From contig OZ024740.1 of the NCBI GenBank assembly GCA_964016885.1, positions 197,284,001-197,348,000 on the forward strand: 64,000 nucleotides of DNA, given 5' to 3'. The stretch is from Eledone cirrhosa. Its lineage: Eukaryota. The position numbers were made by a program, and so were the translations under genes. Each line of letters opens with the position of its first letter. Positions within the stretch are counted from its first letter, which is position 1. Below the pieces are notes generated by a model, which ran no database searches, was not told the DNA's origin, and saw nothing but the letters and a program-made list of their open reading frames with translations. Of this stretch, positions 1 to 64,000 are shown in pieces.

Positions 1-266
1 ATAGTTGAGGTTACATAAAATATAATGCTGGGAGAATATCAAAATGTTATATCATTTTTCCTGTGTTAATATATTTAAGGTTATAGATATTTTTTCACAA
101 TAAACAAATTTTGACATCAATAAAGTTACTCTCTTGTATTAATACACACATGAGGTTGAGTGACATTTTTGAGAAAATAAGTTACCAGTGGTTCTCTCGT
201 ATATACCAATGTATTTCTCCTATATTTATAAGTAGTTAAATAATCTGTTTTAAATAATGATTTATG

Positions 267-887
267 TCAGCAAACAGTGATACAGCTTCCCTTCATGATA
301 TGATTTTTTTCATGTATAGTTAAACCACTTCTTTCAGTGTATGATTTACCACACATATCACAATGATATGTTTTCTCTCTTGTATGAACGATTATGTGTT
401 TAGTTAGGTCACTCTTTTGTGAGAATTTTTTACCACAAATATCACAGTCATATGGTTTGTCTCCTGTGTGACTATATTTGTGAATAGTTAAATGACTTGC
501 TTGAGAGAATGATCTATCACACATATCACAATGATATGGCTTCTCTCCTGTATGACTATACTTGTGTGTAGTTAAGTGACATGTTTGAGAGAAAGCTATA
601 CCACAGATATCACAGTGATATGGTTTCTCTCCAGTATGAATATGTTTGTGTTTAGTTAAGTTACGTCTTTCAACAAATGATTTACCACAGATATCACAGT
701 GATGTGACTTCTCCCCTACATGAATGTGTTTGTGAGTAATTAAGAGATTATTTCGAGAGAATGATGTACCACAGATATCACAGTGATGTGAAGTTTTGAT
801 TTTCTTTTCAATTATCTCACCAGGAAAATCAATCCTTTTGGATTGTATTGTACATTTAACCGGGTTCTCACATAATTCATTTTCCAT
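267..887 (-). CDS. C2H2 zinc-finger protein with 6 fingers and no recognisable effector domain (ZNF-A)
   Basis: 206-aa ORF with six CxxC-x12-HxxxH units and TGEKP-type linkers; paralogous to 49869-50825, including flanks. Confidence 0.92.
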   Translation of the reverse strand: MENELCENPVKCTIQSKRIDFPGEIIEKKIKTSHHCDICGTSFSRNNLLITHKHIHVGEKSHHCDICGKSFVERRNLTKHKHIHTGEKPYHCDICGIAFSQTCHLTTHKYSHTGEKPYHCDMCDRSFSQASHLTIHKYSHTGDKPYDCDICGKKFSQKSDLTKHIIVHTREKTYHCDMCGKSYTERSGLTIHEKNHIMKGSCITVC

Positions 888-1137
888 AGTTTTCCTTCTT
901 TCATCACAACATATTTCTCTTTTTCATATATTTTATTCCCAATAAATATTTCTACCTTTGAATTTCCATCAAACTGTGATCTTTGTTCATATCTGAAGCA
1001 GGTTGTTATCTCCTTTGCAAGTTTGTCTAAGTTTAATTAGACTGTAAGATCATCTTGTAGATATTCCATATAATAAAAAAAAATGTTGCTATTAATCTCA
1101 GTTCAGAGGAAATATTTCAAAATAATTTTACCATATT

Positions 1138-2760
1138 TTTGTCGACTTGGAGAAAGCCTTCAACAGAGTCTCCCGCTCCATTATCTGGTGGGCTCTTAGA
1201 AAACTAGGCGTTGACGAATGGCTTGTGAGGGCTATACAAGCCATGTATAAAGAAATAGTCAGCAAGGTTAGAATTAACAACGAATATAGTGAAGAGTTTA
1301 GCGTAAAAGTTGGCGTCCATCAGGGCTCTGTTCTCAGCCCCCTACTATTTATTATTGCCCTTCAGGCTATAACAGAGGAGTTCAAGACCGGCTGCCCATG
1401 GGAACTCCTATACGCAGACGACCTGACACTCGTAGCGGAATCAATGGCCGAGCTAGAGAAGAAATTCCAAACATGGAAGCACGGCCTAGAGTCAAAAGGA
1501 CTTAAAATTAACCTGGCTAAGACTAAAGTTCTAGTTTGTAGGAAAGAAAACAAGGCGGCGGTCCCTTCTGGGAAATGGTCGTGCTCGGTGTGTAGGAAAG
1601 GCGTAGGTAGAAACTCCATTTTATGTCCTAAATGCAAAGTATGGGTGCATAAAAGATGTAGTGGGATCACAGGTAAGCTAACTAAGAACATAGATTTTAC
1701 ATGTGGCCGGTGTTCTGGTGCAATAAGTAGCAGCAAGTGCCCACAAAATACTAGCTCTTTCAATTGCGCAGAGGGTTCTATAGAAATAGTGGACAGCTTC
1801 CGTTACCTGGGCGATAAAATCAGCAGTGGGGGAGGGTGCTCTGAACATACAGTAGCTAGAGTCAGAACTGGTTGGAAAAAGTTCAGGGAGGTTATACCAC
1901 TATTAGCTGCTAAAGGGTTCTCCCTAAAAATGAAAGGCAGGTTGTACGATGCCTGCATACGAACAGCAATGTTGCATGGCAGTGAGACCTGGGCATTGTG
2001 TGCAGAGGATATACGCAGACTAGAGAGGAACGAAGCTTGCATGCTCCGCTGGATGTGTAACAGTAATATACGTGAACGGCAAAGCATAAACGAACTAAGG
2101 AAAAAATTAGAGATAAGAGGGATCAGATGTTGTTTACTCGAGAGAAGGCTACGTTGGTATGGACACGTGATGCGCATGAAAGTCGATAGTTGTATAACAA
2201 AGTGCAGGGCAATAAAGATAGACGGTAGCCACGGAATAGGCAGACCTAGAAAAACCTGGGACGAGCTGATAAACTCCGACCTCACACACTTACACCTCTC
2301 CAAGACAATGTCACTGGACCGAGACCTTTGGCGGTACTCAGTAACAGAGAAGACCCGCCTTACCTAAATATATAGTAAAACCTACTCCAGCCAGTAGGCA
2401 TCTCTAACAAAATACACTCCGTCCCACCCCCACCCCATCCACACCACCCCGTTCTATGTAAAGTTATGTTGGTGCCGCGCCATCCAGGCCGAAACAAATG
2501 AGATCATGTAGGTGTCACGACAAAAAAACACACAGTCCACGCTGTAATGTGGCCGTGTAGGCAACATGGTAAAAACCTCCCAGACCCACACTGTAAATGT
2601 GGTTGGTGTTAGGAAGGGCATCCAACTGTAGAAAACCTGCCAGACAGTCCTATGCGAGCAAGACAATCACTCTTGCCTCAAGTGGGACTACCCCCGTCCA
2701 AACCCATGCAAGCGTGGAACACGGACGTTAAACGTTGATGATGATGATGATGATGATGAT
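1138..2760 (+). mobile_element. 5'-truncated RTE-clade LINE with a PHD-like finger in the RT region
   Basis: Starts at FVDLEKAF; GVHQGSVLSPLLF, LLYADD, FRYLG, RLRWYGHV and GRPRKTW motifs; 3' UTR ends in a (GAT)n tail at 2737-2760. Confidence 0.93.
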
Positions 2761-2860
2761 TATATCTCTTATATATAAAATCTTTTAGTCTTTCAAAATA
2801 ATAAACAATGATGTATCTCAGGTAAAAGACAATTCTGTTTTGTCAACATCATCTGATATT

Positions 2861-2880
2861 CTGAAATAATAGAGAAATAG
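2861..2880 (-). promoter_or_regulatory. Putative splice acceptor of the ZNF-A coding exon (exon starts at 2860)
   Basis: Minus strand reads ctatttctctattatttcag|AATATCAGATG; conserved at 50971-50990 in the paralog. Confidence 0.65.
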
Positions 2881-3011
2881 TAAAAATAAAAAGTTAAAAA
2901 ATGAAAGTTTGGCTTCATTTCTATATTGATAGATTGTAGATATAACATTTAATATGAACATTTGAAGTTTAATTTTCAATTTATCAAAATAGCATACAAC
3001 CTTGTGTGAAG

Positions 3012-3980
3012 TAAGCTACACCTTCAGATTGTGAAACTTTATATATATGTTGAACTACAGCTCTATCTTCAGAATGGGTAACATTATATATGTCAAATTA
3101 CAGCTATACCTTCAAATTATGTAATATATATGAAACTACAGCTACACCTTCAGATTATGTAATATATGTTAAGCTGCACCTAACCTTCAGATTGTGTAAT
3201 ATAAGTGAACTAAAGCTACATCTTCAGAATATGTAATATAAGTGAAACTACAGCTACACCTTCAAATTGTGTAATATAAGTGAAACTACAGCTAAACCTT
3301 CAGATTATGTAATATAAGTGAACTAAAGCTACATCTTCAGATTATGTAATATATGTGAAACTACAGCTACATCTTCAGATTGTGTAATATTTGTGAAACT
3401 ACATCTTCAGATTGTGTAATATTTGTGAAACTGCAGCTCTATCTTCAGAATAAGTAACATTATATATATGTCAAATTACAGCTATATCTTCAGATTGTGT
3501 AATATATGTGAAACTACAGCTATACCTTCAGATTGTGTAATATATGTTAAGCTACACCTTCAGATTGTGTAATATATGTTAAGCTACAGCTACATCTTCA
3601 GATTGTGTAATATATGTGAAACTACAGCTATACCTTCAGATTGTGTAATATATGTTAAGCTACATTACACCTTCAGATTGTGTAATATATGTGAAACTAC
3701 AGCTATACCTTCAGATTGTGTAATATATGTTAAGCTACATTACACCTTCAGATTGTGTAATATATGTTGAACTACAGCTACGTCTTCAGATTGTGTAATA
3801 TATGTGAAACTACAGCTACATCTTCAGATTGTGTAATATATGTTAAGCTACATTACATCTTCAGATTGTGTAATATATGTGAAACTACAGCTACGTCTTC
3901 AGATTGTGTAATATATGTGAAACAACTACACCTTCAGATTGTGTAACATTAAATATATGTTAAACTACAACTATACCTTT
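3012..3980. repeat. Minisatellite, about 38-bp unit (CTTCAGATTGTGTAATATATGTGAAACTACAGCTATAC), roughly 25 copies
   Basis: Directly visible tandem array; only about 2 units at the paralogous site 51160-51245. Confidence 0.92.
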
Positions 3981-3984
3981 AGTG

Positions 3985-4733
3985 GGAGCTGATGTCTGTA
4001 GGGGTGTGAGGTATCGATGTAGCAAACTCCTAGAATCCATGGTCTTTCTTGTTGCCTGAATGCCAGTCGCTTCGCGCATTACATGGAGCTAAACCTTATT
4101 CTCAAGAGAGCTTTAGCCTGGGCAAACAATCCCTCAATCTTGGAACCATTGTCCAGAGTTGATGGGAAATACCATTGTCCAGAGTTGATGGGAAATACCT
4201 GATGACCTTACCCTGTGTCCCTGGGCAAGAAGCAGGTGCCTTGTCTGGGATGTCACAGTTAGTGACTCTTATGCTTCTCCCCACATCCTGGATGCTGTGG
4301 TTAGGGCGAGAGCCACAGCTAAATGGAACAAAATCCTAAAATACCGTGATCTGTCGGCCAACTATATCTTCCAGCTTGTGGCATTCGAGACGTTTGGGGT
4401 AGTCAGGCTACTGACTGCGAGATTCCTATCTGCACTGGCGGCTCGCCTAACAGAAGTAACTGGTGAAGCTCGTGAGGGCGCTTGGTCGTTCCAGTGCATC
4501 AGCCACGCCATCACCCGAGGTAACGTTGTGAGTGTGCTAGTTTGACTCAAAAATCATTAGAGAGGCTTCCCAGTGCTAATTGCGATACTGTTATCTTTTC
4601 CTCTGGTAGCGGCTCGGCTGTCCACCCTTTCACCTGCCTTTTGTAGTACTTGGTCTCAGATGTGTGTGCTTTTTCTATTTTTTCTGTTTTTCCTTTCCTT
4701 TATATTATATTTATTTGTGCTTTTGTTCTGTAA
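3985..4733 (+). mobile_element. CRE-clade non-LTR retrotransposon 3' fragment (restriction-like endonuclease plus 3' UTR), degenerate
   Basis: Hand translation gives HGLSC..LEP..DGK.PD..PW..LVWDVTV..KY..VAFETFG..FQCIS.AI.RGN; 26-bp tandem duplication at 4145-4196. Confidence 0.8.
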
Positions 4734-4889
4734 ACATTGGCTCTGTGCATTCTGAGTTCAAATTCCCCCCCCCCCCCCTGCCAGAGTTGTGAATGACAGT
4801 GTCAGTATTGAACACGAGTTCCTTTGATCTAATCTATTGTTTAACATTGTAAATTAAAATTGTATTCACTGTTGTATGAAAAGAAATAT

Positions 4890-5062
4890 AATTATTTCTA
4901 CTTTTGGCACAAGGCCAGCAATTACCTTAGTACATTACTGGTACTTTATTTTATCGACCCCGTAAGGATGAAAGGCAAAGTTTATCTCGAGTTCAAATCC
5001 TGCCGAGGTTAACTTTGCCTTTCATCCTTACGAGGTCGATAAAATAAAGTACTAGTAATGTA
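4890..5062. mobile_element. Two head-to-head fragments of tRNA-SINE family 1 forming a hairpin
   Basis: About 52-bp arms: 4931-4982 versus 5010-5061. Confidence 0.8.
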
Positions 5063-5067
5063 CAATG

Positions 5068-5408
5068 CTTACAGAACGAAAGCAGAAACAAATATTTTAA
5101 ATAAAGTATAACAATAAAGGAAAGGGAGAACAGGAAAAAGAAAGAAAGAAAACAACACAGAAGCGGTTAGCACACATCTGGGACCACATACAACAAAAGG
5201 CAAGCGAAAGGGGTGGACAACCGAGCCGCTACCAGAGTAAAAGACAACAATGTCGGGAGGTGCACTGGGAACTGCTCTAATAATTTTTGGGGCAAGCCAA
5301 CACGCTCGCGGCGTTTCCTTGGGTGATGCGCTGGAACAACCAAGCCCCCTCACGAGCTTCACCAGTTACCTGTTAGTCAGTAGCCTGACTACCATAAACG
5401 TCTCGAAC
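5068..5408 (-). mobile_element. Second CRE 3' fragment, inverted relative to 4385-4733
   Basis: Reverse complement aligns with 4385-4733, with internal deletions. Confidence 0.8.
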
Positions 5409-5606
5409 GATTTGTTTTATGCGTTTATATTTATTTAACAACGATATATTTGCGAGCAATTTGAAATTGCATTTATGTATATATATATATATATATATAT
5501 ATACAAATATATATTAGATAATTTACTTTAAAAAATGTTTTTTAAATTTTTTTATTATAATTACTATATACTGCGAGAGAGGAACACAATTCTATTACGT
5601 GAACAC

Positions 5607-5744
5607 ATTATTACAGACTTAAAATCCCGCCGAGATTGACTTTGCTTTTCATCCTTACGGGGTCGATAAAATAAAGTACCAGTAATGCACTGGGTATTTA
5701 CTGGCCTTGTGCCTAAAGTAGAACCAATTATTACAGACTTAAAA
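5607..5744 (+). mobile_element. 5'-truncated SINE family 1 copy with an 18-bp target-site duplication
   Basis: ATTATTACAGACTTAAAA at 5607-5624 and 5727-5744; insertion absent from the paralogous site near 52300. Confidence 0.8.
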
Positions 5745-5763
5745 GAAATGTTTGTCAACTTAC

Positions 5764-5870
5764 GCTCTTCAGAAGTAAACAGTGCATCAGTGTTTTTATA
5801 AAACTACCAAAGAATTAATCTCGTTGTTTTTAACTGTTTTAAATCAACTTTAATCTACAATCTAGATTCT
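5764..5870 (-). other. Putative non-coding first exon of ZNF-A
   Basis: GTAAGT donor at 5763-5758; block conserved with 52326-52445 upstream of ZNF-B. Confidence 0.6.
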
Positions 5871-5872
5871 TC

Positions 5873-6010
5873 GGCACTACAACGCTATTAGCTGTCAGTC
5901 GAAGCAGCCGATGAAAGCAAAACATCGTTTATTTCCGTATAACTACCACGCGTAAGTGGAGTTACTTAAATGAAAATATAGGTGGCCCTTAAAAGGGCCA
6001 AACTAGAATA
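5873..6010 (-). mobile_element. Partial copy of the GGGCACTAC MITE family (full copy at 44241-44599)
   Basis: TIR ggcactacaacgctattagctgtca plus internal sequence matching 44345-44600. Confidence 0.75.
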
Positions 6011-6063
6011 TACCGCTGCGTTTTTACAGTTTTACTAGTTACACACACACGCACATATATATA

Positions 6064-6148
6064 TACACACGGTGTCTCCTCCAAAATATATACACACTTT
6101 GATTACTTTGCTGTTGAAGTGTGTATACATTTTTGGGGACACTGTGTT
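6064..6148. mobile_element. Small Tc1/mariner-type MITE (related end at 19225-19265)
   Basis: Imperfect TIRs ggtgtctcctccaaaatatatacacactt / aagtgtgtatacatttttggggacact in TA-rich context. Confidence 0.55.
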
Positions 6149-6154
6149 TGTATA

Positions 6155-6198
<44 letters not shown>

Positions 6199-6869
6199 GG
6201 GAAGGGAGACATTTTTGGATGCTATACCTGACATAATAAAAAACCAAAATACACCCCTAACATTTGTCGGAATATCAATCACGAGAGTAGATAAATAAAT
6301 ATATAAATACATAAATAAGAAATGATAGAAAAGGAAAAGAAAATTCCTACATTATGTAATATTCCCAGTCACCCCTAAATTTTCCCTAAATTTCAAAACC
6401 GGGAGGGAAAAGTCCGAGGGTTAACATCCCAAATGATGGTACCTCAAATACTAGTGTATCCCTTCGCATTACAGTTTAAAGCAATACATATGATCGCTTT
6501 GATGACTCTTATTCGTTTCTAAGGGTCTCGTTTTTCTCTCTTCTTTCTATCATATATATATATATATATATATATATGTCAAAATCTTTCCCTCTGTCTA
6601 TCTCTTTCCCTCTCTGTCTATCTTTTGCCATAAAAACGATAATGATAATCAATTCAATTAAGAAATATATATATATATATATTATTAGTATTATTATTAA
6701 AATTAAATACCATTTATTCTGCGGCTGAGAGTTTCATCTTCTCCATCATTCGCTCCTCCAAAATCGTAGTACTCGTCGCTATTGTATGTGTGTGTTTCTG
6801 CGTATATATATATATATGTGGTGTGTATGTGTTTGTGTGTACACATACGCATTCACATATTTAGAGGTA

Positions 6870-7012
6870 ATATCACGTGAACATAATCACGTGACAAATC
6901 ACATTATTCTTTCAAAAGGAAATGTTTGGCGCCATTTTTCTCCAGGGAATAGCGCAAGCGTCAACAAACACAAGAAGGAACAGTAAAAGCAAAAGATAAG
7001 AAAATGGTAAGT
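6870..7012 (+). promoter_or_regulatory. Putative promoter and first exon of a plus-strand transcript
   Basis: Two TCACGTGA E-boxes, a YY1-like CGCCATTTT motif, then ATG at 7004-7006 directly followed by a GTAAGT donor. Confidence 0.45.
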
Positions 7013-8057
7013 AATATCAAATAATTATTAAAAAGTGTTAACATTAAAAACGTTACAGGATTAATCTTCCTGTTTTCTTTTAATTTCTAACCTCTAATCT
7101 GTACTTTTTCTTCCTAAATACTTCTCAATTCTTATTATTACTCACCACAACATATCCACTCTTCCATCTTTCTTCATATCATTGGCCATAAAAATTATTA
7201 TTACCTTTTAAATACTTTATAGCATTACCTTTAAAAATCCTTCGTAAACAAACATATTTTGACGTTAGATTATTCCTCTTCAGTTCATTATATTTTTCTC
7301 CCTTTCATGCTCGTCTGACTTTTACATATCACAATACATAAAAACAAACTTAAACCCTAACTAATCTCCTTTATTACATTATATTATTACCATTAGAAAA
7401 TACTTCATAAACATATATATTTTGATGTTAGAGTCTTCTCTTCCTTAGACACTATCTTCTTCTTTGCTTTCTGCGCTCATTTGTAAACAAACTATTTACA
7501 TATATTACGCATACATATTACATTACATAAAAACAAACTTAAACACTAACTATTTCCTCTAAATTCATAATTCATCCACTCTTCTACTTCTTTTCACCTT
7601 ATATCCTTAATAACATTAATATTTTAATTTTAATAATACATATTAACAATTTATTTTTATCGCACATATTATTAAACCCTTCAATATACAAACCTTAATT
7701 TAATATTATTCTTAATTTCTTTTTTCTTTTCATCAACTTTTTATTTTCAAATTCTTTAAAATTATATATTATCTTCCAACGGCTTTTTAACCTCTCTCTG
7801 TGAAACAATATATATTTTTTCTCAGTTATAAAGGCTATCTCTCTCTTTCTATCACCCATCTCTCCGCCTATCTCATCCTTCCTTATTATACTCCTCGCCC
7901 ACCATTCTTTACTCTTATCTCCTCCTCTTTTTCACCCTTTTCAACCCCCCTCACTTTTTTCCCAATATCACACATCAATCTTAAATTACTTTTCATATGT
8001 TGATTTAAAACTTCACTATTCACAAGTGTTTTTTAACCTTCATATCATGTATCCCTA

Positions 8058-8124
8058 TTTTATCTGACGAAAACGCAAATGTCATCTCATGATGATATTG
8101 GTTTTTGAAATGCGCATAATAAAA
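8058..8124 (+). ncRNA. Type I hammerhead ribozyme motif (Penelope pLTR type)
   Basis: TTTTAT-CTGACGA-stem II-GAAA-TGCGCA-TA-ATAAAA, with stem I pairing and a palindromic stem III. Confidence 0.7.
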
Positions 8125-8156
8125 CACATGGAACTCTTTTAACCATCTTTTGATCT

Positions 8157-8199
<43 letters not shown>

Positions 8200-8407
8200 A
8201 AAAAAAAAATTATCAGCAATTAAATCTATTAAACTAAGATTTTATTGTTTTATATTTTGTATCTCGGCTCTGTAATACATTTGAAAATTTACATTGAGCC
8301 TTTTCTCCTACCGGTAACTGGCTAGGACTTAGTATTACCATCCATATTTATAATCATATATAAGTATAAATATTATTATTATTACTATGTATGTATATAT
8401 ATATATG

Positions 8408-8473
<66 letters not shown>

Positions 8474-8474
<1 letters not shown>

Positions 8475-8742
8475 ATAATAATAAAGAAGAAAGACGGTAT
8501 CACTTGTTCATCCCTATTTATTTTATACTTATTTCGAAGACATATGTCATTTGTATAATATCTGCCCTACGTGTTTTCTTCCGACAAAAATCCATGCAAG
8601 ATGTAAATATCCGTTGATATGAGATATTCGTTGATATCCGTTGATATGAGAACACGTAAGGCAGGTGTTATACAAATGAAATACGCATTAATAAAATAAA
8701 TAGGGATAGGCAAATAATACCGTCTTTCTTGTTTATTATTAT
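8474..8742. mobile_element. MITE-like element with imperfect TIRs of about 105 bp
   Basis: 8474-8578 is the reverse complement of 8648-8742. Confidence 0.65.
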
Positions 8743-8744
8743 AA

Positions 8745-8852
8745 CCCGCCGAGGTTAACTTTGCCTTTCATCCTTATGGGGTCGATAAAATAAAGTACCA
8801 GTAATACACTAAGTAATTGCTGGCCTTGTGCCAAAGTAGAAACAATTATTAT
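8745..8852 (+). mobile_element. SINE family 1 fragment
   Basis: gaggttaactttgcctttcatccttatggggtcgataaaataaagtaccagt core plus 3' tail. Confidence 0.75.
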
Positions 8853-9240
8853 AATAAAACTCCGGATAAACATAAACTGTTGAGTGTGTGTCATCTCTTA
8901 TGAAAGAGTCGGCAGATTTTGAATCAACCAACTTTCCTTAGTTGAATAAATATATGTATGTATATATATATACGTATATTTTCTTTAATATTGCAACATT
9001 AAAGGAATATATCCTTCTGAAAGAATCGCGAGCAATTTATAATGTTATTTAAGCATTGGTAATGTTATTTATGTATATATTTAAAACATATTTGCTATGT
9101 TATTCTACTGTAAATTTATTTATATGCTTTGTATATATTATATATACACAAATAATGAATCTGTATATTAAAACATCGTTTGTATTATTCAATCAGTTTA
9201 TTGAACAACTAGAATGCTCATCATCAAGTACTTTATACAC

Positions 9241-9272
<32 letters not shown>

Positions 9273-9664
9273 ATGTATGTATGAATCTATATATATGTAT
9301 ATATGTATGTATATCTATATATATGTGTGTGTATGTATATATATGTGTGTATGTATCTATATGTGTGTATGCATGTGTGTGTATGCATATGTGTGTATGT
9401 ATATATATGTATATATATATGAAGATAAATTAACGGAGCCATAGTCGCGTTATTCCCTGTAAATTATGTGCTCAAAGGGAAAGGAATCCTATACATATTG
9501 TATATGTATATATATATATGCATGTATATATATGTATATGTGTATATATATGTATATGTATATGTGTATATATATGCATGTATATGTGTATTTATATATA
9601 TGTGTATGTATGTATATATATGAATGTATATATATATATGTATGTGTATATATATAGATGTAAT

Positions 9665-10705
9665 CTGAATAGTATGGTAGAATATTAAGTGTTAAATGTT
9701 AATTGAACTTTCATGCTTTCGCAATCTTCAGGTTCATATTCTGTGGTGACAGTCAAGTTTGCAATTTTCAACTGTAATGAGATGGGTAAATTTTGTGCCT
9801 TATATACACTGAAAAGCGGCTACAGAATGCTAAATTTTGCAAACTGTATTTCGACCAATTGGTGTGTAGTTTCACTGGATTACTGAAGCTGATTAGTTTA
9901 TGCGTCATGGTTGGTTGAGCATGCCTAACGACTTCTATTTGGCTCTATCCAAAGCATCAATTGTTTTGCTATTTTTAGAAATGATGTAAATAGCATTTTC
10001 TAGGGTTTTTATACCCCTAAGAATTATTATTGTTCATTTAGCTTGGGTTGGAATTTATGAATAAAAATCTTTTCTTTGATTTTTCTCTTGATTTCACTTG
10101 GCCTGTGTAATTTGTAGAATGGAAATATTATAAATATTTTCTGACAACATGTTGCTAGATGGTTATTCAGGGGTATCTGACGGACACTTGGGTCTCTGAT
10201 TTGCTGTCGGTGCACCCATGCACGTTCCGATAGTGCATTTCCAGTTTGACCGACATATAGTTCTTCACAATTCGGGCATTTAATGCAGTAAATTAGATTT
10301 CTGCTTTTGCAGTTCATATTTGCATTTGGGAATATTTTTCAAAATTCCAACCCAAGCTAAATGAACAATAATAATTCTGCTATTTTCATCATTTCTAAAA
10401 ATAGCAAAACAATTGATGCTTTGAATAGGGCCAAATAGAAGTCGCTAGACATGCACAACCAACCGTGATGCCTAAACCAATCAGCTTCAGTAATCCAGTG
10501 AAACTACACACCGATTGGTCGAAATACAGTTTGCAAAATTTAGCATTCTGTAGCCGCTTTTCACTGTATATAAGGCACAACATTTACCCATCTCATTACA
10601 GTTGGAAATTGTAAACTTGACTGTCACCACAGAATATGAACCTGAAGATTGCGAAAGCATGAAATTACTTGTTCAATTAACACTTAATATTCTACCATAC
10701 TATTT
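9665..10705 (-). mobile_element. Truncated Penelope-like element (Neptune-type GIY-YIG end) with an inverted copy of its 3' end
   Basis: ORF 10027-10317 reads NLIYCIKCPNC..YVGQTG..R..H..E..PKLN; 9668-10055 is inverted at 10344-10705. Confidence 0.82.
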
Positions 10706-10821
10706 CATTCTAATACCATTATAATTTTAAAGGATTGTAAATAAAACGAGTAAATCAGACAAAGTTGGAATTCCTTTTATTAATATAATCTTCTATACAC
10801 AATCATACACACCCGTGTATA

Positions 10822-10894
<73 letters not shown>

Positions 10895-11089
10895 ATATAT
10901 AGCTTTTAAGCTATTTTGTAGTATCTCTGTTCAGGAACACATCACTTATATTAAATTAATCTCCCTGGAGCTTTGTAAAAGTCTGAGAGATTGGCTACAT
11001 ATATGTTTTATATATATATTTTTTTGTTTAGATGGAAGACAAAACAAAGATGTATACAAAGATGAAGAAGAGAAAGATAAAGATGAAGA

Positions 11090-12180
11090 ACCGCACTGCA
11101 CAACACCACACTGCACCGCACTGCACCACACCACATCGCACCGCACCACATAACACCGCACTTCACCACACCACATAAAAACATACAACACTACACCACA
11201 CTACTCCACACCACATAACACCACAACACAACACACCACTCCTCACTACTCCACTCCACATACAAATACACCACTCCTCACTACATCACACCACATTAGA
11301 ACACACCACACTACTCCACTCCACATCACAACACACCACTCCTCACTACATCACACCACACTTCTCCACTCCACATAAAAACACACCACTCCTCACTACA
11401 TCACACCACACTACTCCACACCACAACACACACACCACATAACACCACAGCACAACACACCACTCTTCACTACAACACACCACTCCTCACTACAACACAC
11501 CACACTACAGCACACCACACTACTCCTCACTACAACACACCACACTACACCACACCACAACACACCACATAAGAACACACCACACTACTCCACATAAAAA
11601 CACACCACACTACTCCACATAAAAACACACCACACTACTCCACAACACAACACACCGCTCCTCACTATATCACTCCACATAAGAACACACCACACTACTC
11701 CAAATAAGAACGCACCACACTACTCCACACCACATAACACCACAACACAACACACCACTCCTCACTACAACATAACACACCACTCCTCACTACAACACAC
11801 CACACTACTCCACATAAAAACACACCACACTACTCCACACCACAACACAACACACCACTCCTCACTACAACACACCACACTACTCCACATAAAACACAAC
11901 ACACCACTCCTCACTACACCATAACACCACTCCTCACTACAACACACCACACTACTCCACATAAAAACACACCACACTACTCCACACCACATAACAACAC
12001 AACACACCACACCTCACTACATAAAAACACACCTCACTACATCACATCACATAAAAACACACCACACTACTCCACACCACATAACAACACAACACACCAC
12101 ACCTCACTACATAAAAACACACTTCACTACATCACATCACATAAAAACACACCACACTACTCCACACCACATAACTCCCA
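11090..12180. repeat. Compound (CACCA/CACTA)n pentamer satellite; continues at 13104-13455 and 14565-14770
   Basis: Directly visible. Confidence 0.9.
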
Positions 12181-12182
12181 AC

Positions 12183-13101
12183 ATTTTTTCCTCATCTTTT
12201 TTTCATGTGTTATCAACTAATCCGAACTCCAAGATGTTTGTTATTGACTCTCTCTTCATGGAAAACTTAGGTGGATGCACTTCTCATTTAACCCCAGAGT
12301 TTTCTCTAAGATTTTTCGTATGTTATCAACGAATATGACCTCCAAACCAGTTGGAAATGATTAGTTGTTCTAGGAAAAAGGAGGGGTAAAGTAGGTGGAA
12401 AAACCATTGTCGTTTTGTAGATATATACCCTAATGATTTTTCTTCGGTCTCCTTTTGAGTGCTATCAACTAATCTGACCTTTTAGTTGCTCTGAATCAAT
12501 TTTTTTTCTGGGATTTGGAAACTAAAACTAAATTAAACATAAAATTAAATCTAGCCCCAACCCTAAACTCTAAATCTAAACCAAACCAAGCTAAATCTAA
12601 ATATAAACATTACCCCAACCCTTAAACTAAACCCTAAACTTTACCCCAACCCTAAAACTAGACCCTAAACATTACCCCAACCCTAAAACTAAACCCTAAA
12701 CTTTACCCCAACCCTAAAACTAAACCCTAAACTTTACCCCAACCCTAAACCTAACCCAGGGAAATAAGTTGATTGGAAGCATCTAGGAGGTCAGATTAAT
12801 TAATAGCACAGGAAATATACCGAAAATGATTAAGTCCCACAACATGTGAGTGGGGTGTAGATCTGCAAAACTCTTCCCCTCTCCTCTTTCTCCAAAGCTA
12901 GTTGTTTTTGACTGGTTTGGAAGTCATATTCACTGATAACGCATGAAAATAGAATCAAAGAGAAAATTCCGAGTAAGCAGGAGTTATCTGGGTGAAGGGG
13001 GAACCACCTCACCCTGCCGTTTTCCTGGGGGGGAAAAGTCAGTTTCAAGCATCTTGGAGATTGGATTAGTTGAAAGCACATGAAAAATAGGATGAAAAAA
13101 T
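12183..13101. mobile_element. Foldback-like element with nested inverted repeats around a telomere-like 30-bp minisatellite
   Basis: 12183-12240 versus 13046-13101 and 12440-12480 versus 12788-12826 are inverted; CCCCAACCCTAAAACTAAACCCTAAACTTTA-type units at 12550-12757. Confidence 0.6.
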
Positions 13102-14329
13102 TTCACATCACACCACACCACACCACACCACACCACACCACATCACATCTCACCACATCACATCACATCTCATCTCATCTCGTCTCGTCTCGCCTCATCT
13201 CATTTCACCACGCCACACCACATTTCATCACATCACATCACATTTCACCACGCCACATCATATAACATGCCATCACACCACATGCTACCACACTACATCC
13301 CACCACACTTCACTACACCATATCCCCCACCCTACATTGAACCACACTCCACTACACCACACCACTGTCCACTACACTAAACCACACTCCACTACACTAC
13401 ACCACACCACTACACTAAACTACACTCCACTACACTACACCACATCACACCACTGTCTATTCGACTGTTTTCTATTTCATAGGTATGTCCAATTACAGTA
13501 AGAGAAAGAAAGTTATTTCAAAGGATCTGAGTAAGTAAACACTTCATTGACCATCATTTTAAGAAGAATCTCAGTGTAGTTTTAAATTGACCTTTTCATA
13601 TGATTACACCGCAGTTTTAACTTAATCACCTGTAGATGGATGCTACATGTAATGTTAAAATTAGTTAAACACTGTTTCCCCCTTCTCATCACATGTGGAT
13701 GCTACATGTGTATTGTTAACATTAATCTAACGTTGTGTCCTCCCCCCCGTCTCACCATATCATACCACACCACATCACACCATGTTGTACCACACCAGAC
13801 CACATAACACCATGCTATACCATATATATATGAGCTCCCCACTCGTTATATTAACTGTATCTCCTCGGTGTTTCGTGAAAGTCTGAGTGATCAGCTATAT
13901 ATTTGTTTACAATTTTTTTTTATATTTAGATGGAAAAGAAGAAAAAGACGACGAAGCAGACGACTAAAATAAAAATGACAACAAAGACAAAGAAGACACG
14001 GGAAACGAAGATGACGAAAAGAAGAAGAAAGTATGATCTCAGTTCAGTCTAAACCTAATGATTTATAGATATGATCTTAGTTCAGTCTTAACCTAATGAC
14101 CTGTAGATACGATCTATTTAGGTTTAACTTAAACATTCAAAGATATTTGTATATACTTTTGTTGATGTTTGACATTGTTTTTTAGTTATGAAATAGCTTA
14201 TAAGCTACATTATAGGATCACAGTGCACGAGCACACTGCTCTTTAAATTAACTTTATCTCCTCAGCACTTTGTAAAGTCTGAGAGATAGGCAACATATAT
14301 GTTTTACATTCTTTGTTTTTGGTATTTAG

Positions 14330-14602
14330 ATGGCAGAAGAGAAGATAAAGTCACAGAAGAAGTCAAAGGCACAGAAGAAAACAAAGGCACAGAAGAAGTC
14401 AAAGGCACAGAAGAAGTCAAAGGCACAGAAGAAATCAAAGGCACAGAAGAAGTCAAAGGCACAGAAGAAAACAAAAGCACAGAAGAAGACAAAGAAAATG
14501 AACAAGAAGAACAATTATTATTATTATTGTTATTATTATTTGTATTATTATAATCAAACTAAGCCACACTACATCAACCTATACCATACCACACCACACT
14601 GA
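14330..14602 (+). other. Lys-rich ORF (KKSKAQ)n encoded by an 18-bp tandem repeat; coding status uncertain
   Basis: Follows tttag|ATG; homologous modules start at 11032 and 13930. Confidence 0.3.
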
Positions 14603-14809
14603 CAAACATTATACCATACCACATTATCCAACACCACACTATGAAATACTGTATGACCTCACATCAGACCATGCTATGAAACAATATACCATACTACACT
14701 ATACAACTATAGACAACACCACACAAGACTATGAAACACTATACTTTACCACACTATATCACACCACTCAAGTTAGAGAGGATCAACTTTTTTCCTGGAA
14801 AGTAGAAAA

Positions 14810-17800
14810 CCTAACTTTAAAAATAACACTTACCCTAACACTTGCACTCACACATGCTCTAACAGTGAACTTAGCGCTAACATGAAAACTAACACAAACA
14901 CAAAATCTGAAAACTAACATTAAATAGAAAACTAACACAAACACTAACCTGAACACTAACACTAAAACTGACACTTACACTAACCTGAACACCAGCACTA
15001 AAACTAACACTACCGTAAACACTAATACAAACACTAACACTAACCTGAACACTTACACTAAAACTAACATTAGCACAAACATTAGCCTGAACACTAGCAC
15101 TAAAACTAACACTACCATAAACACTAACACTGACCTGAACACTAACACTAAAAGTAACACTAACACAAACACTAATCTGAAAACTGATACTAACCAGAAA
15201 AATAAGCTAACATTAACTTCAACATTAAAACAAACACTAACGCTAACAGAGATACTAACACAAATATTAACACAAAAACAAACACTAACACAATCTCTAA
15301 CACTAACCTCAACACTAACACTAAAACTAACATTAACTTGAACACTAACTCTAACCTGAAAACTAAGCTAACATTAACCTGAACACTAACATAAAGACTA
15401 ATGCTAACACTAACAGAAATACTAATGCTAACATTAACACAAAAACAAAGACTAATGCTAACACAATCACTAACAGTAATGGAAACATCAAACACTAATG
15501 CTAACAGAGTTACTAACACAAATATTAACACAAAAACAAATACTAACACTAACACAATCTCTAACACTAACCTTAACACTAAAACTAACACTAACATTAA
15601 CTTGAACACTAACACTAACCTGAACACTTACACTAAAACTAACATTAACCTGAACACTAACACTAAAACTAACACTAACAGAGATACTAACACAAAAACA
15701 AACACTAACACAATCTCTAACACTAAAACTAACATTAACTTGAACACTAACACTAACCTGAAAACTAAGCTAACATTAACCTGAACACTAACACAAACAC
15801 TCATGCTAACACTAACAGAAATACTAATGCTAACATTAACACAAAAACAAAGACTAACGCTAACACAATCACTAACACTAATGGAAACATCAATCACTAA
15901 TGCTAACAGAGATACTAACACAAATATTAACACAAAAACAAACACTAACACAATCTCTAACACTAACCTTAACACTAAAACTAACATTAACACTAACATA
16001 ACTTGAACACTAACACTAACCTGAACACTTACACTAAAACTAACATTAACCTAAACACTAGCACTAAAACTAACACTACCATAAACAGTAACACAAACAC
16101 TTACACTGATCTGAGCACTAACAGTAACACTAACACTACCATAAAAACTAACACTAAAAAAAACACTAACACTAAAACTGATACTAACCAGAAAACTAAG
16201 CTAACATTAACCTCAACACTAAAACAAACACTAACATTAACAGAAAAACAAAGACTAGCACTAACACTAATGGAAACACTAACACAAACATTAACATAAC
16301 ATAAAATACTAACACTAATGGAAAAAATAACACTAACACTACCGTAAACACTAAAACTGACATTAATACGAACATTAACCTGAACACTAACACTACCATA
16401 AACCACTAACCTGAGCACTAACACTAAAAGTAACACGAGCCTTAACCTGAAAACTAACACTAACCAGAAAACTAAGTCAACATTAACCTGAACACTAACA
16501 CTAACACTAACCTGAACACTAACACTAACAAAAATGCTAACACTAATACAAAATCAAATACTAATGGAAACACTAACGCCAACGCTGACACTGACGAAGA
16601 TGGCTATGCTGGCACAAACGCTAGCGCAAATGTTGACACAATCGCTTACGCTGACACAAACACTAACGTGAATACGAATGCTGGACAAAGACTCTGACGC
16701 ACACGCTGATGTAAATGCTACACAGACTCTAACGCTGACAAAGACTCTGATGCACACGCTGATGTAAATGCTACACAGACTCTAACGCTGACGTGGACAC
16801 TGACACAAATGCTCACGCTGATGCAAACACTAAAGCAAATGCAGACACTAATGCAAACACAGACGCAAATGTTGATGCAGATGTTAAAGCAAACGCAAAT
16901 GATGACGCAAACGATGACAGCGATGCTAATGTGAACCTTAACGCAGACGTAAACATTGACGTAGAAGCTAAAGGAAACACTGATGCAAACACTAATGAAA
17001 ATGCTGACGCAGACGCTAACACAGATGTTAACGTAAACACTTACGCAGATGCTAATATAAACACTGACACAGATGCTAACACACGTTGACACAGACACTA
17101 ACGTAAACGATGACGCAGACGCTAATGTAAACGATGACGTAGAAGCTAACGTAAACGCTGACACAGACGCAAATGTAAACGCTGATGCTGATATAGATGT
17201 AAATACAGACGCTGACGTAGAAGCTAACACAAACGCTGACACAGACACTAATGTAAGCGCTGACGTAGAAGCTAATGTAGATGCTGACGTAGAAGCTAAC
17301 GTAAACGATGACGTAAATGTTAACGTAGAAGCTGACGTAGAAGCTAACGGAGTTGCTGACGTAGAAGCTAACAAAACGCTGACGTAGTTGTTAACGTAGA
17401 AGCAGGCGTAGAAGTTAGCGTTTACCCTTACCGCCGAAGCTGATCTCCAAAACGCAATTGCTGATGCGGATTGCTAGAGCCAAAGCCAAAGCTAACGCTG
17501 ACGCAAATGTTGAGGCAGTTTTCTCGGTGCTGACGTGTATGCTGACGCTAACGCAAATGCGGACGCTAAGGCTAATGCTAACGCTGACGCAAATGCTGAA
17601 GTTAACGCTTACATGGGAGATGCAGACGTTGCAATGATGCGGACGCCACAGGAAAGGTTAATGGAAACGCCAATGCTAACGGAAACGCTGACATAGACGT
17701 TACGGAAACGCTGACAGACGCTAACGTAAACGCTGACACAGACGCTAACGTAAACACTGACGTTAACTGAAACGCTGATGCTGATGTAGATGTAAATACT

Positions 17801-18000
17801 GACGCTGACACAGACACGGTCGGAAACGCTGACGTAGAAGCTAACGGAAATGCTGACGAAGATGTTAAAGGAAACGCTGTCGCAAACACTAATGCTAATG
17901 TGAATGCTGATGCAGATGCTGACGCAAATGCTAACCCCTACACAAATGCAAACGCTGATGCTAACACTGACTCAAACACTAATGCAAATGCTAACGTACA
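14810..18000. repeat. 3.2-kb hexamer-based satellite grading from (AACACT)n to (GACGCT/GACGTA)n
   Basis: 6-bp periodicity throughout; higher-order duplications in 15200-16030 and near 16684-16792. Confidence 0.88.
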
Positions 18001-18498
18001 ATTCTTTGCTTAAACTTTAATCTGTTAGTTTAATAAATATTTGCTCTACGGTTCTTATATATTTGATATATATTTATCCTGATTGAGCCCTCTTTGGATG
18101 TTAGTCTTTAAATTTATTATTATTACTATTTGGCTCCCTTGATTGAGTACTCTATTGACTTATATTCATAATGCAGAAACATCTGAATATTTCTACAAAG
18201 AACATACCCGTACCAAGCAGGAAGAAATTCCTAAAACTATGTCTCCACGAACCAAAGTATCGCCTTCCTGTCTTCCTTCGGCTGCAACGTTTTTCGAAAT
18301 ATTTACTTCTGCGTTCACAGATTGATTTTTTTTTAGTTTCAGAAGATCCCATTAAGGGTGAAAGCAACCGATTCTTTGCTTAAACTTTAATCTGTTATTT
18401 TAATAAATATTTGCTCTACGGTTCTTATATAATTGATATATATTTATCCCTATTGAGCCCTCTTTGGATTTTAGTCTTCATATGTATTATTATTACTA
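18001..18498. repeat. Direct repeats of about 125 bp spaced 370 bp apart
   Basis: 18001-18128 matches 18371-18498. Confidence 0.8.
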
Positions 18499-18657
18499 TA
18501 TATATATCTGTTAGAACACGAAAAGTGTGAAACAACAGAATGTTTACTTTTCGTGTTCTAACATATATGCCTAGCTTCTTCATAAATTTTTCGGGGATAG
18601 CCATGGTGGTGGTGATCGTATGTCATTGGCTAATTTTCAACCAATCAGAGTAAGTGT

Positions 18658-18706
<49 letters not shown>

Positions 18707-20001
18707 TACTATTCCCCCTCTCTCTATATATATCTTACGCTTTCGCTTTACACTCCTCCCCTTCAATAACACATTTCCCCCTCTCTATATATCTCTTCCA
18801 CTGTTACTTACGCCTGTTTCTCTCTATCTGTTCCGTCTCTATATATATCTCTCTTACTCTTTCGCTTTGCACTCCTCCCCTTCAATACCATCTCTCCCCC
18901 TCTCTATATATTTGTTACTCTATCGCTGCACGCTCCTCTCCTTCAATATATCAATTACACACGCTTTACACTCCTTTATCCCCAGCGCCCCTATATATAC
19001 ACCCCCCTCCCGCATCTATATTTTAATGTTCCGTTGCACCGTGAATATATGTGTCTATATATATATACATATATATTGTATATACACATTCATGTATGTG
19101 TATACACACTCATGTATGTATATACACTGGTTTTATGTGTGTATTGTAAATTTGTACTGTTAAAACACGAAACTAACATTCGATTGACACTTTGATTACC
19201 TGTACAGGCAATAGTTATTAGAATGCTGTTGAAGTGTGTATATATTTTTGGGGGACATCCTGTATATACACACATTATATATAATACAATAAACAGATAA
19301 ATACACACATATATATATGAGCTTATTTAATTATAAATATTGTGAATTTTTAACTCAGTTCAATTATATATATAAATGGCTTCTACAGGACTAGAACTGT
19401 TTCATTCGAAAGAAATCATCATAATATTGAGAGGGGGGACTAGATAAAATATTTCAAATCAAATGTGTATAAGAGACGATAGTGGAGGTATATCTGTTTA
19501 GTGGAACAGTAGACGATAGAATTAAATACAGACGAGAATCTCCCTTTAATGAAACAGCAGACGATAGAATTAAGGCAATTTAAATTTTAAGCATTTGCAT
19601 TTCATCGTTACGGGGTCGATAAAATAAAGTACCAGTAATACACTGTCACTAGACGACTTTCAAATTGAATTGTTGGTTCCATTTCTTTAGTATTTTCAAT
19701 TGTAGTTATCTACTTAAAAAGCGTTACACGGTTAGAGACATAATTGGTAAGTTATATCTTCCCTATTAAACCATTGCATTATTTCGCCTACAATAGAACA
19801 AAAATGAAATGTTCTTTAAAGAAACAGGAATATAACTTTATAAAAAAAAAAGTTGCATCCGCTTCTTTTATCATTGATAATTTTTTCGTTTTAATATTAA
19901 TTGTTTTTTGTAGTTGTTTATATTAAAAATCTTACTGTAATATTTACTTAAACGAAGGCAGACATCTAAACTTATAGATTAATCTTGAGCGAAGGACTAG
20001 A

Positions 20002-20090
<89 letters not shown>

Positions 20091-20574
20091 GAAGAATGAT
20101 AAAATTTCAAGCAAAGAGTTTAATTAGGTAATGACTTACAAATTTGTTTCAGTATATAGACAAAGCCTGAAGCGCTAATTATAATAATTAGTTAATAATA
20201 TTACAAAATATATTAATATTATATTAAATATATACTGAAACAAATTTGTTTAGCAGAAAGTTTCCAGACAAGAAACACGCATATTTTGCTATCCTCAAAC
20301 ACGTTTACACATGGCATGAAATATAACTAATCCGAGATGGCTAGGTTTCATTTTCTAACTGGATAAACGAAATCCATTATGTCTTGACAACAACATGAGG
20401 TAACATTATGTTATTCACAGACACACTTTGTACACTGTTCCATATCAGAATGTATTTCCTTCGTCACATTCACAAACAGTATTGAAAATATGTTCTTCGG
20501 CAAATAAAAATGTTTTGTTCATAATATTTCAACTAGCGATTGCTCTACTCCACGCACGACCACCATAAATTAAT

Positions 20575-20760
20575 GACCAGCTCAACACAAGTATTGGTAG
20601 AGCGTCAGACACCATGCTTTGCAGTATTGTTATGGTCCTTTGCATTCTAAGTTCAAATCCTGCCGAGGTTAACTTCGACTTTCATACTTACTAATTCGAT
20701 AAAATAAAGTACCAGTAATGGACTGCCGTAATGGATTTGTGCCGAAAAATAGAAACACTA
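20575..20760 (+). mobile_element. SINE family 1, near full length and diverged
   Basis: B-box gttcaaatcc, core and tail present. Confidence 0.7.
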
Positions 20761-21313
20761 TTAATGTGCAATAAGAGCAAAATATAACGACATTGCTCAA
20801 TTATTTTATCTAATGTTGTAATAACACAAGGAAATGTTGTTTGTGTATTTTTTTTTATATTTGCTCATAGGCTTTTACAATTTCGCTCAGCCAACAACTA
20901 TTAAAAAGTGAGTTGCTTAAGATAACAATTTAATCACAAATTGTTGCTATCTTTTAATACACACCAACAAGTCATCAAATTATGTACAATAAAAACAAAT
21001 CTTATTAATTTGCCCAGGGAATATAAAGAAAATGTATATACACTGATAATTGCAATTGTATGTAAATATTTTGTATTTGTATTGTTTATTTTATGTCTTC
21101 TATTATGTATAATATATTGATTTAATATTGATTGTTTTTTGTAGTTGTTTATATTAAAAGTCTGAAAATATTTTTATACATCTTACACTAATATTTATAA
21201 GATAATTTATAATAACAATTACATAATCTAATTACATTACAACGATAATTTATTATTAATATATATCCTGTTTAACTAGAGTTATTAGAAGCGTTGCCTT
21301 AAAAAAATATTAA

Positions 21314-22270
21314 ACTAGACATGAAAAATGCGCAAGCTCAAAAGTGCCACAGAATGTTATAATAAACCTTCAAAAGTGTGGGACTAGAGTTGTTGCTAAA
21401 AAATATTGTAATCATTATATATCGTACATTCTGTTGCATCCTTTATAAAAATAGCTTAAACCAACGAAGCCTTTATTTTTACGCTATTTCACTTAGTTAA
21501 TTCTTAGAGTGTAACATATAAAAATAAATACATCTATGTTTAATGTAATAACAGCTATAAATAATTACGTAATATTATTATCATATACTCATAGTAACAA
21601 AATAATTGTGTTGAAAATTAATATGATGCTTATATGAACGATCAAATCTATAATGATAATTTCTTAAATATACTAATAGTAAAATAATTTAGTTATCTAT
21701 TGTTACATTTTCATAGAACTATAATATTAACAATCGTATTGCATTATCAAATTTTTATCACTACAAACTTTCATATTGGAATTACCTTAAGCCACTTATT
21801 ATTACTTCGCTTTCGTACTTTTACAGCTGTAGATATTGCGCTGTATCTTATATCTAATATCAATATCTCATGGTAATTTGCATGCAGTGTAAAATAGGTT
21901 TATTAATAACTTTAATATGAAATGTATTATACAGGGCTGCGGAGTCGGCTAAAAATTGACTGGCTCCAACTCAGGATCCGATACTCCATTATTTCCTAAA
22001 TTTCAGCTCCGCAGCTCTGTTATTATATTAATTAATTTATTTTATAGTTGTAAATCATATTTTTATATGTTACACTCTAAGAATTAACTAAGTGAAATAG
22101 CGTAAAAATAAAGGCTTCGTTGGTTTAAGCTATCTTTATAAAGGATGCCACAGAATGTACGATATATAATGATTACAATATTTTTTAGCAACAACTCTAG
22201 TCCCACACTTTTGAAGGTTTATTATAACATTCTGTGGCACTTTTGAGCTTGCGCATTTTTCATGTCTAGT
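21314..22270. mobile_element. Element with near-perfect terminal inverted repeats of about 213 bp
   Basis: 21314-21526 is the reverse complement of 22058-22270; termini ACTAG..CTAGT; no clear TSD. Confidence 0.8.
21932..22019. mobile_element. hAT-type MITE nested in the spacer
   Basis: TIRs CAGGGCTGCGGAG / CTCCGCAGCTCTG; 8-bp TSD gtattata/ttattata (7 of 8 match). Confidence 0.65.
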
Positions 22271-22337
22271 ATATATGTGTGTGGGTGTGTATATATTAGT
22301 TTATATATATGTGTGTGTGTATATATATATACATACA

Positions 22338-22706
22338 TATTGAGAGCATTGGCCTTGCAATCGAAATGTTGTGAGTTCAATTCTCACACTGGGTGATGTG
22401 TTGTTTCCTTGAGCAAGACACTTTATTTCACATTGCTCCAGTTTACTCAGCTGTAGAAATGAGATGATAGGACTGGGGTCCCTATCATTCCACTGCAAAG
22501 TGGTCGTGGAGGTGCCACGGCAAAAAAGCACCCAGCCCACACTGTAAAGTGGATGTGGAGGTGCCACGGGAAAAAATCACCTAGCACTCACTGTAAATGA
22601 GGTTGGTGTTAGGAAGGGCATCCAGCTGTAGAAATCAAGCCAGAATCAGTTCCCGTCCCACCCTTGCAAGCAGGGAAAAAGTGGAGGTAAAATGAAATGA
22701 TGATGA
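22338..22706 (+). mobile_element. tRNA-derived SINE family 2 with an RTE-derived 3' tail
   Basis: B-box gagttcaattc, ccttgagcaagacact body, tail shared with the RTE 3' UTR, ends in tgatgatga. Confidence 0.78.
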
Positions 22707-23025
22707 ATACTTCCAGCTGTGGTCACCCCATAGTATCAAACTAACCATGGAGCTTGAAGCTACACCAAGAAGGTTGCCACGATGAAGGAGATAAACTACT
22801 GGGAGAGTCTAAAAGAACTGAAACTCTACTCCTCGGAATAAAGACGGGAGAGATATGCAATGATATACATATGGAAAATCCTGGGGGAACTAAGACCAAA
22901 CTTTCGCATTGAGAGCTGGACTAATTCTCGAACAGGACGTCACTGTGTGGTACCAAAGGTCCCATGTTCCACATCTAGAATCAGGAGCAGCTATTACAAT
23001 AGCCTGGGGTTCAAAGGCCCTCAAC
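22707..23025 (+). mobile_element. CR1-clade LINE 3' fragment
   Basis: YWESLKELKLYS..RRERYA.IYIWKIL; same family as 38200-38760. Confidence 0.75.
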
Positions 23026-23095
23026 TTGGTTTTCAAAATTTAAAATTGTGTTTCCTATTCATCAATGCTTCAAGCAAGCTATAAAACTCTATATT

Positions 23096-23465
23096 TCATC
23101 ATCATTTTATGTCAGGTCTTCTACGCTAACATGGGTTGTCCTGTTGTGGGCAGTGTCCAATCCGCTGACCTTGTCTTGCTCATATGGGAACTGATTCTGG
23201 CTGGATGCCCTTCCTAACACCAACCTCATTTACAGTGAGTGCTGGGTGTTTTTTTGTTTTTTTTTTGCCGTGGCACCTCCACGACCACTTTGCAGTAGAA
23301 TGATAGGGACCCCAGTCCTATCATCTCATTTCTACAGCTGAGTAAACTGGAGCAATGTGAAATAAAGTGTCTTGCTCAAGGAAACAACACATCACCCGGT
23401 CCGAGAATTAAACTCACAACCTTTCAATTGCAAGCCCAATGCTCTAACCACTGAGCCATGTGCCT
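23096..23465 (-). mobile_element. SINE family 2, inverted relative to 22338-22706
   Basis: Reverse complement includes tRNA head (catggctcagtggttagagcattgg), body and RTE tail. Confidence 0.8.
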
Positions 23466-23469
23466 TCTA

Positions 23470-24210
23470 TTGTTGGCAATGTTAGGTCAGGTGACTATGT
23501 CTTGCTCATAAAGAACTGATTTTGGCTTGGTTTCTACAGCTGGATTCCCTTCCTAATGCCAAGCTCATTTACAGTGAGTACTGGGTGTTTTTTGTTGTGA
23601 TTCCTCCACGACTACTTTACAGTGTGGACTGGGTGTTTTTTACCATGTCACCATCACAACCACTTTACAGTGTTTCGGCCTGTTCTCATGAAAGATATAT
23701 TGGCGGGTGGGATGGAGTGGTGCATACTGTATGTATGTTTCAGCTTTGGCCTGGGCACGTGGGAAGTTGAGGTTTACTATTACACTTCCATCGGAGCATA
23801 CAAGCTTCATTCCTTTCTAATCTACGCAAGTCTTCTACACACAGCGCCCAGCTCTCACTACCATGCAACATTGCCGTTCATATGCACACATCATACAGTC
23901 TACCTTTTATTCTGAGGGAAAAGCCTTTTATATCCAGCTGTGGCAGTAGCTCCCTCAACTTCTTCCATCCCGTTCTTTCAGAACACCCCCCCCCCTCCGC
24001 TGCTAATTCGGTATTGTTTTTACCAAGTCCTCCCAGACTTTGATGTCACTTGTTTTCAGTGATTGTTTGCTGCTTACTGTCCTGGTGCAACTGCTACATG
24101 TAAAGCCTACATTCTTAACTAAACTTCCTGAGATCCCACTACATCTCTTGTGTACCCATAGTTTGCATATGGGGCAGAGGATGGAGTTTCTACCTACACC
24201 TCTCCTACAT
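23470..24210 (-). mobile_element. Degenerate RTE (PHD-type) fragments and 3' tail
   Basis: GVGRNSILCPICKLWVHKRCSGI in ORF 24003-24245; RTE 3' UTR motifs at 23480-23670. Confidence 0.72.
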
Positions 24211-24266
24211 AATAAGCACACACACACATATATATACACACACACTCACATATATATATATATATA

Positions 24267-25268
24267 TACTAGCCGAATTACCAGCGCCTTGCTGCGTTTC
24301 ACACATTTTTTTTGTAAGAAAATGATGATTGATTTTAAATCAGTGATATAATTTATGGAGAAAAACTCAATATTACTCAATGTAAAATATAATGCATGAA
24401 AAATTGGAAAACATCATTTTTTGTAATATATCAAATCAAAATTGCATTATTAAATCTTATTCTTATTTTGTTTCTTGTAAATAATTTTTTTTCAAAATAT
24501 CAATTGAAAACTTTTGTGAATAGGCATCATATCTTGTCATTTACCTATGGTTTAAGTTTCATATAAATCGAAAGGGAAAAGTTTTCAGTGGGGGTTTGTA
24601 CCCCCGAGGAACCCTAATAGCGGGTTTAACCACCAATAAGGTGTTTTATAGTATTGAAATTTTGTGAATAGGCATCATATCTCTTCATTTATCTATGGTT
24701 TAAATTGCATATAAATCGAACCGAAAAAATTTTCAGCGGGAATTTTGTGCCCCTTGGTGAACCCTAATAGGGGGTTTAACCCCCATTGGGGTATTGTAAT
24801 TTTATTGAAATTTGCTGAAATGATGTGAATAGGCATCATATCTTGTTGTTTACCTATGGTTTAAATTGCATATAAATCGAAGGGAAAACATTTTCAGCAG
24901 GGGTTTGTGCCACAGGTGAACCCTAATAGGGGGTTTAACCCCCATTAGGGTATTTTAATTTTATTGAAATTTGCTGAAATTTTGTGAATAGGCATCATAT
25001 CTTGTCATTTACCTATGGTTTAAATTTCATATAAATCGAAGGTAAAGTTTCAGCGGCGGTTTTGTGCCCCCAATGAACCCTTTGATTAAAATGAAATATA
25101 CTTATACAAGTACCCTGGGCAATGTAGTTTCAGAATACATATGGTTATGGGGGTCTATCTCCAAAACCATAGGAGGAGTTCGTAAAATCTTGTTCCATTT
25201 ATTGGCCAAACTTTTCACTATAGGGCGTTTAACCCCCATTAGGGTGTCTTAATATTATTGAAATTTGC
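24267..25268 (+). mobile_element. Helitron/Helentron-like non-autonomous element with an internal ~150-160-bp tandem array of about 4 units
   Basis: Starts TACTAGC..accagcgccttgctgcg; units gaataggcatcatatct..ataaatcg..accctaatagggggtttaacc. Class assignment is by resemblance only. Confidence 0.55.
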
Positions 25269-25289
25269 ACACACACACACATATATATA

Positions 25290-27670
25290 TCATCATCATC
25301 ATCACCGTTTTACGTCCGTTCTTCCACGCTAGCATGGGTTAGACGGGTTGTCCTGTTGTGGGCAGTGTCTGGTCGGCTGACCATGCCTTGCTCATACAGG
25401 AACTGATTTGGCTTGATTTCTACAGCTGGATGCCCTTCCTAACACCAACCTCATTTACAGTGAGTGCTGGGTGCTTTTACGTGGCGCCTACACGTCCACT
25501 TTACAGTGTAGGCTGGGTGCTTTTTTGCCGTGGCACCTCCACGACCACCTTGCAGTGGGAGGGTGTGGGGGTATATTGTCTAAATGCTTCAGCTTGCACC
25601 CATGGGAGGTTGGGTACTCTGTATTACTGCGTGACGCCAGAGGTCACGGTCGTGTGTCATCGCCTTTGAGAGGTGTAATTGGGTAAGGTCGGCTTTTATC
25701 ACCTCATCCCAGGTCATCTTGGGTCTCCCACTCCGCGGTTTCCATCGACTTCTAGTGCTCTGCACCTTTTTATGCAGCTGTCATCCTTCATACGCATCAC
25801 ATGTCCATACCAACGCAACCACCTCTCCTGCACACAGCATTTGATTCCTCTTATGCTCAGTCTCTCTCTCAATTCATTTATGCTTTGTCGGTCACGTATA
25901 TTACTATTACACATCCATCGGAGCATGCAGGCTTCTTGTCTCTCTAATCTACATAAGTCTTCCACCTTCAGTGCCCAGGTCTCACTACCATGTAACATTG
26001 CTGTTCGAATACACGCATCATACAGTCTGCCTTTCATTTTGAGGGAGAAGCTTTTGCAGCTAGCAGTGGCAGTAGTTCCCTGAACTTCTTCCATCCCGTT
26101 CTTACCCTAGTTATTGTACTTTCTGAACACCCATCTCTGCTGCTAATTCGGTCACCTAGGTAGCAGAAGCTGTCTACTGTCTCTACAGAGCCCTCCCAGA
26201 GATTGGTGGTACTTGTTTCCTGTGGCTGTTTGCTGCTTGCTGTCCCAGTACAGCTGCTGCATGTGAAGCCTACATTCTTAATTAAGCTTCCTGAGATCCC
26301 GCTACATCTCTTGTGTACCCATTGTTTGCATTTGGGGCAGAGAATGGAGTTCCTACCTACACTTTTCCTACATACTGAGTAAGGCCATTTCCCTGGGGGG
26401 ATCTGGGTTCTGTTTTCTCGTCTACTTACAAGGACCTTAGTCTTTGTCTTGTTGACTTTGAGACCCTTTCTTTCTAGTCCCTGCTTCCAAGTTTGGAATT
26501 CTTCTCAAGTTCTACCATAGATTCAGCTATAAGTGTGAAGTCATCAGCATACAGGAGTTCCCATGGGCATCCGGTCTTAAACTCCTCTGTTATTGCCTGC
26601 AGGACTATGATGAACAGGAGAGGGCTAAGAACAGCCCTGGTGGACACCAACTTGTACACTAAATTCCTTGCTATACTCATTGCTAATCCTAACTTTGCTG
26701 ACTGCTCCCCTATACATGGCTTGTACAGCTTTCACAAGCCATTCATCTACTCCTAGTTTTCTAAGAGCCCACCAGATTACAGCACATGGAACTCTGTCAA
26801 AGGCTTTCTCGAGATCGACGAATGCCAGGTAGAGTGGCTTACTTTTAGCTAAGTACTTTTCCTGTAACTGCCTCACAAGGAAGAGCGCATCAGTGGTGCC
26901 TCTTCCTGGTAGAAACCCAAATTGCATCTCATCTAGTTTCACCCGGTCCCTAATCAACTGTGCTATAACTCTTTCTGTTACTTTCATGACCTGGTCCATC
27001 AGCTTTATACCTCTATAGTTTCCTCTATCGAGTGCATCACCTTTACCTTTGTAGCAGTTGACAATGATGCTACTGCACCAATCTTTTGGTATGACACCTT
27101 CTAGTATTACCTGGTTAACAATACGTGTGGTTATAGTGTGACCTACAGACCCAGATGCCTTCAGCATCTCGGCAGCTATACCCGATGGACCGGTTGCCTT
27201 CCCCATCTTCATATCTTTGATTGCCTTACTCCTTACTTACTACACTGCTGCTGACTTGAACTGCTGGCCCCTCTATAGGGTCTCTTCTTCCCATGCATTC
27301 TCCTCATTTAGTAATCTATCATAATGACTCTTCCATGCATCTTTCTTCTCAGCACTTGTGAGGGCAAGCTCACCTTTATCATTCCGGATACACTTCTCTC
27401 CAATGACATCTCAATTCTCTTTGACACACTGCCTCGCAATCTTGAACACCTCCTGTTTCTGGTCCTCTCGTTGCAAAACATGCTTGAATTTTCTATCCTC
27501 TGCTTCCCTCCTAGCTAAGTATACTTGTCGCCTAGCTTCCCTCTTGGTCTCTATGTAATGTAACCTGCTCACCCCGTTCTTCCATTCTTTCCATGCCTGT
27601 CTCTTGGCCTTAACTGCCTCATCTACCTTATTGTTCCACCACCAAGTTACTCTCCTCCTGCTTGTGGTCT
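25290..27670 (-). mobile_element. RTE-clade LINE (PHD-type), 5'-truncated and frameshifted
   Basis: TWWWN, KATGPSG, NYRGIKL, QFGF, FVDLEKAFD, LLYADD, PHD Cys cluster and RWYGHV; (ATG)n tail near 25290. Confidence 0.93.
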
Positions 27671-27699
27671 TATATATATATATATATATATATACACAA

Positions 27700-27742
<43 letters not shown>

Positions 27743-27743
27743 A

Positions 27744-27816
<73 letters not shown>

Positions 27817-27817
27817 A

Positions 27818-27851
<34 letters not shown>
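27671..27851. repeat. (TA)n/(CA)n compound microsatellite, apparent target of the Penelope complex
   Basis: The same tatacacaaacacacacacaca motif resumes at 37843-37880. Confidence 0.85.
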
Positions 27852-27854
<3 letters not shown>

Positions 27855-28004
27855 CAGTATTTTCCGTTGTGTTGTAATATAAATATTACACACAGTAGAT
27901 TATCAGCTCACGTAGAGTTTGCTCGACGGTTCCAGTTGTAGTTCCAAAAGTAATCCGGAGAAAAATAGAAAGATTTGAATGGATACAGTTTAGTTGAAAG
28001 GAAT

Positions 28005-28121
28005 TTATTGACACGTGTTTCTATAACAGTTACATAACCTAAAACAGCTATCTACAAACTTTTAGTTATGCAGACATTCAATATTTCAATGTTATTATTT
28101 ACTGTCATTTCATCAGAATAA
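28005..28121 (-). ncRNA. Hammerhead motif in the PLE pLTR (copy A)
   Basis: Reverse complement of 37686-37802. Confidence 0.65.
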
Positions 28122-28665
28122 TATTACTGAGGACCTGTTTAGTTTTTATAGAGAATATTAGGAGGGAGGGGTGAAGTTGTTAGAAGAATAGTTGAAGGAG
28201 TGGTTTTTCGATAGCAGTGAGAATTCTTGGTGGCAGTGAGTAATTAGATTCCCATCTGTTGTTTTGACATTTTTTATAGAATATATTATTGGTTATTTTT
28301 CTAAATCTATAGAAGGATTAGAGATAGTAAAGATATGCGTGGTTGGTTTTGTGTTTGCACTTAATTAACATTCAGACTTAAATTTTTCTTTCAAGTGTAC
28401 GTATCCTTTCACCCACGCATTCACACACAAATATATTTGCACACCTCTACAAAATACATATACTCACAATTCACATATTCATACTTACATATATATACAC
28501 ATGCATGTATTCATGTACATACATACGCGCTCATGTGTATACGTTTTCATACTCAACTTATCTTTATATACACACGTATAGACACACACATATATACATA
28601 CATACTCTAGTCCATGTGTACACACATACACATACTTACACATCCATATACTCATATATACATAC

Positions 28666-28697
<32 letters not shown>

Positions 28698-29019
28698 ATA
28701 TATACATACACATACATATACACACATATACATATATATATATATATATAAGCACTTTAATACATGAATACACTTACATCTAACTATACACATCAAACAT
28801 ATATATATATTTACTTATTTATATACATTTTCACATATATATACATACTTATGGACGTTTTTAGACACATTCATTATCGCATATTTGTACCTATTCTCAT
28901 CAGCATATCTTTTCATTATTAGTATGGTAATTTAAGGTTATTAATATATGTTGAGAAGAGATTGTTTTTATATTTTTCTAACTAGATTAAGGTTTATATA
29001 GTTGGGGGATGTCCCTCTT

Positions 29020-31342
29020 TTATGTAATATTCGGCTTGTAGTGGGAAAAAAGGGTTTTAGTTCTGTGACGGCAGAATAATGTTCGTTCAATTCTGTTATT
29101 CAGCAGTTTCTTCTTGTGTGTGATTATGTAATAAATCTCAAGATTACACAATTTGCAGAAATTTTGGCTCCTGGAAAAGCTTTGGGTTTTAGCTAATTTT
29201 TCCCATTTTAGGGTAAACTTTTGGTCGCTATCCCTGAGCGTCCAAGCTTTTTCTGCTAAAGTTGTTACATTTCTTTGGCTCTGGTGTTTTATTGAGTAAG
29301 AATGCCTATACAATCGAGATTTAAACGATGTTGCCGTTGATCCCACGTAATACCACTCGTTGCCTCCGGATTTAATGGTACACTTATAAATAATATTTTT
29401 TTCCAGGCAGTTATTGCCGAGGGGGCAGTTGTCAGGATAGGTGCAGTTACAGTTGTGTACGTTGGGTTTTCTCTGGAGTAGTATTGCGGACGAACTTAGG
29501 TGTGGTTTATTTATGTTCTGTAGTGTAGTGTCTACTGTTTTTTTTTGTGTTCTTTGTACTTAAGTTCTTAGTGTTTTCGTTTAACCTTCTAGTATTGATC
29601 TTTTTTATGTGTTGTTCAAGGTTTAACGCTGTAGAGTATGACAGTCTTATAGTGGTAGGGTTTAGGATTTTGTGGTATTTGTGTGATGTGGGAAAATGTC
29701 TTTTAATTATTTTAAAGAAGAGTACTGGTAAATTTGTACTAATGGAGCTATTGTATTCGGGGTTATACCATAAGTACTCTTTGCATCGCTTTCTATTAGT
29801 TTTGTTTGTTGGTTTACTGGTGTGCATACTATGGTAGTAAGTGTGGTTTGGTGTTGTGTTATTATATCTACCTATGTGGGATTTATTTTGGGTGTTTTGA
29901 TTGTTCCCATCTATGTACTCTATTTTGTTGAGGTAGCCTGCTTTACTAAGGGCGTTATCGTAGTACTCGGCGTGTTCCTTAAATACTTGTATGTTAGAAG
30001 ATAGACCCGAGATTCTAAGGGAAATATTTTTAGGGATAGATTTAATTATAGAGATGGGGTGGTTAGACCCAACATTTACGTATTTGAGATTTTCGTTCAA
30101 TTTATGAAACGGTTTAATCAAACCAGAGTTTAAATTGAGTGTGACATCCAGGAAGTTAACTACTTTAAGGTTGTATTCATATGTTATAGTTAGTCCTATT
30201 TCGAGTAGTAGTTTTCTTATATCTTTGCGTAGTTTTTCTAGTTTTTGGTTATTAAGGTTTTTAGCTAGGAGGAGAACATCGTCGCGGTATATTCCGCCGT
30301 GGAGATTGCTGAATTTTTCCTGGAGTCTAAAGGCGATAAATAACCCCACAATATCAGTTATTTCCGCCGAATCGTTAGAGCCCATTGTTATGTCAAAGTT
30401 AGAGGGTCTATCTTTACGTACCCAATAACTGTTCTCAAATTTGACTATAGTTTTCCTAGCTTCTAATATAATCTTAATTTCATCGTTTGTAAGGTCAGAG
30501 TTATCCTTAGCAAACTTAATGGCTCTATTCAAAGTTTCAGGTGATATCGATGAGTAATATTCATCGATATCAAACTGGATAAACTTAGATTTATTCTTAT
30601 TGCTAATGCTATTAAACCATCTTATTGCTTCTTGGGTCTTCCCCCAGAGTTTAATGTTAACCTTAGCCTTAATTTGGGGGATGATTCTATCTAAGATATA
30701 TTTGCTTATTTTACCTATATCTGATTTAGAGGGGCAGATTAATCTAATTTTAGGGTCATTATCAAAGTTTACCTTGTGGTCCTTAAGATTGAAGGTGGGT
30801 ACCGCCGGTAAGAGTGGTCCTGTCCTATCTTCGATTCCGAGATTTTTCACTATTTCGCATGCCTCATCATTGATGTGCTTAAGGGTTACTTCACTCGTTT
30901 TTCTATATTTTTTATGTAATTCTTTTCGAATGAAGTTGTTGTATGTAGTGCAATCCATAGTGTACAGGTTTGATGTTTTGTCCGCTTTTACTACAATTCC
31001 TTTGGTGTTTTTAAGGTCGTCCGGTAGTTTTTTTATATCTTTCTGTAATTTGCTGTTGGTGTTGCGTCCTTTGAATTTAATTTTAAGGATTAAGTTCATA
31101 AGGTCCTGCTCAAATGCATCTAATAGTGGGTTGGTGGGTGGGTTTTTACAAGTCCTAAAACCGAATTTGTTGTTTACACCACTTTCTAATGTTGAGTTCA
31201 TACGGCTTCTATCATAGTGGAGCGTTTTCCACCTGACACGTCGAATGAATTCATTAGTTTTTTGAATCATGCTCAATAAATATTCCTTTCTACCTTGGGT
31301 TGGTATGTTTTTGAGTGACATATCCAGGTAGTGTTTTTCCAT
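29020..31342 (-). pseudogene. PLE RT-endonuclease ORF with a 1-nt frameshift in an A9 run
   Basis: 611-aa and 108-aa ORFs; copy B has A8 and reads through. Confidence 0.85.
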
Positions 31343-31393
31343 TGTTGTGGTTGCGTTTGCTGTGTGGGTTGCTCGACTTTACAGGAGGTAAAT

Positions 31394-32207
31394 ATACAGT
31401 ATTTTCCGTTGTGTTGTAATATAAATATTACACACATTAGATTATCAGCTCACGTAGAGTTTGCTCGACGGTTCCAGTTGTAGTTCCAAAAGTAATCCGG
31501 AGAAAAATAGAAAGATTTGAATGGATACAGTTTAGTTGAAAGGAATTTATTGACACGTGTTTCTATAACAGTTACATAACCTAAAACAGCTATCTACAAA
31601 CTTTTAGTTATGCAGACATTCAATATTTCAATGTTATTATTTACTGTCATTTCATCAGAATAATATTACTGAGGACCTGTTTAGTTTTTATAGAGAATAT
31701 TAGGAGGGAGGGGTGAAGTTGTTAGAAGAATAGTTGAAGGAGTGGTTTTTCGATAGCAGTGAGAATTCTTGGTGGCAGTGAGTAATTAGATTCCCATCTG
31801 TTGTTTTGACATTTTTTATAGAATATATTATTGGTTATTTTTCTAAATCTATAGAAGGATTAGAGATAGTAAAGATATGCGTGGTTGGTTTTGTGTTTGC
31901 ACTTAATTAACATTCAGACTTAAATTTTTCTTTCAAGTGTACGTATCCTTTCACCCACGCATTCACACACAAATATATTTGCACACCTCTACAAAATACA
32001 TATACTCACAATTCACATATTCATACTTACATATATATACACATGCATGTATTCATGTACATACATACGCGCTCATGTGTATACGTTTTCATACTCAACT
32101 TATCTTTATATACACACGTATAGACACACACATATATACATACATACTCTAGTCCATGTGTACACACATACACATACTTACACATCCATATACTCATATA
32201 TACATAC

Positions 32208-32239
<32 letters not shown>

Positions 32240-33912
32240 ATATATACATACACATACATATACACACATATACATATATATATATATATATAAGCACTTT
32301 AATACATGAATACACTTACATCTAACTATACACATCAAACATATATATATATTTACTTATTTATATACATTTTCACATATATATACATACTTATGGACGT
32401 TTTTAGACACATTCATTATCGCATATTTGTACCTATTCTCATCAGCATATCTTTTCATTATTAGTATGGTAATTTAAGGTTATTAATATATGTTGAGAAG
32501 AGATTGTTTTTATATTTTTCTAACTAGATTAAGGTTTATATAGTTGGGGGATGTCCCTCTTTTATGTAATATTCGGCTTGTAGTGGGAAAAAAGGGTTTT
32601 AGTTCTGTGACGGCAGAATAATGTTCGTTCAATTCTGTTATTCAGCAGTTTCTTCTTGTGTGTGATTATGTAATAAATCTCAAGATTACACAATTTGCAG
32701 AAATTTTGGCTCCTGGAAAAGCTTTGGGTTTTAGCTAATTTTTCCCATTTTAGGGTAAACTTTTGGTCGCTATCCCTGAGCGTCCAAGCTTTTTCTGCTA
32801 AAGTTGTTACATTTCTTTGGCTCTGGTGTTTTATTGAGTAAGAATGCCTATACAATCGAGATTTAAACGATGTTGCCGTTGATCCCACGTAATACCACTC
32901 GTTGCCTCCGGATTTAATGGTACACTTATAAATAATATTTTTTTCCAGGCAGTTATTGCCGAGGGGGCAGTTGTCAGGATAGGTGCAGTTACAGTTGTGT
33001 ACGTTGGGTTTTCTCTGGAGTAGTATTGCGGACGAACTTAGGTGTGGTTTATTTATGTTCGGTAGTGTATTGTCTACTGTTTTTTTTGTGTTCTTTGTAC
33101 TTAAGTTCTTAGTGTTTTCGTTTAACCTTCTAGTATTGATCTTTTTTATGTGTTGTTCAAGGTTTAACGCTGTAGAGTATGACAGTCTTATAGTGGTAGG
33201 GTTTAGGATTTTGTGGTATTTGTGTGATGTGGGAAAATGTCTTTTAATTATTTTAAAGAAGAGTACTGGTAAATTTGTACTAATGGAGCTATTGTATTCG
33301 GGGTTATACCATAAGTACTCTTTGCATCGCTTTCTATTAGTTTTGTTTGTTGGTTTACTGGTGTGCATACTATGGTAGTAAGTGTGGTTTGGTGTTGTGT
33401 TATTATATCTACCTATGTGGGATTTATTTTGGGTGTTTTGATTGTTCCCATCTATGTACTCTATTTTGTTGAGGTAGCCTGCTTTACTAAGGGCGTTATC
33501 GTAGTACTCGGCGTGTTCCTTAAATACTTGTATGTTAGAAGATAGACCCGAGATTCTAAGGGAAATATTTTTAGGGATAGATTTAATTATAGAGATGGGG
33601 TGGTTAGACCCAACATTTACGTATTTGAGATTTTCGTTCAATTTATGAAACGGTTTAATCAAACCAGAGTTTAAATTGAGTGTGACATCCAGGAAGTTAA
33701 CTACTTTAAGGTTGTATTCATATGTTATAGTTAGTCCTATTTCGAGTAGTAGTTTTCTTATATCTTTGCGTAGTTTTTCTAGTTTTTGGTTATTAAGGTT
33801 TTTAGCTAGGAGGAGAACATCGTCGCGGTATATTCCGCCGTGGAGATTGCTGAATTTTTCCTGGAGTCTAAAGGCGATAAATAACCCCACAATATCAGTT
33901 ATTTCCGCCGAA
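31394..33912 (-). mobile_element. Penelope-like element copy B, tandem with A and 5'-truncated within RT
   Basis: 442-aa ORF at 32562-33890 with RT C-terminus and GIY-YIG in frame; hammerhead motif at 31547-31663. Confidence 0.95.
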
Positions 33913-33931
33913 GGTATCCATTCCGCCGAAG

Positions 33932-34228
33932 GTATCCATTCAAATCTTTCTATTTTTCTCCGGATTACTTTTGGAACTACAACTGGAACCGTCGAGCAAA
34001 CTCTACGTGAGCTGATAATCTACTGTGTGTAATATTTATATTACAACACAACGGAAAATACTGTATATTTACCTCCTGTAAAGTCGAGCAACCCACACAG
34101 CAAACGCAACCACAACAATGGAAAAACACTACCTGGATATGTCACTAAAAAACATACCAACCCAAGGTAGAAAGGAATATTTATTGAGCATGATTCAAAA
34201 AACTAATGAATTCATTCGACGTGTCAGA
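33932..34228 (+). mobile_element. Short PLE fragment D (pLTR plus ORF start)
   Basis: Matches 34283-34578 and ends at cgtgtcag. Confidence 0.9.
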
Positions 34229-37107
34229 AGGTTATGTAACTGTTATAGAAACACGTGTCAATAAATTCCTTTCAACTAAACTGTATCCATTCAAATCTTT
34301 CTATTTTTCTCCGGATTACTTTTGGAACTACAACTGGAACCGTCGAGCAAACTCTACGTGAGCTGATAATCTAATGTGTGTAATATTTATATTACAACAC
34401 AACGGAAAATACTGTATATTTACCTCCTGTAAAGTCGAGCAACCCACACAGCAAACGCAACCACAACAATGGAAAAACACTACCTGGATATGTCACTCAA
34501 AAACATACCAACCCAAGGTAGAAAGGAATATTTATTGAGCATGATTCAAAAAACTAATGAATTCATTCGACGTGTCAGGTGGAAAACGCTCCACTATGAT
34601 AGAAGCCGTATGAACTCAACATTAGAAAGTGGTGTAAACAACAAATTCGGTTTTAGGACTTGTAAAAACCCACCCACCAACCCACTATTAGATGCATTTG
34701 AGCAGGACCTTATGAACTTAATCCTTAAAATTAAATTCAAAGGACGCAACACCAACAGCAAATTACAGAAAGATATAAAAAAACTACTGGACGACCTTAA
34801 AAACACCAAAGGAATTGTAGTAAAAGCGGACAAAACATCAAACCTGTACACTATGGATTGCACTACATACAACAACTTCATTCGAAAAGAATTACATAAA
34901 AAATATAGAAAAACGAGTGAAGTAACCCTTAAGCACATCAATGATGAGGCATGCGAAATAGTGAAAAATCTCGGAATCGAAGATAGGACAGGACCACTCT
35001 TACCGGCGGTACCCACCTTCAATCTTAAGGACCACAAGGTAAACTTTGATAATGACCCTAAAATTAGATTAATCTGCCCCTCTAAATCAGATATAGGTAA
35101 AATAAGCAAATATATCTTAGATAGAATCATCCCCCAAATTAAGGCTAAGGTTAACATTAAACTCTGGGGGAAGACCCAAGAAGCAATAAGATGGTTTAAT
35201 AGCATTAGCAATAAGAATAAATCTAAGTTTATCCAGTTTGATATCGATGAATATTACTCATCGATATCACCTGAAACTTTGAATAGAGCCATTAAGTTTG
35301 CTAAGGATAACTCTGACCTTACAAACGATGAAATTAAGATTATATTAGAAGCTAGGAAAACTATAGTCAAATTTGAGAACAGTTATTGGGTACGTAAAGA
35401 TAGACCCTCTAACTTTGACATAACAATGGGCTCTAACGATTCGGCGGAAATAACTGATATTGTGGGGTTATTTATCGCCTTTAGACTCCAGGAAAAATTC
35501 AGCAATCTCCACGGCGGAATATACCGCGACGATGTTCTCCTCCTAGCTAAAAACCTTAATAACCAAAAACTAGAAAAACTACGCAAAGATATAAGAAAAC
35601 TACTACTCGAAATAGGACTAACTATAACATATGAATACAACCTTAAAGTAGTTAACTTCCTGGATGTCACACTCAATTTAAACTCTGGTTTGATTAAACC
35701 GTTTCATAAATTGAACGAAAATCTCAAATACGTAAATGTTGGGTCTAACCACCCCATCTCTATAATTAAATCTATCCCTAAAAATATTTCCCTTAGAATC
35801 TCGGGTCTATCTTCTAACATACAAGTATTTAAGGAACACGCCGAGTACTACGATAACGCCCTTAGTAAAGCAGGCTACCTCAACAAAATAGAGTACATAG
35901 ATGGGAACAATCAAAACACCCAAAATAAATCCCACATAGGTAGATATAATAACACAACACCAAACCACACTTACTACCATAGTATGCACACCAGTAAACC
36001 AACAAACAAAACTAATAGAAAGCGATGCAAAGAGTACTTATGGTATAACCCCGAATACAATAGCTCCATTAGTACAAATTTACCAGTACTCTTCTTTAAA
36101 ATAATTAAAAGACATTTTCCCACATCACACAAATACCACAAAATCCTAAACCCTACCACTATAAGACTGTCATACTCTACAGCGTTAAACCTTGAACAAC
36201 ACATAAAAAAGATCAATACTAGAAGGTTAAACGAAAACACTAAGAACTTAAGTACAAAGAACACAAAAAAAAACAGTAGACAATACACTACAGAACATAA
36301 ATAAACCACACCTAAGTTCGTCCGCAATACTACTCCAGAGAAAACCCAACGTACACAACTGTAACTGCACCTATCCTGACAACTGCCCCCTCGGCAATAA
36401 CTGCCTGGAAAAAAATATTATTTATAAGTGTACCATTAAATCCGGAGGCAACGAGTGGTATTACGTGGGATCAACGGCAACATCGTTTAAATCTCGATTG
36501 TATAGGCATTCTTACTCAATAAAACACCAGAGCCAAAGAAATGTAACAACTTTAGCAGAAAAAGCTTGGACGCTCAGGGATAGCGACCAAAAGTTTACCC
36601 TAAAATGGGAAAAATTAGCTAAAACCCAAAGCTTTTCCAGGAGCCAAAATTTCTGCAAATTGTGTAATCTTGAGATTTATTACATAATCACACACAAGAA
36701 GAAACTGCTGAATAACAGAATTGAACGAACATTATTCTGCCGTCACAGAACTAAAACCCTTTTTTCCCACTACAAGCCGAATATTACATAAAAGAGGAAC
36801 ATCCCCCAACTATATAAACCTTAATCTAGTTAGAAAAATATAAAAACAATCTCTTCTCAACATATATTAATAACCTTAAATTACCATACTAATAATGAAA
36901 AGATATGCTGATGAGAATAGGTACAAATATGCGATAATGAATGTGTCTAAAAACGTCCATAAGTATGTATATATATGTGAAAATGTATATAAATAAGTAA
37001 ATATATATATATGTTTGATGTGTATAGTTAGATGTAAGTGTATTCATGTATTAAAGTGCTTATATATATATATATATGTATATGTGTGTATATGTATGTG
37101 TATGTAT

Positions 37108-37141
<34 letters not shown>

Positions 37142-37842
37142 GTATGTATATATGAGTATATGGATGTGTAAGTATGTGTATGTGTGTACACATGGACTAG
37201 AGTATGTATGTATATATGTGTGTGTCTATACGTGTGTATATAAAGATAAGTTGAGTATGAAAACGTATACACATGAGCGCGTATGTATGTACATGAATAC
37301 ATGCATGTGTATATATATGTAAGTATGAATATGTGAATTGTGAGTATATGTATTTTGTAGAGGTGTGCAAATATATTTGTGTGTGAATGCGTGGGTGAAA
37401 GGATACGTACACTTGAAAGAAAAATTTAAGTCTGAATGTTAATTAAGTGCAAACACAAAACCAACCACGCATATCTTTACTATCTCTAATCCTTCTATAG
37501 ATTTAGAAAAATAACCAATAATATATTCTATAAAAAATGTCAAAACAACAGATGGGAATCTAATTACTCACTGCCACCAAGAATTCTCACTGCTATCGAA
37601 AAACCACTCCTTCAACTATTCTTCTAACAACTTCACCCCTCCCTCCTAATATTCTCTATAAAAACTAAACAGGTCCTCAGTAATATTATTCTGATGAAAT
37701 GACAGTAAATAATAACATTGAAATATTGAATGTCTGCATAACTAAAAGTTTGTAGATAGCTGTTTTAGGTTATGTAACTGTTATAGAAACACGTGTCAAT
37801 AAATTCCTTTCAACTAAACTGTATCCATTCAAATCTTTCTAT
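34229..37842 (+). mobile_element. Penelope-like element copy C, inverted relative to A and B
   Basis: ORFs 34469-36304 and 36465-36791 are nearly identical to copy A, with the same A9 frameshift. Confidence 0.95.
37686..37802 (+). ncRNA. Type I hammerhead motif with an 88-nt stem II insert
   Basis: TTATT-CTGATGA-(aATGACAGT..ACTGTTATa)-GAAA-CACGTG-TC-AATAA. Confidence 0.68.
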
Positions 37843-38068
37843 ATATATATATATATATATACACAAACACACACACACATATTTATATCTTTTAGCAGAG
37901 CATTTTAATATTGCCACTCAATGAAAACCCTTTGTTTGTTTGGAATAAATGAATCTTGAAAATTAGGAGTGCCTGTCAGTGTGTATGTGTTTGTCTACTT
38001 AGCATCAATTTACTACCCTCCCCTACCACCAGAAAATGTATAAATACCACCATATTACATTGACAGCC

Positions 38069-38120
38069 GGCTTTTCTGATGATTTCCTCAGAATGAAACA
38101 GTTCTAGTCCTGTTGAAGCC
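38069..38120 (+). ncRNA. Hammerhead-like motif from another family (degenerate copy on the minus strand at 19378-19425)
   Basis: ggctttt-CTGATGA-tttcctcagaat-GAAA-cagttctag-TC..gaagcc; stem I is offset. Confidence 0.45.
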
Positions 38121-38199
38121 ATTTCTATATTAAATATATATATATACTCTTTTAGCTGCTCCAGCCATCCGGCTGAGACCATGATTGGGCACTGCCTTT

Positions 38200-38760
38200 G
38201 TTGCTACACATTCTATCTCCAGCCTGTGTTGACTGGCCATTGATGTAAGAGGGAGTTCGTTGCTGCTGCCCTTAGGTTACCTTCGTACCGTGATGTGGGC
38301 TCATCCGGGATCCTGGATAACAGGGTGTCGAGAAGTTTCTTGAAAATATCCACGGCCACACCATGTAGATCTCTCAAATCCCTCGGCAGTTTGTTGAAGA
38401 GTTGAGGGCCTTTGAACCCCAGTCTATTGCAATATCTGCTTCTTGTTCTAGATGTGGAAGACGGGACCTTTGTCACCACACAGTGACGTCCTGTTCGAGG
38501 GTTGGTCCCGCTCTCAATACCAAAGTTTGGCACTCGTCCGTCCAGGATTTTCCATATGTATATCACTGCATATCTCTCCCGTCTTTGTTCCAAGGAGTAG
38601 AGTTTCAGTTCTTTTAGCCTCTCCCAGTAGCTCATCTCCTTCATCGTGCAATCCTCTTGGTTTAGCTTCGTTGGATTGTCTCAAGTTCTGTGGTTAGTTT
38701 GATACTATGGGGTGACCACAGCTGGGAGCAATAGTCCAGGCGGCTTAGGACAAATGGCCT
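38200..38760 (-). mobile_element. CR1-clade LINE 3' fragment
   Basis: ORF 38213-38644: YWERLKELKLYSLEQRRERY..GPQLFNKLP..FKKLLD..IPDEP. Confidence 0.85.
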
Positions 38761-38999
38761 TCATAGTATCAACATGGTCTCCCGATCTCTTATATAGAAA
38801 ACCTCAAATAAAAAGTCAAGATTTGTTTCGATTTAACAGAGCAGAAAGAATTCGCGTCAGAATATTCCAACCAATCCAGCCTATATCAGCTGAATAAATA
38901 TGTATATGGATATATATATATACACACCCACATGCACATATATATATATATACACACACGCACGCATACACACATACATACACGCATGCATGCATACAT

Positions 39000-39620
39000 G
39001 ATGGCTGCCCCCTCGTTATCGAGTATGGCCATTGCACAATATACCATTATTAATAATTATTAATTAATTCTATCATGCAATGCCTGTGCATGAAGATATT
39101 TTTTTAAATGAGGAAAGACTGTGCACTGAGCCAATCCCACTCTCTGAGCGACAGTAGCTATAACCCGAAAAGAAGAAAATATCAACATCATTGGTAACTA
39201 CTGAGCCGCAGGTTTTATATCGGAGTTATCCCAGTTTCCTGAGTTGCCTTCTAGAAGAATGCCCTGACAAAGGCTAGGGGTCCTTCACTCCCAGTGGTTT
39301 AACCGCGCGATCGGGTGTCCAGCCCGATTATTTCTATGTCCCTGCTCATGTACATACACATGCACCCATGTATATACACATGTACATATACATACATATG
39401 TACATGTGTATATACATATTTACACACTTTTGGATGGCCGTTGACTCTTATGAGATCTTCCGCCCTTTGTCAGGTTTTGTTTTTTTGTCCTGCAGGGTGT
39501 CCAAAATCACCCTCCTCACCAAGTAAACTTGGTGGGGTTGCCGGTTTAGTCGCCGACGACCCGACCATGCGACAGGTTGTAGTGGGTTACATGTTACCAG
39601 TAACACTCAAGAGTGACCAC
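39000..39620 (-). mobile_element. Short non-autonomous retroposon with an RTE/BovB-like tail, split by a microsatellite
   Basis: Collinear with 42255-42705; end motif atggctgcc..ctcgtt..gagta.ggcca shared with the RTE ends at 39635 and 42098. Confidence 0.6.
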
Positions 39621-42070
39621 ATACATACATACATGATGGCTGCAAACTCATGGTCAAGTATTGCCATCGCCCGATAAAATGTTCAAAAATGTGAAGCACA
39701 AATGTGACTCTTTAAACCAGCCAAATACTTGCACCCTCTGGCACACACATGGCAACTTTAGGCTCCCCCGAAACCTTCCATTGCTTTGTTCTGGCTGTAT
39801 GTTCACATGTATCTTTTAAGACCTCCCATGCTTGTACATTTCTTACACCTTTTCAGATCATAATCTACATGAGGTCTACTGATATGACTTTGTTCATGTC
39901 TAATCAAACCAGCTTTGCTCAGGCTGACTCGACCACAGTGCTGGCAAACCAGATGATGTTCAACAGCAGCCAGTTCAGAACAGTCTCAATCCTCACCTTC
40001 CTTTTCAGTGTTAGGTGTTCACCACCTGACTTGATCAAATGTCTCCACTTCACACGCTCGTCAGCCATTTTCTCCCATTCGTCAGATGAAATTCCAGCAC
40101 AAGCCAAGGTGCCCCTGATACAGTCCCGGTACCGCCTTTTTGGTTTATGTGGTGGTCGCCTTCCTTCACAGTTCTCCATAGAGAAGTTGCTTTGGAATAC
40201 GATCATCAGACATCCGGACCACGTGACTGCACCACCTCAACCGATACCGAAAGATTATGCTCTCTATAGTCACGCACCTACTCCGTTCGAGAACTTCCAA
40301 ATCACTGGCGAACATTTTCCACCACACCCCAAGTAACTTATGAAGAGATTGTTGGTGAAATCTCTCCAGATCCTTAAGGTGCTTTCTGTAAATGACCCAC
40401 GTTTCACAAACATAAAGTAAAGAGGAGACAACACAAGTCAGATACACTTTCACCTTGGTTTCGATAGTGATACCTCGTCTGGACCATAAACGTTGATGCA
40501 GCCGTCCAAAAGCATCACTGGCTTTCTTGATTCTTAAGGATATTTCATTATCAAGTGTGCATGAAGTGTTCAACGTACTACCAAGGTAAACAAACTTGTC
40601 AGCAACTTTTAGCCTCTTTCCGTAGACGTACACACTTGGTGCAGTGTACTCGTTTCCAGGTACTGGCCGATACATCACAACAGTCTTTTCCAAGCTTACT
40701 GTGACGCCCAAAGTGCTGCAAGCTGCAGAAAAAGAGTTCATAATATGCTGCATGTCACTTTGTGAGTGTGCAAAAAGATCGCAGTCGTCTGCATACAAAA
40801 ACTCTCGGATTATAGATGTTAAAACCTTTGTGCTTGTACCAAAGCGCCTGGTGTTGAACAACCTTCCTGAAGTGCGATACCTGATGTAAACCCCATGAGA
40901 ACAATATTTGAATGCCATGAGAAACACTATCGTAAAATATAAGGAAAACAGAGTTGGAGCCGGAATGTCCCCCTGCTTCACTCCATTTTCAACTGATATT
41001 GGTTCAGAGATGCTACCACCAAAACTGACCAAAGCCTTCATGTCATCATGGAAAAGATGCAGAATCTTCTACCCTACCTTGGATTTTTTTCCCACAACGC
41101 AGTTCGATTGACAGTGTCAAAGGCCTTTGTCAAGTCAACAAAGACCTGGTAAAGGTCCATACATTATTCAATACACTTTTCTTGCAGCTGCCAAGCAGAA
41201 ACGATCATATTATCCACTGTTCCTCTTTCGTTTCTGAACTCACACTGCGACTCAGGCAACACATTCAGAGCAACTCTTGGGATCAATCTATCCATCAATA
41301 TTCAACACGACTTTACCAACTACTGAAAGAAGGGATATGACATGATAATTGCCACATTTGTCCTTGCCGTCCTTTCCTTTATGGAGAATCACCATGAGCG
41401 CATCCTTCTTGTGGGACATTCTCATCTTCCCACACCATTTTCATGAGGTGAGTCAGGCGCTGCGTGAAGTTTTCACCACCACACTTCAAAACCGCTCCAC
41501 TCAGACCATCCATACCAGGAGACTTACCACAGTTCAGCTTATGCACAACAGAAGTCCCCTCTGCAAGAGAAGATACATTAGCCATCTCATATGCTTCACT
41601 GGTTCAATAGGAATGGAACAAATGAAATGATCATCAACCTGGGATGGCTGGTTTAAGAGCTCATCAAAGTGATCTCTCTATCTGTCGAGTGTCTTTTGGG
41701 TCGCGCAGTAATTGCTTGCCATCTTTCGATCTCAAAGGGGCCATACACCTCTGTGAGTAGAAAGTGCGGCAGTTTCACATTGTTGCCGTCAGATGCCACT
41801 TGAACTTCATCTGCTTTGTTGCTCCACCAGGTATTTTGCATAGCCCCGAGTTTCACCTGCACTTCCTTCTTTACCTGTCTGTAACGCTCATATTGGTCAC
41901 CAACAGAGATACCACCTTTAAGAACTGCATCAAGTGCCTTTTGTTTTCTGTCTAGCAGAGCCTTGACCTCCTGGTCATTCTCATCAAACCAGTCTTTGTT
42001 TTCTTGTGACAAAGCCAAGGACCTCTGTTGAAGCCTCATAGACCGAGCTCCTGAAGTCCTTCCAGTTGTT
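39621..42070 (-). mobile_element. RTE/BovB-like LINE, 5'-truncated and degenerate
   Basis: DWFDEND, GKSPGMDG, FVDLTKAFD, GVKQGD, FLYADD, FVYLGS and RIPKQLLYGEL; C-terminal Zn finger; (TATG)n tail. Confidence 0.92.
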
Positions 42071-42084
42071 CTCATACACGCATA

Positions 42085-42705
42085 CATACTTACATATATG
42101 GTGGCTGCCAACTCGTTTTCGAGTACGGCCACCACTTTATATCCATGTAGGAGAACTCCTACCGATGCGCTGAACGAGTGTGACTTCTTAGTCCAGCCAG
42201 CGACTTGAAAACTCTGGTACAAACACTACACTTGTGACAATTATTGACACATAGTGCTGGGCCCATGGCATCATGTGACGACAAGTGCAGAGAGATCTCC
42301 AGCTATAAAGCAATGCCTGTCCCGTGAAGCTTTTTTAGTGAGCAAAGGCACTTTACAAAGCCAGTCCCACTCTCTTAACCAAGATGATATTTACCAAAAA
42401 GAAGAACATGTCAACATCATTGGATACCATCAGAGTTGCAGGTGTTATATCAGAGTTTTCCTTCTCCTAGAATTCTGCCTTGACAAAGGCTAAGGGGTCA
42501 TCTCTCCTGGTGATTTTGGATGGCCATTGACTCTTAAGAGCTCCTTTGCCCTTTGACAGGTTTTGTTTTTAGTCCTGCAGGATGTCCAAAGCCACCCTCC
42601 TCACCAAGAAACCTTGGTGGGGTTGCCAGTTTAGTCACCAACGACCCAACCATGAGACAGGTTGTACTGGGCTACATGTTACCAGTAGCACCAACTGGTG
42701 ACCTG
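42085..42705 (-). mobile_element. RTE 3' end fragment plus a second copy of the short retroposon
   Basis: HKCSVCTRVFKSLAGLRSHTRSAH at 42165-42237; 42515-42705 matches 39428-39618. Confidence 0.65.
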
Positions 42706-43984
42706 ACATATATACATGTATACATCCATCCATACATACATGTATACACACATATATACATCCATCCATCCATCCATACGTGTATACATACATACATACA
42801 ATGGTTAAAGTGTTTGACTGACGACCATAAGTTCTTGGGTTCATATTTGGGACTGGGTAGTTATTGAATCAACCTGATATCAATGTTTATTATACAGCAC
42901 ACTTCCTCTTTGGTATAATATGACACATAGTAATATCTAACATAGTACCCATCTAATCTGTTATAATATGATTTACCTTTCCTCTGTGAAGGCACATGCC
43001 TTAGGGGTTACGGTACTGGACTAACCATTATAAAGTCATGGGCTTGTTTCTTCGATCCTGCAGCATGTTGCGTCCTTCAGTAAAATACTTTAGTTCGTGT
43101 AGCATCTTCTACCAGGACTTGCGGCAGACAGATAATATCAGTAATGGAAAAAACCTTGTTTCATTAGTATGTAACACTATGATAGTTGTGGTCGCCAGTG
43201 TGGTAAAATGATGGTATCCTCGTTGGATTGTCTTGTCGACATAGACGTGAGGGAAGGTCCCTCGTCTATTTACCATCTTTGTATTTACAATATTCCTTTC
43301 GTCAGGTCGCCAATTCCAGCAGCATGGATTATATATGTCATTGAGACACGAGTAACATAATAATGATTTCAACAGCAGAAATTAGAGATGAAATGTATGT
43401 TTATTTTTGATGTAGCACAAACACTGTTTGTTAACTTATATGGTTGAAGTTACACATAAAAATGAGGTTACAAAAGGGAATGTGCCATTGCGCCGGAAAG
43501 CCGGCAGGCTAAGGTGCAAAATCTCACCGTCACATTGTACGTGTTGCTGGTTCGAAGTTCCTGGTGCAAGAGAGAGATTCCTCAAATCTTTTCGGGTAAT
43601 TTCTCCCTCAGGGCGCGTAGCGATACATCCTCTTCTACTGGCGCTGATTGGCTGAACTGAGCCAAATCACGCACAGAGAATGTATGTGAGCCCGCAGAAT
43701 GTAGGTCACTACAAGTATGACCTGGAAATCAGTTCCACTCTATCTTCTTTATTAAAGGCAATCAAATTATTTTTTATATTATTCTTTTTCTTATTTTTCT
43801 ATGTTTGTTAAATAAATTCCAAAAAAAATCGAACTAAATTGAAATTTTGTAATAAAATTTCCATAAAAGTTAATGTTTACAATACAATAAAATGTAATAA
43901 AATGTATTGCAGTCGACGAAATGTGGACCTTCATTTTTGAAAGATGGATAAGTTATAAGCAGACCTTACAATATTGTACCACAA

Positions 43985-44200
43985 TTTTCCTTTGTGCAAA
44001 AGTGGGCAGCCGAATTTAGGAAAGGATAGGGGATTCTTGAAGATGACCCAATGTCTGGACATCCTACAACTGCCACTACCGAGGAAAACATTGATCTCAG
44101 TACTGCAACACCGATGGAAGAAGTGTGGGGAACGCAAGGGAGACTATGTTGAAAAATAAACCTCATTTGGTCACATTCCACGAGAGTATCTTTGTCAACC
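43985..44200 (+). mobile_element. Internally deleted mariner remnant
   Basis: DDPMSGHPTTATTEENID joined to the transposase C-terminus LQHRWKKCGERKGDYVEK*. Confidence 0.75.
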
Positions 44201-44240
44201 CTCGTATCTATGCGCAATATACGTAAAGATACAGAATTAT

Positions 44241-44599
44241 GGGCACTACGCTATTAGCTGTCATATTTGTTGGTGAAAAAAAATTTGATTATAAAACTTA
44301 AATTTATGAATGACTTGTTTTCTACATTGATAACCATGACTTGTTTTCTAATTTGGCCCTTTTAAGGGCCACCTATATTTTCATTTAAGTAACTCCACTT
44401 ACATCGATATGCTTTATAACCATGACTTGTTTTCTATTTGTTTTCTAATTTGGCCCTTTTAAATCTTCCCTATCTCTCAAAAAAACGCGTGAAAACTCCA
44501 CTTACACATGGTAGTAATACGGAAATAAACGATGTTGACGAGTGACGTCACCTTCGCCTGTTTTCCACTGGACTGACAGCTAATAGCGTTGTAGTGCCC
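44241..44599. mobile_element. MITE with GGGCACTAC(AA)CGCTATTAGCTGTCA TIRs
   Basis: TIRs at 44241-44263 and 44575-44599; internal duplication; no clear TSD. Confidence 0.75.
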
Positions 44600-44896
44600 T
44601 GCTATACTATTAATTTATTGAAAATAGCTCACACCGAAGCGATATGAAAAATGCACAAGAATTATGGACGTTATTTGTTTGTAAAAGTAGAATTAAATAG
44701 TATTTACCAAGAAAACTTCATGAACTTCACTGGCTTGGTTAGAGAGAGATCAAGAGATAGCGATTGAGTGAAAGAGAGACTTAGAGAAGGTAAGAGTCTG
44801 TAAGACCCCAAAGGGTTTGTAGAAAGCAAATGTTTACATGTTTACTCTATCTAGAATTGTTCCAAATTGCCTGGCCTGATCTAAGGCAGGCTATTT
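44600..44896 (+). repeat. Duplicated non-coding block with an AG|GTAAGA donor (possible exon)
   Basis: Matches 52913-53191; homology resumes at 45312-45370 versus 53198-53255. Confidence 0.7.
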
Positions 44897-45565
44897 ATCT
44901 ATGTAGATTTGTAGTGAACAGAATTAAATGTATTTTCCTTTGGCAGAAGAATGGTGTCACAGAGGTAAATTGGCTGAAGTGTGAGCCAATCAAGGCCCTT
45001 AGCGGATCGATACAAGTTGCTGTACTACTTGGACCAAAGACACAGTTGGCTGACAGGGCAGAAAGACAATTTGCTGGTAGTGTGAAGACGTCCGACATTT
45101 GATATGCCACATTCTTTCACATCTCCACTGGAATATGCAGCCAACATGATGTGAAGACTTGCTCAACTTTCTCTTGTTATTTTGATTCCATATTTGTACA
45201 ACAAATGAAAGGGAATTTTTGTTATAATGAATTATGTCGTTTTCGTCATTGCCTTCTGAATCGATAACTATATTAATATCTCCAGCGACACATAATCCAC
45301 GTTATAGATTCCTCTGTCTCCGAGACTTGAGAACAAAGGGCTGACCTTTCCAGGTCGTCCAATTTTAGACTTGTTGATGCCCGAAATGAGATAACCCAGA
45401 AAAGGACCGTTAAATGTCATCCAGGGATTAAGGTGTGGACAAATTTTGCTACATTTTACTATTCTAAACAGGGAATTTCTAAGCAGTTGTTTAACCTGCT
45501 AAAAATAGCAATCACATTTCCCCCAAATCATATTCCTACTATCTTAAGATAAAGGACACATTAAA

Positions 45566-45757
45566 TAATAATTGTTTCTACTTTTGGCACAAGGCCAGCA
45601 ATTACACAGTGTATTGCTGGTACTTTATTTTATCGACCCCATAAGGATGAAAGGCAAAGTTAACCTCGGCGGGATTTGAACTCAGAATGGCAAGGGTCGT
45701 AACTATGCGTCAAAGCATGGCGTCCGACCCTCTACCGATACTGCCAATCCACCACCC
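45566..45757 (-). mobile_element. SINE family 1, full length and tRNA-derived
   Basis: A-box tggcagtatcgg, B-box gagttcaaatccc, core and tail; other copies near 19590, 46765, 48490 and 52515. Confidence 0.82.
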
Positions 45758-45944
45758 TTTAAATAATTAATACCTTAGATACACTATAGCTGAAGAAAAA
45801 AAGACAATTGTGATTGGAAAATATTAATCCTCAATGTGGTTGGTATCAGAGTTGACCTGGTATTAAAAGACTATAATTGTTCGAAATTACATTACAATTT
45901 AGCCATTGCTAATTTGTGCTAGTTAGTATTCAGGGAAAAATAAT

Positions 45945-46112
45945 AGTTTCTGATTTAGGCACAAGGCCAACAATTTTTGGGGGAGGGGAAAGAAGATTAA
46001 ATCAACCCCACTGCATTACTGGTGTTTTATTTTATTGACGCCGTAAGGATGAAAGACAAAGCCTTTCATTCTTTCATGGTCGATAAAATAAAGTACCAGT
46101 AATGCACTGGGG
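45945..46112. mobile_element. Second head-to-head SINE family 1 hairpin
   Basis: 46012-46055 versus 46063-46107 are inverted. Confidence 0.7.
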
Positions 46113-46399
46113 TAATGTAATGTTTGAGATGAAGGAGATACAGGGGAGTAAACAGTATAATAGCAGACAGGCATAGAAGCATATACAGAAAGAGAACAGG
46201 AGGAGGAAGTATTCAATAATAGGTGAGAGAGAATGAGGGCGGTGTGAGAAGAGATCTTTAAATAGAGAGAGGTGTGCAGCAATGACTATCAAGTATGTTA
46301 AATATTTAGTAAATATATTCCACATGGCAATTTCACCAAGCTTTTTCTTCGCCCTCCTAAGTTCCCATCCCACGCCATGAAGTGGTCCCTCTGGAGCCA

Positions 46400-46680
46400 T
46401 GACAAAAGTGCCCAGCCCTCATTATAAAGTGGTCATGTATGTGTCAAGACAAAAGCGCCCAGTCCACACTGTAAAGTGGTCGTGTAGGAGTCACGACAAA
46501 AAGCACCTAGTCCACACTGTAAATGTGGTTAGCGTTAGGAAGGGCATCCAGTCGTAGAAACCAAGCCAAAATCAGTTCTGTGTGAGCAAAACAGTCGTCT
46601 GATCTGTTCTCTCCCAAAGGGACAGCCTGTTCTACCCATGCTAGCATGGAAAATGGATGTTAAATGATGATGATGATGAG
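46400..46680 (+). mobile_element. RTE 3' tail fragment
   Basis: ttaggaagggcatccag motif and (GAT)n end. Confidence 0.7.
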
Positions 46681-47179
46681 GCCACTAACATAAATGAAAC
46701 TTAAAGATCAATCCACCTCATGACCCCAGTGCAGAGGATAGAGACAGGGTGAAGAACATCGATCTGATTTCAAATCCTGCCAAAGTTAACTTTGCCTTTC
46801 ATCCTCACTGGGTTGATAAAATAAAGCACCAGTAATAAACTGGGATAATTCTTGGCCTTGTGCCAAAAGTAGAAACAATTATTAATATAATCTTTATTGA
46901 GAAATGAAGCATCAATCTTTTGATACCATTCACATTGGTCTTTAAAAACTCTCTATTCCTTGTCCCATGTTAGCTACATTTTCATCAGCTTCCCTTTAAC
47001 TATTCTACCCCAGCTCTTCTTTTGGCTATACAAGCTTTTGCTTTCCATGTGATGTCTTCTAAATCTTCAGTAAAAAAGGAACAAACATAACCCCTAGTAA
47101 GCATTATTTTGAATTCACAGTAAAATAATTAGTAAAGAACATTCAGCTTCAAAAATATTTCATTCTGCAATTTCTCTTT

Positions 47180-48265
47180 CATCATCATCATCGTTTAACG
47201 TCCATCTTCCACGGGTTTCGACGGGAATTTTCCCACTTGAGGCAAGATTGGTTGTCTTGCTCGTATAGGACTGTCTGGCGGGTTTTCTATGGCTGGATGC
47301 CCTTCCTAACACCAACCACGTTTACAGTGTGGACTGGGAGGTTTTTACCGTGTTACCTACATGGCCACATTACAGCATGGACTGTGTTTTTTTTGTCGTG
47401 ACACCTACACAACCTCATTTATTTCGGACTGGATGTTGTGGTACCAGCATAACTTTACATCGAAAGGGGTGGTGTGGATGGGGTGGGGGTAGTGGGACGG
47501 GGGTGTATTTTTGCTAAGAGGTGTCTACTGACTGTAGGTTTCGCTTTGTACTTAGGCAAGGCGGGTCTTCTGTATTACTGTGTAGCGCCAAACATCTCGG
47601 TCCAGTGACATTGTCTTGGAGAGGTGTAAGTGTGTGAGGTCAGAATTTATCAAGTCGTCCCAGGTTTTTCTTGGTCTGCCTACTCCGTGGCTACCGTCTA
47701 TTTTTATCGCCCTGCACTTTTTTATACAGCTGTCGTCTTTCATGCGCATCACGTGACCATACCAACGTAGTCTTCTCTCGAGTAAACAACATCTGATCCC
47801 TCTTATTCCTAATTTCTCCCTTAGTTCATTTATGCTTTGCCGTTCATGTATATTACTATTACACATCCAACGGAGCATGCAAGCTTCGTTCCTCTGCAGT
47901 CTGCGTATATCCTCTGCACACAATGCCCAAGTCTCACTGCCATGTAACATTGCTGTTCGTATGCAGGCATCATACAGCCTGCCTTTCATTTTTAGAGAGA
48001 ACCCTTTAGCGGCCAATAGTGGTATAAGCTCTCTGAACTTTTTCCATCCCGTTCTGACTCTAGCTACCGCACTTTCAGAGCACCCTCCACCACTGCTCAT
48101 TTTGTCACCCAGGTAACAGAAGGTGTCCACTATTTCTATAGAACCATCTGTGCAATGGAATGAGCTAGTATTCAGTGGACACTTGCTGCTACTTATTGCA
48201 CCTGAGCACCGACCACATATAAAATCTATATTCTTAGTTAGCTTACCTGTGATCCCACTACATCT
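47180..48265 (-). mobile_element. RTE (PHD-type) 3' fragment, same subfamily as 1138-2760
   Basis: 192-aa ORF at 47552-48130 nearly identical to the C-terminus of the 1147 ORF; same 3' UTR. Confidence 0.92.
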
Positions 48266-49552
48266 TTAAATATGCATATTTTTAGTGCAAACCTTATATG
48301 TAAAAACATTCCGCATGCATGGTTCTGTAACTCCCGAGGGAGTTATAGGGGCACCTTATTAACATATGACATTTCTGGGGCATATTTTATGCCTGCCAGT
48401 GCGCAATCCTCTCCAGCTATGAATATTTATCTTCCAAAAAAAGATAGTGACTGAGAGAATGGAAGTGAGAAAGAGATATAGAGGAAGAATTGACCCTAGT
48501 ATTTGACTAGTACCTTTAATAGACCTCGAATGGAGGAAAGGCAAAGTAGACCATGGTGGGATTTGATCTCAGAGAGCCAAAATGAATTGTGCAAAGGATT
48601 CTGTCCGACATTCTAATGATTCTGCTGATTTGCTGCCTCTAAAGCATTATAAGAAAGACAAAATTGAAGAAACATCTATAGACATTTATATCCATTAATG
48701 ATAGATGATAAACTAATCTCATTAAATTATTTTGACATAGAAATATTTCTTAACAGTACTTAGATGGAGCTCAATCTATTTATGAATTGTATATTCAAGT
48801 ATACTGTACTTACCAAATTTAAAGTTTCAGTCTGCCCCAAGCCTAGAGATTCATCAGATGATTTCATTAATGTTAAGCAATGAAAGATACAAGGCCCCTT
48901 CTGGACATGACAGAAGTGAGAGAATTCTGTGTGGATACAGCTGGTTCGAATGTTAAAGAGTTAAGCATGTTCTGTTTTTACATATAGCAGGGCGTTTTTG
49001 AGGGGAAGTGAGGACATATCAGTTCTTGATAATTCATAGTGAGACCCTAATAATTTAAAGTGAGACATTGATAATTCAAAGCGAATTTAAGGATTTCAAA
49101 ATGAGACTTTATGGCATAAAAGTGAGAGTAGTGGTTTCAAAACGAGATTAATACACAACAATTTGTTTATAACATTGTAGCATCATCTTCTTTAATGTCA
49201 ACAATCCAAACTTGCCAATTGACTTTTTATCAACACAATAACGAAGCAAAAATTAATCATATATTTCCCTATGTATGGCAATGGCATTGATCTATGATCA
49301 CAAAGGTTTTTGAGCTGACTGTAAGGAACGTTAAAGATTTGTGCCTACTTTGATCAATGTTCACTTGATGTTGTCTAATTGTAGAACCACCACTCAAAGA
49401 ATAAGAAATTTAACTCTTAAATGATTAATTGTTGCACTGTTCCTATTTATTTAATAATTTTTGAGGCAGCACATTTAGAATGTGAAAATCTGTACATCCC
49501 ATGTCAGCATAGAAAACAGACATAAAATGGATAATAATTTTGAAAGAAAGAT

Positions 49553-49558
49553 TTTATT
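49553..49558 (-). terminator. Candidate AATAAA polyadenylation signal of ZNF-B
   Basis: About 310 nt downstream of the stop codon; weak evidence in AT-rich DNA. Confidence 0.3.
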
Positions 49559-49868
49559 AAAAATATCACAGTAGTAAGTTATCTCACCAATATAGAGATG
49601 GTTGTGGTTATATAAAATATAGTGCTGGGAGGTTATCAAAATGTTATATCATTTTCCTGTGTGAATATATTTAAGGTTATAGATATTTTTTCCCAAAAAA
49701 CAAATTTTGAAATCGATAGTTACTCTCCTGTATTAATACATACATGAAGTTAAGTAATATTTTTGAGAAAATAATTTACCAGTGGTTCTCTCGTATATAC
49801 CATAGTGATAGTGTGTCTCTTCTATATTTATAAGTAGTTAAATGATCTGTTTTAAATAATGATTTACC

Positions 49869-50825
49869 TCAGCTAACAGTGATACAGCTTCTCTTCATGA
49901 TATGATTTTTTTCATGTTTAGTTAAGCCAATTCTTTCAGAGAATGATTTACCACATATATCACAATGATATGGTTTCTCTCTTGTATGAACACGTTTGTG
50001 TTTAGTTAGGTCACTATTTTGAGAGAATGTTTTACCACAAATATCACAGTTATGTGGTTTCTCTCCTGTGTGAATATATTTGTGAATAGTTAAATGACTT
50101 GTTTGAGAGAATGATCTATCACATATATCACACTGATAAGGCTTCTCTCCTGTATGAATATACTTGTGTGTAGTTAAGTGACCTGTTTGAGAGAAAGCTA
50201 TACCACAGATATCACAGCGATAGGGTTTCTCCCCTGTATGGATGCGATGATGTTTTGTTAGGTGACTTTTATTAGAGAATGATTTACCACAGATATCACA
50301 GTGAAATGGTTTCTCTCCTGTATGAATGCGTTTGTGAGTAGTTACGTCACAACTCCGAAAAAAAAGTTTACCACATATTTCACAAGGATATGACTTCTCT
50401 TCAGTATGAATACGTTTGTGAGCAGTTAAGACATCACTCCGAGAGAATGATTTACCACAGATATCACAGTTATATGGCTTCTCTCCAGTATGAATACGTT
50501 TGTGAACACTTAATGCCTTATTTCGAGAGAATGATTTACCACAGATATCACAGTGATAAGACTTATCTCTTGTATGAATACATTTGTGTTTAGTTAAGGC
50601 ATCTCTTGCAAAGAATGATTTACCACAAATATCACAATTATATGGCTCCTCTCTTGTATGAATGAGTTTGTGAGCAGTTAAAACATTATTTCGAGAGAAT
50701 GATTTGCCACAGATATCACAGTGATGTGATGTTTTTTGTTTCTTTTCTATTATTTTGCCAGGTAAATCAATCCCTTGGGATTGTGTTGCACATTTAACTG
50801 GGTTCTCACATAATTCATTTTCCAT
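49869..50825 (-). CDS. C2H2 zinc-finger protein with 10 fingers (ZNF-B)
   Basis: 318-aa ORF with ten canonical fingers; same N- and C-termini as ZNF-A; acceptor at 50971-50972. Confidence 0.93.
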   Translation of the reverse strand: MENELCENPVKCATQSQGIDLPGKIIEKKQKTSHHCDICGKSFSRNNVLTAHKLIHTREEPYNCDICGKSFFARDALTKHKCIHTRDKSYHCDICGKSFSRNKALSVHKRIHTGEKPYNCDICGKSFSRSDVLTAHKRIHTEEKSYPCEICGKLFFRSCDVTTHKRIHTGEKPFHCDICGKSFSNKSHLTKHHRIHTGEKPYRCDICGIAFSQTGHLTTHKYIHTGEKPYQCDICDRSFSQTSHLTIHKYIHTGEKPHNCDICGKTFSQNSDLTKHKRVHTREKPYHCDICGKSFSERIGLTKHEKNHIMKRSCITVS

Positions 50826-51659
50826 AATTTTTCTTTTTTATCACAATATATATATTTCTCTTTTTTATATATTTTATTCCTAACAAATATTTCTACTGTT
50901 GAATTTCCATAAACATTAATGATGAATCTCAGGTAAAGAATATTCTGTAAAGTCAACATCATCTGATATTCTGAAAAATAGAGAAACAGTATAAGATATA
51001 GAGGATACTTAAAGAATAAAAAAGTTAAGTGAAAATTTGGCTACATTTCTGTAATGGTAGCATGTAGATATAACATTTAACATGAAGATTTAAAGTTTAA
51101 TTTTTAATTTATCAAAATAACATAATACAACACTGTGTGAAGTCTTACAAACTAGAGCAACACCTTCAGATTGTGTAGCAGAATATATATGTTAAACTAC
51201 AGCTACACCTTCAGATTATGTAATATATGTTATACTACAGCTACTTCATCATGAAATTCTGCTACACAAATGAAAATCAAATGAAATTTACAGCTCACAC
51301 CTAATGCAAGTTTATTGGCATCCTATGAAGGTTTCTTCAATGTTTTAATAAGGCTCTTACAGCCCTGACTGAGCAAACCTATCATGAATGAAGAAAAGAC
51401 TGAATGGGAACAATCCCATTAACCAAACCTAGCTTAAGTGAATAATAAAGGTTGAATTAGTATAAAGTTGACAGTGGTCTTGATTGACATTACTTTTTAT
51501 GGACTTCAGTTGAAATATCTCAGGAAAATATTACAATTTTGAGAAATTGTCTCCAAAGTTTATATTTGAAAATTGGTAAAATGGAAATAAATTAATACAA
51601 AATTAGTTGAAGAGAATTAAATATGAGAGAATCACAAGGTATAGAACGTGTTAGGTAGA

Positions 51660-52112
51660 ATATTAAAGAGTGTAAAAACCAAACTGGCTATCTTTAATTC
51701 GGTATTCGTGCCAACCCTAACCTATGGTCATGAATCTTGGGTAATGATCGAAAATGTACGATCACGAATACAAGCAGCCGAAATGGGGTTCCTGCGAAAT
51801 GCCTATGGAGTAAAATTACTCGATAGAGTGCGTGGCTCGGAGATCAGAGTCGCGAATTCTCCGAATATTATGGACATATGGTTAGTATGTCTCAGGAAAG
51901 AATCGCTGGGTATATTTTACGGGTAAAACCAACTGGCGGGGCGCTAGTAGTAGAACCCGAGTAAAATGGTTGGATAACATCCATGAGTTTGGGGATCCAG
52001 CAGGATCAATTGGAGATGGTTGCTTCTGACAGGACCGGCTGGATGGAGTGTTTGAGGAATCTTCCACCACAACCCTCTCATGAATAATGGGCGAATCATA
52101 ATAATAAATAAT
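51660..52112 (+). mobile_element. RTE-clade LINE 3' fragment (different family) in the ZNF-B intron
   Basis: KTKLAIFNSVFVPTLTYGHESW..RIQAAEMGFLR; (TAA)-like tail. Confidence 0.75.
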
Positions 52113-52325
52113 TCAGAGAACATCAGTCGGTCCACCTAAAGTGTAATGTATAACAGCACATATTGTATACGATGTATACAACAAAGGAAAAACCTTGTTT
52201 CATTTAGCGACGTTAAATATAATTAAATGGTGTATTATAAAATTTTTCAATTATTATAATTACGGTATACTGGGAGGGAGAAACACAATTCTATTACGTG
52301 AACAAAGAAATGTTTGTCAACTTAC

Positions 52326-52445
52326 GCTTTTCAGAAGTAAACAGTGAATCATTGTGAGTTTTTATAAAACTACCAAAGAATTAATCTCGTTGTTTTTAAC
52401 TGTTTTAATCAACTTTAATCTACAACATAAACTGCAGATTCTTCT
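52326..52445 (-). other. Putative non-coding first exon of ZNF-B
   Basis: GTAAGT donor at 52325-52320; conserved with 5764-5870. Confidence 0.6.
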
Positions 52446-52912
52446 TCCTGTAGTGAAGCTGACTTTATATCATTAGCCGCAGTTACGATTCGAAACATAG
52501 TGTGTAATATTTTGGATTGGCTGTCTCGGTAGAACGTCGATACCATGCTATATGGCATAGAATTACGCTCCTTTGCATTCTGAGTTCACCTTTACCTTTC
52601 ATCCTTAAATGGATCGATAAAGTAAAGTATCAGTAATCCACTGGATTCGGTTTAATCGACTTTTCCCTCCCCCAAGTAAAGTTGTATTTCTATTGCGAGA
52701 ATTTGATGGTCGTGTTGGTAGTTGATTGTGTTGTGGTGCTGATTCCTTTGTTGCGTGTGTGTTCACTTGTAGCTTGCTGTGTGGTGTGGTGTGGTCAGTG
52801 TTGTGTAGTATAGTGTGACCAGAGGTTGCATGTGTGCAGGTAAGTGTTCAATAAGATGATGATGATATTGATCACGCAGAAAATGTATATAAATGAACCC
52901 CGATGACACCAA

Positions 52913-53255
52913 ACTGCTATATTTATTGAAAATAGCTCACACCGAAGTTATACGAAAATTACACAAGAATGATCGACTTTATTTGTTTGTAAAAGTAGAA
53001 TTAAATAGTATTTACCAAGAAAACTTCATGAACTTCACTGGCTTGGTTGAGAGAGAGACTAAGAGAGAGTTAGAGTTAGAGAAGGTAAGAGTCTGTAAGA
53101 CCCCCAAAGGATCTGTAGAAAGCAAATGTTTACATGTTTACTCTATCTAGAATTGCTCAAATTGCCTGGCCTGATCTAAGGCAGGCTATTTGTCGCTTCC
53201 TGTCTCCATGACTTGAGAACAAAAAGCGAACCTTTCCAGGTCGTCGAATCTCAGA
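52913..53255 (+). repeat. Second copy of the 44600 block
   Basis: Direct similarity; donor GTAAGA at 53085. Confidence 0.7.
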
Positions 53256-53605
53256 AGTTGATAATGCAGATCTTGCTGCGTGGTGTGGTCACTGTTGTGT
53301 GACCACACCACACACCAAAAAAGAGGAATGTTATTTTGGGTGTAATTGTAGTTTGTTTGTCTGTTTTGTATGGATCTGTAGTTTTTTATGAGAGTTAATA
53401 TGGTGATGGGGGTGGTACCTGTTGTAGTTGTTAATGTGCGAAGGCTTTGTTGGGATTTCATGTAGTCTGTGTGGATTTCTTCAGAAGTATATGTTGCAGG
53501 TTTGTTCTATGTTGTTTTGGGGTTAGTTTTTGTGGATACCTATGTTGTGGTGGTTGGGTATATTTCTTCTGTTGTATAATCCCACTCAACACAAACCAAC
53601 TACAA

Positions 53606-53646
<41 letters not shown>

Positions 53647-53652
<6 letters not shown>

Positions 53653-54102
53653 ATTAAATAAATGGAAAACTATATTTATAAAACCATATTTATTTCATTA
53701 TATATATTTCGGGGATATCATATTAACAATATGCTATGCCTTCATCAGACAAAATACAATATAAACAGTTTTATAGATAAATATATTCGACATACCGTAA
53801 TAAACATCAACTTCATTTGAAGAGGTTTACTCTAGCAGTGAAAATACTTTCTCTCTTTTCTTTCTCTTTTTCTTTCTTTCTTTCTCTCTTTCTTTCTCTC
53901 TGTATTTTCACTGCTAGAGTAAACCTCTTCAAATGAAGTTGATGTTTATTACGGTATGTCGAATATATTTATCTATAAAACTGTTTATATTGTATTTTGT
54001 CTGATGAAGGCATAGCATATTGTTAATATGATATCCCCGAAATATATATAATGAAATAAATATGGTTTTATAAATATAGTTTTCCATTTATTTAATATTG
54101 TA
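53647..54102. repeat. Apparently perfect 201-bp inverted repeat with a 54-bp pyrimidine spacer
   Basis: 53647-53847 is the reverse complement of 53902-54102. Confidence 0.92.
53994..54057 (+). ncRNA. Type I hammerhead motif (mirror copy on the minus strand at 53692-53755)
   Basis: ATTTTGT-CTGATGA-stem II-GAAA-TATATA-TA-ATGAAAT. Confidence 0.65.
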
Positions 54103-54186
54103 AATATACTCCAAATATTTGTCGAGTGCTTTTATATCAGTTATAAATATTTACTAGTTGTAACCCAACAATTTTAAATATAACTT

Positions 54187-54237
<51 letters not shown>

Positions 54238-54243
<6 letters not shown>

Positions 54244-54386
54244 TCTGAAGACGGCATATATGTGTGTTTGGTATGTATATTTAATCTTGATAGTTTGTAT
54301 AATTTTGTATAATTTTGTACATAGATCTGTTGAATATGCATGCCAATTCTAACACATATATATCCTAGAAACGATCGTTAAATAAT
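54238..54386 (+). ncRNA. Type I hammerhead motif with a stem II of about 116 nt
   Basis: ATTATTT-CTGAAGA-(ggcatatatgtgt..acacatatatatcc)-GAAA-CGATCG-TT-AAATAAT. Confidence 0.62.
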
Positions 54387-54583
54387 GAACTTTTTTTGTT
54401 TAATATAAGGAACTGTTTCATTGTTTTATTCATTATTTGTTTAATATTTTATCTTGACTCTGTATTCCGTTTATCTTTCACCGAAAGTGATTTTTCATTA
54501 CATCTCTTCTTTCCATGATATCCGAAATACATTGAGTTCTTCATACGGATTGGACACTACCGTAAACTCTTGGTAGATTTATC

Positions 54584-54651
<68 letters not shown>

Positions 54652-54655
<4 letters not shown>

Positions 54656-56070
54656 ACGGAATATTATGTGTGTTTGTAACGATAAGTAGATGGATGGATA
54701 TAACTGTTGGTATGGTGGTTTCGATGTAAAGAAAAATACCAGGTTTGTGTTGTTACAATATTCAATTTGAATATTGAATGATAAAATCAATAACACAAAA
54801 GGCATAGGTTAATTATAACGTTCGAGAAAGTGAAAGTCATTTTTCTGACAAGTGAATGTTTTTTTTGTTTTTTTTACATTGAAATTTACGATACAGTTTG
54901 TTTATTTACAACAGGTCTCTATAGTGATATGGTGTTAATTAGTATTGCGTGTGTGATTATTTTCTCTTATATATATATGTGTGGGTGTGTATATGTGTGT
55001 ATAAATATGTGTGTCTGTATGTATATATATATGTGTGTTTGTATATATATGTGTTTGTGTCATCATCATCGTTTAGATGTTTTTGTAATATCTTGCCAAA
55101 ATTGGCACCAACTATAAACAAATTAAGGCCGGGTCATAAGAAGGACAGAGAATGATAAGGGATTTGGGTAAAAACATCTAAACGATGATGATGACACAAA
55201 CACACATATATATATACAAACACACATATATATATACATACAGACACATATATATACACATACAGACACACATATATATACACACATATACACACCCACA
55301 CATATATATATAAGAGAAAATAATCACACACGCAATACTAATTAACACCATATCACTATAGAGACCTGTTGTAAATAAACAAACTGTATCGTAAATTTCA
55401 ATGTAAAAAAACAAACAAACACATTCACTTGTCAGAAAATTGACTTTCACTTTCTCGAACGTTATAATTAACCTATGCCAACACAAAAAATTCATACAAT
55501 AATTTGTTGGCTCTTCGAGCCACGTAAATTCAAGTATCACAGAATACGATTATAATATAATTTGTACTGTATCAGAAAGGTACAATATGTGTAAACAGAA
55601 ATGGTGTGTGTATAAATACTGAACTCACTATGAATGCGTGTGTGCGTATCAGTATATTTACTTGTTTGTATTGCAGGAGTCAGCGATCAACCAAGAAGGT
55701 GAGAATAAGTGGCGGACTGGTTTTTCGTGACGAGAGCTTGTAAATGCGACTTGTCTTGTCTGTATATCACTTCTTTTCTGTCGGGGCGTGAACAACCCCT
55801 GTATTTATAAGAGTTGAAGTTAGAAGGATAGATATATCAAACCGATGACATGTGTGAGACGGGATGCCTCACTAACGATCCGGTTCGATGCGAACTGCGC
55901 TTCGATGTGCGCGAACCACAGTGTTGGATCGTGCACCCAGAATGGTGGAATCCTTAATGTAAATGCCGCCCTGACTGCCATTTCTGCCGCTGATGAATCG
56001 TCGTGTGCTAGAGACATCGTTTGTAGTGGATGATCAGAAGGTTGTGTGTCTGTTTTACGGGGTCACCAGT
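54652..56070 (-). mobile_element. Internally deleted Gypsy copy: partial LTR joined to the gag 5' end and PBS
   Basis: LTR sequence 54652-55838 fused at ATC to a gag start identical to 63592-63826. Confidence 0.85.
54801..55479. mobile_element. Mutator-type MITE inserted in the Gypsy LTR
   Basis: TIRs of about 280-310 bp starting GGCATAGG; 9-bp TSD AACACAAAA at 54792-54800 and 55480-55488. Confidence 0.88.
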
Positions 56071-56812
56071 TGTAACGGAATATTATGTGTGTTTGTAACG
56101 ATAAGTGGATGGATGGATGTAACTGTTGGTATGGTGGTTTCGATGTAAAGAAAAATACCAGGATTGTGTTGTTACAAAGTTTATTTTATTATAACAATAT
56201 TCAATTTGAATATTGAATGATAAAATCAATAACACAAAATATTCATACAATAATTTGGTGGCTCTTCGAGCCATGTAAATTCAAGTATCACAGAATACGA
56301 TTATAATATAATTTGTACTGTATCATAAAGGTACAATATGTGTAAACAGAAATGGTGCGTGTATAAATACCGAACTCACTATGAATGCGTGTGTGCGTAT
56401 CAGTATATTTACTTGTTTGTATTGCAAGAGTCAGCGATCAGCCAAGAAGGTGAGAATAAGTGGCGGACTGGTTTTTCGTGACGAGAGCTTGTAAATGCGA
56501 CTTGTCTTGTCTGTATATCACTTCTTTTCTATCGGGGCGTGAGCAACCCCTGTATTTATAAGAATTGAAGTTAGAAGGATAGATATATCCTCTGAACTTT
56601 GGTTAGTCTCTCCCAAGGTATTAGTTTGCCAAGCGTAAACAAGTCAGAAAGATGGATATATCCTCTGACCTATTTTCTGTCAGGCGTAAACACTTCTGAC
56701 CTGTGTTTAGCCTCTCCCAAGGGGTTAATCTCTTAAGCGTAAACAAGTTACCACGGCTTGTCCCAGAGGCGGGAAAGCTCAGATTCGGTTTCGAATCTTC
56801 GCCACCGTTATA
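56071..56812 (-). repeat. Intact Gypsy LTR (742 bp) shared by two tandem elements
   Basis: PBS on its left (56058-56068) and G-rich PPT on its right (56816-56836); termini TATAACGG..CCGTTACA. Confidence 0.9.
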
Positions 56813-57553
56813 GTACCCCCCTCTCCCCCCCCCCCCGTCCAGTGAGAAAGCTAAGATTGAACGATCTAGGTGCATGTGAAATGAAAATAGGTATGAATAG
56901 GTATGTTGTTGAAGAAAATCAGTAAAAATAAAAAAACAAATGAAAGTCATTTACAAACAGGAGAAATGAAAAAACATGCAAAGCAAAAGAATTTTACATG
57001 CAGGAAAATGTACTGTGATGTTACATAAAATTGAAAATGTTCGTACGAAAAGTTTGTTGATTAAAAGTTCGTTCATTTCATAGAAACGGAAAAATGTTCT
57101 TTTGTCTGTTCTTTTGATGTGGGTGATGCACAGAGTTAATTGATTTGTGTGTAACAATAGTTCATGACTACAGAAATTGGCCGATTCGTTGAAATGTACA
57201 AATTAGCCGAAATGTCGACCAGATGCATAATTTGTACTTACCCGATAAACTTATACGTATCGCGTGGGCCATCGGACTGTTCTTCCAGATTTGGTGTGTC
57301 GGGGTTGTGCAGAATTTGTCGTGTTTGTGTCGGGCAAAGTTGTTGGTGAGTCTGCTGGAGAAACGGTGGGTACTGGTGGCAATTCCTGTTCTATGAACGC
57401 TTTTTTTAAACGATCAATGGAGACGGTATTTCGTTTCCCGTTCAAGTCGAGGACGAAAGGGCGTTTCTGTATCACCTTATAGGGCCCGGAATACAGCGGA
57501 CGAAGTTGCGATGGAATACCGTCATTTCTAACGAAAACATGTGTCCATGTATC

Positions 57554-60333
57554 TGTAACGGAATATTATGTGTGTTTGTAACGACAAGTGGATGGATGGA
57601 TGTAACTGTTGGTATGGTGGTATAGCGGAATGCTAGTGTGTATGAATGTAACAAAATAGACATGGTTTGTGTGTATAATATTTAATCAACAATTTAACAG
57701 TATAGTTAACATGTCAATGAATAAACGAAATAATGAAGCAAAGTTAGTAGTTACCGTTTTGATTGCCAGGCAAACGCGGCTGGCAGAAGACGCCTGGCGA
57801 AGGCCAGGCGCCGGAAGGGCAAATGAGAGAGTGAGAACTTAAAGTTGTTAGTTTTATAGGGTTCTGACCGGAAGTTACAGAAAGGGTTCTACTTCCTGTC
57901 TAGATGGTGTTGTGAGTGTCACAACAAGGGAGGCAACTGCTACATAACCCCCTGCCAGAATTTTAGAATATAAAAATCGAATGAAATAGGTAGCAAGTTG
58001 GCGAGAATGTTGTAACAGGTGGTGAAAATTACGACAAAAGAATGTTTGCGAAAATCAATGATAGATATCAAGGTAGCCAACCGCTCTTGGCCAGAGAACG
58101 ACTGGACATCTATCTATCCATCACCCAAAGATACAATGTAACAAAGTAAGAGAAGAGCTCAAACTTCAAATGTACAAAATATAGTTCACAGGTGTGCAAT
58201 CACATGACAGCAGGAAAGAAAGTGTGTTCCAGAGAATGAATGCAGGTGGTTTCTGTTCTGTGGTATATCGTGAAATTTCCAACCTCCGAATGGATTTTCT
58301 CACAGGAAGAGTGCTGCAAAAATAAATTCTCTGGCTTGTTCTGCTGGTTTTGGTTGTTGGTGAAGCTGTGTTGCTGTTGATGTTGTTGTCTCGCGGAGTG
58401 AGCGTATTCGGTGTTTAAATTCACAGTAAAAAAATTTTTTTCAGAATAAATGAGTTGCGCAAAGTGATAGAAATAACAGCCGAAGTTGATGGTCGATGTT
58501 GAGAATGCGTTGACCTGGAATGGTCAAGAGGCCAGCGACCAAATAAATAAGCATTCTGAATAAATGCGCAGTTTTCAACGGCAAATTTACGTGGTAAATT
58601 TTTAAACCGGCAAATAGGAGAATATAGCTTAAGGCTGAAGAATCCTTGGCGAGAAACGTTACTCTGGCGTGCCTATCTCTGTGAGTCGAGATATCTCCGT
58701 GAGTTGAGAATTTGTGCTGCCTACACGTGCCAATACAAGGTTAAGTTAGGTTGAAAAAACAATATTTCTAACGCGCGAGAAAATGATAGTGCAAGTGTGA
58801 AAGTGACAATGATGAAAAAGAAAGGCTTCACTTAGCATAATTATTGGTGTGAACTTTGAAAAAAAAACTTGAACGATGAAGGAAACGATGAAAAAAAAAG
58901 GCAATGGTTCATCGAAAATAAATGTTCCTGTTGAAATGTTTTTTAAAAAAATTATCAAATTTCTTTTTTTTTTTTTTTTTTTTTTTGAAAGTGTTCGTTG
59001 TAGGAAACGAGAAACATATATATATCGTGAAATGCGACAGTTAGTTGATGCGTGAGAGAAAAAGTCTGTCTGAACACGAATTTCACATGTGCGTGGTGTG
59101 TTCGTTTCTTGGAGAAACATATATATATATACAGCAAACTGCGACAGTTAGTGGATGCGTGAGGGAAAAAGAATGTCTGCACGAAAGTTTCACATGTGCG
59201 TGTGTGCGTTTCTTTGACTGAGTATTTTCATAGTTTGTCAATAAATTTGCTGTGTATTCGTAATGTTACTCACACAACACCAGATTCTGCTATTTTTTTC
59301 TTTTTTCGGGGTGACCACTTATAACAATGAACGGCTGCGTGTTCGTATCACGTCAGGGTTACCAATATAGCGGAATGCTAGTGGTGTATGAATGTAACAA
59401 GGAGACATGGTTTGTGTGTATAATATTTAATCAACAATTTAACAGTATAGTTGACATAAGCGAAAGAATGAAGCAAAGTTAGTAGTTACCGTTTTAATTG
59501 CCAGGCAAACGCGGCTGGCAGAAGACGCCTGGCGAAGGCCAGGCGCCGGAAGAGCAAATGAGAGAGTGAGAACTTAAAGTTGTTAGTTGTATAGGGTTCT
59601 GACCGGAAGTTACAGAAAGGGTTCTACTTCCTGTCTAGATGGTGTTGTGAGTGTCACAACAAGGGAGGCAACTGCTACAGTGGTTTCGGTGTAAATAAAA
59701 ATACCAGGAGTGTTGTTACAAAGTTTATTTTATTACAGCAATATTCAATTTGAATATTGAATGATAAAATAATTGACACAAAATATTCATACAATAATTT
59801 GGTGGCTCTTCGAGCCACGTAAATTCAAATATCACAGAATACGATTATAATATGTGTAAAACAGAAATGAATGGTGCGTGTACAAATGTTGGACTCACTA
59901 TGAATTGCGTGTGTTCGGCGTATCAGTATATTTACTTATTTGTATTGCAGGAGTCAGCGATCAGCCAGGAAGGTGAGAATAAGTGGTAGACTTGTTTTTC
60001 GTGACGAGAGCTTGTAAATGAGACTCGTATTGTCTGTATCCACTGCTTTTCTGTTTTAGGCGTAAACAATCCCTCTATTTATAAGAGTTGAAGTAAGAAG
60101 GATAGATATATCCTCTGAACTTTGGTTAGTCTCCCAAGGGATTAGTTTGCCAAGCGTAAACAAGTCAGAAAGATGGATATATCCTCTGACCTATTTTCTG
60201 TCAGGCGTAAACACCTCTGACCTGTGTTTAGCTTCTCCCAAGGGGTTAGTCTCTTGAGCGTAAACAAGTTACCACGGCTTGTCCCAGAGGCGGGAAAACT
60301 CAGATTCGGTTTCGAATCTTCGCCGCCGTTATA
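57554..60333 (-). mobile_element. Solo LTR of the same Gypsy family inserted in the integrase 3' region
   Basis: 4-bp TSD TATC at 57550-57553 and 60334-60337; removal restores PKDID-TWTHVFVRND..YSGPY. Confidence 0.9.
57621..59679 (-). mobile_element. Non-autonomous LTR retrotransposon (TRIM/LARD-like), LTRs at 57621-57944 and 59366-59679
   Basis: TSD GTGG; PBS TGGTAACCCTGACGTGAT; PPT GGCAGGGGG; no recognisable coding sequence inside. Confidence 0.9.
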
Positions 60334-63160
60334 TATCGATGTCTTTTGGTATGTGTGAAGTAACGTGCTGTTGTTTAGGGGCTGAAGGAGACAGATGCGA
60401 CATCGATGACCGTAAACGGTGCACATATTTTGTTGGGTCTGGAAGTTCTTGTGGCGAAACAGGAGCGATCATTTGTCCGGGTAGAGTGAGTACGGTGCCA
60501 TACAACATTTCAGCCGGATCACCCCCGACTCCCTCCTTTACAGTGGAACGAATACCAAGAAGAATGAGTGGGAGGTATTCGAACCAGTTAGTGAAGTCTT
60601 CGTAAGCCTTGATAGATGCTTTTAGCTGGCGGTGGAAGCGTTCTACCATGCCGTTAGCGGCAGGGTGATACGCTGTTGTACGGATGTGTTTGCACCCGAG
60701 GAGACGAGTCAGCTCGGTAAATAGGTGCGAATCGAACTGACGTCCTCTATCCGTAGTGATGGTCGCGGGTGTGCCGAAACGCGAAACCCAGTGAAACACT
60801 AGCGCTTTGGCGACAGTTTCCGCAGAAATATCCGTCAGGGGAAAAGCTTCTGGCCAGCGAGAAAATCGGTCGACACATGTGAGAAGATGAGTGTAGTTGT
60901 GAGAAGGAGGCAAAGGTCCAACGATGTCTATATGCACATGTTGGAACCGTGCATCAGGTGTTGCGAAAGAACCGATCGGGGCTTTGATGTGCCGGTGAAT
61001 TTTCGCCTTCTGGCACGCGATACAGTTCCTAGCCCGTTCGCGGGTGTCCTTGTTGATGTTAGGCCACACAAAGCGGGCAACCATCAGTTTCTGCATGGCG
61101 CGGACGCCAGGATGTGCCAGAGAATGCAGTGCCGAGAAAACGTCGCGTCGATGTTTCCGGGGCACGTATGGGCGCCCGTGGCCTGTGGAGATGTCGCACC
61201 AAATATAACCCGAAGAAGAGGGCAGCTGGCATTCCTTCAATTTCCGGAGTTGCAGCAGTTCCTCGTCATTCTGTTGATCCGCTGCAATCCTCTGGAGGTC
61301 GATAGTGGCAGTGGTGTGGATTGCGTTAAGCTTCATGCGCGATTGGGCATCAGCTGCTGAGTTGGTGGCACCCTTAATGTACCGAATATCAGTAGTGTAC
61401 TGAGAAATGAAGTCCAGATGTCGGACCTCCCTGGGTGAGTGTCGGTCAGGCTTAGCGTTGAACGCGTACACTAGTGGTTTGTGGTCGGTGTATATAGAGA
61501 ACACACGACCTTTTAGCATGTGTCGAAAATGCTTGACAGCAAGGTATGCTGCCAATAATTCACGAGTGAATATGCTGTACTTAGTTTCGGCGGGTTTTAA
61601 TCGCTTAGAGAAAAAAGATACAGGTCGCCAAATATCGCCAGAGAGTTGTTGAAGCACACCTCCAACTCCGAAATCGGATGCATCAGTCAATAAACACATT
61701 GGGGCGTCAGGTTTGGGGTAACTCAGCATTGTAGCCTCGGACAACATTTTCTTCAACTCAGCGAAAGCGGTACATCCTTTTTCGCTGAGATTGATGTTTG
61801 CGTTTTTGGTTGTACGCTGCCGCAGCAAATCTGTGAGTGGTTGGGCTGTCTCTGCACAGTGGGGTATAAATCTTCTGTAGAAGTTTACCAGGCCAAGAAA
61901 TTCTCGCAGTTTGCGGAGAGATGTAGGTTGTGGAAAATCAATGATGGATTTGACTTTCTCCTTAAGTGGGCGAATACTATCTTTGTCAATGATGTGTCCC
62001 AGAAAATGAAGGGACGCAGCTCCGAACTCACATTTGCTGGGGTTGATAACAATTCCGTATTCACGCAAACGTGTGAATAGGAGATCCAGGTGTTTCTCAT
62101 GTTCTTCATCGGAGCTGCTGGCCACCAGTAAGTCGTCAATGTATGCGTATACAAAAGGTAGACCTCTGGTGACTGTATCGATGAATCGCTGGAATGTCTG
62201 CGCTGCATTTCGCAAACCGAAAAGCATACGCAGAAATTCGAACATTCGAAAGGGTGTTGTGACGGCGGTCTTAGGAATATCTGCAGGCTCAACGGGTATC
62301 TGATTGTAAGCTCGCACAAGATCGATCTTCGAAAATATGCGAGCACCGTGTAGCGAGCTAGAGAAGTCCTGTAGATGAGGCACTGGATAAGAGTCAGGAA
62401 CGGTGCAGTTGTTCAGTGCACGGTAGTCGCCACAGATTCGCCAGTCGTTCGACGACTTCTTGGGTACACAGTGTATGGGTGAGGACCAGTTGCTGCTGGG
62501 CGGACGTATGATGCCGAGATCCAGCATGTGCTGAAATTTTTGTTTGACGGACTTCAGCCGGTCTGGTGGTAGCCTTCTAGGTCGTGCAGCGACAGGTGGG
62601 CCGTGTGTTTTTATGTGGTGTGTGACATCATGTTTTACAGGGCAAGCGTTGAATAGTGGTCGAGCTACGTCTGGGTATTTGTTGATGATGTGGTTGTGCC
62701 AAGTTGTTGTCGATCGTGAAATGACTGGACTGACTGTGGCTGTCCTAACGGCTATGCCGCACACAGCGAGACCAGTGGAGTTGTCAACGAGTCGTTGGTT
62801 TTTCAGGTCCACTAGCAGTGAGAAGTGCTGAAGAAAGTCAGCTCCTAAAATAGGGGTCGGCAGCTTAGCCACAACGAATACCCACTGGAAAGTGCGGCGT
62901 AGTCCCAAATTTAGTGTCAGGGACTGTTCTCCGTAGGTCGGAATATGTGAGTGATTCACCGCCTGGAGCCAGGCTGGTGTCTCTCTCCTTTTTCCAGGAA
63001 CGCAGGAAACCGGGATGATGCTGACTTCAGCACCGGTGTGGACCAGGAAACGCGTGTCTGTGACGCGATCCTGAATGAAAAATAGGCGACTTTGGTTATG
63101 AGGGCCAGAAACGTCCGTCGCATTCAGTTTCTGGCTGTGTCGTTTCCCTGATTCGTTTTC
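60334..63160 (-). pseudogene. pol: Gypsy pol (PR-RT-RNase H-IN), CsRn1-like; C-terminus continues at 57251-57553
   Basis: LVHTGA (catalytic D changed to H), DYRALN, YIDD, TDASD, HSLAH..CIAC, TDRGRQF and NGMVERFH. Confidence 0.93.
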
Positions 63161-63773
63161 GAAACAAATGAACAGGGATGGCTGCACTTTTGCGCTCGTC
63201 TCCCGAATCTTTGGTGGTTCCAACACATTTCTGGTTAATCCCGAGATGCGCTCGGAATTCTTGAGCGACCACCAAATCGGCAAGTTCTTCTATGGTGGTG
63301 GACTCCCTGGTGGATGCTAGTACAACTTGTGTGGCAGAAGGCAAACGCTGGAGGAAGTGTTGCTTGAAAATTTCATCCGGGAGTTTATGTTCGCCCAGAA
63401 GCTGCTTCATTCGCCGTAGGAGTTGCGTCGGCTTTTTATCTCCTAATTCCTCCGATATGAGGAGCTGGTGTAAACGCTTCTGCTATGACTCCGACGTCCG
63501 CTTAACTAATGTTCTTTTAAATGTGTCATATGACGCAGAGCCGGGTGGTGCTAAAATGAGGCCTCGAACCTCATTCATAATCTCCGGAGACATCAAACCG
63601 ATGACATGTGTGAGACGGGATGCCTCACTAACGATCCGGTTCGATGCGAACTGCGCTTCGATGTGCGCGAACCACAGTGTTGGATCGTGCACCCAGAATG
63701 GTGGAATCCTTAATGTAAATGCCGCCCTGACTGCCATTTCTGCCGCTGATGAATCGTCGTGTGCTAGAGACAT
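63124..63773 (-). pseudogene. gag: Gypsy gag with a CHCC motif, premature stop and frameshift
   Basis: IPPFW..DP.LWF..EAQF; [18 protein letters not shown]; stop at 63483-63485; slippery GGGAAAC at 63148-63142. Confidence 0.85.
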
Positions 63774-63813
63774 CGTTTGTAGTGGATGATCAGAAGGTTG
63801 TGTGTCTGTTTTA

Positions 63814-63824
63814 CGGGGTCACCA
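63814..63824 (-). promoter_or_regulatory. Primer-binding site complementary to tRNA-Trp
   Basis: TGGTGACCCCG two bases after the LTR end. Confidence 0.8.
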
Positions 63825-63826
63825 GT

Positions 63827-63879
63827 TGTAACGGAATATTATGTGTGTTTGTAACGATAAGTGGATGGATGGATGTAAC
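63827..63879 (-). repeat. Gypsy 5' LTR (U5 end), interrupted at 63880
   Basis: Identical to 56071-56123. Confidence 0.9.
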
Positions 63880-64000
63880 TGTAGCGGTTGTCTCCCTTGT
63901 TTGGATTAACATCTAGACGGGAAGTAGAACCCTTTCTGTAACTTCCGGTCAGAACCCTATAAAACTAACAACTTTAAGTTCTCACCCTCTCATTGCCCTC
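63880..64000 (+). mobile_element. Second copy of the non-autonomous LTR element, opposite orientation, running off the window
   Basis: TGTAGCGGTTG.CTCCCTTGTT..ACATCTAGAC.GGAAGTAGAACCC is the reverse complement of about 57815-57944. Confidence 0.88.

Follow-up and report, generated by a model that had tools for sequence, protein, structure and literature searches.

A non-coding LTR element inserted twice in U5 of a CsRn1-like Gypsy in Eledone cirrhosa, probably carried by a second Gypsy family

Within the window, the 64,000-nucleotide stretch of Eledone cirrhosa DNA analysed here, a non-coding LTR element occurs twice at almost the same place in LTRs of one Gypsy family. Does the element use the proteins of the Gypsy that hosts it, and is it steered to that host? 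Below, S denotes the non-coding LTR element, H the CsRn1-like Gypsy hosting S, and A a second, autonomous Gypsy family. Repeats were mapped by blastn, a repeat search of the whole window being dominated by microsatellites; extended coordinates continue the window numbering past 64000 (Table 1). S copy 1 is inserted on the minus strand in the H LTR starting at 57554, at a distance of 67 nt from that LTR's U5 end. S copy 2, in the opposite orientation, interrupts the H LTR starting at 63827, where the distance to the U5 end is 53 nt, and extends 2,098 nt beyond the window. In the H LTR, the poly(A) signal is 120 nt away from the end, which places both S sites within U5. An earlier note, made from the window alone, had described a 2.06-kb element with LTRs, primer-binding site (PBS), polypurine tract (PPT), a 4-bp target-site duplication (TSD) and no ORF, along with a diverged copy on the opposite strand that arose independently. 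Both descriptions were confirmed, and reading past 64000 revealed the far end of copy 2 with its TSD and a complete LTR pair. The two copies are ~77% alike in the LTR and 86–93% alike inside, a divergence that marks them as separate events. The two LTRs of copy 1 align over 314 nt with 8 substitutions and a single 10-nt indel, and those of copy 2 are 99.7% identical.

Table 1. Features of the nest, in window coordinates (extended coordinates where stated)
Feature	Position	Strand	Description
S copy 1	57621..59679	-	non-coding LTR element, 2,059 bp; TSD GTGG at 57617-57620 and 59680-59683
S copy 1 5' LTR	59366..59679	-	314 bp
S copy 1 3' LTR	57621..57944	-	324 bp
S copy 1 extended PBS	59333..59364	-	28/32 nt complementary to 3' end of the genome's tRNA-Trp
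S copy 1, second PBS-like motif	~59309-59319	-	follows extended PBS and a relic U5 end
S copy 1 3' UTR segments common to A	58124..58632	-	88-95%, two blocks
S copy 1 polypurine tract	57945..57957	-	A-type
S copy 2, start	63880..64000	+	2,219 bp; ends 66098 (extended); TSD TAAC
Solo LTR of diverged H subfamily	57554..60333	-	88% to flanking H LTR; TSD TATC; interrupts the integrase part of H; S copy 1 lies within it
H pol	60334..63289	-	protease, RT, RNase H, integrase; 986-aa frame; interrupted by solo LTR
H pol, remaining end	~57251-57553	-	other side of solo LTR
H gag	63096..63818	-	DUF7041, CHCC motif; in-frame stops break frame
H PBS	63815..63825	-	11 nt complementary to tRNA-Trp
H 5' LTR, U5 end	63827..63879	-	53 nt; remainder at 66099-66791 (extended)
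H 3' LTR	56071..56812	-	742 bp; 18 substitutions vs 5' LTR
Truncated tandem H unit	54652..56070	-	235 nt matching 63592-63826 (5' internal region) exactly, followed by partial LTR

The LTR around copy 1 is a solo LTR, belongs to a diverged H subfamily (88%) and is in turn inserted in H pol; loose contig ends at 57553 run on into uninterrupted pol, as other H copies predict. The partial LTR of the truncated tandem H unit is split by a 680-bp palindromic insert (54801-55479). TA tracts bound the whole nest on both sides.

S possesses the two LTRs, PBS, PPT and TSD of a non-autonomous LTR retrotransposon and lacks a conserved ORF: the longest ATG frames, 124 aa in copy 1 and 74 aa, are not common to both copies, and the 124-aa frame has no Pfam match and is missing from copy 2. 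Comparison of S with the A and H coding regions by tblastx gave no matches. The PBS pairs with tRNA-Trp of the same genome, whose genuine genes were located in L345; the first 12 tRNA-like pattern matches were PBS copies of LTR elements, with 0 tRNAs among them. S/A-type LTR ends number 1,922 in the genome, copies carry distinct 4-bp TSDs, and S/A insertions amount to roughly 1,400–1,900 (~0.6 per Mb). S also occurs as many solo LTRs and as tandem L3I2 forms (L103), with LTRs of 314–355 bp. The evidence supports S as a tRNA-Trp-primed element that needs mobilisation in trans. S resembles TRIMs (harvester ant PbTRIM, PMC3532108; plants, PMC4717578) and LARDs in being non-coding with LTRs, PBS, PPT and TSD, in its many solo LTRs and tandem forms, and in having a partner that can be identified from end and interior sequences common to both. 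In size it is larger than TRIMs and far smaller than LARDs. TRIMs total less than 1 kb (PMC3532108), gene-carrying TRIMs reach ~1.45 kb and plant TRIMs have putative autonomous partners (PMC4717578), whereas the S copies measure 2,059 and 2,219 bp, with LTRs at the upper edge of the TRIM range of ~100–350 bp; LARDs have ~4.4-kb LTRs and a ~3.5-kb central domain (PMC3532108), dimensions that S does not share. Its animal host, the chimeric integrants that show its partner, and an LTR body diverged from that of the partner further distinguish S.

H and A are placed provisionally in the CsRn1 clade (CsRn1, PwRn1, AgCR, Kabuki) by their features. Both match the clade, as it is described in PMC2582038 and PMC6238403, in a CHCC gag motif (present in H and two copies of A), a tRNA-Trp PBS (against the genes in L345, 11 nt in H; 10 nt, one extra base and 8 nt in A), a 4-bp TSD, PR-RT-RH-IN order and a length of ~5.9 kb. 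A ends TGT...AAA and S ends TGT...ATA, as the same sources report for the clade, while H differs from that description in beginning TAT instead of TGT. The full ends are TGTAG...CTATA for S, TATAA...TTACA for H and TGTAG...CTAAA for A; the similar termini that the earlier note had seen in S and H are real as a crosswise resemblance, not as a likeness of the same ends. According to PMC2582038, the entire CsRn1 clade has a tRNA-Trp PBS and a 4-bp TSD; neither trait identifies a helper.

Shared DNA points to A rather than H as the partner of S. Against a full H copy, S gave no blastn match at E<=1e-3. Against A, S matches at the U3 end (77–81% over 62 nt), in the PPT region and over ~400 nt of 3' UTR (88–95%), and S copy 2 is 91–95% alike over ~630 nt of 3' UTR to the A copy in L342, the overall 3' UTR likeness being 85–95% over 400–630 nt. 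A encodes gag and full pol, the latter 54% identical to H pol, and has ~60 copies at a gag identity of at least 85%; A-like relatives below ~85% were excluded from the family. Counting against A as the helper, the LTR bodies of S and A are unlike past the first 60–100 nt, and the S 5' UTR has no match in A; owing to these differences the packaging signal is not located. Some single integrants combine parts of S and A. In L146, an S 5' LTR and PBS are followed by A gag-pol and an A 3' LTR with TSD GGTT on both sides, the switch from S to A falling at the second PBS of S. In L105/106, two identical S LTRs flank 2,966 nt that are 94% identical to A pol, and in L102 a whole S is joined to an A 3' end under a single TSD, GAAG. 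S is also found within A copies (L112, L329, L330, L331). From these shared cis sequences and S/A chimeras, A is likely the helper that moves S. The earlier note had held that an autonomous element with the LTRs of S would tell against its proposal; A largely fits that description, as it shares the U3 end, PPT and 3' UTR and has recombined with S, but its LTR body differs, and the LTRs are the same only in chimeric copies. Recombination of co-packaged RNAs in Ty1 and ONSEN (PMC6894440) likewise yields mosaic progeny of autonomous and non-autonomous parents; L146 departs from that case in carrying two unlike LTRs under a single TSD, and we infer that it needs an exchange on the plus strand or between cDNAs, not the usual minus-strand switch. 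S and A make a well-documented animal pair of parasite and helper LTR elements, the helper being indicated by chimeric copies; such pairs are known, though not common. A literature search covering mainly openly available papers turned up neither a satellite of the CsRn1 clade nor any case of U5 targeting; the families may be catalogued in Repbase or in the remaining literature.

The coincidence of the two sites was examined in a genome-wide census, in which S lies at LTR positions 20–80 in 3 of 171 H LTRs, two of them in the window. The census set aside the 4 window anchors, L087 (H only at the anchor), 4 truncated LTRs, 19 of the 23 anchors on C20/C27, which are repeats of one duplicated segment, and L103, L110 and L209, which lie outside the 126 loci; S/A–H fusions without a matching TSD (L152, L178, L187, L188, L250) were counted only as 'ambiguous'. 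The three insertions, at LTR coordinates 49, 53 and 67, fall within 18 nt, and a uniform genome predicts 0.006, so that the observed number is ~500 times expectation, or 175 times without the window. They form a small share of S copies, ~0.2% of S/A insertions. S/A insertions follow a symmetric WWR-NNNN-YWW target motif, learnt with a symmetric model from 56 S/A flanks, none inside an H LTR, and its symmetry held on 31 independent flanks. The motif ranks sites 49, 67 and 53 as 1, 4 and 38 of 728 LTR positions (bootstrap medians 1, 6 and 44), and positions 20–80 score 2.4 times the remaining positions (5–95%: 1.2–4.5). Three further sites in H lie at motif percentiles 99.8, 98.6 and 86; L158 is not cleanly scorable. 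The rate in the rest of H multiplied by the motif gives 0.46–0.91 expected U5 insertions, and 1 was observed outside the window; counting both window copies, the 3 insertions are still many for that expectation (P=0.011–0.065), a point against explaining the sites by motif and local rate. In the same direction, five of the six clean LTR insertions known lie within the 200 nt nearest U5 (49, 53, 67, ~125 and ~190), the other at ~560.

S in H elements is far above the uniform-genome expectation, which supports this part of the earlier note's proposal, and the excess extends beyond U5. Inside H elements and up to a few kb away from them, S/A insertions are ~30–70 times denser than the genome average, in LTR, body and flanks alike. 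S/A insertions lie inside the LTR or within 1.5 kb at 11 of 126 H loci and at 0 of 58 control loci (p=0.018), the controls being 3-kb loci of a young LINE and another LTR family (29 + 29 after dropping query loci), partly occupied by the control element itself. The enrichment was ~40-fold in the C1-C8 sample and ~6-fold, from 1 flank event, in the C8-C28 sample. Flank distances from H are ~40, 50, 300, 350, 350 and 560 nt, then 1.2–4.5 kb. Of 106 A-like gag matches, 5 are no more than 10 kb away from an H anchor, with 0.1 expected. Insertions of LINEs (2 loci) and of a third LTR family (2 loci) occur in H as well. Zinc-finger gene clusters were rejected as a common feature of H loci, at least 3 C2H2 motifs occurring at 3 of 85 loci only. 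Plant nested LTR elements and autoinsertions (PMC6911290) similarly show non-random Gypsy nesting in relatives and a weak palindromic target preference; they rarely hit LTRs and favour 3' UTRs, whereas here the enrichment covers LTR, body and flanks equally, and the genome is that of an animal with few S/A elements.

The LTR divergence of S was also compared with that of its H host: 10/398 against 5/573 in L182, 12/388 against 14/743 in L158, and 8/314 against 18/742 for S copy 1. S is as diverged as its host in these three of the four datable nests; S copy 2 is clearly younger (1/355 against 18/742, p=0.011).

Taken together, we consider it probable that S is carried by A and that both copies came to lie in H through crowded H loci and good U5 target sequences. 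S retains LTRs, tRNA-Trp PBS, PPT and the A-type 3' UTR and U3 end without the coding region, and parts of S and A are mixed in single integrants; S RNA would be packaged in A particles and use A RT and integrase. S/A insertions obey the target motif, on which the three U5 sites score high, and are concentrated in and near H, perhaps as related families prefer the same local chromatin. That both copies fell at nearly the same point of U5 is likely due to a good but ordinary target sequence in a crowded region, and not to an attack on a helper. The opposing proposal of the earlier note, in which S uses H proteins, is steered to H U5 and disables H, is largely refuted and very improbable. The tight clustering of three independent insertions speaks for it, as do the primer type, TSD length and crosswise similar ends that S and H have in common, and L152, in which pieces of H LTR are joined to a tandem S and TATA stands at either end, could be an S/H recombinant, though its flanks are TA-rich. 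S nevertheless has no detectable H DNA, its PPT, U3 end and 3' UTR are A-type, and its chimeras are with A; this part of U5 is free of S in 168 of 171 H LTRs, a general motif predicts the sites, and H bodies and flanks are about as enriched as LTRs. The claim of disablement is not supported by the hosts, which were already defective, one a solo LTR and the other an H with gag stops and interrupted pol. The view that the satellite attacks its own helper is revised by these findings. An assembly artefact is the least credible account of the window nest. In its favour, a 291-nt stretch (55836-56126) matches 63592-63882 at 100%, although the two H LTRs are 2.4% apart, and public contigs from four runs (57400-57800) do not bridge the H–S junction, which is uninformative for repeats. 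Against it, each of the insertions carries an exact TSD of its own, the S copies differ by 7–23%, and comparable nests lie on other chromosomes.

Two further accounts concern how S came to H loci. Entry of S into unintegrated H cDNA, followed by insertion of the composite, is improbable. It would fit S LTR divergence equalling or exceeding that of the host in L182, L158 and window copy 1, although the two LTRs of an S copy may be unlike from the outset or accumulate mutations more quickly; it leaves the flank enrichment unexplained, and as a general cause it is ruled out for the later-arriving S copy 2 and for flank insertions. A host factor or chromatin at recently integrated H or A may draw A-type integration complexes there and to the flanks, an account that we regard as doubtful and that adds to the A-helper explanation, with the same helper. 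The excess over control loci, the steep fall-off of flank distances, the A-like gag matches near H anchors and the S copies as diverged as their hosts, as if arriving soon after, favour it; against it stand the uneven enrichment between samples, the 3-kb, partly element-filled control loci and the younger S copy 2. The third LTR family and LINEs also suggest that H loci may simply be receptive places. In fission yeast, Sap1 sites in Tf1/Tf2 LTRs were proposed to seed insertion hot spots, clusters and nests (PMC5371812); this precedent is a functional analogy only, the host factor being hypothetical here. Tentatively, CsRn1-type complexes might home on recent integrants of their own clade, creating sub-kilobase cross-family hot spots in which target sequence sets the base, with the co-packaging of S and its true helper fossilised in single integrants that bear one LTR of each. 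If elements do cause the clustering, this would be an animal case of LTR-seeded hot spots, so far argued mainly from yeast (PMC5371812), and dated nests in this genome are numerous enough for testing it.

The nest of LTR elements, in the window at C1:197284001-197348000 of a 3.0-Gb genome, spans 54652-66791 (extended coordinates) and reads on the minus strand throughout except for S copy 2. Its host, H, is a CsRn1-like Gypsy element, and S is a small non-coding LTR element. The earlier note had placed both S copies in the U5 of an H LTR, and the coordinates, TSDs, and distances all hold; reading past 64000 located the other end of copy 2 together with its TSD. In H the LTR poly(A) signal lies 120 nt in from the end, which places the sites at 53 and 67 nt both inside U5. 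The LTRs of the two S copies are ~77% alike, and the copies differ in age: substitutions between paired LTRs number 8/314 in copy 1, 1/355 in copy 2, and 18/742 in the host H. The LTR pairs of nested S elements at L158, L182/L325, and window copy 1 are diverged at least as much as those of their H hosts, though the host should be older. In addition, 55836-56126 and 63592-63882 are 100% identical over 291 nt while the H LTR pair differs by 2.4%, which reflects conversion, a later duplication in tandem, or a join made in assembly.

Table. Features of the nest and of the S/A integrant at L146; positions above 64000 are extended coordinates past the window end
Feature	Position	Strand	Remarks
H 5' LTR	63827-66791	-	Holds S copy 2
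H 3' LTR	56071-56812	-	
H gag		-	In-frame stops
H pol		-	986-aa frame; protease, RT, RNase H, integrase
Solo LTR, diverged H subfamily (88%)		-	Interrupts H integrase region; TSD TATC
S copy 1	57621-59679	-	In solo LTR, 67 nt from U5 end; TSD GTGG
S copy 2	63880-66098	Inverted relative to nest	In H 5' LTR, 53 nt from U5 end; TSD TAAC
S/A single integrant	L146:1427-7293 = G000:C3:288173926-288179792		TSD GGTT

H had been proposed as the helper of S, a role that the comparisons do not bear out. Searched by blastn against a full H copy, S gives no hit at E<=1e-3. The likely partner of S is A, a second autonomous Gypsy family found through S/A LTR ends (those of either family) paired at a distance of 5.2-5.5 kb. 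A has gag and a 1,051-aa pol frame, the latter 54% identical to H pol, and ~60 of 150 scored gag hits are at >=85%. Sequence common to S and A covers the U3 end (77-81% over 62 nt), the PPT region, and the 3' UTR (88-95% over ~400 nt; 91-95% over ~630 nt between S copy 2 and the A copy at L342); the S LTR bodies and 5' UTR lack a match in A. Among the 30 best gag loci is L135/L146, where S supplies the 5' LTR and PBS, A supplies gag-pol and the 3' LTR, and the same TSD stands on both sides (Table); the changeover falls at the second PBS motif of S, and two unlike LTRs under one TSD need plus-strand or cDNA-level exchange. L105/106 holds 2,966 nt of A pol (94%) between two identical S LTRs, and L102 a full S joined to the 3' end of an A copy, the two sharing one TSD. 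These chimeras are best read as exchange within a single particle in which S and A were both copied; the recombination process behind retrotransposon mosaics is reviewed in PMC6894440. The tRNA-Trp PBS and 4-bp TSDs, previously taken as pointers to H, cannot single it out because they belong, with a CHCC gag motif, to the whole CsRn1 clade (PMC2582038), A included. Both H and A carry the CHCC motif and the tRNA-Trp PBS, and all features tested agree with this clade, an assignment made by features. Among molluscs, cephalopods included, the clade is common (PMC6238403).

S is an intermediate-size non-autonomous LTR retrotransposon with a likely partner identified, which works like TRIMs and LARDs but lies outside both size definitions (PMC3532108, PMC4717578). 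No report of an S-A pair was found in the literature searched. Several junctions are less regular. A 23-bp duplication, rather than 4 bp, flanks the S/A chimera in the H LTR (L105:7835 and L106:3204). At L152:3728-6002, S and a PBS stub are fused by microhomology to H LTR pieces ending in the H U5 end, with TATA on both sides, representing a deletion or an S/H recombinant. At L043:1538-2325, two S-type LTRs stand head to head in a TA tract, and the palindromic spacer between them includes 51 nt from the hairpin region of the H LTR.

The m1A58 of a primer tRNA normally stops reverse transcriptase. S copies of the window subfamily carry a 32-nt stretch complementary to tRNA-Trp at 28 positions, where one mismatch faces the T-loop adenine; after it come a relic U5 end and then a second PBS, the one used by older subfamilies. 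This extended PBS likely records one plus-strand read-through past methylated A58 and a new LTR grafted onto an older element. Complements of 30-38 nt to tRNA-Trp lie beside LTR ends in S (window 59309-59364) and in other LTR copies (L317, L318, L319, L322, L323), suggesting repeated read-through into the primer tRNA. The H PBS (window 63790-63825) is bipartite, with 11 nt against the tRNA-Trp 3' end, a spacer, and 10 nt against the variable-loop side. An array of ~40 tRNA-Trp(CCA)-like matches, two of them confirmed genes, is found at L345 (C4:353.39-353.49 Mb) with a spacing of 0.7-2.2 kb.

An LTR-end pattern has 1,922 genome matches (control, 1), which take in A-type ends and solo LTRs and miss ends that have a C at one of the flank positions. 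Merging leaves 74 events from the first 100; therefore, the matches correspond to 1,424-1,898 S/A insertions genome-wide. Most flanks read show individual 4-bp TSDs in unrelated DNA. An exhaustive search by pattern for H LTRs containing an S end 30-90 nt in gives three matches: two in the window and one on C3 at position 49 from the U5 end. The U5 end (the anchor) is intact in 171 H LTRs; over positions 3-80, S is present in 3 of them and absent from 168, and the 23 anchors on C20 and C27 are mostly repeats of a single duplicated segment. The U5 cases, ~0.2% of S/A insertions, reach 500x the uniform expectation (175x without the window). Even so, the claimed preference for H U5 is not supported: few LTRs are hit, body and flank are enriched too, and a target motif predicts the sites.

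Apart from the window, 126 H loci were read (1.07 Mb in total, with ~140 of the 171 anchors). Their clean S/A insertions comprise two in the LTR past position 80 (one at ~190 flanked by a 23-bp duplication, one at ~560 with TSD GATA) and three in the body (one in gag, two in the 3' UTR), alongside five S/A-H fusions without matching TSD and 13 insertions in 792 kb of flanks. Relative to the genome mean, rates are ~39-78x in the LTR, ~29-59x in the body, and ~29x in the flank. Starting from the S/A side added two cases: at L107, S lies at ~125 of an H LTR, and at L327 a complete A interrupts H pol (TSD CGTT). The motif WWR-NNNN-YWW, derived from 56 S/A flanks outside H LTRs and symmetrical in 31 independent flanks, ranks sites 49, 67, and 53 as 1, 4, and 38 of 728 LTR positions, and positions 20-80 outscore the rest 2.4x. 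Three further S/A sites in H reach percentiles of 99.8, 98.6, and 86, and one more was not scorable. Multiplying the rest-of-H rate by the motif predicts 0.46-0.91 U5 insertions against one observed outside the window, or three counting the window (P=0.011-0.065), whose pair is the reason the finding was picked. A slight additional pull toward the U5 side may act as well; five of six clean H LTR insertions lie <=200 nt from that end. The suggested disabling of a helper does not fit the hosts in the window, a solo LTR and an already broken H copy.

S/A insertions inside or <=1.5 kb from the LTR occur at 11/126 H loci versus 0/58 control loci (young LINE and a third LTR family; p=0.018). On C1-C4, 5/106 A-like gag hits are <=10 kb from an H anchor (0.1 expected), as are 4/22 best S sites at <=12 kb (0.02 expected). 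Self-clustering of S/A is weaker (3 gaps <12 kb vs 0.47 expected), with S nested in A at four loci and in S at one. This clustering reflects either receptive chromatin common to families or a hot spot seeded by the integrated element. Seeding, a route proposed for Tf LTRs through their Sap1 sites (PMC5371812), appears rather doubtful here: H also hosts two insertions each of the third LTR family and of LINEs, and enrichment is uneven between samples (C1-C8, ~40-fold; C8-C28, ~6-fold). Promoter preference is described for fly LTR elements (PMC10018349) and non-random nesting for plants (PMC6911290). The third family (4.2 kb, ~250-bp LTRs, ~1,200 candidates) lies in H pol at L158:9788 to L159:3990 and L328:596-4626 and gives no tblastn hit with A pol.

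One rearranged H copy is repeated at C20:3.5-5.3 Mb and C27:13.1-15.4 Mb (L234, L240, L241; also L225, L226, L233, L236, L249); its C20 copies, spaced 110-130 kb, mark a large tandem segmental duplication common to both chromosomes. Near-perfect large inverted repeats of flanking DNA, with 200-290-nt arms and short spacers, lie at window 54801-55479, 53641-54108, 9709-10664, and 21311-22273, one within an H LTR. Nested inverted repeats occupy 10 kb at 27847-37842 (arms 2,959 nt, 99%), where 623-aa and 485-aa frames of skewed composition have no Pfam match. C2H2 zinc-finger arrays at 267-923 and 49869-50837, ~49 kb apart, are 91% alike, and the 84-bp period recurs past the window at ~75035-75858; the nest is located in a zinc-finger gene cluster.
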